A DNA stretch of 64,000 nt, taken from contig JBMNIF010000001.1 in the NCBI GenBank assembly GCA_050950765.1, positions 256,001-320,000 of the forward strand. The letters run 5' to 3'. The stretch comes from Bdellovibrionota bacterium (lineage in GTDB: Bacteria; Bdellovibrionota_C; UBA2361; JAAYZI01). Every line of letters begins with the position of its first letter. The first letter of the stretch is position 1. Positions 1 to 64,000 of this stretch are shown here, one piece after another. The notes under the pieces are model-generated. The model was not told the DNA's origin. It searched no databases and saw only the letters and a program-made list of their open reading frames with translations. The position numbers were made by a program, and so were the translations under genes.

Positions 1-52
1 GCGTGACGCAGCATAAAACGTTAAAAATCTTTTTATAAAGGAGACGGTATTC

Positions 53-184
53 GTGCATAATTTAATCCTCGCTATAATAATTTATATTGCTTTCCTTCTG
101 TACTTCAAATTTAATAAGGTGGTAAGGAGAGCCACTGACTTTTATAATTCTATGTTAGTCGTAAAAAGTGATCTTTTACCGTAG
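53..184 (+). CDS. possible small membrane protein (43 aa)
   Basis: AAGGAG at 38-43, GTG start at 53, TAG at 182-184; MHNLILAIIIYIAFLLYFKFNK... is one hydrophobic stretch plus a basic tail; below the ORF-track cutoff. Confidence 0.3.
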   Translation: MHNLILAIIIYIAFLLYFKFNKVVRRATDFYNSMLVVKSDLLP

Positions 185-348
185 GGGAGCGTTTATTTCA
201 AGGGATGGACGTTTTGGAGGGGCTAAAGAAAAATTCTAGTTGATTTAACTCACTAAAATTTAGTTTCTTTTATAAAAAATGATTCTGTCTCGTAAAGTTA
301 TAACATGTTAGTCTTTAGTTTTTAAGGGAATCTGCCGAGGAGAATAGT

Positions 349-1122
349 ATGAAGAAATACCTCAAAATAAATATCTTATTCATTGTTATCAGTAGTGTTT
401 TTTTCATCATGCCTTCTTCGGTTGTTGCAGATGATAATATTCATGCACGAATTATTAATGGAGATACAGTTCCTGCTCGAGATATCGCCGTTGCTAAGAT
501 TACGTGGAAGAGTGGACGCTATGCCAGAAGCCTTTGCTCCGGAGTTTTAATAACGCCGAGATACGTCTTAATGTCAGCGCATTGCGCTACTAGTACTCCT
601 GATAAATATACGGTGAGGATTGCGAGGAGGAAATTTTTGGTGCGCGCTATTCGGGTGCATCCGAGGGCACAAAGAGTAACAAGGCGATTTAAAAACGATG
701 TAGCGATATTGACTTTAAGAAATAGGACGAAATCTAAGATTTCGCCGTTACCGTTATTAGTTAGGAATAGGGTGCAGGTCGCTGACACGTTAGCTATTTA
801 CGGATATGGCATAGATGAGGAGCTTCGCTCTGGGGTGCTTAAAAGCGGTATCGCTAAAGTTACGAATGTAAATAGATTTTTTATTGAGACGACCTTTTCT
901 GAGGATGGTCTTAGTGCTTCATGTGCAGGAGATTCTGGTGGACCAGCGCTACTCACTTATATCAATTCTAGGGGGAGAGTTGTCACTGGGGTGGTAGGAA
1001 TAACTTCTTGGGGGACGACGAAAGATTGCGTCCTCGGGACAAAGACGTATTACGTTAATCTTCAAAGGAAAAAAAGTCTGAATTTCATTAAAAAAGTAGC
1101 TCCACACGTTAGGACACTATAA
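349..1122 (+). CDS. secreted S1 (trypsin-fold) serine protease
   Basis: Signal peptide, R-IINGD activation site, SAHC (His), DVAIL (Asp), GDSGGP (Ser), GITSWG. Confidence 0.93.
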   Translation: MKKYLKINILFIVISSVFFIMPSSVVADDNIHARIINGDTVPARDIAVAKITWKSGRYARSLCSGVLITPRYVLMSAHCATSTPDKYTVRIARRKFLVRAIRVHPRAQRVTRRFKNDVAILTLRNRTKSKISPLPLLVRNRVQVADTLAIYGYGIDEELRSGVLKSGIAKVTNVNRFFIETTFSEDGLSASCAGDSGGPALLTYINSRGRVVTGVVGITSWGTTKDCVLGTKTYYVNLQRKKSLNFIKKVAPHVRTL

Positions 1123-2490
1123 AAAGGACACCCACCTTTTACCTTCGTAAAAATCTAGCTGATCTGTTCTGCAAGTTGCAGCCCGTTCAATCATTGGTGG
1201 GTGGCACTAGATCCAAGCCCGTCGCTACCAATTAGGACACCCACCTTTTACCCCCGTCAAGATCTAGCTGATCCCCTTTTCAGTTGCAGCCCGTCCGATC
1301 ATCCTTGAAGCCTTCCAATTAGGACACCCACCTTTAGCTGTTGGGTAGAAAGAAGCGGCAAAGCTGAAGAGCGCTGCCGTCCCTGAAGGGTGGCACCAAA
1401 ACTGCCCGATTTTGGGTTTTTGCTAATGTCTTGATATTATTAGATGTTGTAATTTTGAAGTTTGGATGTCCTATTTGTAAAGCGTCCCGTTACTGGTGGG
1501 TGGCACCAACGACAGCCAGCTACAAAGAAGGGTGGCACCAGATTTTTAACCCCGTAGAGACCTAACCAATTTGTTTTTTAGTTGCAGCCCGTCCTATCGT
1601 CCCTGAAGGGTGGCACCAAATTTTTCCAAATTTTGACCTCTGGGGTGGTAGGAAAAGCCTTCCAATTAGGACACCCACCTTTAGCTGTTGGGTAGAAAGA
1701 AGCGGCAAAGCTGAAGAGCGCTGCCGTCCCTGAAGGGTGGCACCAAATTTTTAACTTCCGTAGAGACCTAACCAATTTGTTTTTTAGTTACAGCCCGTCC
1801 GATCGTCCCTGAAGGGTGGCACCAAAACTGCCCGATTTTGGGTTTTTGCTAATGTCTTGATATTATTAGATGTTGTAATTTTGAAGTTTGGATGTCCTAT
1901 TTGCAAAAAGCGTCCCGTTAGTGGTGGGTGGCACCAACGACAGCCAGCTACAAAGAAGGGTGGCACCAGATTTTTAACCCCGTAGAGACCTAACCAATTT
2001 GTTTTTTAGTTGCAGCCCGTCCTATCGTCCCTGAAGGGTGGCACCAAATTTTTCCAAATTTTGACCTCTGGGGTGGTAGGAATAAGCCTTCCAATTAGGA
2101 CACCCACCTTTAGCTGTTGGGTAGAAAGAAGCGGCAAAGCTGAAGAGCGCTGCCGTCCCTGAAGGGTGGCACCAAATTTTTAACTTCCGTAGAGACCTAA
2201 CCAATTTGTTTTTTAGTTACAGCCCGTCCGATCGTCCCTGAAGGGTGGCACCAAAACTGCCCGATTTTGGGTTTTTGCTAATGTCTTGATATTATTAGGG
2301 TGCAATTAGGACACCCACTTTTACTGGTGGGTGGCACCAAAACTACCATTTTTAGTTAGGTGCTAACATATTGATTTTAAAGACTTCATCCTTTTAAGCT
2401 AAGACTCTGCTCTGAAGGGTGGCACCAGATTTTACTGCAAGTTTCAGCCCATTCAATCGCCCCTGAAGGGTGGAGGATCGTCCTTGAAGG
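1123..2490. repeat. mosaic cluster of REP-like modules including a ~427-bp tandem duplication
   Basis: About 14 (GAA/GT)GGGTGGCACC cores and 6 (AATT)AGGACACCCAC cores; the same phase recurs at 1381, 1807 and 2236 (periods 426 and 429). Confidence 0.9.
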
Positions 2491-2539
2491 GGCAAAATTA
2501 CCACCTCGTTTTAATAAGAGATAGGTACCGTTCTTAAAT

Positions 2540-3796
2540 CTAAGATGCCATAGCCTTTGAGTGTAGTACGATGATCGGTTCCTGTTGTTCACAGATAACT
2601 TCTTTCGTGATGACTACTTCTTTAATGGATGGTGTGCTCGGTATGTCATACATAATATTCAACATGGCTTTTTCTAAGACGGAGCGTAGCCCGCGAGCCC
2701 CTGTTTTTCTAGCGAGTGCCTCTTTTGCAATCTCTTCGAGGGCATCGTCGCTGAAGGAAAGTGAAACGTCATTAAGTTGAAATAGCTGCTTAAATTGTTT
2801 CACTAAAGCGTTCTTCGGTTCTGTTAAGATAGTGATTAATGCTGCTTCATCAAGTGGCTTGAGTGGTGCAAAGACCGGAATCCTTCCTATAAATTCCGGA
2901 ATCAGACCGAATTTTAGGAGGTCTTCACCTTCAAGCTTCTCTAAGACTTTGTCGTCACACTCTTGAGCAGATTCGTGTTTTGCTCCAAATCCGAGATTCT
3001 TTTTCCCAGTGCGGTTCTTAATGATCTTATCAATCCCATCAAAGGCACCGCCGATAATGAAAAGGATGTTGGAAGTATCTACTTGAATAAAATCTTGTTG
3101 CGGATGTTTTCTGCCTCCTTTAGGGGGCACGTTCGCAATCGTCCCCTCAAGGATCTTTAATAATGCTTGCTGAACACCTTCACCAGAAACATCACGAGTG
3201 ACTGAAGGGGTGTCGCTTTTACGTGCAATCTTATCAATCTCATCGATATAAACGATACCCTGTTGCGCTTTTTCAACGTCATAATCAGCAGCTTGCAAAA
3301 GATTGACGATGATATTTTCTACATCCTCTCCAACATATCCCGCTTCTGTCAGACTGGTAGCATCTACAATCGTAAACGGCACCTCAAGAACACGAGCTAA
3401 GGTTTGTGCTAAAAGTGTTTTTCCACTACCGGTCGGCCCCACCAATAAGATATTGGATTTGTGAATCTCAACATCATTACGCGAATTGGAGTTGTTTTGT
3501 AGCCTCTTGTAGTGGTTGTGCACGGCAACGGCTAAAACTTTCTTAGCGTACTCTTGACCTATTACATAATCATCAAGCGCCGCCATTAAATCTTTCGGAG
3601 TTGGAACGTGCAATCCAAAAGCAGCTGCCGCTGATTCTTCAGCGTCTTCCGCTAAAATATCATTGCATAAATCAATACATTCATCACAAATATAAACCCC
3701 TGGTCCAGCAACGAGCTTCTTAACCTCTTCTTGCGTCTTTCCACAAAATGAGCAGATATAATTAATGCTGTTACTTTTTTTGTTGTCTTTCGACAT
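2540..3796 (-). CDS. clpX: ATP-dependent Clp protease ATP-binding subunit ClpX
   Basis: CSFC...CDEC zinc domain, GPTGSGKT Walker A, IDEIDK Walker [18 protein letters not shown] loop, LGF loop. Confidence 0.98.
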
Positions 3797-3834
3797 TTTT
3801 TACACCTCTTAAAAAACGCTATTAGCTACTAAAA

Positions 3835-3965
3835 CCTGTGTTGGGTGTGGCGGGTTCATTGAGTATCTGAACTGCTGTATAGAGGCGGGTCCTTTTGATT
3901 CTTCCCCCCTCTTAACCACTACCTATTCAGATGCTCGAATTGCGCCTTTCGTATCTCACCTTTAA
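3835..3965 (-). ncRNA. rod-shaped structured RNA candidate, 6S-RNA-like
   Basis: Nested pairings 3861-3871/3926-3936 and 3882-3889/3904-3911, plus outer GGTG/GGCG with CGCC/CACC, leaving a central bubble; strand uncertain. Confidence 0.35.
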
Positions 3966-4227
3966 AAAATCGGAGTCCTAATCTTTATGCTTAAAGTTAT
4001 GGTGTAATAGTTTGAAATAGTTAGGTATTTCTTGTGATATCCCTTAGAAAAAGATTTTTATTTTCTTCTTTTTTACATATCTTTTACAAAAAAATAGCGT
4101 CGTTCTTAAATAATAATAGCTGCCATGCGGCATTTCTCTTCATCATAAAGGCTGCTTGCGTATTATTGTAAAAACTTTCACAATGTTTTTTAGGTGCCAA
4201 CGAAGGTTTAAAATGAAGGGCTAGGTT

Positions 4228-4428
4228 ATGGATGAAAATAAAGTTCCAAAAGTAAATGATCGTGTAAAAAGAAAAAACAATCTTGGTTGTTTGGGAGTTG
4301 TAAAAGAGGTTCGTGAAGAGATAGTCGGTTCTGCCGGAGATACTAGAGAAAAAGCGCTTATCGTAAAAGTCTTGTGGGATAACGGGACAGTCTCTTACTT
4401 CGATCCCGAATCAATAGAGAACGTTTAA
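4228..4428 (+). CDS. small hypothetical protein, possible SH3/KOW-like beta barrel
   Basis: 66-aa ORF; DRVK..GVVKEV..VKVLWDNG pattern. Confidence 0.65.
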   Translation: MDENKVPKVNDRVKRKNNLGCLGVVKEVREEIVGSAGDTREKALIVKVLWDNGTVSYFDPESIENV

Positions 4429-4537
4429 TAAATAACAAAATTTAAAATGCTTCTTAACCTCCTCGCTTTTTACCCTTTAGCTAGAAGCTTTCTTTTCCTT
4501 TTTCTAACCTCTGAGCTTTTTTAAAAGAGTGTCTAGG

Positions 4538-5883
4538 CTAGGAGCTTAGGGCAATGAATCCACGGAAGTTTTTGTCGAGACGCATTAAACGCATTAAAAT
4601 TTTTACTGCTTCCATCTCTGCCCATTCGTTGTTGAAATGAGTTCCTGTTTCTTCAGCAATTTTAAATGCATATAACAGGCTGAGTACAGCGTCAGTTGAT
4701 TTACCAATATCAGCATTTCTCGATGCGTGTACTAGTTCGTATTGGATATAATCTAACGCAATATTTTCTATCACCTCTTTCTGTTCTTCGGTGAGATCAG
4801 TTTTTGTTTTTTCAGCAAATTTAAGTACACGACGCACATTGTCCAAAGGTAGCTTGGTAAAACCCTCTCTCAGCCACCTCAGTGCTTCTTCTAGATAGGC
4901 TTGGATAATCTTCGGTGCAAAATCTTCTATCATTTTTTTCTGTTCTTCGGTGAGATCAGTTTTTGTTTCTTCAGCAATTTTAAGTGCACGACGCGCATAG
5001 TCCAAAGATTCCCTGGCACAACCCTTCCCCAGCAACCCCAGTGCCCTTTCTAGACGGTCTTGGATCATATCCGGTGCAATTTCTTTTATCATTGTGTTCT
5101 CTTCGTTGGTGAGAGAAATTCCTGTTCTTTTAACAAGTTCTAGTACAAGTAACATGGAGTATGCAGCGGAGTTGTAATCTTTACGAGCAGCCCATTTTTG
5201 TACTTCTGCTAGTTCGGTTCGGATTATATACTTCGCAATTTCTTCTATTCTTTCGTTCTGTTTGTTGGTGGGATCAATTCCTGTTTTTTCAGAAATTTCA
5301 AGTACAGATAATATGCGGTTCTTAAGATAACCGATATTGTGAAAATTATGAGTCATTTTTTCCGATGCTTCGTTTAGTTCGCATTTAATCGCACGCCTCG
5401 CAGTGTCTCCTAGCATATCGTTAAGTTTTTTGGGGAGCTTAATCCCTGTTTCTTTAACAATTTCAGATACAGGTAAGAAGTTTTCATTAAGCGCAATGCG
5501 ATGATTATCATCCATCGATCCCGATACCTCTACTAGATTGTATTCGATCGCTTTCTTCAGAATTCTTGCCATCTTTTTTCTTGTTTTTTGGTGGAAGGAA
5601 CTCCCGTTTCTTCAGAAAATTTACGTGCAAATAACACGGAGTCTATAGCGTCAGCGCCACGAAAATCAGTGCCAATAAGACGGTGACCATAACGACAAAC
5701 AACTTCTGTCCATGCTTCTGCTAGTTGAACTTTGGCCACATTCGCTAAGGGGAATTTTTCTCTAGCATTATTTACGATTGAAGCGGCTAAAGAACCAATT
5801 TCCTCCTCGGATAGTTTTACTGGTGAATCAGAACCTTTAGTTGGTGGGTTCCCCACCTCGTGGTTAAGACTAGAATCGATCAT
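4538..5883 (-). pseudogene. helical-repeat family protein copy A, frameshifted (~448 aa if restored)
   Basis: ORFs 5557-5883 and 4538-5572 are collinear with 6241-7599; T6 at 5574-5579 versus T7 at the same site in copy B (7277-7283). Confidence 0.85.
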
Positions 5884-5990
5884 AATATTACCTTATACAA
5901 ATACAACAATACTTCTTACTTAAAAGCATTACTTAAAAGCATTTTTTAAGGATTATAATGTTTTTTAAAAACCTAAGAAACGTTTCCAAA
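5884..5990 (-). promoter_or_regulatory. conserved ~105-bp upstream element of the helical-repeat family
   Basis: Near-identical at 7600-7705 and 10976-11080 and diverged at 45107-45196 (+); contains GAAACGTTTC palindrome, TATAAT and an SD-like site. Confidence 0.7.
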
Positions 5991-6240
5991 AAAAAAATGA
6001 TTATTTAATTCTTTTTCCTGACTTATGAGCTTTTTTTGGAGTTTTTTTGCTAAGTTTGTTCATTATAAAAAAACTAACTTATTGAACTTGTTGAAATATG
6101 AGAAGAAGTTTTTTAAGAACGGTGAAAATATCAACCGTGCCATCCTTTAGCTGGAAACTTTCTTTTTTTCTTATTCTTAACCTCCTCGCTTTTTGCCCTT
6201 TAGCTAGAAGCTTTCGAGCTTTTTTAAAAGAGTGTCTAGG

Positions 6241-7599
6241 CTAGGAGCTTAGGGCAATGAATCCACGGAAGTTTTTGTCGAGACGCATTAAACGCATTAA
6301 AATTTTTACTGCTTCCATCTCTGCCCATTTGTTGTTGAGATGAGTTCCTGTTTCTTCAGCAATTTTAAATGCATATAACAGGCTGAGTACAGCGTCAGTT
6401 GATTTACCAATATCAGCATTTCTCGATGCGTGTACTAGTTCGTATTGGATATAATCTAACGCAATATTTTCTATCACCTCTTTCTGTTCTTCGGTGAGAT
6501 CAGTTTTTGTTTTTTCAGCAAATTTAAGTACACGACGCACATTGTCCAAAGGTAGCTTGGTAAAACCCTCTCTCAGCCACCTCAGTGCTTCTTCTAGATA
6601 GGCTTGGATAATCTTCGGTGCAAAATCTTCTATCATTTTTTTCTGTTCTTTGGTGAGTTCAGTTTTTGTTTCTTCAGCAATTTTAAGTGCACTACGCATA
6701 TCGTCCAAAGATTGCTCGGCATAACCCTTCCTCAGCAACCTCAGTGCCCTTTCTAGACGGGCTTGGATCATATCCGGTGCAATTTCTTTTATCATTGTGT
6801 TCTCTTCGTTGGTGAGAGAAATTCCTGTTCTTTTAACAATTTCTAGTACAGGTAACACGTAGTATACAGCGTAGTTGTAATCTTTACGAGCAGCCCATTT
6901 TTGTACTTTTGCTAGTTCGGTTTGGATTATATACTTTGCAATTTCTTCTATTCTTTCGTTCTGTTTGTTGGTGGGATCAATTCCTGTTTTTTCAGCAATT
7001 TCAAGTGCAGATAATATGCGGTTCTTAAGATAAAAGATATGGTGAAAATCATGAGTCATTTCTTCCGATGCTTCGTTTAGTTCGCATGTAATCGCACGCC
7101 TCGCAGTGTCTCCTAGCATACCATTAAGTTTTTTGGGGAGCTTAATCCCTGTTTCTTTAACAATTTCAGATACAGGTAAGAAGTCTTCATAAAGTGCAAT
7201 GCGACGATTATTATCCATCAATCTCGATACCTTTACTAGATTGTATTCGATCGCTTTCTTCAGAATTCTTGCCATCTTTTTTTCTTGTTTTTTGGGGAGC
7301 TTAATCCCTGTTTCTTCAGAAAATTTACGTGCAAATAACACGGAGTCTATAGCGTCAGCGCCAAGAAAATCAGTGCCAATAAGATAGTGACCATAACGAC
7401 AAACAACTTCTGTCCATGCTTCTGCTAGTTGAACTTTGGTCACATTCGCTGAGGGGAATTTTTTTCTAGCATTATTTACGATTGAAGCAGCTGGTGAATC
7501 ATTTACAGGACGAGAAGGAAGGTTATGTCCAGCTAGTGGGTTCTCCCCCCCCTCGTTGTGATCCACTTCGTGATTGGACTTAAAACTAGGATTGATCAT
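6241..7599 (-). CDS. helical-repeat family protein copy B (intact, 452 aa, about seven ~53-aa repeats)
   Basis: Recurrent (A)E(E/K)T(G/K)xxLTxEQ...I(I)Q..L motif at 53-55 aa spacing; TAAGGT SD-like site upstream; function unknown. Confidence 0.88.
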   Translation of the reverse strand: MINPSFKSNHEVDHNEGGENPLAGHNLPSRPVNDSPAASIVNNARKKFPSANVTKVQLAEAWTEVVCRYGHYLIGTDFLGADAIDSVLFARKFSEETGIKLPKKQEKKMARILKKAIEYNLVKVSRLMDNNRRIALYEDFLPVSEIVKETGIKLPKKLNGMLGDTARRAITCELNEASEEMTHDFHHIFYLKNRILSALEIAEKTGIDPTNKQNERIEEIAKYIIQTELAKVQKWAARKDYNYAVYYVLPVLEIVKRTGISLTNEENTMIKEIAPDMIQARLERALRLLRKGYAEQSLDDMRSALKIAEETKTELTKEQKKMIEDFAPKIIQAYLEEALRWLREGFTKLPLDNVRRVLKFAEKTKTDLTEEQKEVIENIALDYIQYELVHASRNADIGKSTDAVLSLLYAFKIAEETGTHLNNKWAEMEAVKILMRLMRLDKNFRGFIALSS

Positions 7600-8433
7600 A
7601 ATATTACCTTATACAAATACAACAATACTTCTTACTTAAAAGCATTACTTAAAAGCATTTTTTAAGGATTATAATGTTTTTTAAAAACCTAAGAAACGTT
7701 TCCAACAGAAAATAATTATTTAATTTTTCCTCCTGACTTCCGAGTTTTTTTTGAGTTTTTTGTCTTAAATTACCTATCAATAGCGGCTCTGGGAGCGGCT
7801 CTGGGGTAGCTCTAGTGTCACCTACTAGCTAATCCTTTTCAATAAACCCAAAGTTAAGATCGGCGAGGCTCCGCGGGTCTTCTTCACCTCAGCGAAGTTA
7901 TTAAAGGTACAAAGCAACCGTTCCACAGCCATTAGGGATATGGTTAGTTGCTTCTGCGCTGCTTCAGATTAAGAGAAATCGCTTGCGGCTAAGACGCTTC
8001 ATGATTCCTACTGCCATCTCTGCCTGTTTTTCGGTGAAATGAGTTCCTGTTTCTTCAGCAATTTTTAATGCATATAACAGGCTGAGTACAGCGTCAGCTC
8101 TAAGGGATTCGTCACTATTAGCATATTCCGATGCTTTTGCTAGTTCGTATTGGATCGTATCTGACGCAATACTTTCTATCATCTCTTTCTGTTTTTTGGT
8201 GAGATCAGTTTTTGTTTCTTCAGCAATTTTAAGTGCATCCAACACGTTGCGTATGGCACAAGTGGCGGAGAGTTTGCCACTATCAGCATATTCCGATGCT
8301 TTTGCTAGTTCGTATTGGATCGTATTTGACGCAACACTTTTTACTATCTCTTTCTGTTCTTCGGTGAGATCAGTTTTTGTTTCTTCAGCAATTTTAAGTG
8401 CACTACGCACATTGTCCAAAGATCCCTTGGCAT

Positions 8434-10262
8434 CCTGAATTCCCGCGAAATTATACCATACAAACGTGTTTTTAAAGGTAGCTTTCGAGCGGTATAATCT
8501 TACTTTTTCTTAAAAATACTTTTTAGAAAGTCATCTTCTTCAATATTGAAAATTTTCAAAATATCCTTTTGTTTTTTTGTTAACGGAACCATTAATTTAC
8601 TGCCATTTTTAGTTTCTATAACTTTAATTTTTTGAAGCTCTTTAATGACATCAGGTATATTAAACTTTTTTTGCCTTGTATCATTTTTAAGTAAATTAAG
8701 AATATAACTTCTAAGTATAAGAGCTAAAAATCCAACAAAAAGTTTTCCTTCTGTGGTTTGAAGATTATGTGTTTTAAGTCTTCTAAAATCAATTTCATTT
8801 TTTAGCTGGAAAAATTGTTTTTCAATTACATCTTTTTGACGATAACGAAAAAGTGCTTCACTCGGATTTGAATCACAACCAATACCAATCAAAATTAAGA
8901 AGCCACAATTTCTCAAGTATTCATCTATAGCTTCTGATTTTTTTTCATAAGTAAAACCATCTTCATTTATTTTAATATCAAAATATTTCCTATATTTTTT
9001 ACGATCCAGCAAAGAGTATTTTAATTTTTTCAGTTCTTCTAACTCTTCTTCCATTCTAGAAATTTTCTCGTAAAATTGAACTATCTCATATGGCGCCTTT
9101 CCCATATTGTAATAAACATAAATCTTTACAGGTTGTCCCATAACAGTATCTATTACAGAACAACCAAAAGTAGAGGTTCCTTTTATATAATTAGCATCTT
9201 GCTTAATAAGTGCAGTGTGATTTTCTAATATTCTTTTAGCGTCATTCCAATATAGTGGCAAAGGACAAAGTAGTCCAAACTTTTGCCCTTCTTCATTTGC
9301 TACTTCCGCTAAATTATCTTGCGTCACAAAACCTTGATCCGTAACAAGGTTAATACGATTATTAAGACTAATAAATGGAAAGTCTCTTAAAAGAAAACTA
9401 AAATATGTCTTATCTGTAATGCTGCCATTATAAACTTGATAGAATAAAGGAAGCTTCGTTGTAGAGCCGTAGCACATACCTATATTTATTTGCGGCAATT
9501 TATCCATATCCCTATTATAGCCAAACTCCAATATGCTTATTTTTTTACTATAAGAAGATATGGAAGTTACGTCATAATACCAACATTCTTGAGCTAAATA
9601 TCGCTTCGTCCATTTCTTAAAAAAATTAAGTCTTTTCTCGTAGTCAATACGTTCAAAAAGACGACTTATTTTTTGACTTGTTAATTCAGAAATTTCATAT
9701 GGTAAGACACTATCATCTATCCAACTTGAAGCATGTGATACTACATTTCCATTTGCTAGAATATAAAACGCTAAAGTTAAAATCTCGTATGTGTCATTTC
9801 CAAAAATTGAAAGCAATGTCTTGTCTAACCTTAAATCTTTTACAATCTTATTTAAAACATAAGTAAGACCAAAAGATTTATTGCTAATAACATATCTATT
9901 AGAATCATCTGGAAACAAATCATAGTAATTTCTATTAGGAATTAATTTCTTACCGCTTTCATCTAGCTTCCCTATACCTATTTCATCAAACGTAGGCTCT
10001 CCGTTTTCACGACGAAAGTTCATCCTGTAATAGATATAAGTAGTCCCATTTTTGTTTTTCTTACGAGCAATTTGCCTATCTGGTAAGTCAACTTTTTTAG
10101 TTATTTTTTTTCATAAAAAACCTCCCTAATATGTATAGGGCAATCATACCATACAAACAGGAAATGTCAATATAGAAAAATATATAACTAACTAAAATAT
10201 CAATAAAAAATACGGTGGCTTATTTCTGGAATGGAGAAAAGATAAAAATTGCGGAATTTAGG
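8434..10262 (-). mobile_element. IS1634-family insertion sequence, 1829 bp
   Basis: Imperfect terminal inverted repeats CCTGAATTCCCGC / GCGGAATTTAGG; TTGGCAT duplicated at 8427-8433 and 10263-10269; lower GC than the flanks. Confidence 0.92.
8500..10114 (-). CDS. IS1634-family DDE transposase (natural start at 10114, frameshifted in an A8 run; open frame 8500-10023)
   Basis: YDVTSISSY, FGYNRD, LPQIN, TDQGF, YRQKDVIEKQFFQLKN; GGGAGG SD before ATG 10114 and a KNGTTYIY N-terminus in the downstream frame. Confidence 0.9.
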
Positions 10263-11419
10263 TTGGCATAACCCTCCCCTAGCAACCACAGTGCCCTTTT
10301 TAGACTGGCTTGGATCATATCCGGTGCATTTTCTGTTATCTTTTTTTTCTGTTCTGTGGTGAGCTCACGTTTTGTTTCTTTAACAATTTCTAGTACAGGT
10401 AATACGGAGTTTGCAGCGTTCAGGTAAATTTTACGAGCAGTCGATTCTGACATTTCTGCTAGTCCGCCTTGGATTATATAGTTCGCAAATCTTTCTATTA
10501 TTGCGTTCTGTTTGTTGGTGGGATCAATTCCTGTTTTTTTAGCAATTTCAAGAGCAGATAGTATGCACGTCTTAACGTCACTGATACTGGTAAAGCGAGT
10601 ACGAAAAATTCCTTCCAATGCGTTGTTTAGTTCGCATTTAATCGCACGCCTCGCAGTGTCTCCTAGCATATCGTTAAGTTTTTTGGGGAGCTTAATCCCT
10701 GTTTCTTCAGAAAATTTACGCGCAAGTAACACAGAGTCTATAGCGTCAGCGCTATTAAGAGCGGAACCATAACGACAAACAACTTTTGTCCATGCTTCTG
10801 CTAGTTGAACTTTGGTCACATTCGCTGAGGGGAATTTTTTTCTAGCATTATTTACGATTGAAGCAGCTGGTGAATCATTTACAGGACGAGAAGGAAGGTT
10901 ATGTCCAGCTAGTGGGTTCTCCCCCCCCTCGTTGTGATCCACTTCGTGATTGGACTTAAAACTAGGATTGATCATAATATTACCTTATACAAATACAACA
11001 ATACTTCTTACTTAAAAGCATTACTTAAAAACAATTTTTAAGGATTATAATGTTTTTTAAAAACCTAAGAAACGTTTCCAACAAAAAATAATATTTAATT
11101 TTTTTCCTGACTTATGAGCTTTTTTTGAGTTTTTAGCTAAGTTTGTTCATTATAAAAAACTAACTTATTGAACTTGTTGAAATATGAGAAGAAGTTTTTT
11201 AAGAACGGTGAAAATATCCAACGGTGAAAATATCAACCGTTCCATCCTTTAGCTAGAAGCTTTCTTTTCCTTTTTCTAACCTCTGAGCTTTTTTAAAAGA
11301 GTGTCTAGGCTAGGAGTGTTTAGGACAGGTAGAGTGAGGAACTTAGACAATATAAAGAGCTCGAATCTAGCGCTTATTTTGTAGGCATGTCTGGCGGATA
11401 GTTTTTTGAGAAAAAGACC

Positions 11420-12020
11420 TTAAGGGCGTTTCACTTTAAATTTCTCTTCTTTGCCATTAATAAATCTGTTGATGTTATCTTTGTGTCGATAAAAAATTAG
11501 TGTAGCAGCAGCAACAGCAAGAAGGATAATGGGGTTTTCTTCTTTCCTAAGCATGATAATGATAGGAAGAGCCAACGCAGCAGAGACCGAAGCTAGAGAA
11601 ACTATCTTTTGCCAAACCATGATCGCCGCAAAAATTATAGTTGCAATTACGACAGAAAGTGGTGAAAGGTAAAGAAAAACTCCCGCTGTTGTGGCGACTC
11701 CTTTTCCGTGAGGAAGTTTTTTCGGAATTGAAAAACAGTGCCCCGCAATAGCAGCCGCTGAAGCGGCTACTGCAAAGTTAGTATTGCCGGAAATCGCGGT
11801 GGCGATAAGAGGTGCTAAAAATCCCTTTAAAATATCTAATAATAGAGTCAATACACCTGCTCTTGAACCAAGCACCCGTGCTACATTAGTTGCTCCGACG
11901 TTACCACTTCCGCACTTCTCGATCTCTACCGAGTGTAGTTTTGCGATAATATATCCGCTGGGAAATACACCTAAAAAATAAAAGGGAATTAACGCTAATA
12001 CAAATAAGATCTCTGCCATC
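11420..12020 (-). CDS. plsY: glycerol-3-phosphate acyltransferase PlsY
   Basis: GSGNVGATNVAR, DILKG, GHCFS, GKGVAT, YRHKDNI motifs; start taken at MAEILF, could be slightly upstream. Confidence 0.95.
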
Positions 12021-12107
12021 ACTATCGCCATAAGAGTGTGCAGCTGCAAGATCAGCGTGCATATTAAATATTTTTAATGCCGCCCACATTTAAGAGCGGT
12101 ACTCTAA

Positions 12108-14114
12108 TTACGCAAAAATCACCTTGCCATCCATCTCTTTAGGCGCCTTTAATCCGAAAGCGTTAATAATGGATGGTGCTAAATCCCAAATATTCGGAGA
12201 GAGATCTCCGATCGTTCTATTACTTAAAATCACACCTGGAACCGTTGAGCTATCCATACAGTGATCGGCAGACCAGAGGTCTTTTCTATCGTTTAAGATC
12301 TGCGCCGGAAACTTACCTAAAACAGCATCATCAGAGATGCGATAGCCGCGGTTGTAGCCAAGCACAATATCCGGTGCAAGCGCCAAGTAAGGACCAGAAT
12401 AGATCTTACGTGAATCATAAACATTCTTTAAAACTTTTTCTCCTGTCTTCGGATCGCGCACCTCTTTCAATTTATTAATCAGATCGTTGATAATATTGTT
12501 TGCATCTTTTGGATTTACGGAGCCGTATATCTCTCGTCCTTCCAAATTTAAGTAGATGCCGTTTAACCCCATAACGTAAGCTTTTGTCTTTGACCAATCT
12601 AGACAACTGTAAAAATTGCACTGACTCATCAATGAAGGATCGGTTAGTGCCGCAAAGCCATTTTCTACCAGCCAAGTGCTAACGTTAAATTCACGTGTAA
12701 ACGGTGCGAATCCGTGGTCTGACATCACCATCAAGGTGGTGCTTTGATCTACCTTTGACATAACCTGCCCAAGAACTTTATCCATAGCACGATAAAAGTA
12801 ATAGACGGCATTTTTTGTTTCAGGACTTGCCTTCGGATCATAAAGTGGATGTCGCGGATCCATCAGGCGCCACAACATATGGCTGTTTTGATCAACACTT
12901 GAAAAATAGAAAAAGAAGAGCCCTTCCTGAAATTGCGAAAACTGATAGTCAAAAACGCGTAACGTTTCTTGCAAAACTCCTTTGGCGTGGGTGAAAAACT
13001 CGTCATTCGTAAAGATACCGTGTGAAAGAGCTTTGTTATCTTCTGGAAAGCCTTTTGTATAAAAGCGCCCCACAACTTCAGAGAGCTCGCGAGAAAATCC
13101 GGAAGGGTTGCAGATAGGAAGGGTCGGATCCATCGGATCAATATTGATCGGTGAAATGTAAAGCCGCATTTTCGGATGTACTTCTTGCAGGTAGATTCTA
13201 ACCATACCGCTAACACTGGCGAACATCGGCATGAACTCGAACTTCAGCGGCAGCCATTCCGACCACTCGCCCTCTTTCATGACTAATTCATGGTCTTGAA
13301 TCTTGATCTTTGCAACACTTTCCCACGGGTCGCGAGCAATAGAGATATCAACAGCAGCATCTTCGCCAGTTGTGCGGAATGAATTCTTAGGTCCTTTCAG
13401 TTGTGTTTTTACACTGTGATTTTTTAACGTAATCGGCACCACGCGACCGCCTGTAAATTTATCAGCTCCTGGAACTTCTGCATCAGTAAAGTAGGTGAAG
13501 GTGCCGTAAGTGCCCAGTAGATCCGGCGTGCCCATGCCGCTGATCTGTTTTGATGTGCCTTCCTGAATAATAGGGAAATCCGCCGGAATGGCAAACATAG
13601 TGGAAGGGATGTTATGATTTTCAAGGGTTGTCCAAAAAGCAGGGCCACGTCTTAAGTTTTCAACTTTACCGCTACTAATCGGGAATGAGTATTTGCCGAT
13701 ATCGATACTCTCCGAAGAGCTTGTTGTTCTTGAAGTCGATAAGTATGGCGAAAACTTAGCGGGATCACGGTGGATGAAATCAAAGATGCCGTGTCCGCCA
13801 GGGTTGCAGCCTGAGATAAAACTCGCCCATGCCACAGGACTTTGCGGCGGCATAGTTGTTCCCAGTTGAGAATAGTGTCCTGATGTCATCAGTTTTTTAA
13901 AGTTAGGCATTTCACCCCGTGCAACGAAGAGCTTTAAAAGCTCAGGATCCATACCGTCTATGCCGAGGACGATAACTTTTTTTGAAAGAGCGGTGTTGCT
14001 GAGATACGGAGATTTGAATAAATTTTTAGTGGGGAGAGTAGAAGCTCCCATCAGAGCTAAACATCCGGCGGCTTTGCCTAAGAACTCACGACGTGAAATA
14101 TTTTTTTCTGACAT
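12108..14114 (-). CDS. Tat-exported alkaline phosphatase superfamily protein (type I phosphodiesterase / nucleotide pyrophosphatase-like)
   Basis: SRREFL twin-arginine signal; LGIDGMD, PPQSPVAW, NPGGHGIFDF, MSDHGF, ADH metal-binding motifs. Confidence 0.88.
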   Translation of the reverse strand: MSEKNISRREFLGKAAGCLALMGASTLPTKNLFKSPYLSNTALSKKVIVLGIDGMDPELLKLFVARGEMPNFKKLMTSGHYSQLGTTMPPQSPVAWASFISGCNPGGHGIFDFIHRDPAKFSPYLSTSRTTSSSESIDIGKYSFPISSGKVENLRRGPAFWTTLENHNIPSTMFAIPADFPIIQEGTSKQISGMGTPDLLGTYGTFTYFTDAEVPGADKFTGGRVVPITLKNHSVKTQLKGPKNSFRTTGEDAAVDISIARDPWESVAKIKIQDHELVMKEGEWSEWLPLKFEFMPMFASVSGMVRIYLQEVHPKMRLYISPINIDPMDPTLPICNPSGFSRELSEVVGRFYTKGFPEDNKALSHGIFTNDEFFTHAKGVLQETLRVFDYQFSQFQEGLFFFYFSSVDQNSHMLWRLMDPRHPLYDPKASPETKNAVYYFYRAMDKVLGQVMSKVDQSTTLMVMSDHGFAPFTREFNVSTWLVENGFAALTDPSLMSQCNFYSCLDWSKTKAYVMGLNGIYLNLEGREIYGSVNPKDANNIINDLINKLKEVRDPKTGEKVLKNVYDSRKIYSGPYLALAPDIVLGYNRGYRISDDAVLGKFPAQILNDRKDLWSADHCMDSSTVPGVILSNRTIGDLSPNIWDLAPSIINAFGLKAPKEMDGKVIFA

Positions 14115-14334
14115 TATTGTAGTACCTTTAAACTTAAGAGAAGGTCTAAATTTCTAGCACAAAGTGGGAAAATGAACAATTTTAGATAGCAAGCGCTTTT
14201 GTCGAAGTGGCTATTGCCTCAAAAATAGATAGTACTGAAAAATTGTAGCTGGCTAGGTTTTTGCTGAGGTAGGAGTTATTGAGGAAATAAAAAAAACGTG
14301 CTAGGGTGGTGCGAATAGTTAATCATCTTGATTA

Positions 14335-14410
14335 GCCAACTTAGCTCAGTTGGTAGAGCAACGGTTTTGTAAACCGTAGGTCCTGGGTTCGAGCCCCTGA
14401 GTTGGCTCCA
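14335..14410 (+). tRNA. tRNA-Thr(TGT)
   Basis: 76-nt cloverleaf: acceptor GCCAACT/AGTTGGC, anticodon arm ACGGT-TTTGTAA-ACCGT, TTCGA loop, encoded CCA. Confidence 0.97.
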
Positions 14411-14619
14411 TTTAATTTGTCACTAAAGACGACTCACTTGTGCAAGCTATTTGGCAGCAAGTTAAATTGGCTGCAAGTCAAAGTTACACTGACTTAAAGC
14501 GCTGCTAAGCGACCTCCTCGAACAAACATCCTGAAAAGATATCTTAAGCGAACACACCTTAAGGGAGCATCTCTTCCACAGCAACTCTCTGCTTTGTGTT
14601 AGCTTTGAAGGTGGAGGGT

Positions 14620-14935
14620 TTTTTGTACCACCCTTCAGCAAGAAGTGGGTTCATATATCCACGTTTTTCTAGAAGATGCGGCTTTTCTACTTGGAAAAGT
14701 TGGCACTACTAAAAGTCGCTAGTGCCAAAATGTGGCTATATTGGCACTAGTGGGGATTAAAAAGCAGGTGCCACCCACCAGTACTATCAATAATATCAGG
14801 ACGTTAACAAAGGCTTAGGGCTTGGTAAATTTGGTACCACCCACCAGTGACAACAGGACGGGCGGCGACTTGCAGAACAAATCAGCTAGATCTCTACGGA
14901 GGTAAAAAGTGGGTGTCCTACTTGAAGTGTTTTTT
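14620..14935 (-). repeat. REP-like module cluster, reverse orientation
   Basis: 14832-14931 is the reverse complement of the 1125-1210 module; further GGTGCCACCCACC and GTACCACCCTTCAG cores; TGGCACTA..TAGTGCCA hairpin. Confidence 0.8.
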
Positions 14936-15241
14936 GAGTAGCTATTACTACTCCATTAGAAAGACCTTTCTAAAAATAAAAATCTTTTCCCCTTAATGTG
15001 GTGCCTTTGCGTGCTGCATGGTACAAAAACTTGCTTTAGTAATCTTAATTATTGGGTCTTAATGAAGAAGGAGTCTGGGGGGGAGATATTAAAAAACAGG
15101 TTATTTCAAAAGAGAGGGAAAAGTATTGATTCCTCTAAATATGAGAGTCTGGTGAAAAGATATTAAAAAACAGGTTATTTTGAGCCGTTGGGGAAATTAC
15201 CCTCCAACGGACGGTGAACGCCATTTAAAGAGGAAAAGATA

Positions 15242-18200
15242 TTGGGAAAACAGATTGTTTCAAGAGAAGGTGCGGATGATGGTTGCGATCAAGTAGAGAT
15301 GCTGCCACTTATGCGGGAGATTTATGATTTTTGTGTTAAAGCGCGTGAGATTGATGCCTTAGAGCTGGATTTCGTCCGTCGGGGAGAAGCTTTTTTTCAT
15401 GTTTCGTGTAGCGGTCATGAAAATCTGGCGTTTCTCGGTCCTCACTTAATCGCAGATGATTATCTGCACTGCCATTATCGCGACAAAGCTTTGATGCTCT
15501 ATCGTGGGGTAACACCTAAACAATTTTTCTTAAGTTTATTTTGTAAAGATGAAAGCCATAGTCACGGCAGGCAGATGTCGGCACACATCTCAGACCGCAC
15601 TTTAAATATCCTCAGTATCGTTGGACCTGTCGGTAATAACGCTTTGCAATCCGTCGGAATCGCCTCAAAGATAAAAGATAGCCCCACCAATCCGATCGTT
15701 TATTGCGCCATAGGTGACGGCACAAGTCAGCAAGGAGAAGTGCTGGAGGGTGTCGCGCAGGCGGTGCGTTGTGAATTGCCTGTGCTGTTTGTCGTTGAAA
15801 ATAACGGTTTGGCGATATCATCTCATACGAAAGGACGAACCTTTTTTTCGAGACCAGATGGTAAGGCGGAGGAGTTCTACGGTCTTCCGATCAACTATAT
15901 TAATGGTTGCAATCCACTCGAAGTTTATAAAAAATTCGGTGCTATTGTGCAGCAGATGCGGCGAGATCGTAAACCAGCTATCGTGGTAATCGAGGTTGAG
16001 AGGTTGACTAATCACACTAATGTTGATGATCAGGAAGTTTACAGAACTTCGGATGAGATCGCGCATAACTGGGAAACATCAGACCCCATTGTGATCCTTG
16101 AAAAATGGTTGCTGGATAACGGAGTTTCGCAAGTTGAGCTAAGTGAAAATAGGGAAAAGATCAGGAGTGCACTTAAGGAAGAGGCAGAAAATGCTAGAAG
16201 TGCTAAGGAGCCGCAACCTGAGTTTACTGCTAAGGCTCCTTTGTCGGAAAAATTATTAAATTGTAAAGATTATTGTGGAGGCTCTCCTGCCAAAGGTGGC
16301 GAGGGAGAATCCCTTACCATGATCGAAGCGATTAGAGAAGTTTTGCGGTATCACTTAAAAAACGATCCCGCCGTAACACTTTACGGCGAAGATATTGAGG
16401 ATCCTAAAGGGGATGTTTTTGGTGTAACGCGGGGACTCACAGAGGAGTTCGCGGGGAGAGTTAGGAACTCTCCACTTTGCGAATCAACGATAGTAGGGTT
16501 CTCTGTCGGGGAAGCGTTGGCTGGTGGGAGACCCGTAGCGTTTTTGCAGTTCGCAGATTTTATACCGATCGCTTTTAATCAGATCAGTACTGAAATGGCG
16601 TCTATGTATTGGCGGACAGGCGGAAAATGGCAAGCTCCCGTTATTTTGATGGTTTCAATGGGTGGTTTTAAACCTGGGCTTGGGCCGTTTCACGCCGCCT
16701 CTATGGAATCAACGGTGGCACATATTCCAGGGCTAGATGTTTTCCTACCTTCAACTGCTGGTGATGCAGCAGCACTTTTAAATGCCGCTTTTGAATCAAA
16801 ACGTCCGACGGTGTTTTTCTATCCGAAAAGCCTTTTAAACAGCCGCTCTTATACCACCACCCCCGATATTGAAAAACAGATAGCGAAGATCGGCACAGCT
16901 GTGCTACGAGCTGAAGGGAGTGATCTAACGTTTGTGGGGTGGGGCAATGTTTTGCCGATCCTTGAGAAGGTTGCTGCAACGTTAGCGAAATATGATGTAA
17001 CGAGTGATGTTATAGACCTGCGCTCGATCTCTCCGTGGGATGAGTCGTTAGTGTTGGAGTCTGCACGAAAAACGGCGCGAGTTGTTATTGTATCTGAAGA
17101 AAATGGAACGGCTTCAATGGCTGCTGAAATAGCAGCAACTATCGCTGAGAAAGTAGAAGACAAGGTGCAGATAAAACGGGTCACGCGACCTGATACATTC
17201 ATCCCGTGTAATTTTGCTAATCAACTTGAGGTGCTGCCGAGTTATAAATCAACTTTAGAAGCAGCGCTTGAGCTACTTGGCGGGACAGTTGAGTGGGAAT
17301 GCGTCGATAAGGAAGGGGGCGACTATATTATTAATGCTTTAGGTGCGAGCCCTTCGGATGAATCTGTTACTATCGTTGAATGGTTTGTTAAAGCTGGTGA
17401 TGTGATAGGTCCAGGCGCGGTGCTAGCTGATGCTGAAGCGGAGAAGGCTTCCTTTTCGGTTTCTTCACCTGTTGCCGGTATGGTGCAGGCTTTACTTGTT
17501 GCGGAGGGGGAGAGCACCCATGTAGGTTCCCCATTGTTAAAAGTTTCAACTGAGAACGTTAACAAAACATATAGACCGATCACAAAAGAGGACGCAGGTT
17601 TGGCACGTATCACGCTACCTGAAAAGAGTTTGAAGAAGAGTTCAAAGCAAGAAGATCGCGCTGCACAAAAACAGGAGGTCTTGTCGACTACTGCGGGGGA
17701 TGATTTTATTGCTGGCATTGTTGCTGTAAGTGCGGTTACAGGTAGTAGAAAAGTAACGAATGAAGAGATCTCAACGAATTGTCCGACTTGGACGGCTGCA
17801 GATATCTTTAGAAGGACGGGAATTAAAAATCGTTATTGGGTAAATGATGATGAAGATGCTTTGACACTAGCGTTGCAGGCAGCGAAAGACGTGCTTAAGA
17901 AAGGTGCTATTACACTTGAAGATCTTGATATGTTGATCGTTTCAACAGGTTCTCCTATTGAGATTACGCCGTCTATGGCGTGCAGTGTTTTAAGTGGACT
18001 ATCAGATCCTGCGCGGTCTGCTGCTATTCCGACTTATGATATCAATGCTGCTTGTTCGGGCTACCTCTACGGCTTACTTATTGCGTATGACTTTTTAAGG
18101 TCTGTGCCGACGGGGCGAGTCCTCTTGATCACGACGGAGGTTAGTTCGGATATAGTAGATCCTGCGGATCCTGATACTGCTGCGATCTTTGGAGATGGTG

Positions 18201-18667
18201 CTACGGCAACACTCTTAGTCGGTGCTGAAATGCGATCACAGGCGAAACTAAAGGTGGAGCGCCCTGTGCTTGGTGCTAAAGGCGATCTTGCTAGAGTTCT
18301 GCAGATTCCAAGAGACTTAACGCACCGCATGTATATGGATGGAGTAAAAGTTTTTCCGGAAGCTGTTCGAAATATGGTGTTGTTCTTAAATAAAGCTTGC
18401 GCAGCAGCTGGGGTTAAAATTTCAGACCTTGATCGTGTTATCTCTCATCAAGCTAATCAGCGCATCCTTAATTCAATTAGTCAGAAGGCGCATCTAGCAG
18501 AAGGTGTGATGTATTCTATGATTGCAGAGTATGGAAATACATCCTCATCCTCTATCCCGTTTTGTATAGATAAATTATGGGACGATATTCAACCTGCTAA
18601 AACTTGGGGGCTATGCGCTTTTGGTGGTGGATTTACCTTCGGCGGCGCTGTGCTTAAAACGTTATAG
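15242..18667 (+). CDS. fusion protein: 2-oxoacid dehydrogenase E1alpha + E1beta + lipoyl domain + FabH-type ketoacyl synthase III
   Basis: HYRD and GDG..ENN TPP motif; YGEDI, PLCESTIVG, GPFH; lipoyl-like EAEKA with V..GD / GE....G..L; DINAACSG, SHQAN, YGNTSS, FGGG. Confidence 0.92.
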   Translation: MGKQIVSREGADDGCDQVEMLPLMREIYDFCVKAREIDALELDFVRRGEAFFHVSCSGHENLAFLGPHLIADDYLHCHYRDKALMLYRGVTPKQFFLSLFCKDESHSHGRQMSAHISDRTLNILSIVGPVGNNALQSVGIASKIKDSPTNPIVYCAIGDGTSQQGEVLEGVAQAVRCELPVLFVVENNGLAISSHTKGRTFFSRPDGKAEEFYGLPINYINGCNPLEVYKKFGAIVQQMRRDRKPAIVVIEVERLTNHTNVDDQEVYRTSDEIAHNWETSDPIVILEKWLLDNGVSQVELSENREKIRSALKEEAENARSAKEPQPEFTAKAPLSEKLLNCKDYCGGSPAKGGEGESLTMIEAIREVLRYHLKNDPAVTLYGEDIEDPKGDVFGVTRGLTEEFAGRVRNSPLCESTIVGFSVGEALAGGRPVAFLQFADFIPIAFNQISTEMASMYWRTGGKWQAPVILMVSMGGFKPGLGPFHAASMESTVAHIPGLDVFLPSTAGDAAALLNAAFESKRPTVFFYPKSLLNSRSYTTTPDIEKQIAKIGTAVLRAEGSDLTFVGWGNVLPILEKVAATLAKYDVTSDVIDLRSISPWDESLVLESARKTARVVIVSEENGTASMAAEIAATIAEKVEDKVQIKRVTRPDTFIPCNFANQLEVLPSYKSTLEAALELLGGTVEWECVDKEGGDYIINALGASPSDESVTIVEWFVKAGDVIGPGAVLADAEAEKASFSVSSPVAGMVQALLVAEGESTHVGSPLLKVSTENVNKTYRPITKEDAGLARITLPEKSLKKSSKQEDRAAQKQEVLSTTAGDDFIAGIVAVSAVTGSRKVTNEEISTNCPTWTAADIFRRTGIKNRYWVNDDEDALTLALQAAKDVLKKGAITLEDLDMLIVSTGSPIEITPSMACSVLSGLSDPARSAAIPTYDINAACSGYLYGLLIAYDFLRSVPTGRVLLITTEVSSDIVDPADPDTAAIFGDGATATLLVGAEMRSQAKLKVERPVLGAKGDLARVLQIPRDLTHRMYMDGVKVFPEAVRNMVLFLNKACAAAGVKISDLDRVISHQANQRILNSISQKAHLAEGVMYSMIAEYGNTSSSSIPFCIDKLWDDIQPAKTWGLCAFGGGFTFGGAVLKTL

Positions 18668-18951
18668 AGTGGAGGTGTAATAGAGTAGAGGTGTAAGTAA
18701 GAGGTGCAATCGACTTCTTTATTTATTTTATTATGACCTTTTAGTCAGATGGGGGCGTTTTTTTTGGAGGTAAGAGTTTTTAAAAACTGTTTTTGTTAAT
18801 GGAGGTTGAAGAAGATGTTTTTTTAAAAGCGAACTCGGTGCCATCCTTTAGCTGGAAGCTTTAAAAAAAACTATCTAAGCTAGGGGAAGTTAGACTATAA
18901 TTTTGTTATTTGAAAAAAATTATCCGTGCTTGAAAAGTAGAAGTAATCAAC

Positions 18952-21900
18952 TTAGCCAGGAACGTCTTCTTCCCTCATTTTGAATACGAGTATTTCATCA
19001 TCATCATCTTGATTTATTTCATCAGGATCTCTAAATCTAAGATTGTTTCGTTTAACTTTAATTAATCTTCTTATAGTAAGATCTCCTTTAGGTTCCTCCA
19101 TAGTTTCTGTCTCGCGCACTTGAGCGGCTAGCAACTCCTCATCCTCTTTATTTTTTTCTATAATTTTTTTAACTAAATCGCCAGCGCCCCCAGATCTCAA
19201 GCGTGGATGGACTCTTGCTTTTACCGTTGTTTCTACTTTAGCTTTAGCTGGCTGTCTAACTACATTTTTTGTTTCTGTTTTTGCTACTGCTTCAGTTTCT
19301 GTTTGTTGCTTTACCTTTACTGCAGTTTCTGTTGCTGTTTGTTTTGCAGGTTGTGTTTCTTTTGCTGTTTGATGCTCTGTTTCTTCTGCAGGTTGTGGCT
19401 TTGTTTGTTCTAGAGGTTTTGTCTCTGTTATGGGGGCTGTTTGCTCTGGTATTTCTTCATAAATTGGTTTTGTCTCTATTGGCTTTTGTTCTGGTATTTC
19501 TATTTCATAAATTGGTTTTGTTTCTGTTGTCGTTTCTTCTGCTCTGTTCTCTACGATCTTTGTTTGTTCTGCAACATTATTAGTCGTCGCAATGCGTGAG
19601 CCAGCGCGTGCTGCAGCGGCAGCGGTCGCCTCTCGTATTGAATTAAAAGAAGCTGGTTGTGTTAAGTCTATTTTCCCGAGTAAATGCTCTATATTTCCAA
19701 AAGAATTAGAGGTTTCTTCGCTAACCAATTTTACGACACCGGCGGGAGTTGGCTCTGGTGGTGGCGGTAGATCCATTGCATTATTGATACGATCTGCAGG
19801 TCTCTTTTTAAATTCTGCAACTGCTTTGTTTTGTCTAAAACTATCAAGCCAATTATTTACATCAAATTTCTGTTTTGGTACTTGAGACACTTTGGTTTCA
19901 GTTAAGGAATTAAATTTTTCATTGAATGCGGCACTATTTTTTTCAGCAGAAAAAGTCTGCTTTATATTTTTGAAACCGAGTTCAGAAGAGAAATTATTCT
20001 CTGTGGTAGCCTTTATTTTGTTAATCTGTCCAGATGATGGTGATGAAGAAGTACCATCGCCTAATTTAGGTAATCCTTCTGAACGTGGCTCTGACCTTAC
20101 AGAGGGACGTTGTGCATTACCTTTTGGAGCCTTTAATGGGGTAGATCTTTGTTGTGGAGTTACGGGTTTAACATTTTTTAAAAATTTTGTGATTTCTAGA
20201 TAGTCACTTTTAGAAAGAAAACCATCGTTTGCCATGTCCTTTAAAATAGTTTCGACTTCTTGAAAAGTTTTAGCACTTGATAATTCAAACCGCCGAGTTT
20301 TAAGACGAGTATCTTTGAGAATTTCTCTTGCTTTTGGAGTTAGTTGTGGAGAACTATCTCCTTTATTTGATGAGTTAAATGTTTTAGTATCTGTGTTTCC
20401 TCCTTTTTTAAACTCGGTTTCCGTAGTAGGTGTTGTGTTCTTTGGAGGAGTTTTAGGCTTTGGTTGAGCGGAGTTAACTGTTGTAGCCCTTCCTCCTGTT
20501 TGAGAAGATCCGCCTTGTGAAGCAGATGCGGTGTTTTTAGGAGGTTGTTGCTTTGAAGATACGTTACTATTTCCTTGTGGTGGGGTGGTTTTAGTTGTTG
20601 CAGAGTTTGTTCTTGTTTGAGGAGATCCGCCTTGTGAAGCAGATGCAGAGTTTGTTCCCATTATAAATCCGTCTAAATCGAAAGAAGATAGGGATTCTTT
20701 CAACCAATAGCGAACCTCACCTATTGTTAACAGTTCGTCCAGTTTTTGCGCCTTCCGAAGTTCTATTTTTAGCTTATTAGGAACTTCAGGATGCTTAAGA
20801 AGGATGTTTGTTTGGCGAGGGGTTAATTTTTGCTGGTTTAAACTCTGTAAAAATATTGTTGTCTTCTCTGTTGGTGCAGAAACAGTTGAAGGATTTGGAG
20901 CTTTTCCTGCTTGTTTGAAAAAGTTGTCCAAGCTGTGATTTTGTGGCTTAGCAGAGGGAACTGGAGATGATTCTCCAGTTGAAAGAGAGTTGCTATTAAC
21001 TCTCAGACTTCTAGCAGAAGAGGAATTCTGCCCTTTTGCTGAATTAAGATTAGAAAAAAACTCTTCTCCCGTCTGAGTTCTACTGTTCCCTCTTCTGCTT
21101 GAGGGAGTTTGTTTAGCTTTTGAACTTGCAGGAGTTGCAGTAGTACCTCTAGCTGCTGCAGATCCTTGTTGAGGTGAAGATGGTGGTGTAGAGCTTCTCG
21201 TAACTGTTGTAGAAGTTATACTTCCGCCGCTTTTTTGTAATCTAGCTTGAAGTTTGTTGATATAATCTGGATTAACCGTTACTCCCTGCTCTTTGAAAGC
21301 TTTGCTCATTTTTTTTATTACTCCACGAGAGGGCTTTCTTGATATATCTGAAGCATTACGAAGTGTGCCTCGTGTAAGAGGTTGCCCAGTGCGGTCACTT
21401 TTAGAAAGAAAACCATCGTTTGCCATGTCCTTTAAAATAGTTTCGACTTCTTGAAAAGTTTTAGCACTTGATAATTCAAACCGCCGAGTTTTAAGACGAG
21501 TATCTTTGAGAATTTCTCTTGCTTTTGGAGTTAGTTGTGGAGAACTATCTCCTTTATTTGATGAGTTAAATGTTTTAGTATCTGTGTTTCCTCCTTTTTT
21601 AAACTCGGTTTCCGTAGTAGGTGTTGTGTTCTTTGGAGGAGTTTTAGGCTTTGGTTGAGCGGAGTTAACTGTTGTAGCCCTTCCTCCTGTTTGAGAAGAT
21701 CCGCCTTGTGAAGCAGATGCGGTGTTTTTAGGAGGTTGTTGCTTTGAAGATACGTTACTATTTCCTTGTGGTGGGGTGGTTTTAGTTGTTGCAGAGTTTG
21801 TTCTTGTTTGAGGAGATCCGCCTTGTGAAGCAGATGCAGAGTTTGTTCCCATTATAAATCCGTCTAAATCGAAAGAAGATAGGGATTCTTTCAACCAATA

Positions 21901-24900
21901 GCGAACCTCACCTATTGTTAACAGTTCGTCCAGTTTTTGCGCCTTCCGAAGTTCTATTTTTAGCTTATTAGGAACTTCAGGATGCTTAAGAAGGATGTTT
22001 GTTTGGCGAGGGGTTAATTTTTGCTGGTTTAAACTCTGTAAAAATATTGTTGTCTTCTCTGTTGGTGCAGAAACAGTTGAAGGATTTGGAGCTTTTCCTG
22101 CTTGTTTGAAAAAGTTGTCCAAGCTGTGATTTTGTGGCTTAGCAGAGGGAACTGGAGATGATTCTCCAGTTGAAAGAGAGTTGCTATTAACTCTCAGACT
22201 TCTAGCAGAAGAGGAATTCTGCCCTTTTGCTGAATTAAGATTAGAAAAAAACTCTTCTCCCGTCTGAGTTCTACTGTTCCCTCTTCTGCTTGAGGGAGTT
22301 TGTTTAGCTTTTGAACTTGCAGGAGTTGCAGTAGTACCTCTAGCTGCTGCAGATCCTTGTTGAGGTGAAGATGGTGGTGTAGAGCTTCTCGTAACTGTTG
22401 TAGAAGTTATACTTCCGCCGCTTTTTTGTAATCTAGCTTGAAGTTTGTTGATATAATCTGGATTAACCGTTACTCCCTGCTCTTTGAAAGCTTTGCTCAT
22501 TTTTTTTATTACTCCACGAGAGGGCTTTCTTGATATATCTGAAGCATTACGAAGTGTGCCTCGTGTAAGAGGTTGCCCAGTGCGGTCACTTTTTTCAATT
22601 GCAGCTCGTAAAAAATTTGTACCTTCTTCATTTAGCGATATCCTTTTTCCAAAGGCGGAGTTTTTTACTTTTCCTTTGTTTAAAGCATTAATGGCCTTTT
22701 CTCGTGATATTGGCTTGCCGTCTACTACAGAACGTGGAGTGCGCAAGGAAAAGATAGGAGCAAGAAACATGGATAACCCTGCTGCCCGTCCAGCTGAAAG
22801 GAGGGAATTTGTGCCGACAACCCAGAAGCCGTTTCCGATACCGTTTTCCCAAGTTGCTTCCTGTGTTGCCGCACCTAAACCACCAAAGGTTGCTCCTGAT
22901 ACAAAACCGTCAGTAGCTGCTATGAATGTATTGTTAGCTATTCTGCGAAATATTTTTTCCTGAATATATTGTTGTGCTACGGCATAAGGATGAGCGACAA
23001 CTTGTTCTACTGTTTCACTAATAAAGACTTCTCCAGCCTCCTTTCCTGCTTTTTTTGCACCTTCTGCTGCTACTTTTGCTGCTGTTTTTTTTGCACTTTC
23101 TGCTGTTACTTTTGCTGCTGTTTTTTTTGCCGCAGCTTCTCCTAAACTTTCCGCAAATTCTTTTCCTGTGTTTTTTGTAACAATTTCTGCAACATTTTGT
23201 ACCCCCTCTTTTGCGGATTCTTTAATGACAGTTTTTCCCAAGTTTTCTGCGCCTTCTTGTATTGCTTCTGTTGCAATGACTCTCCCAACGCTTTTTGCGC
23301 CTTCTTCTACTGCTTCACCACCTACCTTGTAGATCGTATTGGAAACGACTGTGGTTACGCCGCTGAAACCTTTTTTCTCTAAGTATTTGGCAACTTGCCC
23401 TATGACTACTTCCTGAGTTTTTTTTGCAGCACCTAAACCAACACTAAATCCAGCACCATCAATTGCTGAGTTTATAAGTATCTCATCGATCTCTCCTGTG
23501 ATACTCATACCTCGTCCGACACCGATAATAGCTGTGCGAGTAACAAGACCTGAAGCGGTTGTCCAAAATGCGACAACAAGGGGTGTTGCACTACCACCTG
23601 AGCCGCAGATTATGCCGACAGAAAATGCTGTGGCAACACCTGTTCCGACAGCATTAGCAGCTGCTTTGGTTACCTCCGCTTTTACTTCGCGATAAAATAC
23701 AGCCTGTGTTTCTAGGCTATCCATCATTGTTAAAAATTGAATGTACTCTTCTTGAGAGATCTCTCCTGAGCCGATCTTTTGATGTAACGTCTTTGCCTCA
23801 TTATAGACTTTTGTAATGTGTTCTGAAAATTGAGGCACGAGCCATTCGACGCAACCACCCGTTGCATTTTTATAACGGGTTTCAATCTTTGACATCATCA
23901 AGTCAATGTTTTTGCGATTCTCTTCGGGATCTACACTAAAGTTGCGAGAAACAATCTTTGTTTGTAGCAGAGCATCAACTTGATCATCGCCGGACATCTC
24001 TTTTTTAATTCTTTTAACAATGTGACAGCCAGTCTCTTTATAAAAAGCTGCATCCAGCTCTAAAAACTCCTGTTCGGAGGTGATGCCGCTTAACGCTTCA
24101 CGAACCATGGCTTCATTTGTGCCGTCAAACCATCCACGAAAACCGAGCTTCAATTTTTGTAAACGTGAAAGGTCTCCCGTGTTGAAGACATCTTGAAAAG
24201 CATCAAATTGTCTACTTGAAAGCTCTGAGTGGGCGTCATTTACAAGTTCAGATTTATAAGTAGCGCTATATGCGGCATTGACCTTTTCTCTATACGTTGC
24301 ATGGCGTTTAATAGCTTCCTCTCTCTCTCCTTCTGGAAGGTATCTAATCTCTTGAGATATTAAGAAAGTATCACGTAGCTGCTCCTCAGCCGTGCCCCAG
24401 ACACCCTTCATAGCAAAACGTGCTTCCACAGCTCCAGCTTGTACAGCATCGCCATTAAGAAGTGCTTTTAACCAATCACGTCCGAGTGTTCTACTTTTTG
24501 AAGAGCCGGACATTAGGGTATCAATTTTTTTAAGGAGAGCTTCTTTCCCCCCTGAAGCATCGAGTAAGCCCTGTAAACGCTCTTGATTGATCTCCATTTT
24601 TACGGGGTCTACTAAATAGTTTTGCATTTCAAGACAGGTGCCGTGGATATCAATACTTGAACAGCCGAGCCAGTTTTCTTTTGAAAGACGTTCCACTAAG
24701 TAAGCTGCCTTTTGTGTATTTTCATCTCCTGAAAGTATAGCATTACAACGAGCGATCTCTGCGCCTGTGAAGTTGGCTTCTAGTAAAGCAGCATCCAGAG
24801 ATTTGCCATGGTGTGTTTTAAAATTTTCTTTAAATTCGGTGGCGATACGCGCTCTCTCTTCAGGTGTGGCTGCTGGATCTTGAAGGTAAGTTAAGGCTTG

Positions 24901-27612
24901 AAAAACCTTTTCTTTTGATGCCCAGAAAGTATAATCAAGGCTGGAATTAAGTTTTGCCAAAGCTATTTTTTGTGTGTCGCCCGTTGTTAGCGCTGTCGCT
25001 AGTGCTAGATCCGTTCCTGAAAAATCATTATGCATATCATCTTCAAGACGTGCACCGTATTTTTCAAAATAGATAGATTTAATTAGCTCTATCTCTTCTT
25101 TACTTTTGCCGTCTAAGGCTGCATACCATTTCTTCTCATCAGTTCCGGCGGATGATATAAAAGAAATTATACCAGATCTCCCTTTATCTTGGTATATCAT
25201 CGCCCCCATAGTGGCGTTACGCAGAGCATCTGCAGCAGCGGCGCAATTTATATAATGGTCAGAACCGCGCGTTTGAAGGGCATATGCTTCTCCTTTGAGG
25301 GTGTCAATGATATTCTCTTCGTTTAAAATTTCTTCTTTTTGTGTTGCCAAAAAGGTTGCTTTAGCAACATCTTCTTCAATCCCCGTAGAACGAAGATTTT
25401 CAATTTCAGAGTCTATAATTTGTGAAAGTCTGGCACGACGTGCTTCCTCTAGTGGCGCTAGTGATTGAAGAAGCTCTTCTCTATTTTTGCTTAAGGTTTC
25501 AGCTGTTTTTTGCTTTATTTTGATATTAGTAGTTGAAGCTTGAAGTTCTCCAATCTTTATGCTCATTTGGCGTGAAAGTTTTGAGGCTGCACTTAATTGA
25601 GCTTCATCCTGCAATTGTTGTAAGAATAGGGTTCTACTCGTGGCATAATTTGGATCATTTAAATCAAAACCATTTTCTTTAAAAAGAGCTTCATAAGTTT
25701 TACGTTTTTCATCGAGTGCTGTTATCTCTGACTGATAATCTTTTCTTTCTGTTGATTGAAGACTAAAGCCTGCTTCCCCTAAAATAGTGCCTCTTTCTTT
25801 GGCGTAAAGGTAATCCTTCTTTTCTAATAGATTTACGATCTGCTCATATGAAAGCGCACCGTTCTTTAAAATTTCAGAGGCGAAGTAATTATCAGAATTA
25901 AAAGTTAGAGAAACAGAGCCGTCACTTTCTGTAACTTCTGTATATGTACCTGAAAAATTTTCAAGTTGACTTTCAAGAGTTGTTCCATAAATCGTTTCAT
26001 AATCTTTCTGAATGGCGATTCTTTCATCTTCTGTTTTATCTGCAAAAAAAGTATGAAAGCGTAAAACTCCATTTTCACGATCTGTTACGGTGGTGTGTAG
26101 TTGCGTTATAAGCTCCCGCCGTTCTGGGGAGATCGTTATAAGAGTTTTTTGAGCGGTTGCGAGACTTTCTCGTTCCTGTTTAAAAGTTGTAGAGACATCC
26201 ACTGCTGGGAAAGATTCAGTGTTAGGAGTTTTAGAAAGAGCTTTTACCTGTTCTAGCGCTTTATCTTTAGCACCCGTCCAAGTTCTAAAAAAACCGGTGG
26301 TATTATTAAGGTTTCTTTCAATCCATTGTTCCGGATTTAGGCGCAATACCGAAGACCCTGCTTGAGCATCAAGAAAGGCTAGCCTAAAAAATTTATATTC
26401 TCCCTGCTTTATCTCTGAAAGGATGGCAGGATCTTTTGTTTTTAAAAATTCCTGCGCCTTAGCAGTCATCCGTATCTGACTCTCTTTTTGATATTTTATT
26501 GTTCGGTCTGCAACGGCTTCGATTTTAGTTGCTAAATCATACTTTTCTAAAAAAGCGGTGTTCTTTTTAAGATATGCGTTATAGGCATCCTCCCTTAATT
26601 TTGCTGCTGATTGCATACTTGAAGGGGTTTCTCCGATCAGTTTCGCCAGCCTCTGAGCATTATTTGCTATCTCTTGTGCACGAGCTTCATCTGCTGCTAC
26701 TCGTTGCACACTCTTTAAATATTCGACAAGGTCAGGACGACCCTTTAAAATCTCATTATTCTCCACCGTTTCTTGAAAACTCTTCTCAAGTTGTGCAACT
26801 TCTTTTTCTAGTAAGGTTGAATCTTGTGCATATTTTTCAGAGTTTCCAATGATAATTTCATTATCCAGACGTTGAACGCCAGTGTTATACACACCTTGTA
26901 TAGTACCGATAGACTTTCCGCTTTCTTGTGCAAATGTTGCAAGTTTTTCAAGCTCTTTAGAAAGTGCTTCCGTAGTAATCACTTTAGCAGAGTGTTCCGT
27001 AGCTACTTCTGTTGTTTTTGTTGCAAAAGAGAGTTGTTCTTCTAAAACTTCTTTGACGATAGTTGTGACTATCTCTTCAAGAGGCTCTTCATCCTCACCA
27101 CGGTTTGCGTTTTTTAATTCAGCAACTCTATCTCCATTAAGCTCTTTTAAAGCTTTTTCTAAAACTGATTGAAGATTAGTGCTATCCAAATTATTTTTTG
27201 CTTTATTAACCAGAGCTTTAAATGCAGCTTCTATAATCTGTTGCCGTTGTTCGAGAGAAAGCCCCTGCAAAAGTCTTAGCAACTCTTCACGTTCTAGCTC
27301 TTCTTTGTTTTTTAACCCACCAATCTGTTCATATATTTCAAAGAGTACAGCTTGCGAAATCTCTTCTGCTGGAGGGAGTGTTGGAATCGGTGAAAGCTCC
27401 TTCCTGAGGTCGTTAAGCTTTTCCTCCATTATCGGATTAAATAGGCTTGCAGAAAGGGAACCAGTGTGAGTATTGCTAACTTGCGCGGTTGGTGTTTGGG
27501 TTTTTAATGAGTTTGCAGAAAGGTCAGCAGGGGGGGGGTTGCTAACTTGTGCAGCTGGTCTCTCTGTTGTGTTTACTTGTGGCGTTGCTCCTCGGTTCGA
27601 CATCTCCAACAA
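18952..27612 (-). CDS. giant 2886-aa protein with annexin-like repeats, hydrophobic segments and low-complexity tail
   Basis: Uninterrupted 8.6-kb ORF with TAGGAG upstream; GTDE..L...S.EE...IK..Y...YG..LEDD...DFSG repeat pattern. Confidence 0.85.
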   Translation of the reverse strand: MLEMSNRGATPQVNTTERPAAQVSNPPPADLSANSLKTQTPTAQVSNTHTGSLSASLFNPIMEEKLNDLRKELSPIPTLPPAEEISQAVLFEIYEQIGGLKNKEELEREELLRLLQGLSLEQRQQIIEAAFKALVNKAKNNLDSTNLQSVLEKALKELNGDRVAELKNANRGEDEEPLEEIVTTIVKEVLEEQLSFATKTTEVATEHSAKVITTEALSKELEKLATFAQESGKSIGTIQGVYNTGVQRLDNEIIIGNSEKYAQDSTLLEKEVAQLEKSFQETVENNEILKGRPDLVEYLKSVQRVAADEARAQEIANNAQRLAKLIGETPSSMQSAAKLREDAYNAYLKKNTAFLEKYDLATKIEAVADRTIKYQKESQIRMTAKAQEFLKTKDPAILSEIKQGEYKFFRLAFLDAQAGSSVLRLNPEQWIERNLNNTTGFFRTWTGAKDKALEQVKALSKTPNTESFPAVDVSTTFKQERESLATAQKTLITISPERRELITQLHTTVTDRENGVLRFHTFFADKTEDERIAIQKDYETIYGTTLESQLENFSGTYTEVTESDGSVSLTFNSDNYFASEILKNGALSYEQIVNLLEKKDYLYAKERGTILGEAGFSLQSTERKDYQSEITALDEKRKTYEALFKENGFDLNDPNYATSRTLFLQQLQDEAQLSAASKLSRQMSIKIGELQASTTNIKIKQKTAETLSKNREELLQSLAPLEEARRARLSQIIDSEIENLRSTGIEEDVAKATFLATQKEEILNEENIIDTLKGEAYALQTRGSDHYINCAAAADALRNATMGAMIYQDKGRSGIISFISSAGTDEKKWYAALDGKSKEEIELIKSIYFEKYGARLEDDMHNDFSGTDLALATALTTGDTQKIALAKLNSSLDYTFWASKEKVFQALTYLQDPAATPEERARIATEFKENFKTHHGKSLDAALLEANFTGAEIARCNAILSGDENTQKAAYLVERLSKENWLGCSSIDIHGTCLEMQNYLVDPVKMEINQERLQGLLDASGGKEALLKKIDTLMSGSSKSRTLGRDWLKALLNGDAVQAGAVEARFAMKGVWGTAEEQLRDTFLISQEIRYLPEGEREEAIKRHATYREKVNAAYSATYKSELVNDAHSELSSRQFDAFQDVFNTGDLSRLQKLKLGFRGWFDGTNEAMVREALSGITSEQEFLELDAAFYKETGCHIVKRIKKEMSGDDQVDALLQTKIVSRNFSVDPEENRKNIDLMMSKIETRYKNATGGCVEWLVPQFSEHITKVYNEAKTLHQKIGSGEISQEEYIQFLTMMDSLETQAVFYREVKAEVTKAAANAVGTGVATAFSVGIICGSGGSATPLVVAFWTTASGLVTRTAIIGVGRGMSITGEIDEILINSAIDGAGFSVGLGAAKKTQEVVIGQVAKYLEKKGFSGVTTVVSNTIYKVGGEAVEEGAKSVGRVIATEAIQEGAENLGKTVIKESAKEGVQNVAEIVTKNTGKEFAESLGEAAAKKTAAKVTAESAKKTAAKVAAEGAKKAGKEAGEVFISETVEQVVAHPYAVAQQYIQEKIFRRIANNTFIAATDGFVSGATFGGLGAATQEATWENGIGNGFWVVGTNSLLSAGRAAGLSMFLAPIFSLRTPRSVVDGKPISREKAINALNKGKVKNSAFGKRISLNEEGTNFLRAAIEKSDRTGQPLTRGTLRNASDISRKPSRGVIKKMSKAFKEQGVTVNPDYINKLQARLQKSGGSITSTTVTRSSTPPSSPQQGSAAARGTTATPASSKAKQTPSSRRGNSRTQTGEEFFSNLNSAKGQNSSSARSLRVNSNSLSTGESSPVPSAKPQNHSLDNFFKQAGKAPNPSTVSAPTEKTTIFLQSLNQQKLTPRQTNILLKHPEVPNKLKIELRKAQKLDELLTIGEVRYWLKESLSSFDLDGFIMGTNSASASQGGSPQTRTNSATTKTTPPQGNSNVSSKQQPPKNTASASQGGSSQTGGRATTVNSAQPKPKTPPKNTTPTTETEFKKGGNTDTKTFNSSNKGDSSPQLTPKAREILKDTRLKTRRFELSSAKTFQEVETILKDMANDGFLSKSDRTGQPLTRGTLRNASDISRKPSRGVIKKMSKAFKEQGVTVNPDYINKLQARLQKSGGSITSTTVTRSSTPPSSPQQGSAAARGTTATPASSKAKQTPSSRRGNSRTQTGEEFFSNLNSAKGQNSSSARSLRVNSNSLSTGESSPVPSAKPQNHSLDNFFKQAGKAPNPSTVSAPTEKTTIFLQSLNQQKLTPRQTNILLKHPEVPNKLKIELRKAQKLDELLTIGEVRYWLKESLSSFDLDGFIMGTNSASASQGGSPQTRTNSATTKTTPPQGNSNVSSKQQPPKNTASASQGGSSQTGGRATTVNSAQPKPKTPPKNTTPTTETEFKKGGNTDTKTFNSSNKGDSSPQLTPKAREILKDTRLKTRRFELSSAKTFQEVETILKDMANDGFLSKSDYLEITKFLKNVKPVTPQQRSTPLKAPKGNAQRPSVRSEPRSEGLPKLGDGTSSSPSSGQINKIKATTENNFSSELGFKNIKQTFSAEKNSAAFNEKFNSLTETKVSQVPKQKFDVNNWLDSFRQNKAVAEFKKRPADRINNAMDLPPPPEPTPAGVVKLVSEETSNSFGNIEHLLGKIDLTQPASFNSIREATAAAAARAGSRIATTNNVAEQTKIVENRAEETTTETKPIYEIEIPEQKPIETKPIYEEIPEQTAPITETKPLEQTKPQPAEETEHQTAKETQPAKQTATETAVKVKQQTETEAVAKTETKNVVRQPAKAKVETTVKARVHPRLRSGGAGDLVKKIIEKNKEDEELLAAQVRETETMEEPKGDLTIRRLIKVKRNNLRFRDPDEINQDDDDEILVFKMREEDVPG
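20203..22593. repeat. in-frame 1191-bp (397-aa) tandem duplication
   Basis: GTCACTTTT at 20203, 21394 and 22585; no differences noticed between the two copies. Confidence 0.95.
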
Positions 27613-27709
27613 TATCCCGTGTTATTAATAAAACTCCTAAGAACGATCCGCAGAAGCACGCCCTTTGATCCTTATATATTATCAAAAACAGAAGATTTTA
27701 ATAAGAAAA

Positions 27710-28131
27710 ACCGTCCCTAAAGGTAAAGGGTGGCACTTTTTACCTCCGTAGAGACCTAACCAATTCATTTTTAGTTGCAGCCCGTCCAATTGTCCCTGAA
27801 GGGTGGCACCAAAACTGCCGAATCCCAACTTTTGCTAACATCCTGATATCATTAGATGCTAATTAGGACACCCACTTTTTACCTCCGTAAAGACCTAACC
27901 AATTTGTTTTTAGTTGCACCCCGTTCGGTCGTCCCTAGTGGGTTCAACCGTCCCTAAAGGGTGGGTGGCACCAAATTTTTGCCCCCGTCCAGATCTAGCC
28001 GATCCCGTCTTGCAGTTACAGCCCGTCCTGCTGTCCTTGAAGGGTGGCACCAAATTTTTGACCTCCGTAGAGACCTAACCAATTCATTTTTACTTGCAGC
28101 CCGTTCAATTGTCCTTGAAGGGTGACACCAT
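27710..28131 (+). repeat. REP-like module cluster
   Basis: Five GGGTG(G/A)CAC cores, one AATTAGGACACCCAC core, and four variants of the CCGTAGAGACCTAACC..GTTGCAGCCCGT module seen at 1.1-2.5 kb. Confidence 0.88.
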
Positions 28132-28743
28132 CTATTTTACGAAAAAGTTGTCGCGCAGACCCTGCATAATCATCTGCGAGGCTAGAGCAGCCAGATAAAT
28201 TCCAGTGATTTTGCTAAGAATAACGATCCTTTTTTTACCGAGATATTTTTCCATCGCAACTGATAGGTACAACATCGCCCAAATTACAAAGAGAGCTATA
28301 AGAAGAGCAATAATATTAAATAACTTAGCGTTTAAACTGGGCGCTTCTATGCCTAAAACAAGCATTGTTCCCATTACGGCAGGACCTATCAAAATCGGTA
28401 TCGTCATCGGAACAATCACTATCTCTTCTGTGTCGCTGTCTGATTGCGGGGGCACAATCCTCCCCTTTACTAAAGAGATGGCATCTAAAAGCAAAATAGT
28501 GCCAACGCCAGTTCTAAAGGCATCAAGGGTTATGCCTAAAACGGAAAAAATAGTTTCCCCAAAGAAGATAATGATAACACAACAAATAAAAGTTGTGATG
28601 GCGATCTTGGTAGCATCGCTTTTCCTACGTTTGTCAGAAAAGTTTTTGGTTAAATACAAAAACATCGATAACGCAAAAAACGGCGTAAGCAAAAAATAAA
28701 AGCGGAGGGAAATTTTAAATAGTGTCGAAAAAGTGTAATCCAT
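28132..28743 (-). CDS. marC: MarC family membrane protein
   Basis: About 6 TM helices; FFGETIFSVLGITLDAFR, VPMTIPILIGP, SKITGIYLAALA; start moved to ATG 28743. Confidence 0.88.
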   Translation of the reverse strand: MDYTFSTLFKISLRFYFLLTPFFALSMFLYLTKNFSDKRRKSDATKIAITTFICCVIIIFFGETIFSVLGITLDAFRTGVGTILLLDAISLVKGRIVPPQSDSDTEEIVIVPMTIPILIGPAVMGTMLVLGIEAPSLNAKLFNIIALLIALFVIWAMLYLSVAMEKYLGKKRIVILSKITGIYLAALASQMIMQGLRDNFFVK

Positions 28744-28854
28744 AATGGCTGTGATGTTATACAAAGGTAATTTTTTTACAATTGATTTTGCTAAAATATT
28801 ACAGGTATCGGGGGAAAATTTTTTTCTGGATATATTTAGAAAAAACACCACCCT

Positions 28855-29151
28855 CAAGGTATAGAATCAAGTCATTGCTTATCTGTAATGGGAAAACTTT
28901 TTCTACTGAATACGCTAAATACGTTTAAAATGAACATACCAGGATCAACCTTCCGCACCCTTGACGCATTTATGCTTTAACTGTGGAGGAGGGGTGGATC
29001 TCATGGGAGCTGTGAAGAGCGGGAAGCGATATCTGCAGAGCAATCTAAACTAGGCGTAACACCACTCTCAAAGTGTGGAATTACAAGGTATAGAATCAAG
29101 TCATTACTCATCTTCAAGGGGAAAATTTTTTCTACTGAATACGCTAAATAC
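28855..29151. repeat. 68-bp imperfect direct repeat pair (28855-28922, 29084-29151)
   Basis: CAAGGTATAGAATCAAGTCATT...TTCTACTGAATACGCTAAATAC present twice. Confidence 0.85.
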
Positions 29152-29182
29152 ATCCAGCAGGGAGTAGCACTTTAAACATTTT

Positions 29183-31819
29183 TTATTTACAAACAACATC
29201 TCCTAAATCAACTGAAAACTCAGAATCGGAAAATTCAGGCAGGTGTAAAAAACACTTATTCTTTTTTATCTCTATATAAAACTTCTCATCTCCCGTCATT
29301 TCAACTTGGAAGAAGCCGTCGTCTTCTGTCGTGGTATATGTATGTGTTCCTTTTATCCGCTTCCACTCAATCGGCTCCCCATTTACATCAACCGCGCGCC
29401 CGATTCCGATCACCATTTTATCAATCTTCCACTCTTCACGAGCGATGTTGCCAGGAAAAAGAGTTACCTTGCGTGGTGCGCTGTCATAAAGAACAAACTC
29501 ATTTTTTTCTACCGGCTTAATAGAGATCTTATACTCTCTGTAAGGGTGTAAGCCGATAATTGTTTTATCTCCCGCCGTAATAGTTTCATATAAACTTCCG
29601 TTGATAAGAATTTGCACCTTTTCATTAGACGTTTCACTATCTACTACCACTACAAGCGCCGCATCTGTTTTAAACGGAAAGGCGATCTGCGGCACTAAAC
29701 TCTTATCAACTATAAAAGAGCTGCTACCATTCACTCCATAACTGGAGCGATTATCATCAGACAAACGTTGATCTCTGATAAAGGCGTTGGTATCGAGATA
29801 ATTATTGGCATATTCAACACGAGCTTCATTAGCTACAAAAGAATCAGCTTGTTTACCCCGTTTGTTGTGAACTTCATTTTGTAACCTGATCTTTGTGCCC
29901 TTACCGGTACGGGTTCTATCCGTACGTTCATAAGCTGTGCGGACAACATCAAGTCCATCTCCGCCGTCGTTCTGAGAAGTTGCGTTGATCTGTATCGATT
30001 GTTGAGGTCCGCTCGTGCTGTTGCCAAGACTATAACGGTAGAAAAGCGCTGCTTGAAACTCATCACCATCATGATCTGTTTTTAAGTAAGCGGCGTTTAG
30101 ATAGATCATATGACGAAAGGTTTGAATAATGTTCCAACGTAAGTCAGGACCGTAGGCGTAAGTTTCTTCACCATTTAATTTATTTTTTGTGCCACGAAAT
30201 TGAAGTTGTACCGGACCAAGTGTGTATCCGATCGCTCCAGATGTATTAGAGCGTGCATCAGCTAAGGTATTAAAGATATCAAGCTCCTGATCACGCGAAC
30301 TAAGTGGAGTAAGGGCTGGGTCTGAAGTTTCGTCCACCGTATCAGCCGATGTCTCTGAATGAGTAATGTACCAATGGAAGTTGGAGATCGTTCCGTTAAG
30401 ATCTCCTACAACACCGTACTCACCTTTTGAAGAACAAGCTAAGGTAGCTCCGAGGTTGTAATTCAGATACATGGCGCGGAATCCCGCCGATCCGATAGTG
30501 ATATCATCCGTACCATTTACGGCACCGTTTAACTCAAGAAAGCTTAAGGCGCGCATTCTAGCAGAGGCTTGATAAATGGGGATATCAAAAACATCAAGGT
30601 TGTTACGCAAAGCACCAACGCGCAATGTTACAATAGGGTGTGAACGGATCGTTAGCATCCCTGATTTTGTGAAGAACTGACGATCGCGAATGATAGGGCC
30701 GTTATCTTGATGGATTACGATATCAACGTAGTAACTACCGTGCGGAAAAGATGAAGTGTTAATCTCTTGAAGACCAAAATCTAAAATCTGTGCAGAGATC
30801 AATCGATTGCCTTGAAAAAATTCAACACGGGATTTCGTCGGGATGTAAACAGTTAAGCGACTGCCGTGCAGATCATCTCGATTAAGAAAAAGATCTTCTG
30901 AAGTATCGAGATAAGCGCCGAGAAAATCAACGCTACCTGCAAAGGGACCGCCGTCTGTTTGTTGCGCACCAAAGCCGACCTGATACTCTCCAATGATCGT
31001 TCCTGTAACGGCTTCCGTTAAATTATAGTCATCATTATCCCCCGTATATTTATTTGCAAAGATCTGATTGGCCTCTTCAATCGGATCTAATGGCGTCTGA
31101 TATTTATCAGCGCTATCATCTCTACTTTGAAAGGTACCCTCCGCTCTGGCGAAGAACTTGCCGATGCTGGCTAACGTTTTATGTGTAAGCGCAACATCAT
31201 TATCTTCTCCGAACTCACCAGAAGCCGCCACATCAAACCGTTGTTGCAGGGAAAAATCGTTCTTCGGATCCGATAAAGCTAGCCCTTTGCTTTGATTGCC
31301 TATCGGTAAAAATTTGGGATCAGGGTGTATCATTAAAACAAAGGTCGAGGTATCTGCTTTAATTGTGCCGAGATCGGTTACAGTACGCTCTCCGTAGATC
31401 TTATCCTTAAGAAGGGGTAAGAGTTGATCGGTGTTGCTAATCGATGGCAACTGATCCAGTACGCCGTCCAAGTCCTCTATCTTAGCCCAATCATCAGTAA
31501 AACGAACTAAGACCAAGCCTTGCAGATCGTCACCAAGATAAAGGTCAAAGAGTGTAACATCACCCTCTTCAAGAGCACTTTCTTCATCCTCTTCGTTTGT
31601 TTCAAGCGCTACCTCTTCTTGTGTTTCTTCTGTTAACTCCTTAGGTGTTTCAACACTCATTGTCGCTTCCGAATCTTCCGAAGAAACGATGGTCGTTTCA
31701 CCTGTAAGTGGTGTTTGTAACTCCTCTGCCGTTAAGGGGTGGGCAGGATACAGGACGATTAACAACGCTAGCAGTAAGCGCATGTCCTTTTTTTTATGTT
31801 GTTGTATCCTGTTCTCCAT
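29183..31819 (-). CDS. alternate (CS1/ECP-type, TcfC/EcpC-like) fimbrial usher
   Basis: Signal peptide; SRVEFFQGNRLIS..G.QEINTSSFPHGSYYVDI; LHPYREYKI, VTLFPGN, GRAVD, TEDDGFFQ; adjacent chaperone and pilins. Confidence 0.85.
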   Translation of the reverse strand: MENRIQQHKKKDMRLLLALLIVLYPAHPLTAEELQTPLTGETTIVSSEDSEATMSVETPKELTEETQEEVALETNEEDEESALEEGDVTLFDLYLGDDLQGLVLVRFTDDWAKIEDLDGVLDQLPSISNTDQLLPLLKDKIYGERTVTDLGTIKADTSTFVLMIHPDPKFLPIGNQSKGLALSDPKNDFSLQQRFDVAASGEFGEDNDVALTHKTLASIGKFFARAEGTFQSRDDSADKYQTPLDPIEEANQIFANKYTGDNDDYNLTEAVTGTIIGEYQVGFGAQQTDGGPFAGSVDFLGAYLDTSEDLFLNRDDLHGSRLTVYIPTKSRVEFFQGNRLISAQILDFGLQEINTSSFPHGSYYVDIVIHQDNGPIIRDRQFFTKSGMLTIRSHPIVTLRVGALRNNLDVFDIPIYQASARMRALSFLELNGAVNGTDDITIGSAGFRAMYLNYNLGATLACSSKGEYGVVGDLNGTISNFHWYITHSETSADTVDETSDPALTPLSSRDQELDIFNTLADARSNTSGAIGYTLGPVQLQFRGTKNKLNGEETYAYGPDLRWNIIQTFRHMIYLNAAYLKTDHDGDEFQAALFYRYSLGNSTSGPQQSIQINATSQNDGGDGLDVVRTAYERTDRTRTGKGTKIRLQNEVHNKRGKQADSFVANEARVEYANNYLDTNAFIRDQRLSDDNRSSYGVNGSSSFIVDKSLVPQIAFPFKTDAALVVVVDSETSNEKVQILINGSLYETITAGDKTIIGLHPYREYKISIKPVEKNEFVLYDSAPRKVTLFPGNIAREEWKIDKMVIGIGRAVDVNGEPIEWKRIKGTHTYTTTEDDGFFQVEMTGDEKFYIEIKKNKCFLHLPEFSDSEFSVDLGDVVCK

Positions 31820-31848
31820 CTAAATCGTTACCGTTATATTAAAATCGC

Positions 31849-33285
31849 TTAATCTTTCAGCAAAGCTCCTTCTGGTTTTATAGTTATATTTTTATACTCC
31901 CCAGCACTCTTCTTTATCAGTTGCAAAGTGCTATCAGTAGGAAGAGGCAGCGCTTTTGTTGCTCCTGCATAAATGCGTAGATCTGGCATCACTTGGCAGT
32001 GAGTTTTGCCTGCCGCTCGGCAGATGCGTAAGTCACTTAATAAAGCGTGCACGTTGCCGCTATTTATAAAAACAATTTTTTCAGGGTGCCTTTCCCAAGT
32101 AAAATCCGTATTAACGTTACGGGGCTCAGCAAAAACATCTATATCTAAAAGTCGTGCTTGTGGTGCAAGGCGTGATACCGATTTCTTTACATACAATTCA
32201 ATTCTATAAAGCTCTTCAGAGTTACTCGGAATGGTTCGAAGCAACACCCTAATAACGCGAGATGATTGCGCCATAACTTTCGGAAGACGTGGCGAAACAA
32301 CCACCTCACTTGTCTCATAAAGATCTTCTGCGGTTGAGCTCTCGGAGATGGAAGATTTTAAAATCTTTGCGGAGATAAAAATATCTTCATCAGAGGTGTT
32401 GTTTATCGTTAAATCCTGAATCGGACGATCGCTTGATTTAAAGGTAAGCTCTGTTTTATCTACGGTTATGCCAGAAATAGGAATGATAAGATCCTTTTTA
32501 TTAACAAAAGGTGTTGGTGTTGGTGTAAAAATAAATTCTTCTTCAACTGCAATTTTTAGAGTGGGGGTGGCTCTTACGAATTTAGTAACTTGCGGCGCAA
32601 CACTATCGCGCGGCGTTAAAGTTTCTGCACTGCGGGGAGTGGTGCTGGGTGTTGGAGAAAACGTTCTTTCAAGTTTTACCTCTTTCGTAGGGGTAGGTTT
32701 TAGAGTCGTTACCTCCTTTGTAACGGTAGGTGTCGGAGTTACTACCTTACTAGGTAGAGGAGATGGTGTTTTAGACGGAATTAAAGTTGTTGTAGGAAGG
32801 GGTGTTTCTACCTTTGTCGGTGTTTGCGTAGGTGGATCTTTTATTACAGAAGAGTCCTCAATAAAAACATTGATAGAAGACCCCACCTGCTCAAGACGGT
32901 ACGGCAGAGAGGTCTCGCCCGCAAAATCCAATACAAAGCGAGTTTTATCAGGGTGCCTACCGATTCTAACAGATTTAAGAAGACCTTTTAGATCGTAAAA
33001 CTTAACACTTTTAGTAATAACAGCACCGTTTAGATCAATAATTAAACGAGCGGGGTCAGATAAAACAAAGGCGTTCGTTGTGATATCTTTCTCTGTCTTA
33101 ATCTGCAACAGGAGACCGTTCGACACGACCTTTAAATCACACTCAAGGACATCCTCTTTATGAGAAAAAAGAGGTTCTGCTAAAAGGTGAGGTGTCCAAG
33201 TAAAGATCTGTAATAGGATTAAAAGTATCGCAAGACTGCCACAACGTTGAAACATCCCTCTCTTCCTTTTACTAAATATCTTCAT
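31849..33285 (-). CDS. AMIN domain - Pro/Thr linker - fimbrial chaperone-like fusion
   Basis: AFVLSDPARLIIDL...VRIGRHPDKTRFVLDF (AMIN); PT-rich linker; C-terminal half resembles the neighbouring chaperone (VSPR, YRI, FAEP, NSGNV, RIYAGA). Confidence 0.8.
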   Translation of the reverse strand: MKIFSKRKRGMFQRCGSLAILLILLQIFTWTPHLLAEPLFSHKEDVLECDLKVVSNGLLLQIKTEKDITTNAFVLSDPARLIIDLNGAVITKSVKFYDLKGLLKSVRIGRHPDKTRFVLDFAGETSLPYRLEQVGSSINVFIEDSSVIKDPPTQTPTKVETPLPTTTLIPSKTPSPLPSKVVTPTPTVTKEVTTLKPTPTKEVKLERTFSPTPSTTPRSAETLTPRDSVAPQVTKFVRATPTLKIAVEEEFIFTPTPTPFVNKKDLIIPISGITVDKTELTFKSSDRPIQDLTINNTSDEDIFISAKILKSSISESSTAEDLYETSEVVVSPRLPKVMAQSSRVIRVLLRTIPSNSEELYRIELYVKKSVSRLAPQARLLDIDVFAEPRNVNTDFTWERHPEKIVFINSGNVHALLSDLRICRAAGKTHCQVMPDLRIYAGATKALPLPTDSTLQLIKKSAGEYKNITIKPEGALLKD

Positions 33286-33401
33286 CTGAGATTGAACTCT
33301 CTATATCTTCTGTAAAATATGAAAAACGGCATTACAAAACTACTATCACACAATTAAGCTCGGTACTATCCTATTTAAGGAGGTCTCGTCAAAGAAGAAG
33401 G

Positions 33402-34172
33402 CTATTTAAGGGGAGGGATGACAAGCCTTTCTATGGTGTCATTAAAGTCTTTAGTTATAACAATAGCCTTATCTGCAGGTGCTTTGATTGAGGCTGTCGC
33501 ACCTGCATACATCCTACCGGGGATGTCAGTAATAACAGTACACCCTGCGGTGCTTGATGTTACCGATGCTTCTGAAGGGAGAGTGTCAGGATCGCAAGCG
33601 AGTGGATTTCTGATCCGAACGTTTATATTGCCGTCATTAGTGAATTTTATACTGTCTCCGATCCTCTTCCATTTTAAGCTGGGGCGACGATTAGCAGGCT
33701 CCGCAAAGATTAACATCCCAACACCCGTTAAAACTTTAAGAGAGATGGTGCGACCACTTTTTGTTTGGGATTGTATTTGCTCTTCAGAGGGTGGAACTGA
33801 TTGCGGAACAAAAGAGACTCGATAAACGGCTTCCGTATCTTGCGGCCTCTTGTGTAATAAAATTCGTACGCTGCGCTGCCCTTTCCCCTTTATAGAAAAT
33901 CTTTTGGGCGCAACGATTAAAGATTGCGTGCTGATACGTTGTTCTTCAGGAGTTCCAGGATTTATAACCTCAACAGGTTCAACTAATACGTGCAGCATCT
34001 CATCACTACTGTTTCCTACCGTAACGTTATGAACGGGACGATTCTCCGGTTTAAACGCCATAATTACATCGGTAACGGAGATCTGCGCCGACACAAGGTT
34101 TGGAGATAGTAGTACATATAATAATAGTAGGATGAAGGTATTTAATTGGATGAGTTTATAATTTCTTAGCAT
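33402..34172 (-). CDS. fimbrial periplasmic chaperone (EcpB/PapD-like)
   Basis: Signal peptide; LIVAPKRF, EAVYRVSFVP, NDGN, MYAG. Confidence 0.85.
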   Translation of the reverse strand: MLRNYKLIQLNTFILLLLYVLLSPNLVSAQISVTDVIMAFKPENRPVHNVTVGNSSDEMLHVLVEPVEVINPGTPEEQRISTQSLIVAPKRFSIKGKGQRSVRILLHKRPQDTEAVYRVSFVPQSVPPSEEQIQSQTKSGRTISLKVLTGVGMLIFAEPANRRPSLKWKRIGDSIKFTNDGNINVRIRNPLACDPDTLPSEASVTSSTAGCTVITDIPGRMYAGATASIKAPADKAIVITKDFNDTIERLVIPPLK

Positions 34173-34186
34173 ATCTCTTATCTGTT

Positions 34187-34762
34187 TCAGTTAGGTTCTA
34201 CGATTATTGATATATTCCCCGAATAGCTTCCGTGTACCGCTGAAAGTAAAGCAGATTCAGAGATGGCGATCTCAAAATAAGCGTTTTTAGTGCCACTACA
34301 ATTATAATCAATACAGGTATACGACGTGCTCTGATTATACTTGGTGGTGTTCGCACTTAGTTGTTCCTTTCCGCTACTAGTGGCGGAGTCGTTCCAATAA
34401 GTTGTATAAGCTAGTGTATGTGAGCCGTTAGCAAGGGTAAAGGCATAACCCGAACCACTCCCTTGTACAATAACATTGTAAAAATAGGAATCGCTACAAA
34501 CACATAACGTCATATTATCTGAGACATCTCCGAGTCCTGTAAAGTTCGTAAACGTCAGATCACTTAAACCGGAAACAGCAACATCTGCTTCAGTTGAGGT
34601 TATTACGGAGGTTATTACGAGAAAAATAAATAAGAAAAAGGATAGAGTGCTTAAGAAGATTCGCTTCTTGCGGGGAGTGGCTGATGGATAAAAAGGTAAT
34701 AGTTTGGCTATGTTGTGTAGTTGTGCCAAAAATATATGTTTAATAGTCGCTGGGCTTAACAT
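34187..34762 (-). CDS. pilin-like subunit
   Basis: Paralog of 35018-35590 (LAYTTYWND, HGSYSGNISIIVEP); start uncertain. Confidence 0.7.
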   Translation of the reverse strand: MLSPATIKHIFLAQLHNIAKLLPFYPSATPRKKRIFLSTLSFFLFIFLVITSVITSTEADVAVSGLSDLTFTNFTGLGDVSDNMTLCVCSDSYFYNVIVQGSGSGYAFTLANGSHTLAYTTYWNDSATSSGKEQLSANTTKYNQSTSYTCIDYNCSGTKNAYFEIAISESALLSAVHGSYSGNISIIVEPN

Positions 34763-35017
34763 TAAAAACCGCTGCTTTTAATATGATGTTTTATAAAAAA
34801 CCAACACTAGATAGGATCGTATTATGCACTTAACCATTTGTTTTAACAAGGGGATTTTATTGCCTCTAAAAATATTAAGAATTTTTGTGAAAAAAAATCT
34901 TTTGGCATTAAGTTTTATTTCACCCCTGACGAACCTCAGATCCAGAACAAACAAGAAGGTTTGGTTTCATACTGTTTTGAGATCAAACTTCACTACACTT
35001 TTTAAGAGGGAAATAAA

Positions 35018-35590
35018 ATGAAGAAATATATATCAATATTAGCAACGCTTGCGTTGCTGTGTGGCACGACGACGGCTTTTGCCGCAACTGATGGTACTAT
35101 TGGGACAGCCTCTTCAACAGGAACTGCAGGTCTGACGCTAGAGATCCCTAAATTAATTCAGATTACAGGTATGAAAGATATTTCCTTAGCATATGTCGCA
35201 GGTCAGGAAGATAAAACAGATAATAAAGATATCTGCATCTATGCTAATTTGGATGCGGGTCAAGATGAGACATATACTGTAACAGGTACAGGGAACTGGA
35301 GCTTAGACGGTACTGGCGGTACGGATTTCTATTTAAAAAGAACTACAGGTACAGTTGATACGATCGCTTATAGCGTTAGTTATAACGATGCATCTGGAAC
35401 GATAGGTGCTCAGGCGTTAACAGCAGGAACAGCTTTAACTGGACAAACAGGTTTTTCTAATACGGTTAATGAACTGTGCTCTGCTAATCAAAATGCTAAT
35501 TATAGTATCACTATTACAAAGGCTAATATTTTAGCAGCGTTACACGGTACATATACTGGCACGCTGACATTAGTAGTAGCACCTGAATAA
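35018..35590 (+). CDS. probable major pilin subunit
   Basis: AFA-A signal peptide, Thr/Gly-rich, two Cys, C-terminal GTYTGTLTLVVAPE; strong SD. Confidence 0.8.
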   Translation: MKKYISILATLALLCGTTTAFAATDGTIGTASSTGTAGLTLEIPKLIQITGMKDISLAYVAGQEDKTDNKDICIYANLDAGQDETYTVTGTGNWSLDGTGGTDFYLKRTTGTVDTIAYSVSYNDASGTIGAQALTAGTALTGQTGFSNTVNELCSANQNANYSITITKANILAALHGTYTGTLTLVVAPE

Positions 35591-36003
35591 TAAAGAGGTG
35601 TTGAACTTAACAGAGCCTTGTGAGGATACACTTTTAAAAAGTTAACTCTGGAGCTTTGTAAGGACTTTTATAAAAGGATGAGTAAGCCTTTTAAAAAACA
35701 CTCAAGTTGTGACCTAACGCATGAAGTCATCTTCGTTAAAGTAAGTGACGTTTTAAGGTGTTGATTTTTGTGGATAGGTCAGGCGTAGGTAAACCTCAGT
35801 AGTAGTGAATACTTGTTGAAAACGACGCGAGACATCTTGTTAAGATGGAATCTGCCGATAAGACAGAGCTCCACTTTTGATAAGATGTTTCGCGTTTTTT
35901 AGTTTTTGCTGGTGTTCTCTATATCAATTAAATGTAAGTAACAACGAGTTCGGCGATACCCCTTTTTCGTTTATAACTTGCTATAATATCTGGAGGTATT
36001 ATA

Positions 36004-37293
36004 GTGGCGCGTATGGGGATTTTAACGGAAAAAGCAAAAAAATATATTTCGCCGGTCTTAGGTAAATATTTTTCAGACCTTGAGATTGTAAAAGGGCAAG
36101 GCGTTTATGTCTTTGATCCTGACGGGAAACGGTATTTGGATTTTGCGGCAGGTATCGGTGTAGTCAGTACGGGTCACTGCCACCCTAAAGTAGTAGAGGC
36201 GATTGTAAAGCAGACACATGAGTTGATTCATATCATGGGTGGAATCGCTTATTCTCCACCGTACGTTAATTTAGCAGAGCTATTGGTTAGCATATCCCCC
36301 TTTAAAGAAGCCTCTGTGGTTCTTACACAGAGTGGTTCCGAAGCTATTGAAGCCTGTTTAAAGCTTGCTAAGTATGTTTCAAATAAGAGGAAGGTAGTAG
36401 CGTTCTCACACGCCTTTCATGGTAGAACCTTAGGTGCAACCGCTGTCACCTATAAGGAAAAATATAAGCACGGCTATGAAGATTGGCTCTTAGAGGTCGT
36501 GCGTGCGCCGTATCCTTACTATTTTCATAATAAAGACCTCTCCTTTCAAGAGTATGAAACGGAGATCATCAATCAGGTAAGGGATATTATCTGTCAAGAT
36601 TCCGAGATCGGTGCTGTGATTATTGAGCCCGTTTTGGGAGAGGGTGGGTACGTACCTGCGCCACAACGATTTTTAATAGAGTTAAGAAGAATTACGGAAG
36701 AACATAACGTGCTGCTAATCTTTGATGAGGTGCAGTCCGGTATGGGACGTACTGGGAAATGGTTTGCGTCTGAACATTACGGAGTTGTGCCGGATATTAT
36801 AGCGCTTGCCAAAGGGATAGCTTCGGGTATGCCACTCGGTGCCTGTATCGCCAAAAAAGAGATTATGGATAAGTGGTCACGTGCAGCGCATGGCGGCACT
36901 TATATCGGTAATCCCGTAACTTGTGCTGCCGCTCTGGCAACGATAGATGTGATAAAAAGGGAGAAATTGCTGGAGAACTCCGCCGAAGTCGGAGATTATT
37001 TAAAAGAAGAGTTGCAAAAGGTCTTTGCAGGTTTCCCTCAGGTTGGGGATATCCGTGGGCTTGGGCTTATGATAGGTATCGAGTTCGTTAATCCTACTAC
37101 GGGAGAAGGCGATCCTGTTATTGTTTCCAAGATTAGGAATATCGCCCTTTCAAAAGGCTTGATTTTAATCAGTTGTGGTGACAGTGATCAGATCATTCGG
37201 TTAATACCGCCATTGATAATTAACCGTTTTCAAGTAGATGAAGGGGTTAAAATTTTGCTGGAATCAGTGCAGGAAGCTATTCGAGAGGTGTAG
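36004..37293 (+). CDS. class III PLP aminotransferase (GabT/ArgD-like)
   Basis: YLDFAAGI, GHCHP, SGSEAIE, FHGRT, FDEVQSGMGRTG, AKGIASG. Confidence 0.93.
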   Translation: MARMGILTEKAKKYISPVLGKYFSDLEIVKGQGVYVFDPDGKRYLDFAAGIGVVSTGHCHPKVVEAIVKQTHELIHIMGGIAYSPPYVNLAELLVSISPFKEASVVLTQSGSEAIEACLKLAKYVSNKRKVVAFSHAFHGRTLGATAVTYKEKYKHGYEDWLLEVVRAPYPYYFHNKDLSFQEYETEIINQVRDIICQDSEIGAVIIEPVLGEGGYVPAPQRFLIELRRITEEHNVLLIFDEVQSGMGRTGKWFASEHYGVVPDIIALAKGIASGMPLGACIAKKEIMDKWSRAAHGGTYIGNPVTCAAALATIDVIKREKLLENSAEVGDYLKEELQKVFAGFPQVGDIRGLGLMIGIEFVNPTTGEGDPVIVSKIRNIALSKGLILISCGDSDQIIRLIPPLIINRFQVDEGVKILLESVQEAIREV

Positions 37294-37471
37294 TTTTATG
37301 CCTAGTTCTGCCCCTTGAAACATCATGCAAAGGTTGTGATACTTTTAGGAGGTGTTGAGGAGGTGAAATTTTTTCTATAATCTGTTACTTCCTTGAAGGA
37401 TCCTTACCGTGAAAAGAGGTTGAAGAAAACGATACTCTCTTTTATGCGCGATCTTATTTAGCGGAATACTC

Positions 37472-38572
37472 ATGGCAGATATAATAGTTACTTTACTGAT
37501 TAGTATTTTTGTTCTTCAGACAGTGCTTGTTTTAGCCTGTATTTGTACTTGGATTGAGAGAAAAGGCTCTGCCATGTTGCAAGACAGAATAGGATCGAAC
37601 AGGTCTGGCACCCGTCTTTCTGTAAAAAAGTGGTGGTTAAAGCCGCTGGTGTTTGTAATAAAGATCCTCGGTATCTTCGGCGTTGTTAATACCCTCTTCT
37701 GTGATCCTATTAAGGCGTTCTTTAAAGAGGACTTCGTCCCTGAGAGCGGCTCTAAATTTTTACACACCATTGCGCCTTTTGTGGCGGTCTTACCGGCGTT
37801 TCTAGCGTTTGCGGTTGTGCCGCTAGCTCCTGAGTTTGTTCTACCCTTCTATGATAAACCGATCCTTGTGCAGGTGGCACGTTTAGATGTCGGCGCACTT
37901 TTAATAATCGCTATGGGTGGCTTCGCTACTTACGGTGTGATGTTGGCGGGTTGGGCATCTAATAATAAGTTCTCTTTATTGGGGGGAATTCGTGCCGCTT
38001 CGCAACTCTTTTCTTATGAGTTGACGTTGGGAGTTTCTTTAATCACGATGGTAGTGATCTACGGAACTCTCGATATCTACACGATGGTGGAAAAGCAGGG
38101 AGAGTTTTTGCAGTGGGGGGTGTTTAAAGCACCACTTGCCTGTTTGATTTTATTTATTGTTGGAATAGCAGAGACAAAGCGCGCACCTTTTGATCTTCCT
38201 GAAGCAGAGTCTGAATTAGTTGCCGGTTATTTAACGGAGTACTCCGGCATGAAGTTTCTCCTTTTTTGGATCGGAGAGTTCGCAGAGATCGGGCTTATCT
38301 CGTTAATAATGTCGCTCCTCTTTTTTGGTGGATGGAACTTTCCGTTTTTAAGTAGTATCGGAATTGATTTTAGTAGTGGGATCTGGTGGCAAGCTCTGAT
38401 AGGACATCTGATCTTATTCTTTAAAGTAGTTTTCTTTTGTACATTGCAGATCGTTATTCGTTGGACTTTGCCCCGCTTCAGGTTTGATCACTTGCTGGAA
38501 CTGGGGTGGAAAGTTCTTTTACCGTTAAGTATCGTGAATTTGCTAGTAACGGCGGCTTTTATAATATGGTGA
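37472..38572 (+). CDS. nuoH: NADH-quinone oxidoreductase subunit H
   Basis: ERK...QDRIG, AETKRAPFDLPEAESELVAG, RWTLPRFRFD. Confidence 0.96.
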   Translation: MADIIVTLLISIFVLQTVLVLACICTWIERKGSAMLQDRIGSNRSGTRLSVKKWWLKPLVFVIKILGIFGVVNTLFCDPIKAFFKEDFVPESGSKFLHTIAPFVAVLPAFLAFAVVPLAPEFVLPFYDKPILVQVARLDVGALLIIAMGGFATYGVMLAGWASNNKFSLLGGIRAASQLFSYELTLGVSLITMVVIYGTLDIYTMVEKQGEFLQWGVFKAPLACLILFIVGIAETKRAPFDLPEAESELVAGYLTEYSGMKFLLFWIGEFAEIGLISLIMSLLFFGGWNFPFLSSIGIDFSSGIWWQALIGHLILFFKVVFFCTLQIVIRWTLPRFRFDHLLELGWKVLLPLSIVNLLVTAAFIIW

Positions 38573-38590
38573 GATTGTGAAGGGGAAGAT

Positions 38591-39151
38591 ATGCAAGAGA
38601 TAATGTTTTGGATCTTGGCAACGTTAATGATTGCAACTTCACTGGGTGTCGTTTTGGCAAAAAACCCTGTTTATAGCGCTCTTAGTTTGGTTTTTACCTT
38701 GATTGGAACTGCTGCTATCTTTGCTATGCTTGGAGCACACTTCTTAGCCGTTGCGCAACTTATTATTTATGCCGGTTCTATCGTCGTGCTCTTTCTTTTT
38801 GTTCTGATGTTGCTTGATATTAAACAGGAACGCTTCGCTTTTAAGGATGCTCTCTTTTTGTTGTTGGCGGTATTTCTCGCTGGAGATTTAGCAGTGATGG
38901 TTTTGCCGTATATAAATGAATCTTTCAAAGGAAAGTTTATCACGCACGGTTTGGAAGGCACAGTCTCTACAATCGGGAATGCTATCTTTTCTTTGCAAAG
39001 CACGACGGGGAGTGAGCATTTTAATAGATGGCTTTTTGCCTTTGAAGCCTCGGCGCTTTTATTGATAGTGGCGATGGTGGCAGGTGTAATGCTTGCTAAA
39101 AAGCCTGAAAATGGATTCGTTTTAAGATCAAAAAAAGCGGAGGATCTGTAA
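38591..39151 (+). CDS. nuoJ: NADH-quinone oxidoreductase subunit J
   Basis: NPVYSAL, QLIIYAGSIVVLFLFVLML, FEAS.LLL. Confidence 0.95.
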   Translation: MQEIMFWILATLMIATSLGVVLAKNPVYSALSLVFTLIGTAAIFAMLGAHFLAVAQLIIYAGSIVVLFLFVLMLLDIKQERFAFKDALFLLLAVFLAGDLAVMVLPYINESFKGKFITHGLEGTVSTIGNAIFSLQSTTGSEHFNRWLFAFEASALLLIVAMVAGVMLAKKPENGFVLRSKKAEDL

Positions 39152-39152
39152 T

Positions 39153-39467
39153 ATGCTACCATTAAACGCTTATCTTGGACTTTCTATCGTTATGTTTTTA
39201 ATCGGTGCCGTTGGCTTCGTGGTACGTAAAAATGCCATAGTGGTTTTTATGTGTATAGAGTTGATGTTGAATGCAGCAGGGATCGCGTTTGTAGCGTTTG
39301 GGGCAGGACTCGGAAAAGATGTGGCAGCTTTAGATGGACAGATAGCGACGCTCTTTATTATGTTGGTAGCAGCAGCTGAGGCTGCTGTTGGATTGGCTGT
39401 TATTATCGCTATGTTCCGCGTGAATAAAGGTGTTGAAACTGATGCTATGGCGGAGATGAAGAGATAA
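39153..39467 (+). CDS. nuoK: NADH-quinone oxidoreductase subunit K
   Basis: MCIELMLNA, VAAAEAAVGLA. Confidence 0.97.
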   Translation: MLPLNAYLGLSIVMFLIGAVGFVVRKNAIVVFMCIELMLNAAGIAFVAFGAGLGKDVAALDGQIATLFIMLVAAAEAAVGLAVIIAMFRVNKGVETDAMAEMKR

Positions 39468-41332
39468 TGAATACGCAGCGAATCTTAAATGAATCTATCT
39501 TTCTTTTGTTGTGGTTGCCTTTACTTGGTGCGATAGCCTCTTTCGCAGTGGGGAAGATTAAGCCTAGTTTAGCAGGTTGGGTAGCGTCTGTAACAGCAGT
39601 AGCGTGCGCAGCGCTTGCTTTTGCTCTCTCCTCTGATCTGCAGAAATTTGGAGGAGATGCTTTTTTTGAGCAAACCCTTTTTACTTGGTTGCAGATTGGA
39701 AAAATTAACCTCCCGTTTGTTTTACGTTTCGATCACTTAACTGCTGTTATGACGGCGGTTGTGACAGGGGTGGGGAGTTTGATCCATTTTTACGCCATCT
39801 CTTATATGAAGGATGATGCCAGTAGAGGACGTTTTTTTGCGTACATGAATCTTTTTATGTTCTTTATGCTTCTTCTGGTGCTGGGCGGAAGTTTGCCGTT
39901 AGTTTTTATAGGATGGGAAGGGGTAGGGCTCTGTTCGTATTTACTGATCGGTTTCTGGTTTCAAAACGATGATTTTGCCGCCGCTGGGAAAAAGGCTTTT
40001 ATTGTAAATCGGATCGGCGATGCAGGTTTTCTTTTAGCGATGTTCTCATTGTTGCAGTATGCGGGGACACTCGATTTTTTAGAACTACAACAAATTGATC
40101 TGACAAAGTTGCCGTTAATGGTGATTGCGTTTGCTCTGTTTGCTGCGGCGGTAGGAAAGTCCGCACAGATTCCGCTTTTTGTATGGCTACCTGATGCTAT
40201 GGCTGGGCCGACTCCTGTTTCAGCTTTAATTCATGCCGCTACTATGGTTACAGCAGGCGTATACCTTTTAGTTAGAACAAATTTCATCTTCTCAGCGGTG
40301 CCGACTGTACAAGGTGTAATTCTCGGTGTGGGAGTAGCTACGGCTTTCTTTGCTGCAACTGTTGCTATGATGCAGAACGATATAAAAAAAGTTTTGGCAT
40401 ATTCAACTATAAGTCAACTTGGCTTTATGTTTGTAGCTATTGCGGCGGGTGCCTACCAAGTGGCGATCTTTCACGTTGTAACACACTCCTTTTTTAAAGC
40501 GTGCTTATTTCTTTGCGCCGGATCGATTATTATAGCATGTCAGCACGATCAAGATATGCGTAAAATGGGTGGTCTGCTTAAAAAAATGCCGCTCACGTTT
40601 TTAGCTTATCTAGCTTCGACTTTCGCTATTTCAGGGATCTTTCCCTTTGCTGGTTACTACTCAAAGCATGCGATTATTGAAGCAGCTGGGGCGAGTTATG
40701 GAGATGTCATCTTGCTCTTATTAACGATCACCTCTCTTTTAACTGCATTTTATATGATGCGAACCGTTGTGTTGATTTTTTTCGGTAAATATAGAGGAGC
40801 GTCAGATCCGAAAGAGGCACCGCCTTTAATGTTGTTGCCTGTTTTGATTTTAGGTGCATTGGCAACTTGCGGCGGATATCTATTGTTTAAGAGGTTGCCT
40901 GAATACCTTTCTTTCGTAGTGCCGGATGTTTCAGAAGTGCCTGCTCATCTCGATCCTCTGGCAGCTACATTTAATTCGTGGACAGGCTATGTGGGTATCG
41001 CTCTCGCCGGAATCTTATATCTTTATTTTCCTAAAGTTGCAGGAGTTGTAACGAAAGCGTTGCAACCTCTTAGCACTTTAGTCGCTAATAAATATTATGT
41101 AGATGAGATTTATGATCTCTTAATCGTTAAGCCGTTAAAAAAGATCTGCAACTTCTTAAGGGGTGTTGATAAGTTTTTTATTGATGGTGTTGTTGAAGGG
41201 AGCGCACGACTTGTGATGTTTTCAGGAGAGGCGTTGAGCTTTTTGCAGTGTGGAAATCTTCGCTTTTATGCTCTTTTATTGTTCTGCGGAGTTGTGGCTG
41301 CGCTGAGTTTTGTGTTGGGATGGATTTTTTAA
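39467..41332 (+). CDS. nuoL: NADH-quinone oxidoreductase subunit L
   Basis: GWEGVGLCSYLLIGFW, GKSAQIPL.WLPDAMAGPTPVSALIHAATMV. Confidence 0.97.
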   Translation: MNTQRILNESIFLLLWLPLLGAIASFAVGKIKPSLAGWVASVTAVACAALAFALSSDLQKFGGDAFFEQTLFTWLQIGKINLPFVLRFDHLTAVMTAVVTGVGSLIHFYAISYMKDDASRGRFFAYMNLFMFFMLLLVLGGSLPLVFIGWEGVGLCSYLLIGFWFQNDDFAAAGKKAFIVNRIGDAGFLLAMFSLLQYAGTLDFLELQQIDLTKLPLMVIAFALFAAAVGKSAQIPLFVWLPDAMAGPTPVSALIHAATMVTAGVYLLVRTNFIFSAVPTVQGVILGVGVATAFFAATVAMMQNDIKKVLAYSTISQLGFMFVAIAAGAYQVAIFHVVTHSFFKACLFLCAGSIIIACQHDQDMRKMGGLLKKMPLTFLAYLASTFAISGIFPFAGYYSKHAIIEAAGASYGDVILLLLTITSLLTAFYMMRTVVLIFFGKYRGASDPKEAPPLMLLPVLILGALATCGGYLLFKRLPEYLSFVVPDVSEVPAHLDPLAATFNSWTGYVGIALAGILYLYFPKVAGVVTKALQPLSTLVANKYYVDEIYDLLIVKPLKKICNFLRGVDKFFIDGVVEGSARLVMFSGEALSFLQCGNLRFYALLLFCGVVAALSFVLGWIF

Positions 41333-41347
41333 TTTTAAGGGGATGAT

Positions 41348-43006
41348 ATGAGTTTTTTGTTGCAATATATGCCGTATTTGGAACAACACGCCCTGACGAT
41401 CTTGATCTGCATCCCTTTTGTTGGAGCGTTGCTCTTGTCACTTCCTTTTTTCTCAAAAGAACGGGATGCCATTACTGAAATGGTAGCGCTTCTTTTCAGT
41501 GTATTAGCCTTATCTTTTGCCTCAATGTTATTTGCGATCTCTCAATCCACTTCCGCAATGCAGTTTAAAGAGAGTGTGGCGTGGCTACCATCTTTCGGTG
41601 TTGAGTATAGTGTGGGAGCAGATGGGCTAAGCTTGGTGTTGGTGTTATTAACTACGGTCATAATGCCGTTGGTGATTATTTTCTCTACAACTATAAAAGA
41701 AAAGCGGAGGTGGTATTTAGTTTCAATGCTCTGTTTGGAAGGAGCGATATTGGGAGCGCTCGTTGCTTTGGATCTCTTTCTCTTCTATGTTTTTTGGGAG
41801 CTGATGTTGATACCGATGTATTTTATTATCGGTATTTGGGGAGGAGAAAAACGAATTCATGCTACCGTTAAATTTGTGTTGTTTACGATGTTCGGTAGTT
41901 TTTTAATGTTGATAGCGATCTTTTACTTGGTGTGGGTTTATTATCTGCAAGTCGGTAAGATGAGTTTTGCGCTGGCAGATCTGATGAATACGGTTCTAAC
42001 GACGAAGGAAGAGTTGTGGCTGTTTTTAGCATTTGCTTTGGCGTTTGGGATCAAGGTTCCGGTCTTTTTATTACATACATGGTTACCGGATGCGCACGTT
42101 GAAGCGCCGAGTGGTGGGTCGGTGGTGTTAGCTGCTATTTTATTGAAGTTGGGAGTGTATGGATTTTTTCGTTTTGCCTTTCCGTTATTTCCGAGAGCAG
42201 CCTTAGAGTGTGCACCGTACTTAGCGGTATTGGGTGTGGCTGGGATTGTGTATGGAGCGTTAGTAGCTTTTGCGCAAAGTGATATTAAGAAGATGATAGC
42301 ATACTCCTCTGTTTCTCATCTCGGGTATTGTGTTTTAGGCTTGGCCGCTTTAACCGTACTTTCTTTAGATGGTGTGATCTTTCAGATGTTGAGTCACGGT
42401 TTTATAACAGGGGCGTTGTTTTTCTTGGTTGGGATGCTTTATGAAAGACGGCACACACGCCAGATCTCTGAATATGGCGGATTAGCTGCTCAGATGCCTT
42501 TATTTGCAACATTTTTTATGGTGTTTACTTTAGGAGCGATTGCGTTACCCCTAACAAGTGGCTTTATCGGAGAGTTTTTAATCTTAGCTGGGAGTTTTCC
42601 TCGTTTTCAGTGTTTAACTACTTTGGCGTTGATCGGAGTTGTGATGGGAGCAGTTTATATGTTGACCCTTTATAAACGGCTCTGGTTTGGAAAATTAGAT
42701 TCACTTAAAAACGGGAAGTTATCTGATTTAAGCTCGAGGGAACTTTTATGTCTCACTCCGTTAGCGATCTTAGTTATTTTATTAGGGGTGTTTCCGCAAC
42801 CTATTGTTGATCTTGTTTCTCCAGTCAGTGAGTCTTTAATTGTAAAGATGAATGTTAGAAAAATGATTTTAAATAGTGCTGCTGATGAGAGTTTAAAATC
42901 GAAGGAAGCGATGGAAGATGCTTTTAGAATTCAAGCTTCAAACGCTGTGCTGATGAGTCTTGGGAAAGATTTAAAGCATGGTGATAGTAAAGGGGAGGCA
43001 CGTTAG
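41348..43006 (+). CDS. nuoM: NADH-quinone oxidoreductase subunit M
   Basis: FYVFWELMLIPM, HTWLPDAHVEAP, IAYSSVSH. Confidence 0.97.
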   Translation: MSFLLQYMPYLEQHALTILICIPFVGALLLSLPFFSKERDAITEMVALLFSVLALSFASMLFAISQSTSAMQFKESVAWLPSFGVEYSVGADGLSLVLVLLTTVIMPLVIIFSTTIKEKRRWYLVSMLCLEGAILGALVALDLFLFYVFWELMLIPMYFIIGIWGGEKRIHATVKFVLFTMFGSFLMLIAIFYLVWVYYLQVGKMSFALADLMNTVLTTKEELWLFLAFALAFGIKVPVFLLHTWLPDAHVEAPSGGSVVLAAILLKLGVYGFFRFAFPLFPRAALECAPYLAVLGVAGIVYGALVAFAQSDIKKMIAYSSVSHLGYCVLGLAALTVLSLDGVIFQMLSHGFITGALFFLVGMLYERRHTRQISEYGGLAAQMPLFATFFMVFTLGAIALPLTSGFIGEFLILAGSFPRFQCLTTLALIGVVMGAVYMLTLYKRLWFGKLDSLKNGKLSDLSSRELLCLTPLAILVILLGVFPQPIVDLVSPVSESLIVKMNVRKMILNSAADESLKSKEAMEDAFRIQASNAVLMSLGKDLKHGDSKGEAR

Positions 43007-43526
43007 TGTTGATGGAACAGGATTTATCTCGTTTGATACCGTTTGTAATTTGCGCCGTCGGCGGGCTTATGATGTTGATTATAAATAGTGTGTTAAAAGT
43101 GCTGTTGATGAGAGTTTAAAATCGAAGGAAGTGATGGAAGATGCTTTTAGAATTCAAGCTTCAAACGCGGTGCTGATGAGTCTTGGAAAAGATTTAAAGC
43201 ATGGTGATAGTAAAGGGGAGGCACGTTAGTGTTGATGGAACAGGATTTATCTCGTTTGATACCGTTTGTAATTTGCGCCGTCGGCGGGCTTATGATGTTG
43301 ATTATAAATAGTGTGTTAAAAGTGCTGCTGATGAGAGTTTAAAATCGAAGGAAGCGATGGAAGATACTTTTAGAATTCAAGCTTCAAACGCAGTGCTGAT
43401 GAGTCTTGGAAAAGATTTAAAGCATGGTGATAGTAAAGGGGAGGCACGTTAGTGTTGATGGAACAGGATTTATCTCGTTTGATACCGTTTGCAATTTGCG
43501 CCGTCGGCGGGCTTATGATGTTGATT
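42876..43526 (+). repeat. three tandem copies of a 223-bp unit spanning the nuoM end and nuoN start
   Basis: Unit starts at 42876, 43099 and 43322; copies differ by several substitutions. Confidence 0.95.
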
Positions 43527-44858
43527 GTCGGTGTTTTTACAAAGGCTGCGTGGTTAAGACGTTTTACGGCGTTTACTGTGATCTTTGTGACGTTTGTAGC
43601 CGTGTTGTTACAAGCTGCTGTTCCCGCTATGGAGAGAGCTACTTTTTATGGAGTGCTTTTTATCGATAGTTGGTCGTATATTTTTCAAGCGCTACTACTT
43701 GTCGTAGCTGCACTTGTGATTCTTTTTTCGAGAGCGGATTATTATTTAGCAGATCATGAGGGGGAGTACTTTACACTATTAATTTTTGCCACATTAGGAG
43801 CGATGATCCTTGTTTCAGCTGCTGAGTTTGTGACGCTTTTTATTGGATTAGAGATGTTGTCTTTATCTCTCTATGCCTTGTGTGGGGGGAGGTTGTTAGA
43901 TAAAAGATCCATAGAAGGTGCGCTAAAGTATTTTCTGTTAGGATCTTTTAGTAGTGCTATTTTATTGTATGGTCTGGCGTTGTTGTATGGTTTAACGGGC
44001 ACGATGGAGTTCGTTAAAGTAAGTGAACTTTTACAAGACGAATCGATAACGTGGATCGCTTTTAGTTTAGTGATGTCAGGGCTCTTCTTTAAATTATCTT
44101 TGGTGCCGTTTCAATTCTGGACTGCTGATACTTATCAAGGTGCGCCGACTCCTATTACAGCTTTTATGGCAACTGCGGTTAAGATTGCAGCTATTGGAGT
44201 TGTTATGCGAGTTTTGTGGGTGCTTTTTAATGGTATGCCACTGGAAGCAGGTGCTTGGATCGGGATCGTTGCTGCGGCAACCCTTATTTTTGGTAATCTT
44301 GTGGCGCTTAGGCAAAGCGATGTTAAACGGATGTTGGCATATTCTGGAATCAGTCATGCTGGCTATTTGGCGTTAGCATTGTTAACACCTGAAAAGGTTG
44401 GATCGTCTGCCATAGTTTTTTATGTGGTGGCGTATAGTTTGGCAACACTCGGGGCTTTTGCGGTTGTGCAGCAAGTTGAAAAGCATAGCGGCACCTCTGA
44501 GATAAAAGCTTTTAATGCATTGGCAAAGTGCAGCCCTCTTTCTGCAGCAACGATGACGATATTTATGCTTTCTCTGGCGGGGTTACCGCCTGCCTTAGGA
44601 GGGTTGTTGGGGAAGTTTTTTATCTTTAATGGTGTTATCTCGGCGGGTTTTGTTAATCTTGCAGTGTTGGGAATAGTGTGTGCGGTTATCTCGTGTGGAT
44701 ATTATTTGCGTGTGGTGGTAGCGATGTATTTTAGGGAAACAGATGATTTGCAACGCGCGCCTTGTAAGATGCCATTCTCAATATCTGCGATCGTGCTTCT
44801 CCTAGCGCTTAGTATCGTCCTGATCGGAGTCGTCCCCGATCTCTTATTATTTTCTTAG
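43452..44858 (+). CDS. nuoN: NADH-quinone oxidoreductase subunit N
   Basis: EGALKYFLLG, FKLSLVPFQFW..D.YQGAPTP, KRMLAYS.ISHAG. Confidence 0.96.
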   Translation: MLMEQDLSRLIPFAICAVGGLMMLIVGVFTKAAWLRRFTAFTVIFVTFVAVLLQAAVPAMERATFYGVLFIDSWSYIFQALLLVVAALVILFSRADYYLADHEGEYFTLLIFATLGAMILVSAAEFVTLFIGLEMLSLSLYALCGGRLLDKRSIEGALKYFLLGSFSSAILLYGLALLYGLTGTMEFVKVSELLQDESITWIAFSLVMSGLFFKLSLVPFQFWTADTYQGAPTPITAFMATAVKIAAIGVVMRVLWVLFNGMPLEAGAWIGIVAAATLIFGNLVALRQSDVKRMLAYSGISHAGYLALALLTPEKVGSSAIVFYVVAYSLATLGAFAVVQQVEKHSGTSEIKAFNALAKCSPLSAATMTIFMLSLAGLPPALGGLLGKFFIFNGVISAGFVNLAVLGIVCAVISCGYYLRVVVAMYFRETDDLQRAPCKMPFSISAIVLLLALSIVLIGVVPDLLLFS

Positions 44859-44879
44859 CAACTAATTTTCCTCTAGGGC

Positions 44880-44962
44880 TTGTCACTGGTGCCACCCTTC
44901 AGGGACGACCGGACGGGCTGGAACTACAAAACGGATCGGCTAGGTCTTCACGGGGGTTAAAA
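44880..44962 (-). repeat. REP-like module, reverse orientation
   Basis: GGTGCCACCCTTCAGGGACGACCGGACGGGCTG...TAGGTCTTCACGGGGGTTAAAA. Confidence 0.85.
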
Positions 44963-45196
44963 GCTACCAACCTATTCTTTCTCTAACTTTTCTTCCCCCA
45001 CTGAAGGGCAGCATCAGAGCCGCGATTGAAGGGTAGTTTAAGATAAAGAAATCAAAGAAATTTGGAAGTTAGGGGAGGGTAAAGAAATTTAATAGTTATT
45101 TTTTGGTGGAAACGTTTATTAGGTTTTAAAAAAGCATTATAATTTTAGGAATTGCTTTAAGTAAAAAGCATTGTTGTGTTTATATGAGGTAATATT

Positions 45197-46503
45197 ATGA
45201 GTAATCCTGATCTTAATCCTAAATTGCGGGGGGGGGGGTAACTTCTGCTGCAGCTGGTCAAGGTAATCTAGCTTCTCTATGTGTTCCAAAAGTAAGTTTG
45301 CTTAGTCCAGACCACTCAAGAAATTTGAACGGAGACATATTAAAAGTAGTAGGTGCAAAGTTTCATAAAATAAGGGATTGGAAAGAATATGGTGACTACT
45401 TTCCAATCCTTTCCTCCATTAAAGAGCTACGTGAAATTGCTGGAATGACGGGAACTCCTCTCACTGAAGACCAAGAAAAAACGATAACAAAATTTGCGCT
45501 GGATGCGTTTGACGATCTACTACTAGCAGCAAAGAAATGTGTTGCTGTTGGTGAACTCTTCGAAGCTGGTACCTACATGTCAAATATATATGAGATCTCT
45601 GAAAAAACGGGAGTTTCTTTCACTCTAGAAGAGGAAGAAAAGATAGGAGAACTTGCACCGAAAGCCTTCAACGCTCTACTAGCAAAAGGAATGAGATTTG
45701 TTAAAGGAGGTGATTACTCTGGTGTTTACTCCACCGTGTTAAAGTTAAATAATATCATTAAAATGGTAGAAAATTCTTTTACTAAAGATGAGAAGCAAAA
45801 GTTAAAAGAAAAGGTGGAAGACCTTGCGTTAAAAGCGGTCGAAGGTCTACCGGCAAATGTAGAGGAATATGCTGGTCGCGGTAAATACGCTAGAATTAAT
45901 CTCAACATATCAAATGTACGCAAGCTTGTTGAAAGCGCAGGTCTTTCTCTTACTGACGACCACAAAAAAAGAATGGAACAACTTGCGCCGAGAGAGATCA
46001 AATATCTACTGATAGAAGCATCACAAGAGGCTACTGCTGGTAATTACCCTGTAGCTGCTTCCTGCATGTTAGATATATATGAGATTCTTGAAAAAGCAAA
46101 AGTTGAAAAAACAGAAGTTTCTTTAACTCGAGGAGAGGAAGAAAAGATAGGAAAACTTGCACCGAAGACAATCAAAGGTCTACTGGGGCCAGCATTGAAA
46201 CATGGTAATAGTGGTTATTCCATTGATTTTGATAGATACATGTCACTGGCACGTAAGCTTACTGAAAGGACAGGGATTATTTCCTTCACTACTACTATAG
46301 AAGAAATGGAAAAACTAGCGTGGACTAATGGTGTTGATGAAAATCTAAAATGGGTATTAAAATGGGGACAGTTTAATCCCTCTAAAGTTGCACGCTATGT
46401 ATTACAGGCACTTAAGGATGCTAAAAGAGCAGGAATGACATCTCTCACTGAAGAACAGAAAAGAATGTTAAGAGATATCCGAGAGATTCCTAGCAAAATA
46501 TAA
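45197..46503 (+). pseudogene. helical-repeat family protein copy D, out of frame at a G11 tract (~435 aa with G12)
   Basis: Family upstream element and GAGGT SD precede ATG 45197; G11 at 45228-45238 leads to TAA 45239; the downstream frame is open from 45238 into ORF 45298-46503 with EKTGVSFTLEEEEKIGELAPK repeats. Confidence 0.8.
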
Positions 46504-46649
46504 TCGCACTTAGTCTTAAAAAAACGCAGAAGCAACTAGCTAATACCCTTTAAGGGTGTGGAGCGGTTGCTTTGTAGTTTTACAACTTTGTTTAAGTGAA
46601 GAAGATTAACGGTGTTCTTGCCGGTCTTAACTTTGTTTTTCTTTAACTT

Positions 46650-46860
46650 GTGGGTGGTTCTAGTTTTTTAACCTCCGTGAAGATCTGGCTAATTCGTTCT
46701 GCAATCGATGCCCGCTCTGTCATCTCTGAAGGGTGGGCCAGAGCTACCCACAAAGTGATTATATCTGCTCTGCGCCCTGTGTTGACAGAGCATCAACACC
46801 ATTTTCTTTATAAAAATCATCAAAATCAAAAACCGCTGCTGCGAAATGGGTGGCACCCGC
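46650..46860 (+). repeat. degenerate REP-like modules
   Basis: TTTAACCTCCGTGAAGATCTGGCTAAT..CTGAAGGGTGG; GGGTGGCACC at ~46848. Confidence 0.7.
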
Positions 46861-46867
46861 AGAAAAA

Positions 46868-46883
46868 CGGCAAGCAAGTTGCA
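46868..46883 (+). promoter_or_regulatory. putative sigma54 promoter of the flagellar operon
   Basis: CGGCAAGCAAGTTGCA has GG-N10-GC spacing; TGTCGGTAATTTGACA dyad at 46994-47009. Confidence 0.5.
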
Positions 46884-47044
46884 TTGTCCTATCAGTATGA
46901 ACCGTAACGAAGTTGAACTGCAAGTGTTATCAGTATGTTATGTGACTAAGAGGGTTGCAGTAGCGACAAAGTGCTGACTCTAAGCACCGTAGGTGTCGGT
47001 AATTTGACAGGTCTCGGGACGGGTTCCGTTAATGGAATAGGAGA

Positions 47045-48247
47045 GTGATTATGGCTAGTTTAGAGACATTACAGTTAGTAGCAGATGTGCTTTTGGTTCT
47101 GTCACTATTTTATCTCTGTGCTAGATCTGCCAAGGTCTCGCCGATTTTACAATCAAGCAATTTGGAAGCTAGTCTGCGTCGGATGGTACAAGAAGCCGAT
47201 CTAGCAACCAGAGCCCTTCAAGAAAAACTGGTTCAACGTCAGACCCGCTTAGAAGAGCTATTACTTGACCTTGAAAGTGCAGAAAACAGACTTAATCGCG
47301 GTAAACAAAGTATAGATGAAACTCGTGCCGATCTGGAAAGCCGTTTCGTAAAAGCTCAACGCGCTATTCAAACTTTGCAAAATCAGATTGATTTAGCCTC
47401 TGATAAAAATAATGTAGAAGAGAAAACGCCGCTACAACAAAAAACTTTTAATACAGTAGAGGAAAATTTTTCAAATAACTTGTCAGATCTTGACCATTTA
47501 GAAATTCAAACCGCTGCAGAGAAAAGAGTTGCTCAACCCGATCATAACTACACTATGTACGGTAGAAAAAAGGTTATCACAACACCGTCTCAAGAAGCTT
47601 CTTTAGATAATCATACTCCTAAAAAGACAAGTGTGAGGAAAAATATTTACGGTGCAGTAATTGATGAAGGGAATACAAGGCAGGAAACATTGCAGTCGAG
47701 AGAGAAAAAATCTTTAGCAGAACAGATTGAAAAAGAAACCTATACACAGCCAACTTCTGCAGAGAACTCTACTCTTGCTACTCCTAAAAAGACAGGTGTA
47801 AGAAAAAATATTTACGGTGAAATAATCGATGAAGGGAATATAGCGCAGGAAACGTTGCAGTCGAGAGCAAAAAAACCTTTAGCGGAACAGATTGAAAAAG
47901 AAACCTATACACAGGCAACTTACAAACAAAATGCGACCGCTGCAAAAGTAAAGAATAGTTATGGTGGTGCTAATGAAGGATCTCAAAAGGGAGAAAAACC
48001 TACTTTAAAGAACGGCTATCAAAATACACAAGATATCCAACGTGTTTATGATAATGCAGAAGATCTTTTAAGAGATGGAAATAGCATGGAGGCTGTGGCT
48101 CAACTGACAGAATTACCCATAGCAGAGGTGAGGATGCTCGCCCAGATGCTTGAAAGGGTGCCTCAACAGATACGCACTACTACAAACGAAAGTGAGAGTC
48201 GCCTCGGAGTGTTGGATCCGATTCGTAGGCAATTACAAACTGTATAA
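47045..48247 (+). CDS. flagellar-operon hypothetical protein (N-terminal TM, coiled coil, internal repeat, C-terminal HTH-like region)
   Basis: Hydrophobic N-terminus, heptad region, ~46-aa repeat at 55-aa period, AEDLLRDGNSMEAVAQLTELPIAEVRML. Confidence 0.75.
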   Translation: MIMASLETLQLVADVLLVLSLFYLCARSAKVSPILQSSNLEASLRRMVQEADLATRALQEKLVQRQTRLEELLLDLESAENRLNRGKQSIDETRADLESRFVKAQRAIQTLQNQIDLASDKNNVEEKTPLQQKTFNTVEENFSNNLSDLDHLEIQTAAEKRVAQPDHNYTMYGRKKVITTPSQEASLDNHTPKKTSVRKNIYGAVIDEGNTRQETLQSREKKSLAEQIEKETYTQPTSAENSTLATPKKTGVRKNIYGEIIDEGNIAQETLQSRAKKPLAEQIEKETYTQATYKQNATAAKVKNSYGGANEGSQKGEKPTLKNGYQNTQDIQRVYDNAEDLLRDGNSMEAVAQLTELPIAEVRMLAQMLERVPQQIRTTTNESESRLGVLDPIRRQLQTV

Positions 48248-48259
48248 GGGGGAAAGATA

Positions 48260-49024
48260 ATGGATCGCGGAACATACGTAGCGGCATCAGGTGGTATCCT
48301 CCAATTTACGCGCTTAGATATCGCTAACAACAATTTGGCAAATATAAATACTCCTGGTTTTAAAAAGCAGGTGCTTATCAGCAAAGAGCGCACCTTTGAA
48401 GATACGTTAGCAAGTCAAGTTGCAACAGATGATCCCTTTGCAAAAGGTGATCATTTAAGAAGCCCTGGAGTGAGCGAGGTCGGAACTTATACAGATTTCT
48501 CTCAAGGGGCGATCAAAGAAACGGGAAATCCGTTTGATGTGGCGCTTAATAATCCGAACGATTTTTTTGTGATCGAGACGGAAGAAGGTTTGCAATATAC
48601 ACGTGCCGGTAATTTTACTCTAAACGCAGAGGGCGCACTCGTAACGAGTGATGGTTATGCTGTTCAGGGAGATGGGGGCGCTTTAGTTGCTAACGGCACA
48701 CACGCTGAAATTACAGCTGCAGGAGTCTTGATGGTTGATGGATCAAACGCCGGACGCTTGCAAGTTGCCCGTTTTGAAGACCCGCAGGTGCTGGAGCAAC
48801 AGGGCGGATGTCGTTTTAAATTACGAGATGGCGCAGAAGGTGGTGAAAGTGTGGATGCTGAATTAACACCGCAGGCACTCGAAATGTCAAACGTCTCAGC
48901 TGTTAGTACTATGATCGAAGTACTGACAACCAATAGAGGCTTCCAGCTTTATGAGAAAACAGCTCGTACTATTGATGAAATGAATAATATCGCAGTTCAA
49001 CAGATCGGACGACGGAGTATTTAA
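48260..49024 (+). CDS. flgF: flagellar basal-body rod protein FlgF
   Basis: ANNNLANINTPGFKK, TGNPFDVAL, YTRAGNF, LEMSNV; precedes flgG. Confidence 0.93.
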   Translation: MDRGTYVAASGGILQFTRLDIANNNLANINTPGFKKQVLISKERTFEDTLASQVATDDPFAKGDHLRSPGVSEVGTYTDFSQGAIKETGNPFDVALNNPNDFFVIETEEGLQYTRAGNFTLNAEGALVTSDGYAVQGDGGALVANGTHAEITAAGVLMVDGSNAGRLQVARFEDPQVLEQQGGCRFKLRDGAEGGESVDAELTPQALEMSNVSAVSTMIEVLTTNRGFQLYEKTARTIDEMNNIAVQQIGRRSI

Positions 49025-49047
49025 CGCTTTAACTTAAAGGGGAAGAT

Positions 49048-49836
49048 ATGATTAGGTCTCTTTATACTTCTGCTACTGGGATGCGCGCCCAAGAAACAAA
49101 TATGGACGTGATATCTAATAATTTAGCTAATGTTAATACGACAGGGTATAAGCAGGTACGCGCTAATTTCCAAGATCTGATGTATCAATATCTTCTGGAA
49201 CCTGGTGCCGCAACATCAAGTAGCACCATCTCTCCTAGCGGTTTGCAGGTTGGTCTCGGTGTGCGAACTGTTGGAACTCAGAAAATTTTTACGCAAGGCG
49301 ATCTAAGTTCAACAGGTGGTCAATTGGATGTGGCTATTGAAGGTGACGGTTTTTTAGAAGTTGAAATGCCGGACGGTTCTCAAGCTTATACACGTTCCGG
49401 TAATTTGCAACTTGATGATACAGGACGCTTAGTTACAGCTGACGGCTATCCGATCTCTCCGACCATTACAATTCCACAAGATGCGACCTCTGTCACTATC
49501 GCACAAGACGGAACGGTATCTGTTGCAATTCCTGGTCAATCAGCCTCCAGCGAAGTTGGGCAGATAACAGGTGTGCGTTTCTTAAATAATGCCGGACTGA
49601 AATCTCTCGGTAAAAATCTTTATAAAGAGACGGATGCTTCAGGTAGCCCGACTAGCGGAAACTTTGGCGAAAACGGTTTAGGCAATCTTTCTCAAGGATT
49701 TTTGGAAAGTAGTAACGTTAGTATCGTAACGGAAGTTGTAAATATGATTACAGGACAACGTGCTTACGAAGCAGCCTCAAAGGGTATTACAGCAGCTGAT
49801 GATATGTTGAATACGGCGATCAGTATTAAGAGGTAA
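49048..49836 (+). CDS. flgG: flagellar distal rod protein FlgG
   Basis: ISNNLANVNTTGYK, FQDLMYQ, GLQVGLGV, QRAYEA. Confidence 0.97.
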   Translation: MIRSLYTSATGMRAQETNMDVISNNLANVNTTGYKQVRANFQDLMYQYLLEPGAATSSSTISPSGLQVGLGVRTVGTQKIFTQGDLSSTGGQLDVAIEGDGFLEVEMPDGSQAYTRSGNLQLDDTGRLVTADGYPISPTITIPQDATSVTIAQDGTVSVAIPGQSASSEVGQITGVRFLNNAGLKSLGKNLYKETDASGSPTSGNFGENGLGNLSQGFLESSNVSIVTEVVNMITGQRAYEAASKGITAADDMLNTAISIKR

Positions 49837-49838
49837 TT

Positions 49839-50813
49839 ATGAATAAAATAATTTTAGCCGGAGTATCATTTTTCTTCACTTTGATGTTGGCAAAAGTTGC
49901 AACAGCAGCACCGCTGAATCATAACATCCGTATCATAGGACGTGACAGCGCACACGTTACAACTACACAAGTTCGACTTGGTGATTTAGCGAACATCTCC
50001 TCAAAAGATATGACAGATGATGATGCGCTAATTGCACTGCAAAAGATAGTTATCGCAGATGCGCCAGCTCCTGGAGAAAAACTAACCCTCTCTGCTCAAG
50101 ACATCTTGGAGAAGTTGCGTCTTAACGGAGTAGATTTGCAGCAGGTTGGATATGCACTAAAACGGGTGATGGTTGTAGAGCGTGCTTCAAGAGTGCTTGC
50201 TGCTGCAGAGATAAGATCAGCCATAGAGGAATACTTAAAAAATTATAAAGATGAAGTTGTTCTTAAAGATATTCAATACAGAGAAAATATTAAGGTCGCT
50301 CCTGGCATTACGGAACTGAAAGTAGCAACATCTAGCAATCAAAAGATAGGGCAGATGGTCTTCAATATTGAGGCAGATGTTGTTGGTGCAGAACCCGTAA
50401 AGTTTAGCGTTAAGGGATCCGTTGATGAATGGCGTGAAGTGCCCGTAGCAGCACATCCACTAAAAAGAGGTTCCGTTATAGGAGATGATGATATCGTAAT
50501 GGCACGATTAAATGTGCAGTCATTACCTGATGATGTTGCTGTTAATAGCGAAAATTTAATCGGTTTATCAGCAGATAAGGGCATCTCCGTCGGAGAGGTC
50601 TTTAGACTTAATAAACTTTCATTGCCGCCTGTTATAGAGAAAGGATCCGCTGTGACCATTATCTATAAAAAAGGATCATTAACAGCTACTGCGACAGGTG
50701 TTGCTCTAGCAGATGCAGGAGCAGGTGAAAATATTAAGGTAAGAAATACTTCTTCTAAAAAAATCATTACGGGAAGTGTTATAGAAGCCGGTCTTGTAGG
50801 AGTTAATCAATGA
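49839..50813 (+). CDS. flgA: P-ring formation chaperone FlgA
   Basis: SAF-like region and C-terminal GVALADA..GE.IKVRN.SSKK; synteny. Confidence 0.92.
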   Translation: MNKIILAGVSFFFTLMLAKVATAAPLNHNIRIIGRDSAHVTTTQVRLGDLANISSKDMTDDDALIALQKIVIADAPAPGEKLTLSAQDILEKLRLNGVDLQQVGYALKRVMVVERASRVLAAAEIRSAIEEYLKNYKDEVVLKDIQYRENIKVAPGITELKVATSSNQKIGQMVFNIEADVVGAEPVKFSVKGSVDEWREVPVAAHPLKRGSVIGDDDIVMARLNVQSLPDDVAVNSENLIGLSADKGISVGEVFRLNKLSLPPVIEKGSAVTIIYKKGSLTATATGVALADAGAGENIKVRNTSSKKIITGSVIEAGLVGVNQ

Positions 50814-51769
50814 ATAAAAAAGTTATCTACTCTCTTATTTTCTTAGGCATCTTTGGTGGATGTGCTTCTAAAACGGAGCATACACCACCGACCTTGCCGT
50901 CTTTAGCATATTCGCAGTGGGCGAAGGATCAGGAAGCTGGACAAGTTATCATGCGCCAAAATGAGATGAAGGTTGCGGAAGTAAGAGAAGCTTCCTTAAA
51001 CAGCGCAGCTCGTGCGCAACTTAGATTAGTTAATGATTCTCTTGAAAAAGATACTGCACCGCTAGCATTTAATGATACAGAAGATAGCGACTATATCACG
51101 AATGAAGGTATGAATCTTCCCTCTGATGTAGAAATGAGAGCAAGCACAACCTCCCAGACCAGACCGTATCGAGGACCTCTCAGCTTGGGTAATCCTGGAA
51201 TATCGTCATCACTTTGGCAAGAAAGTCAACGTGGTGCCGAGTTGTTACGTGATGATAGAGCGTGGCAACCACTGGATCTAATAACGATTATTGTAACGGA
51301 AAGTGCAGAAGGTGCTAAAGAAGGTGATACAGAGGTAAAAAGCAAGTCTTCTGTCGCGGCTAAAGTCGGAGAGTGGTTGGGGATTATTGATAGTATCAAG
51401 AAACGCAACTCGCAGATCTCTGATGATGATGGAACGTTAGTTTCTGCATCAACTCAAAATGATTATAAAGGTGAGGGAGAAACAACCAGAAAGGATACCT
51501 TAAAAGCGAAGATCTCTGCTATGGTGGTGGAAGTTTTGCCTGGAAATATTTTGAGAATTGAAGGCGAAAAGATTATTGCACTTAATCAGGAAGAGCAAAC
51601 GATCGCTATATCGGGTCTCGTGAGACCCAAAGATATAAACTCCGCTAATGAAGTTGATTCTTCTAAGATTGCTAATTTAAGGATCGATTACTACGGACGG
51701 GGCGTTGTATCTGAAGCGCAGTATGGTGGTTGGTTTACCCGTTTGATGAGGGTGTTATGGCCATTTTAA
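50810..51769 (+). CDS. flgH: flagellar L-ring protein FlgH
   Basis: Lipobox FGGC; DDRA...DLITI, GLVRPKDI...N.VDSSKIAN, C-terminal WPF. Confidence 0.94.
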   Translation: MNKKVIYSLIFLGIFGGCASKTEHTPPTLPSLAYSQWAKDQEAGQVIMRQNEMKVAEVREASLNSAARAQLRLVNDSLEKDTAPLAFNDTEDSDYITNEGMNLPSDVEMRASTTSQTRPYRGPLSLGNPGISSSLWQESQRGAELLRDDRAWQPLDLITIIVTESAEGAKEGDTEVKSKSSVAAKVGEWLGIIDSIKKRNSQISDDDGTLVSASTQNDYKGEGETTRKDTLKAKISAMVVEVLPGNILRIEGEKIIALNQEEQTIAISGLVRPKDINSANEVDSSKIANLRIDYYGRGVVSEAQYGGWFTRLMRVLWPF

Positions 51770-52875
51770 TGAAAAGATATAAATTACTATTCTCTCTTAT
51801 CTTACTGTGTAGCGTTTTCTCATTAGTTGAGACAGTAAACGCTGCTAGACTTAAAGATATCGCTGAGGTCGAAGGTGTGCGCGGAAATCAGCTTTACGGT
51901 TACGGTTTAGTGATCGGATTAAATGGAACTGGTGACGGCAGCAGCGTAGAGTTTACCACCAAGAGTTTGTCTAATATGATTGAGAAACTCGGAATCAAGG
52001 TAGATCCTGCACAAATTAAGGTAAAAAATGTAGCTTCCGTGATGGTAACTGCCACCTTGCCGCCATTTGCCAAATCGGGGAATAGTTTAGATGTTAATAT
52101 CTCATCATTAGGTGATGCCAAGAGCCTCTCCGGTGGAACTTTATTACTAACTCCGCTACGGGGTGTTGATGGTAATGTTTATGCGGCAGCACAAGGGCAG
52201 TTAACGGTCGGTGGCTTCTCTGTTTCAGCAGGAGATGATGCCGCAACGCAAAATCATCCTACTTCTGCTGTCATAGCAGGTGGTGCTATCGTTGAGCGGG
52301 CAATACCGTTTGATCTCTTTCAATCAAAGCGAGTGCGCATCATTTTACATGAGCCTGATTTTACAACTATGACACGAGTCGTGTCTGCAATTAATCAGGA
52401 GTTTAGAAGACCTTTGGCTGTTGCTGTGGATGGTGCTTCCGTAGAAATACCGTTAGCAGGACCATTGGCGAGGGATCCGATAGGGTTGGTGGCGCGTTTG
52501 GAGCAGGTTGAAGTCGAGCGGGATGTAGCTGCTAAAGTGGTTGTGAATGAACGGACAGGGACGGTAGTGATGGGCGCTAATGTTACGATAGGACGTGTGG
52601 CGTTAGCACACGGTAATCTGAACGTCACTATCAGCTCGGAAACTCAAGTCTCTCAACCTAATGAGTTGGCAGGTGGAAGTACTGCTATTATTAATAATCA
52701 AGATATTACAGTTGGTGAAGAGGAGAAAAAGCTTAGTTTCGTTGGTGGCAATGTTACCTTAGCAGAGGTAGTTGATGCTTTAAACTCTTTAGGAGCATCA
52801 CCACGAGATATGATTTCAATCTTTAATGCTTTAAAAATTGCTGGTGCTTTAAATGCTGAATTGGTAGTGATGTAA
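51769..52875 (+). CDS. flgI: flagellar P-ring protein FlgI
   Basis: RLKDIA.V.GVRGNQLYGYGLVIGLNGTGD, NERTGTVV, AGALNAEL; start set at ATG 51769. Confidence 0.97.
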   Translation: MKRYKLLFSLILLCSVFSLVETVNAARLKDIAEVEGVRGNQLYGYGLVIGLNGTGDGSSVEFTTKSLSNMIEKLGIKVDPAQIKVKNVASVMVTATLPPFAKSGNSLDVNISSLGDAKSLSGGTLLLTPLRGVDGNVYAAAQGQLTVGGFSVSAGDDAATQNHPTSAVIAGGAIVERAIPFDLFQSKRVRIILHEPDFTTMTRVVSAINQEFRRPLAVAVDGASVEIPLAGPLARDPIGLVARLEQVEVERDVAAKVVVNERTGTVVMGANVTIGRVALAHGNLNVTISSETQVSQPNELAGGSTAIINNQDITVGEEEKKLSFVGGNVTLAEVVDALNSLGASPRDMISIFNALKIAGALNAELVVM

Positions 52876-52889
52876 AAAAGGGAATTGTA

Positions 52890-53207
52890 ATGTCTAACGA
52901 TATAACACCTCTAGCTAAGATGAATTTAGGAGAAAGCTTAATAACGCAGAACTTGGGTAAAAGCTCTGCGGATGATGCTGCTGCTATGGAAGAGGCTGCG
53001 GAGCAGTTTGAGGCGGTTTTCGTGCAGCAGATGTTTAATTCTATGTGGAGTGCGCTACCGAATGGAGGCTTGTTAAGTGGCAGTAATGAAGAGTCGCTTT
53101 ACCGCGATATGTTTAATCAGGCCATTTCGGAAGAGTTAGCAAAGTCGCAACCACTTGGTATTAAAGATGTAATTTTAAAAGAGATGCAGAAAAATACAAA
53201 GGAGTAG
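52890..53207 (+). CDS. flgJ: FlgJ-like rod-binding protein (no muramidase domain)
   Basis: AAEQFEAVFVQQM..SM, YRDM, LGI; synteny. Confidence 0.88.
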   Translation: MSNDITPLAKMNLGESLITQNLGKSSADDAAAMEEAAEQFEAVFVQQMFNSMWSALPNGGLLSGSNEESLYRDMFNQAISEELAKSQPLGIKDVILKEMQKNTKE

Positions 53208-53362
53208 AGAATTTTTCACTAAAAAATAAGATCTTTATGTGTTATAAGATCCTTTTTTTGAAAAGAAAGCATCTTAATGTATAGGATTATGGAAGATCGC
53301 GTTAGTCGCAGGACGTGCTGGAAACGGCAAAATGCGCTTCTTTCGCTTAAAGGATTAAGCTA

Positions 53363-53698
53363 ATGGGAAACACAACAAGAGTAGAATCCGCAGATATTAA
53401 CTATCAGATCGAGCAAAATCGTCTTCGTTTAGAAGCTGAAAGAAACAGAACGGAGCAGAAAGGTCTTGCTGATGATAAAAATATAACTTCTGTAATTTCT
53501 TCAATATCTGATTCAACAGAATTGAGCCTTGCTAAGAAAATTCAAGAAGACTTAATCGGTGATAGATCCGAGAGAATCGCAGAGCTAAAAAAGAAGATTG
53601 AGAGTGGTACCTACCGAGTTGATTCTACAACCCTTGCAGAATCCCTTTCTTCCGCTCTTGATGAAGAGATCTTCTTTAGTAAATTAGGTAATGAATAA
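53363..53698 (+). CDS. flgM: anti-sigma28 factor FlgM
   Basis: RSERIAELKKKIESGTYRVD...LA. Confidence 0.9.
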   Translation: MGNTTRVESADINYQIEQNRLRLEAERNRTEQKGLADDKNITSVISSISDSTELSLAKKIQEDLIGDRSERIAELKKKIESGTYRVDSTTLAESLSSALDEEIFFSKLGNE

Positions 53699-53721
53699 GT
53701 CTTGTAACGGATGGGGGCTTT

Positions 53722-54237
53722 ATGGATGTTAATAGTGAGCTCTTTGTCGGACAACTGATATCGATATTACAGAAAGAGATCGAGCTTTATACGAAATATA
53801 CAGCCCTCCTAGAAGAGGAACGTCACTTTCTTGTGAAGTTTAAAGAGGAAAAAGTTAATGCCATCACAGCTAAAAGGATAGAGGTTTATAATAGCCTCGA
53901 AAGTTTGCAGAAAGAAAGAATGCAGCTGATGGAGTCGTTCCCTGATTGGCGCGGAAAAAAATTATACGATTTAGTTATAAAACATATGCACCATAAAAAC
54001 GCCAAACGCGTTTTGCCGTTAGTAACACAACTAAGAGAAGTGGTGAAGAAAACGGAAGCATCAGGTAAGCAACATTCACAAATTTTAAGTTTCAGCTTAC
54101 GCTCAATTCAAGGTGTGCTTTCTATCTTATGGTCAGCCACACAAACTGTTGTGAAATCATATAACAGCAAAGGGAAGATGCAGAACTCCTATCACCCCTC
54201 AGATTCACGTTCAGCTGGGGTTTTAAAACAGGCATAA
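53722..54237 (+). CDS. flgN: flagellar export chaperone FlgN
   Basis: Helical protein after flgM with C-terminal SYNSKG motif. Confidence 0.78.
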   Translation: MDVNSELFVGQLISILQKEIELYTKYTALLEEERHFLVKFKEEKVNAITAKRIEVYNSLESLQKERMQLMESFPDWRGKKLYDLVIKHMHHKNAKRVLPLVTQLREVVKKTEASGKQHSQILSFSLRSIQGVLSILWSATQTVVKSYNSKGKMQNSYHPSDSRSAGVLKQA

Positions 54238-54258
54238 TGTAAATTAAAAAGCGCCTTG

Positions 54259-55419
54259 TTACTTTAATAGTTCTAAGGCTAGTTTAGCGGTGCGTTCGGC
54301 TGAGGTTTCAGAAGAGTCACGTACTGTCAGACGATCTTTTACGATCTGAATCTTTTCTTTAAAAACTTTTACAGCTTGCGGATCTGTTAGGTATGGTAAA
54401 AGTGTGGCGGCAATACGTTCTGGGGATGCTGCTTTTTGTAAAAGCTCCGTCACAACCTCCTCTCCTGCAATTAAGTTCGGTAGTGAAAACCACTTGATGT
54501 GACGAACCAGTAAACGCCCTATAAAGTAACTAAGAGGTGTCGCTTTATAAACAACTACAAAAGGTGCGCCTACTAAGGCAGCTTCAAGGCAAGCCGTCCC
54601 TGAAGTAACTAAGGTTGCGTCAGCAGCCTTAAGAACGGCATCAGCTTGCTGTTCTATAACAATAATTTTTTTGTTATCTATAAAACTCTCCACAAAAGAC
54701 CTCTCGAGCCCTACTGCCAACGGAATTAGAGCTTGCAAGGTCGGTACCTCTTGAGTCATCTTTTCAAAAGCTTCTAGCATGGTCGGTAGAATACGAGTAA
54801 TTTCAATCTTTCTACTCCCTGGTAGTATCGCCAAGACAGGCTCTTTTGGATTTAAACCGTTTTCATTTAAAAAAACATCACGATCGAAAGAGTCAGCAGA
54901 TCCTTTTTTGATAAAATCATCTAATAACGGATGACCTAAATATTCTGCATCCACTCTGTGTAGACGGTAGAAATCCTCCTCAAAAGGTAAAATCGGCACC
55001 ATAGTAGTAACGTATTTTTTAATCTGTTTAATACGTCCTCTCCGCCACGCCCAAACTTGTGGACTGATGTAGTACATAACAGGGATGCCAAAAGAGTGCA
55101 GCCGCTCAGCTAGACGGAGATTAAAATCAGGAAAGTCTGTTAAGATAGCTAAAGCAGGTTTGCGTTGTTTCGCTTCAAAACACAATTTGTTAAAAGCTGC
55201 TAAAATAGTGTTAAGCTTTGTAGCGACTTCAAGGAAGCCCATAACGGAGGCGTCTTTTTCTGAATCGATAATCGTTTCAACACCGGCAGATCTAAGTGCT
55301 GAGCCGCCCATACCGAAAAGATGGAGATCTTGACGGAGTGATTTTAAGGCACGCGCCACACGCGCTGCGTGCATATCACCTGAAACTTCTCCTGCTACAA
55401 TAAGGATCTCTGTTGTCAT
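54259..55419 (-). CDS. lpxB: lipid-A-disaccharide synthase
   Basis: AGEVSGD, DFPDFN, YISPQVWAWR, LPFE, GHPL, LPGSR, SGTACLE, LPNL. Confidence 0.97.
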   Translation of the reverse strand: MTTEILIVAGEVSGDMHAARVARALKSLRQDLHLFGMGGSALRSAGVETIIDSEKDASVMGFLEVATKLNTILAAFNKLCFEAKQRKPALAILTDFPDFNLRLAERLHSFGIPVMYYISPQVWAWRRGRIKQIKKYVTTMVPILPFEEDFYRLHRVDAEYLGHPLLDDFIKKGSADSFDRDVFLNENGLNPKEPVLAILPGSRKIEITRILPTMLEAFEKMTQEVPTLQALIPLAVGLERSFVESFIDNKKIIVIEQQADAVLKAADATLVTSGTACLEAALVGAPFVVVYKATPLSYFIGRLLVRHIKWFSLPNLIAGEEVVTELLQKAASPERIAATLLPYLTDPQAVKVFKEKIQIVKDRLTVRDSSETSAERTAKLALELLK

Positions 55420-55634
55420 AGCTTAAAATCATTATCAGTTTTTAAAGTTTATTATCTGAACCTTTTAAGTGTATGCTTTAAGAGCGATAATCAAAAGGGT
55501 AAAAATGTACCTTTTTTGGTAGTAGCCATTTTAAATACTTCTCAGAAAACGATTAAATATGTATAGTCTTCGAGGTTAACGTTCGGCGTGGCGTGCAACT
55601 TAAATATGCGTAAATTTTTTAGTGGTGATCTTTT

Positions 55635-56243
55635 ATGACAGAGACAAAGGAAAATTTAGGTCGATTTATTGCAAAATTACAGGAAGAAGGGGTTGAGAAA
55701 GGACACGCTGAAGCAGAAAAGATTAAAGCTGCTGCCACAGAAGCAGCCAGTCAGATCATTGCTACTGCCAAAGCAGAGGCAGAAAAAATTTTAGCAGATG
55801 CTTCAAAAAAAGGAGAGGCGCGCTTGCAGCAAGCGCAGGTAGAACTCAACTTGGCGGCGCGTGATACAGTGCTCAATTTAAAACAATCTATCGCAAAAAT
55901 GGTTGAAGCTATTCTGCGCGGAAGTGTTGAGAATCGTTTAAAGGATCCTGCTTTTGTCGGCGATCTGATTAAGAACGTTGTCTCTCAATACGTTCAGGCT
56001 GATGCACAAGGAAAGGAGTGTGTTGTAACGGTTCAAAGAGGTCTTTTAGATACGTTAAAAAATTCAGTTATGGCAGAGTTATCAGCAGGTACTACCTTTG
56101 TTGGTGGTTTAAGTGAAGCTGGTTTTGAGTTCACCTCACTTTCCGGAACCGTAGAGATAACACCTGACTCCATCGCTGAAGTGCTTGCAAAATATGTGAA
56201 TGTAGATCTGCAAGAGGCTATCGCAGCTGCGGTGCAGGAATAA
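55635..56243 (+). CDS. V-type ATPase subunit E
   Basis: KLQEEGVEKG...A-rich coiled coil, AARD; first gene of the V-ATPase operon. Confidence 0.85.
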   Translation: MTETKENLGRFIAKLQEEGVEKGHAEAEKIKAAATEAASQIIATAKAEAEKILADASKKGEARLQQAQVELNLAARDTVLNLKQSIAKMVEAILRGSVENRLKDPAFVGDLIKNVVSQYVQADAQGKECVVTVQRGLLDTLKNSVMAELSAGTTFVGGLSEAGFEFTSLSGTVEITPDSIAEVLAKYVNVDLQEAIAAAVQE

Positions 56244-56269
56244 ATTTCTGGTGGCTGGGGGATTATTAA

Positions 56270-56992
56270 ATGACGAGTCTTAATTATAATCTTTTAGCAA
56301 CTTTGCCAGTTCTTGGTGATCTTGGGACTCTACCCAGCCTCTCTGTGCAGGAATATCTTCAAATTATCTCAGAAAATCGCCGCGTGACGCGGCATTTTTG
56401 TATTATCGCATTAGGTGATGATTTAAGGCGACGTTCTGAAATTTTGCTTATGAATTCAGAAGCAATTAAAGACCTTCTTGTTTTAGATCCTACTACTATT
56501 CAAAACACGGATTGTATACTGCCGTTCTTTTCACAATCCATTCAGAAACGATTTGCTGCGGATCTTGATGATTACAAGATATTTGAGCTTTTCTTTAAGA
56601 TGGCAGCGGCGCAAGGAGAAGAGGATAAGGGAGACTTTTTAACAGCGTGGGTTGCCTTTGAGATCGCTTTACGCAATGTCTTGGCAGATCTGAGAGCAGA
56701 AAAATTGAAGGTTGCTGCTCCGCACCATCTTTTGCCGGAACTTTCTGATGAGGGAAGTTTTGATAGAAATGAAATTGCAACGGAGTTTCTAGCAGCAGAA
56801 AATCCGTTAAAGGTTGATGCAGTATTGACCCGTGTGCGTTGGGAATGGCTCTCGGAGCATGATAATTGGTTTCTTTTTACGGATGATGAAGTGCTTGCTT
56901 ACGGTGTAAAACTTTTGGAGCTGCACCGTCAATATCGTTTACTACATGGAACGCCTGTGGCGAGTAATGTGTTTTTTACGCCTGTTCAATAG
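56270..56992 (+). CDS. V-type ATPase-associated protein (DUF2764 / subunit C-like)
   Basis: Y.LLATLP.L, W..FE..LRN, F..D.VLAY..KL; positioned between E and A. Confidence 0.75.
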   Translation: MTSLNYNLLATLPVLGDLGTLPSLSVQEYLQIISENRRVTRHFCIIALGDDLRRRSEILLMNSEAIKDLLVLDPTTIQNTDCILPFFSQSIQKRFAADLDDYKIFELFFKMAAAQGEEDKGDFLTAWVAFEIALRNVLADLRAEKLKVAAPHHLLPELSDEGSFDRNEIATEFLAAENPLKVDAVLTRVRWEWLSEHDNWFLFTDDEVLAYGVKLLELHRQYRLLHGTPVASNVFFTPVQ

Positions 56993-57002
56993 GAGGTTAA
57001 GG

Positions 57003-58727
57003 GTGGAGGGGAAAATTGTTGGTTTAACAGGTAATATCGTTGCTGTTGAGACGGAAGAGAAGATTCTTCAAAATGGTATTGCGTATTGCCGTAGATCTGA
57101 TGGAGCAATGTTACTTTCAGAGGTGCTTCGAGTACGGGGTAAACGTGCAGACCTGCAAGTTTTTGAAGAGACGGCTGGATTGCGAGTTGGGGATACCGTT
57201 GAGTTTAGAGACGAGCTTCTTTCTATAACGTTAGGACCGGGATTATTAGGGCGTGTCTATGATGGTCTACAAAACCCGTTAAAAGAGTTGGCAGATGAGG
57301 TCGGATTCTTTTTAAAGGCTGGTACATATCTTGAGGGGCTTTCAACATCAACGCTTTGGATCTTTACCCCTTCTAGAATAGAAGGTGAGATAGTTCGTGC
57401 CGGAGATTCTTTGGGGAGTGTGCCGGAAGGGATCTTCGAACACCAGATTATGGTGCCGTTCGGTTTGAAAGGGGAGTACACCATAGAAAAGATCGTACCA
57501 GCGGGAGAGTATAACGTTACACAAGAGATCGCTATTCTCTCTAATGGTAGCGAACGAGTTTCAGTTTCGATGCAGCAGCGTTGGCCCGTTAAAGTGCCAC
57601 TTAATATCTCAAAAAGGCGGCTACTTCCTATTGAGCCGTTAGTAACTGGTATTCGCATTATTGATTCATTATTTCCTGTTGTACGAGGTGGAACGTATTG
57701 TATCCCTGGACCTTTCGGTGCTGGTAAAACAGTTTTGCAACAATTAACTTCTCGTTATGCCGATGTTGATGTTGTGATCGTTGCTGCTTGTGGTGAGCGT
57801 GCTGGTGAGGTGGTTGAGATGTTGCGTGACTTTCCTGAATTGCTAGATCCACGCACAGGGCGGAGTTTGATGGAGAGGACTATTATTATCTGCAACACCT
57901 CTGCTATGCCTGTTGCAGCGCGTGAAGCCTCAATTTATACAGCGGCAACTCTCGCTGAGTATTACAGACAGATGGGGTTACACGTTTTAATGTTAGCTGA
58001 TTCAACTTCTCGTTGGGCTCAAGCGATGCGTGAAATCTCTGGAAGGTTAGAAGAGATCCCTGGTGAAGAGGCGTTCCCCGCTTACTTAGAGAGTCGTATT
58101 GCTAGCTTTTATGAACGCGCTGGTGATATCGAGTTGAAAGATGGACGACGTGCATCTCTTACAATTGGAGGCACGGTTAGTCCTGCTGGAGGTAACTTTG
58201 AAGAGCCTGTTACGCAAAGTACTTTGAAGGTGGTTGGCGCTTTTCACGGACTCTCAAGAGCAAGAAGTGATGCTAGACGGTATCCTGCTATCGATCCTTT
58301 AGAGTCGTGGAGTAAATATGTAGGGTTAATTGATCCTAAAAAAGTGCGGAGCATTAGAGAGCTTTTAAAGCGTGGTAATGAAGTTGATCAGATGATGGCA
58401 GTTGTTGGTGAAGAGGGTACTAACATTGAAGATTTTACCATCTCTTTAAAAGCGGAGTTCTTTGATAAGTGTTATCTGCAGCAAAATGCTTTTGATGATG
58501 TGGATGCTTCTACTCCGGCTAAACGACAAAAGATGGTTTTTGATAAATTGCTAGAGGTTGTTAACCTTGATTTTGCCTTTGAGGATAAAGATGAAGCACG
58601 CAAAATTATGTTTATAGTGTCGGATCTCTTTAGAAACTGGAATTATGCGCCTTTTGAAAGTGCGGAGTTTAACAAAATACTTGGTGATATCGATGCCTGT
58701 ATAGCTACACGTGGGAGGCAGGAATAA
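57003..58727 (+). CDS. atpA: V-type ATPase subunit A
   Basis: [39 protein letters not shown] start after AGGAGG. Confidence 0.97.
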
Positions 58728-58728
58728 G

Positions 58729-60030
58729 ATGAGAAAATATTTTGATGAGATCTTGCAGATTAGTGGTAATGTCGTAACGGTGCGCGCCCCTGGTGTGGCT
58801 TATAATGAATTGGCGATGGTGATTTCAGATCACGGCTCCTCTTTGGCACAAGTAATTCAGTTGCAAGGTGACTTGGCGACGTTACAGGTCTTTCAAGGAT
58901 CGCGCGGGCTTTCAACGAGAGATCGTGTTAGATTTTTCGGTCGGCAGATGGAGTTCCCGTTCGGTGAGATGTTGCTGGGGCGTATCTTTGACGGCTCGGG
59001 ACAGCCGCGAGATGGGAAACCTGAAGTTGAAGGCGAATCTATTGTATTAGGTTCTCCTGCCGTAAATCCTGCCAAGCGTCTAATGCCTAATAAGATGGTA
59101 CGTACCGGTATCCCAATGATTGATGTTTTTAATTCATTGGTAGAGTCTCAAAAGCTTCCGATATTTTCCGTAGCGGGTGAGCCGTATAATGAGCTTTTAG
59201 CACGTGTCGGATTGCAGGCGAATGCAGATATTATCTTGTTAGGTGGGATCGGGCTTAGGCATGATGATTATCTTAAGTTTAGAAATGCTTTTGAGCAGGG
59301 CGGAGTTTTAGGTAGGTCTATTATGTTTTTGCATACGGCAGCAGATCCTGTTGTGGAAGCTCTGCTGGTGCCGGATCTCTGTTTGGCTGTTGGTGAACAG
59401 TTTGCTTTGCAGGGGAAAAAAGTTTTAGTGCTTCTTTCTGATATGACCTCTTTTGCAGATGCTTTAAAAGAGATCGCAATTATTATGGGGCAGGTGCCTT
59501 CTAATCGTGGTTATCCTGGAGATCTTTATACGCAGTTAGCGAGGCGTTATGAGAAAGCTGTTGATTTTGATGGCGCCGGATCTATGACGTTATTAACGTG
59601 CACGACGCTCCCAGGTGATGATGTTACTCATCCTGTGCCTGATAATACGGGGTATATTACTGAAGGGCAGTTCTATCTCCGTAACGGTCGTATTGAACCT
59701 TTCGGATCTCTCTCTCGATTAAAGCAGCAGGTGAACGGCAAGACTAGAAACGATCATAGAGCGATTATGGATGGTTGTATTCAGTTGTATGCGTTGTGTA
59801 AAGAGAGTCGTGAAAAACGGGATATGGGGTTTGAACTTTCTGAGTGGGATGCAAAATTGTTGAAATACGGGGAGAAATTCGAAGATGAGATTATGGATCT
59901 CTCCGTTAATATTCCGTTGGAAGAGGCGCTTGATCTGTGTTGGAGGATCTTAGCTGAATGTTTTTCACCGGAAGAAACAGGTATTCGTAGAAATCTGATT
60001 GAAGAGCATTGGTTGAAGACGGCGTGCTAA
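58729..60030 (+). CDS. atpB: V-type ATPase subunit B
   Basis: [39 protein letters not shown]. Confidence 0.97.
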
Positions 60031-60064
60031 AGTTTTTAGATCGGATCATGAGGTTGATTAGGTA

Positions 60065-60679
60065 ATGGCGCAACGATTGAATTTAACAAGACCTGAATTA
60101 AAGAGACAACGAGATCTACTACGTCGCTTCTCTCATTATCTGCCGATGCTAAAGTTGAAGTTGCAGATCTTACAGGTTGCTCTGCAAAAAACAGAAGCAC
60201 AATTCTTAAAAATACAAGATGAACTCTCTCTCTTGGAGACTCGCTTTAAAACGTATTCCACAATTATTAGAGAATGCAGCGGCGTGAATTTAGCGGCAGC
60301 GGTTAAGCCTTCTGAAATTAGGAAAGGTTATGAAAATATCGGCGGTGTTGAGGTGCCGTATTTTGAACAGGTTATTTTTGATCCAATAGAGTATGATCTT
60401 TTTGAAACTCCGGCTTGGGTTGATGGTGCTATACTTGATCTAAGGGAGTTTTCCGCTCTGCACGCTACGGAAGTGGTTCTGCATCAACGTTATGATATCT
60501 TAAAAAAAGAGTTAGCAAGGGCTTTACAACGGGTAAATCTTTTTGAAAAGGTCAAAATTCCAGCGGCGCAGGAAGCTATTAGAAGGATAAGAATTCAATT
60601 GGGTGATGAGATGGCAGCGGCTGTTGCTAGAGCTAAGGCGGCTAAAGCTAAGATTACGCAACGGGTGGATTATGATTGA
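60065..60679 (+). CDS. atpD: V-type ATPase subunit D
   Basis: YLPMLKLK, ENIGGVEVP, QRVNLFEKVKIP. Confidence 0.95.
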   Translation: MAQRLNLTRPELKRQRDLLRRFSHYLPMLKLKLQILQVALQKTEAQFLKIQDELSLLETRFKTYSTIIRECSGVNLAAAVKPSEIRKGYENIGGVEVPYFEQVIFDPIEYDLFETPAWVDGAILDLREFSALHATEVVLHQRYDILKKELARALQRVNLFEKVKIPAAQEAIRRIRIQLGDEMAAAVARAKAAKAKITQRVDYD

Positions 60680-62585
60680 ACCGATGTTAAAGATTTTCAT
60701 AGTGGCACGTTTCTCCGATAAGAAAGCTCTTGTCGCTGATCTGGGCAAGACGGGGGTTGTGCAACTGATCCCATTCGGAGAGGTAGAGAGTGAAGATCGC
60801 AAAAGTTTAGCGAAGCGATTAGAAGACCATGAAAAAGCTCTGAAAATTATTCAAACTTTGGAGCCTCTTAAAAAATCTGGCGTGGTTTCTGTTGAAAGTG
60901 TAGCGGATGAGATCTTAAGAAACAGTGCAGAAGTAGAGGTGTTGCAGAAAAATATAGATCTTTTAGAAGAGTCTTTAAAATCTCAAGAATTATGGGGAGA
61001 TCTTTCGCTACGAGATATTGAGAAGCTTAAAGGTGCTGGAGTAGAGGTTAGATTTTTTCGAATACCCTTTAAGACACCTCTTGATCTTCAAGGCGATGCA
61101 GTCGCTGATTGCGGAGCGCTTGATAAGACTTCAAAACTTCTCTTGGTAGTGAATCCTAAAGAACCGCTTCCGCAAGGTGTGCAAGAGTTGGTAGCGCCTG
61201 AAAAAGATAAGGCGTCTTTAGAGGCAGAGTTACTTGAAGCTCGTTCGAAGTTAGTTGAAGTTAAGGAGCGCTTAAGTGCTCTCGCTAATACGAAGGATGA
61301 CCTTTTACAAAAAGTTGAAGTTTTAAAAAATCGTTTAGCTTTTCAAAATGCCTTAGATGGTGGGCTAGGTGAAGGGGAGTTTTTTGCATTAAGTGGTTGG
61401 GTGCCTGCTAAAAAACAGGGGGTGGTTAAAGATCTATTACTTTCAAAAGATTGCTTCTATTACTTTGAGAAGCCGCAAGAAGATGAAGAGCCACCTGTTT
61501 TAATTACATATCCGAGATGGGCGCAGTCCATAGCTGGACTTTTTGATGCTTTAAATGTTGTGCCTGGTTATAGAGAGCCTGATATCTCTACTTATTTTAT
61601 GATTTTTTTACCGATCTTTGTAGCAATTATTATCGGGGATGCTGGTTATGGTTTTACACTGTTTGCCTTAGGAGTAATTTTCCGTAAAAAGATGTTGCAG
61701 GCAGCAGGGAAAGATAAGGTCGATTTATTATTTATCTTAAGTATTGTTACGATCATTTACGGCATATTATTCGGTTCGTACTTTGGATTTAGTCCGTTAG
61801 ATCTAGCTGATGCGGGAGGGTTTTCAGTCTATAACGGGACGGAGCTAGATGTCACAGCTACTATTAACGCTATGCAGAACGGGGAAGGGTTTGTAGCGTC
61901 CTTAGGGAGTATTATAACGTCTGCAGCGTTGTTGTGGAAACCGAGCGCTGATGGCTTTAGAAATCTTTTAACGGTGATTAGCTTTATCTTAGGGTGTAGC
62001 CACTTGGTGCTAGCACATCTGGTGCAAGTTATGAAACTTTTCCCATCGCAAGAAGCTTTGGCAGAGTTGGGATGGGCGATCTTTATCTGCGGTATGTTCG
62101 GTATTGTTTGGGGATTGTTTTTGCCGGATCGTCCTTTTATCGTTGGACAAAGTGGCGTTATCTTTATGCTTGCAAGTGGAGCACTCTTATCTGCCTGCTT
62201 TTCATGTCCGAATAGATCTTGGTTGGGGAGTAGGGTGCCTTGTGGTGTAGCAAGTTGTGCCTTATCTTGGATCGGAGCCTTCTCGGATATGGTGAGTTAT
62301 ATCCGTTTAATGGCAGTTGGATTATCCAGTTATTATATCACATCAATTGTAAATTTATTAGCAACAAAAACTTTTGAAGCGATGCCTGAAGTGGTTAGTG
62401 CGGGGATCGGTTTTGCGATTATCTTTATCGTTGGACATACTTTTAATATAGTGTTGGCGATGATCTCTATTTTGGCACACGGGGTGCGCTTAAATATGCT
62501 TGAATTTTCAAATAATGCCGGAGTGCAGTGGAGTGGAGTGAGTTATTCTCCATTTGTGCTACTTCGATCTAAAGGAGAATTGTAA
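60672..62585 (+). CDS. atpI: V-type ATPase subunit I (a)
   Basis: GWVP, PGYRE.D, GDAGYG, D.VSYIRLMAVG, HGVRLNMLEF. Confidence 0.95.
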   Translation: MIEPMLKIFIVARFSDKKALVADLGKTGVVQLIPFGEVESEDRKSLAKRLEDHEKALKIIQTLEPLKKSGVVSVESVADEILRNSAEVEVLQKNIDLLEESLKSQELWGDLSLRDIEKLKGAGVEVRFFRIPFKTPLDLQGDAVADCGALDKTSKLLLVVNPKEPLPQGVQELVAPEKDKASLEAELLEARSKLVEVKERLSALANTKDDLLQKVEVLKNRLAFQNALDGGLGEGEFFALSGWVPAKKQGVVKDLLLSKDCFYYFEKPQEDEEPPVLITYPRWAQSIAGLFDALNVVPGYREPDISTYFMIFLPIFVAIIIGDAGYGFTLFALGVIFRKKMLQAAGKDKVDLLFILSIVTIIYGILFGSYFGFSPLDLADAGGFSVYNGTELDVTATINAMQNGEGFVASLGSIITSAALLWKPSADGFRNLLTVISFILGCSHLVLAHLVQVMKLFPSQEALAELGWAIFICGMFGIVWGLFLPDRPFIVGQSGVIFMLASGALLSACFSCPNRSWLGSRVPCGVASCALSWIGAFSDMVSYIRLMAVGLSSYYITSIVNLLATKTFEAMPEVVSAGIGFAIIFIVGHTFNIVLAMISILAHGVRLNMLEFSNNAGVQWSGVSYSPFVLLRSKGEL

Positions 62586-62586
62586 T

Positions 62587-63063
62587 ATGGAAACATCTGT
62601 TATGCTGGGGCAGTTGGGGTATGCACTTCCTTTACTGTTAGGCGCAATGGGAAGCGCTCTCGGTGTTTTATACGCCGGACGTGCTGCTATGGGGGAATGG
62701 GCAAAGGAGGGTAAGTCTGGAAAGGTACAACGTTTCACATACCTTATTTTTACAGGGATGCCACTTTCTCAGACTTTATACGGCTTTGTCTTTATGTATG
62801 TTAGTTTAAGAGGTCATTTAGCCGGTTCTGATATGGCATTAGCTACAAGTCACGGCGGAGTTCTTTTTGGATTAGGGCTGGGGTGTGGGCTTATCCAGTT
62901 TATTAGTGCGCTTGTGCAAGGCATACTTGGTGCTGGCGGCTGTCGTGTGGTGGGAGATAGTAATGGTAAGGGGCTTGGTTCAATTATTTCTGCTATGGGT
63001 ATTGCAGAATCAATAGGTTTACTCGGTTTAGTGTTCTGTATGCTTTTAATGCCAAAAATCTAA
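62587..63063 (+). CDS. atpK: V-type ATPase proteolipid subunit K (4 TM)
   Basis: GSALG...AG, PLSQTLYG, SALVQG, GIAES. Confidence 0.93.
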   Translation: METSVMLGQLGYALPLLLGAMGSALGVLYAGRAAMGEWAKEGKSGKVQRFTYLIFTGMPLSQTLYGFVFMYVSLRGHLAGSDMALATSHGGVLFGLGLGCGLIQFISALVQGILGAGGCRVVGDSNGKGLGSIISAMGIAESIGLLGLVFCMLLMPKI

Positions 63064-63088
63064 CGGCTACAAAGGTAGCTGTTTTAAT

Positions 63089-63150
63089 GGGCACGCTTTT
63101 CCTCCAAAGGTTGAAGGATCTTTAGGGGAGATGGCGTGCCGATTTTTTTA
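63089..63150 (+). terminator. probable intrinsic terminator of the V-ATPase operon
   Basis: GGCACGC..TTCCTC.AAAG / CTTT.GGGGAG..GCGTGCC stem followed by a T run. Confidence 0.6.
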
Positions 63151-63217
63151 TAAATGCCTTTTAAAGGGAGGGTAGCCTTCAATTAAAAGGTTGTTTTAAG
63201 CCTATCTTTCTATTTAA

Positions 63218-64000
63218 CCCAAACTTTCCCCTTTTTACGTATGTTAAGTAAGTAACAGTTCGGCTATTTTTAGCTCTGCTTTAGTTTGCTCGGCTAAATA
63301 CCAAGAGTCCCCAAGCCTAACTTTTTTAATTTCAGATAACCTTCTGATAGCATCTTCTAATGATATTGAAGTCGAAAGTTTATGTTTTTTTATTGTTTTT
63401 AATATTTCATAGCTCCACTGTATTGCTATGTGATTCACGAACATCCATCCCTGAAATTTATCATCATCACTCATATATGAAGCATCTGCTTTTAAAACAG
63501 TTTTTAACGTATCAAAAGATTGTTCAATAGATAGTCGCATTTTGTATAACGTGTATATTTCTTCTGCGGATGAGTCCAAATTTGAAAAGAATGCAACAGT
63601 TCCTAGCCTCACTTTTTTTAAATCAACATCTGTTAAATTGTATTTTTCTGGATGAGATATTGTTAATGAAACTAAGTTATTTTCCTCTTCACCTGCTAAA
63701 AACGGGTCTCTAAACAGATATATAAATCCATTCCCAATCTTATATTTTTTATATCTTAAGTACGTTTTATTATATTCAATAACGTTCCTGCTTGTTTCTA
63801 TTCCATCATAGTCTATAAGAGAGCTATTTCTACGCAATGGAATAACAAAGCTAAGTTTATTCTCTATAAGATCTTTAACGTTAGACTCTGAATAGAAACC
63901 CTTATCTGCAATAATAGTAGCATCACCAATTTCTGATTCTTGGATAGTTAAAGATAGAGCTTTTACATCTCTTATATTCCCAGCCAATAACCTATAATAG
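63218..64000 (-). mobile_element. second IS1634/IS4-like element, truncated by the window edge (transposase C-terminal part 63244 to >64000)
   Basis: GNIRDV, IADKGF, YKMRLSIEQSFDTLK (Y-R-E-K); low GC; the end at CCCAAACTTTC 63218 is tentative. Confidence 0.85.

Follow-up and report, generated by a model that had tools for sequence, protein, structure and literature searches.

The initiation step of fatty-acid synthesis sets whether the fatty acids of a bacterium are straight or branched. In Bacillus, Staphylococcus and Listeria, a branched-chain 2-oxoacid dehydrogenase (E1alpha2beta2/E2/E3) feeds the condensing enzyme FabH with acyl-CoA, and FabY represents another initiation route. The supply of FabH primers by branched-chain 2-oxoacid dehydrogenase is dealt with in excerpts of PMC11167679 and PMC12751926, and excerpts of two further papers describe the start of fatty-acid synthesis by the malonyl-ACP decarboxylase MadA/MadB (PMC8666670) and an alternative start by FabB of P. 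putida F1 (PMC10869286). Here we describe a gene of a Bdellovibrionota bacterium that encodes an E1, a lipoyl domain and a FabH-type ketosynthase (KAS III) in one polypeptide, and that probably starts fatty acids from 2-oxoacids without an acyl-CoA step in this organism.

The gene lies in the window, the 64,000-nt stretch of DNA that was analysed, as a single uninterrupted ORF of 1141 aa (C1:271242-274667 in contig coordinates, stop included; Table 1). The initial annotation had read it as E1alpha, E1beta, a lipoyl-like domain with a conserved lysine, a charged linker and a KAS III with an intact Cys-His-Asn triad. The Pfam scan bore out this domain order and the coordinates agreed, all six matches exceeding the curated cut-offs. 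GAGG is present at 15230-15233, 8 nt 5′ of the TTG; the homologue alignments begin at approximately residue 20-30, the structure model of the fusion shows disorder at residues 1-12, and it is uncertain whether this TTG is the true start codon. The model reaches a pLDDT of 91.2 and contains one disordered tether, which coincides with the charged linker noted initially; the aligned stretch in this region is 13 to 54 residues long across the family. The E2 acyltransferase core (PF00198) was not matched in the ORF, as had been stated from inspection, and no Pfam E3_binding match (peripheral-subunit-binding domain) was found in it at E<=0.01, although a very divergent domain of this kind may lie within aa 778-823.

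Table 1. Features of the fusion gene, in window coordinates.
Feature	Position (nt)	Residues (aa)	Strand	Basis
Whole ORF	15242..18667		+	TTG start; six Pfam domains common to 120/120 best homologues
E1 alpha	15335..16222	32-327	+	Pfam E1_dh, E 1e-40, 140 bits
E1 beta	16310..17224	357-661	+	Pfam Transket_pyr + Transketolase_C; Glu414 invariant
Lipoyl domain	17285..17548	682-769 (model strands); 707-767 (Pfam)	+	Biotin_lipoyl
Conserved segment after lipoyl domain	17573..17614	778-791	+	Near-invariant alignment columns
Charged flexible linker	17633..17698	798-819	+	pLDDT <50, predicted disordered
FabH-type KAS III	17711..18658	824-1139	+	Pfam ACP_syn_III + ACP_syn_III_C

By its domains and motifs, the E1 part belongs to the heterotetrameric (alpha/beta) type of 2-oxoacid dehydrogenase. 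The beta part comprises Transket_pyr (aa 357-533, E 5e-27, 95 bits) and Transketolase_C (aa 551-661, E 7e-24, 84.5 bits). The alpha part carries a GDG...N motif (G158-D159-G160...N188, nt 15713-15805), which we take to be the thiamine-diphosphate motif, just as the glutamate of the beta part is presumably the cofactor-activating residue, as well as a conserved loop with R254/H258/N260/D262/Y267. G158, G160, N188 and E414 are invariant in all 120 family members; this and the other conservation counts rest on the best 120 homologues, at 49-60% identity. The nearest solved E1 is the branched-chain enzyme of T. thermophilus: the best solved match of the alpha part is the 2-oxo acid dehydrogenase alpha chain 1um9_A (118 bits, E 3e-33), and the beta part matches 1um9_B both in the PDB sequence comparison (204 bits, E 4e-59) and in Foldseek (TM 0.94, 40% identity). 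The best NCBIfam scores stay below the equivalog cut-offs for PDH and BCKDH E1 (196.6, 167.9 and 157 bits vs 454, 321 and 411, respectively), so that they assign no substrate class. The substrate would most likely be branched-chain (2-oxoisovalerate, 2-oxoisocaproate or 2-oxo-3-methylvalerate), with pyruvate possibly a further one; similarity alone does not separate the two.

The lipoyl domain matches Biotin_lipoyl (PF00364, nt 17360-17542) with 44.5 bits against a cut-off of 22.1 (E 1.4e-11) and shows weak NCBIfam matches to E2 lipoyl regions. The lysine that had been singled out in EAEKA is Lys735 (nt 17444-17446, motif AEAEKA(S)), kept in 120/120 members and followed by an equally invariant A736; the turn is of the (D/E)KA type and not the biotinyl MKM, and Lys735 would be the residue that carries lipoate. 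The segment at aa 778-791, with the family consensus KPxTxExPGxPxI and reading RPITKEDAGLARI in the Bdellovibrionota fusion, is modelled as a short strand (pLDDT ~88). A complex prediction of the lipoyl domain (aa 690-775) with a dimer of the FabH domain (aa 822-1141, two copies), run with family alignments and without controls, gave 0.00 and 0.00 (mark 0.32), scores that count neither for nor against an interaction.

The KAS III domain (ACP_syn_III, PF08545, aa 932-997, E 1.8e-18, 66.7 bits; ACP_syn_III_C, PF08541, aa 1053-1139, E 1.1e-20, 74 bits) matches FabH sequences of the PDB down to E 5e-41 and stays under the NCBIfam FabH cut-offs (NF006829, 243.1 vs 249 bits; TIGR00747, 207.3 vs 292.1 bits). 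Cys938 (nt 18053-18055), His1069 (18446-18448) and Asn1099 (18536-18538) align with the triad motifs of solved FabH structures and, together with Asn1072 and Arg1074, are invariant in 120/120 members, so that the triad is intact across the family as it had been found in this gene. Arg1074 aligns with E. coli FabH Arg249, which has a role in ACP docking. The adenine of CoA is sandwiched by Trp32 and Arg151 in E. coli FabH, according to an excerpt of PMC4606726. The equivalents in the Bdellovibrionota fusion are Asp and Pro; none of the 120 fusion members has W at the first position (D in 86, E in 22) or R at the second (P in 56), and the Phe87 counterpart is Thr in 117, whereas W and R are present at positions 32 and 151 in 10/10 free FabHs of relatives.

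We propose that the fusion would act as a self-contained, lipoyl-dependent starter module of type II fatty-acid synthesis. The fused E1 alpha-beta would decarboxylate a 2-oxoacid with thiamine diphosphate and reductively acylate the lipoyl arm at Lys735 in the same chain; the S-acyl-dihydrolipoyl arm would then enter the tunnel of the tethered FabH, taking the normal place of the acyl-CoA pantetheine, and hand the acyl group to Cys938. His1069 and Asn1099 would drive decarboxylative condensation with malonyl-ACP, the resulting 3-oxoacyl-ACP would be elongated by the ordinary FAS II enzymes, and a separately encoded E3 would reoxidise the dihydrolipoyl arm with NAD+. The net reaction would be 2-oxoacid + malonyl-ACP + NAD+ -> 3-oxoacyl-ACP + 2 CO2 + NADH, with neither acyl-CoA nor E2. 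We judge this course, with direct passage of the acyl group from lipoamide to the FabH cysteine, to be the probable one, albeit with considerable room for doubt. Against it stands that, to our knowledge, neither the lipoylation of Lys735 nor the acylation of a ketosynthase cysteine by dihydrolipoamide has an experimental precedent. Direct transfer has nevertheless gained support, short of proof, from the sequence comparisons, because the CoA-adenine contacts are gone while the catalytic residues and the Arg249 counterpart are kept, and because the genome retains lipoylation and E3 genes with no other lipoyl-dependent enzyme found.

It could be argued that the KAS III is an acyltransferase only, which replaces the E2 core and has free CoA or holo-ACP as the acceptor of the lipoamide-bound acyl group, so that acyl-CoA or acyl-ACP is the product and no condensation occurs on the enzyme. 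FabH enzymes do have acyl-CoA:ACP transacylase activity, and the domain occupies the exact place of an E2 core in a genome for which no other E2 was found. The invariance of the Arg249 counterpart and of the two residues for condensation and the decarboxylation of malonyl, His1069 and Asn1099, is hard to reconcile with this, the absence of the CoA-nucleotide-holding residues in 120/120 members disfavours CoA as the acceptor, and the genome encodes a PFOR for acetyl-CoA; on balance the acyltransferase function alone seems quite unlikely.

The gene inventory of the genome is in keeping with the starter module. No match to the E2 core was obtained in the assembly, which is 94% complete, so that an E2 or a fabH may sit in the missing part; 10 of 14 control genomes do match, and 37/40 relatives encode an E2 core. 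The initial annotation had seen neither E2 nor E3 nearby: the former statement holds for the ORF and the whole assembly, but an E3 does exist. It is the only one (TIGR01350, 534.5 bits, cut-off 408.8), lies at C1:235488-236891, outside the window and approximately 34 kb upstream of the fusion, and adjoins the LipB gene (TIGR00214, 160 bits). LipA, whose presence was also to be checked, was found as well; both LipA and LipB are above cut-off, which is indirect evidence for lipoate on the lysine, GcvH is present as an orphan, and GcvP, GcvT and YiiD_C/MadB were not found in the 94%-complete assembly. Since E2, GcvP and GcvT were not found, the fusion is the only lipoyl-dependent enzyme found that would justify the retained LipB, LipA and E3. 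The search for other fabH genes came out negative: the fusion is the sole match of an E. coli FabH query above 60 bits, the only other KAS III domain of the genome belongs to an oleA/oleBC/oleD-like cluster, and the divergent KAS III known from relatives was not found in this genome. An aryl-polyene-like cluster is also present. FabD, FabG, ACP and FabF are all above curated cut-offs, IlvE scores 365 bits (cut-off 245), and homologues of IlvD and LeuA-D are encoded. The organism otherwise relies on enzymes of the ferredoxin type, such as the PFOR of 1181 aa. In a relative of the same family, by contrast, FabH is canonical (295 bits) and E1alpha-beta and E2 are encoded together in an operon. 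In this genome, the fusion thus appears to be the only priming route. The stronger reading, that in this anaerobe the ketosynthase has replaced the E2 core and is acylated directly by the dihydrolipoyl arm, that the cell has no lipoyl-dependent enzyme and no fatty-acid starter besides the fusion, and that LipB, LipA and E3 are kept solely for it, we put forward tentatively, as having slightly less than an even chance of being right.

The expectation that similar architectures exist in other genomes was well founded: the E1-lipoyl-KAS III architecture is present in all 120 best protein matches, and the search for its distribution revealed a large family, with relatives of the fusion encoded in at least 658 species genomes, mostly of Spirochaetota, with Armatimonadota, Planctomycetota and others as further carrier phyla. 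Among the 31 other carriers examined, 28 also encode a stand-alone strong KAS III and all 31 encode an E2 core, suggesting that the fusion generally adds a priming route; the family as a whole need not be the sole starter or do without E2. Such E2 cores leave room for a conventional two-step route that has merely been fused, in which a separate E2 makes acyl-CoA for use by the FabH domain, as in the textbook Bkd complex and FabH. We consider this very improbable here, where no E2 core was found in contrast to most relatives, where the CoA-adenine contacts are gone as in all 120 members, and where a lipoyl domain on E1 instead of E2 would make little sense for a complex of the conventional kind.

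A further explanation is that the starter units go into a specialised product of lipid or polyketide-like nature, with branched or unusual chains of a signal molecule, of aryl polyenes or of olefins as candidates, and that bulk synthesis of membrane fatty acids starts otherwise. The ordinary FabH of most other carriers, the patchy distribution (2/41 genomes of the order carry the fusion), typical of accessory functions, and the ole and aryl-polyene-like clusters of this genome would fit. We surveyed synteny at 80 loci (tblastn, E<=1e-8) with E3, lipB, lipA, gcvH, fabF, fabD, acpP, plsX, plsY and the upstream phosphatase-like gene as queries. The only matches outside the fusion were FabG-like SDRs, located after the gene in 21/80 loci and reminiscent of a small dedicated pathway, and E3 and an E. 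coli FabH-like gene, each in 1/80. Apart from this SDR, which is absent at the present locus, no conserved operon partner was found in the 80 loci. However, the fusion gene stands alone near plsY, outside both lipid clusters, and no other FabH-type starter, MadB or divergent KAS III was found in the genome, and we think a specialised product unlikely. Other observations speak against the proposed starter module: the gene is unlinked to E3, lipB, acpP and the fab genes, with E3 adjacent in so few loci, no E3_binding domain was matched in the ORF, the FabH domain is under both NCBIfam cut-offs, and some bacteria begin fatty-acid synthesis without FabH, as excerpts of PMC8666670 and PMC10869286 indicate.

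Three metatranscriptome libraries, from two studies, contain contigs that agree with parts of the gene at 99-100%, a weak indication of expression; level, strand and ends are not readable from contigs, and the portions of the gene and its flanks that lack contigs carry no weight. The contigs bear on whether the fusion is a remnant, decaying or without function, or whether its lipoyl-like domain serves only as a spacer in the structure and never receives lipoate. The genome contains another E1 alpha/beta pair, of degenerate appearance, so E1 decay does occur there, but the 1141-aa frame is intact, the catalytic residues are invariant among 120 members of 49-60% identity, the structure model is confident, and LipB, LipA and E3 are kept with no other client found; together with the RNA contigs, this makes a remnant hardly credible. 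The GC content of the gene (45.9% vs 40.4% for the genome) is at the 97.8th percentile of long ORFs, its GC3 at the 90th percentile only, and a tRNA-Thr lies 830 bp upstream. In a FastTree phylogeny, the gene clusters with metagenome proteins beside a Spirochaetota/Armatimonadota clade, apart from the sole other carrier of its order; the tree is weakened by three retained sequences with absurd branch lengths, probably wrong ORFs (L057, L084 and L096). GC content, tRNA-Thr and tree are suggestive of horizontal acquisition.

A full-text literature search, with most subscription journals and patents outside its scope, found no paper describing an E1-lipoyl-KAS III protein, and such a protein is unmentioned in PMC2649909; the initial annotation, too, had known of no biochemical characterisation, and none surfaced. 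If the proposal is true, a lipoate-dependent, CoA-free starter would be a new route with new acyl-transfer chemistry, the hand-off from lipoamide to a ketosynthase being new to biochemistry, and on the stronger reading this anaerobe would make all its fatty acids from 2-oxoacid primers, bypassing acyl-CoA. Such a starter would also account for a protein of hundreds of species (Spirochaetota, Armatimonadota, Planctomycetota and others), and a single compact gene would be at hand for the production of branched-chain lipids by engineered hosts. With E2 and other FabH not found, this genome is a natural minimal case and an unusually clean one for the family.

Compared with the Bkd complex and FabH, the fusion shares the E1 fold, the TPP motif, the lipoyl arm, a genomic E3, the type of condensing enzyme and the overall purpose of turning a 2-oxoacid into a FAS II primer. 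It differs in lacking the E2 core and a recognisable peripheral-subunit-binding domain, in carrying the lipoyl domain on E1 with FabH tethered at the E2-core position, and in the missing CoA-adenine contacts of its FabH domain. Free-standing FabHs (E. coli 1HN9/1HND, A. aeolicus 2EBD, S. aureus 1ZOW and B. subtilis FabHA 8VD9; 27-32% identity) resemble this domain in fold (Foldseek TM 0.92-0.94), triad, Asn247, Gly209 and Arg249, but in the fusion Trp32 is replaced by Asp/Glu, Arg151 by Pro and others and Phe87 by Thr, and the domain sits behind E1 and a lipoyl domain and scores under the NCBIfam FabH cut-offs. Split relatives, in which lipoyl domain and KAS III form proteins of approximately 420-490 aa with the same domain order and no E1 on the chain, occur on long contigs (P0138, P0155, P0157, P0159 and others) and show 40-42% identity to residues 690-1141 over 95-100%; many short matches of this kind are contig-end fragments. 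MadA/MadB and FabB are likewise alternative suppliers of the first FAS II acyl unit, but they use malonyl-ACP decarboxylation or elongation synthases and involve no 2-oxoacid, TPP or lipoate. For the quinocarcin and naphthyridinomycin (tetrahydroisoquinoline antibiotic) pathways, a lipoyl arm was reported in 2012 to load a carrier protein with a two-carbon unit; the system is said to serve a secondary metabolite and to employ an acyltransferase domain of the E2 type with an ACP as acceptor. As proposed for the fusion, an E1-like enzyme and a lipoyl arm would there supply a biosynthetic thiol with its acyl unit while bypassing free acyl-CoA; the acceptor is an ACP, whereas for the fusion we propose the ketosynthase cysteine itself.

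The fusion is encoded by one open frame of 1141 codons, and its six Pfam domains all exceed the curated cut-offs (see the table). The Pfam scan of the translated ORF bore out the domain coordinates of the initial annotation and its statement that the ORF lacks an E2 core: neither an E2 core nor an E3-binding domain was reported at E<=0.01. The lysine that it had read in the motif EAEKA is Lys735, and its Cys-His-Asn triad corresponds to Cys938, His1069 and Asn1099. Residues 824-1139 align end to end with NCBIfam FabH models, scoring 243.1 bits (cut-off 249) and 207.3 bits (cut-off 292.1). The one soft point is the TTG start at 15242: a GAGG lies 8 nt 5' of it, homologues begin to align at about residue 20-30, and residues 1-12 are disordered in the predicted model.

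Coordinates of the fusion, its domains and other features (C1-C3, contigs of the genome holding the window; L numbers, extracted loci)
Feature	Coordinates	Strand	Source
Fusion ORF	window 15242-18667	+	
E1_dh	fusion aa 32-327		Pfam
Transket_pyr	fusion aa 357-533		Pfam
Transketolase_C	fusion aa 551-661		Pfam
Biotin_lipoyl	fusion aa 707-767		Pfam
ACP_syn_III	fusion aa 932-997		Pfam
ACP_syn_III_C	fusion aa 1053-1139		Pfam
KPxTxExPGxPxI segment	fusion aa 778-791; window 17573-17614		
tRNA-Thr(TGT)	window 14335-14410		
Non-coding stretch	window 14411-15241		
atattaaaaaacaggttatt, two copies	near window 15088-15180		by eye
ccacccaccagt, two copies	near window 14771-14850		by eye
2886-aa ORF	window 18952-27612	-	
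Paralogous repeat ORFs	window 4538-10975	-	
507-aa ORF	window 8500-10023		
E3-LipB pair	C1:234785-236891		
Second KAS III	C1:370718-371779		
Gene row starting with the second KAS III	C1:370718-375645 (L018:4718-9645)		
Second E1 pair	C2:467582-469506 (L021:5582-7506)		
Orphan GcvH	C3:416285-416698 (L022:6282-6665)		

The C-terminal 345 residues of 120 family members were aligned with E. coli FabH (NC_000913.3) and ten free-standing FabHs from relatives. Cys112, His244, Asn274, Asn247, Gly209 and Arg249 (E. coli numbering) are kept in 120/120 fusion members. When E. coli FabH binds CoA, Trp32 and Arg151 sandwich the adenine (PMC4606726). These positions are W and R in all ten free FabHs, whereas neither W at 32 nor R at 151 occurs in any of the 120 fusion members, which carry D (86), E (22), K (6), G (4), Q (1) or R (1) at position 32 and P (56), Y (16), K (12), F (11) or other residues at position 151. 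In the E1 part, all 120 members share the GDG...N motif (G158, G160, N188), Glu414 and the residues of the R254/H258/N260/D262/Y267 loop; Lys735 of the lipoyl domain is likewise invariant. Phe87, the residue that closes the E. coli FabH primer pocket, is replaced by Thr in 117 of the 120. On these counts, all that decarboxylation, reductive acylation of the lipoyl arm and decarboxylative condensation require is conserved in the family, and only the grip on the CoA nucleotide is systematically lost.

The best-supported reading is the mechanism proposed in the initial annotation, in which FabH replaces the E2 core and the acyl group passes from lipoamide directly to the FabH cysteine; our confidence in it is moderate. 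The E1 part would acylate the lipoyl arm, the arm would acylate Cys938, condensation with malonyl-ACP would come next, and E3 would reoxidise the arm. The KAS III domain might instead do no more than transfer the acyl group to CoA or ACP; with the parts for condensation kept and the nucleotide grip lost, we consider this quite unlikely. A dead or structural remnant is scarcely credible for a protein with so many invariant residues.

The genome holding the window (2.64 Mb, five contigs, 94% complete, 1.55% contaminated) contains a single E3 (C1:235488-236891; TIGR01350, 534.5 bits), with LipB (TIGR00214, 160.5 bits) directly 3' of it on the same strand, and LipA. No E2 core, GcvP, GcvT, YiiD_C/MadB or pyruvate formate-lyase was found in this 94%-complete assembly. 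The initial annotation had seen no E2 or E3 gene near the fusion; genome-wide, this stands for the E2 core and not for E3. A PFOR of 1181 aa and a biotin system (BCCP and a BirA-like ligase) are also present. The organism is an anaerobe in which ferredoxin enzymes replace 2-oxoacid dehydrogenase complexes, yet lipoate synthesis and E3 have been kept, and no lipoyl-dependent enzyme other than the fusion was found in the genome to need them. E2 cores occur in 37 of 40 relatives and in all 31 other fusion carriers, in which a conventional E2- and CoA-dependent route, merely fused, could be imagined; with no E2 core found here and the CoA grip lost across the family, such a route is very improbable.

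Two further loci bear lipoyl or E1 proteins. An orphan GcvH, above cut-off, adjoins folD and a polysaccharide pyruvyl transferase, and may relay lipoyl groups or do something else. A second, separate E1 pair outside the window (alpha 314 aa, beta 327 aa) scores far under the NCBIfam PDH E1 cut-offs (171.8 against 393.85; 185.5 against 321) and, by eye, has SNA...QNC where the TPP motif GDG...ENN is expected. It may be degenerate, repurposed or able to load the lipoyl arm of the fusion.

The AlphaFold2 model of the fusion, built on a 120-row alignment, has a mean pLDDT of 91.2 and a pTM of 0.71. In it the lipoyl domain (strands at aa 682-769) joins E1 beta nearly without a linker, and the only disordered tether between domains (aa 798-819), of 13 to 54 aligned residues across the family, precedes the FabH domain. 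Foldseek matched the E1 beta part to Thermus thermophilus branched-chain E1 beta (TM 0.94, 40% identity) and the KAS III part to FabH structures (TM 0.92-0.94). Because E1 (alpha2beta2) and FabH are both two-fold symmetric, a fusion homodimer could satisfy both symmetries. The lipoyl domain is separated from the flexible linker by a short conserved segment with the family consensus KPxTxExPGxPxI, modelled as a strand; it is nearly invariant in the family and partly diverged in this copy, and could serve to dock E3, E1 or FabH.

Only two KAS III domains were found in the genome. The second, which matches NF006720 above cut-off, is oleA-like and is followed in a row, outside the window, by an alpha/beta-hydrolase::AMP-ligase (OleB-OleC-like) and an OleD-like reductase, which match olefin beta-lactone synthetase and OleD models, respectively, both below cut-off; this is likely an ole-type cluster for a head-to-head olefin or beta-lactone lipid. 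The search for other fabH genes that the initial annotation had advised turned up none, as an E. coli FabH query gave no match above 60 bits in the genome besides the fusion. FabF, FabD, FabG and ACP are above cut-off and scattered, the ACP gene adjoins fabG on C2, no fabH lies beside fabG-acpP in this genome, and PlsY is encoded on the opposite strand 3.2 kb 5' of the fusion. In G001, a relative of the same family, a canonical FabH (295 bits) and an E1alpha-beta/E2 operon take the place of the fusion. The simplest reading, with 6% of the genome missing, is that in the genome of the window the fusion has replaced both. FabH-independent starts in other bacteria limit this reading; published abstracts name only FabH, malonyl-ACP decarboxylase and FabB as starts (PMC8666670, PMC10869286). 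Relatives G001, G003, G004, G006, G010, G016, G018, G020, G022 and G033 (L121-L130) share a conserved but divergent KAS III-like protein (about 330 aa) that was not found in the genome of the window; it has the motifs TACPxFALH, GHQAN and GNQAGAGAP and is 25-28% identical to E. coli FabH, and in several of these relatives no canonical FabH exceeds the cut-off.

A stand-alone KAS III (at least 100 bits on PF08541) is retained in 28 of the 31 other carriers (exceptions G016, G054 and G069), so in most cases the fusion family supplies an extra route and does not displace an existing one. An added route could prime a specialised product, which we regard as unlikely; in the genome of the window the fusion is the only FabH found. 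That genome thus offers a clean test of the fusion chemistry.

The presence of IlvE (TIGR01122, 365 bits), IlvD, LeuA-D and a weak IlvC homologue in the genome means that branched 2-oxoacids are available. The nearest solved E1 is the branched-chain enzyme 1um9 (118 bits for alpha, 204 for beta), compared with 81 and 186 bits for Geobacillus PDH E1, and in one source homologues bear the name '2-oxoisovalerate dehydrogenase E1 component'. The ordinary FabH alongside in most carriers and the Thr at position 87 fit a non-acetyl primer. Branched-chain 2-oxoacids have a little better than an even chance of being the substrate, with pyruvate or broad specificity making up the rest.

Over nt 15619-15939, 16350-16540 and 17855-18253, contigs from three metatranscriptome libraries (two studies) show 0-1 differences from the gene, which is a weak hint of expression because DNA carry-over is possible. 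An 830-bp non-coding stretch with short direct repeats separates tRNA-Thr from the fusion. Convergent to the fusion, with no obvious link to it, is a giant ORF in whose translation a long stretch, several hundred residues, is internally duplicated and low-complexity regions are rich in Ser, Thr, Pro and Gln. Elsewhere in the window, repeats such as KIAEETKTDLTEEQK make up several paralogous ORFs (344, 452, 151 and 251 aa), and one repeat array is split by the 507-aa ORF, transposase-like in appearance.

The expectation that similar architectures exist in other genomes proved right. In the protein collection the 120 best matches, 49-60% identical and 1092-1162 aa long, all have the same six domains, and scanning a single genome for each species gave 726 pattern matches, 658 of them confirmed relatives. 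The best 80 of these 658 are near full-length; 68 are from records titled Spirochaet*, and the other 12 belong to Armatimonadota, Planctomycetota (Pirellulaceae, Phycisphaerae), Sumerlaeota, Syntrophobacteraceae and Ca. Accumulibacter. Split forms are indicated by shorter lipoyl::KAS III proteins encoded on long contigs. In 21 of the 80 other-carrier loci (L040-L119) there is a FabG-like short-chain dehydrogenase outside the fusion; the 12 nearest, all in Spirochaet*-titled loci, follow it on its own strand at distances of 28-424 bp, and none follows the fusion in the genome of the window. Of 40 relatives in the organism's own order, only G016 carries the complete fusion, and the two copies are not neighbours in a FastTree tree, in which three rows with bad ORFs were kept. 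The gene is somewhat GC-rich for its genome and sits behind tRNA-Thr; acquisition by transfer is plausible. Most of the gene was also present in DNA runs from anaerobic digesters, bioreactors and wastewater, nine of them beyond six possible source runs (eight from seven studies, one naming none). No description of an E1-lipoyl-KAS III protein was found in full-text searches, whose coverage leaves out most subscription journals and patents. The fusion can be described as an oxoacid dehydrogenase with a ketosynthase in place of the E2 core.
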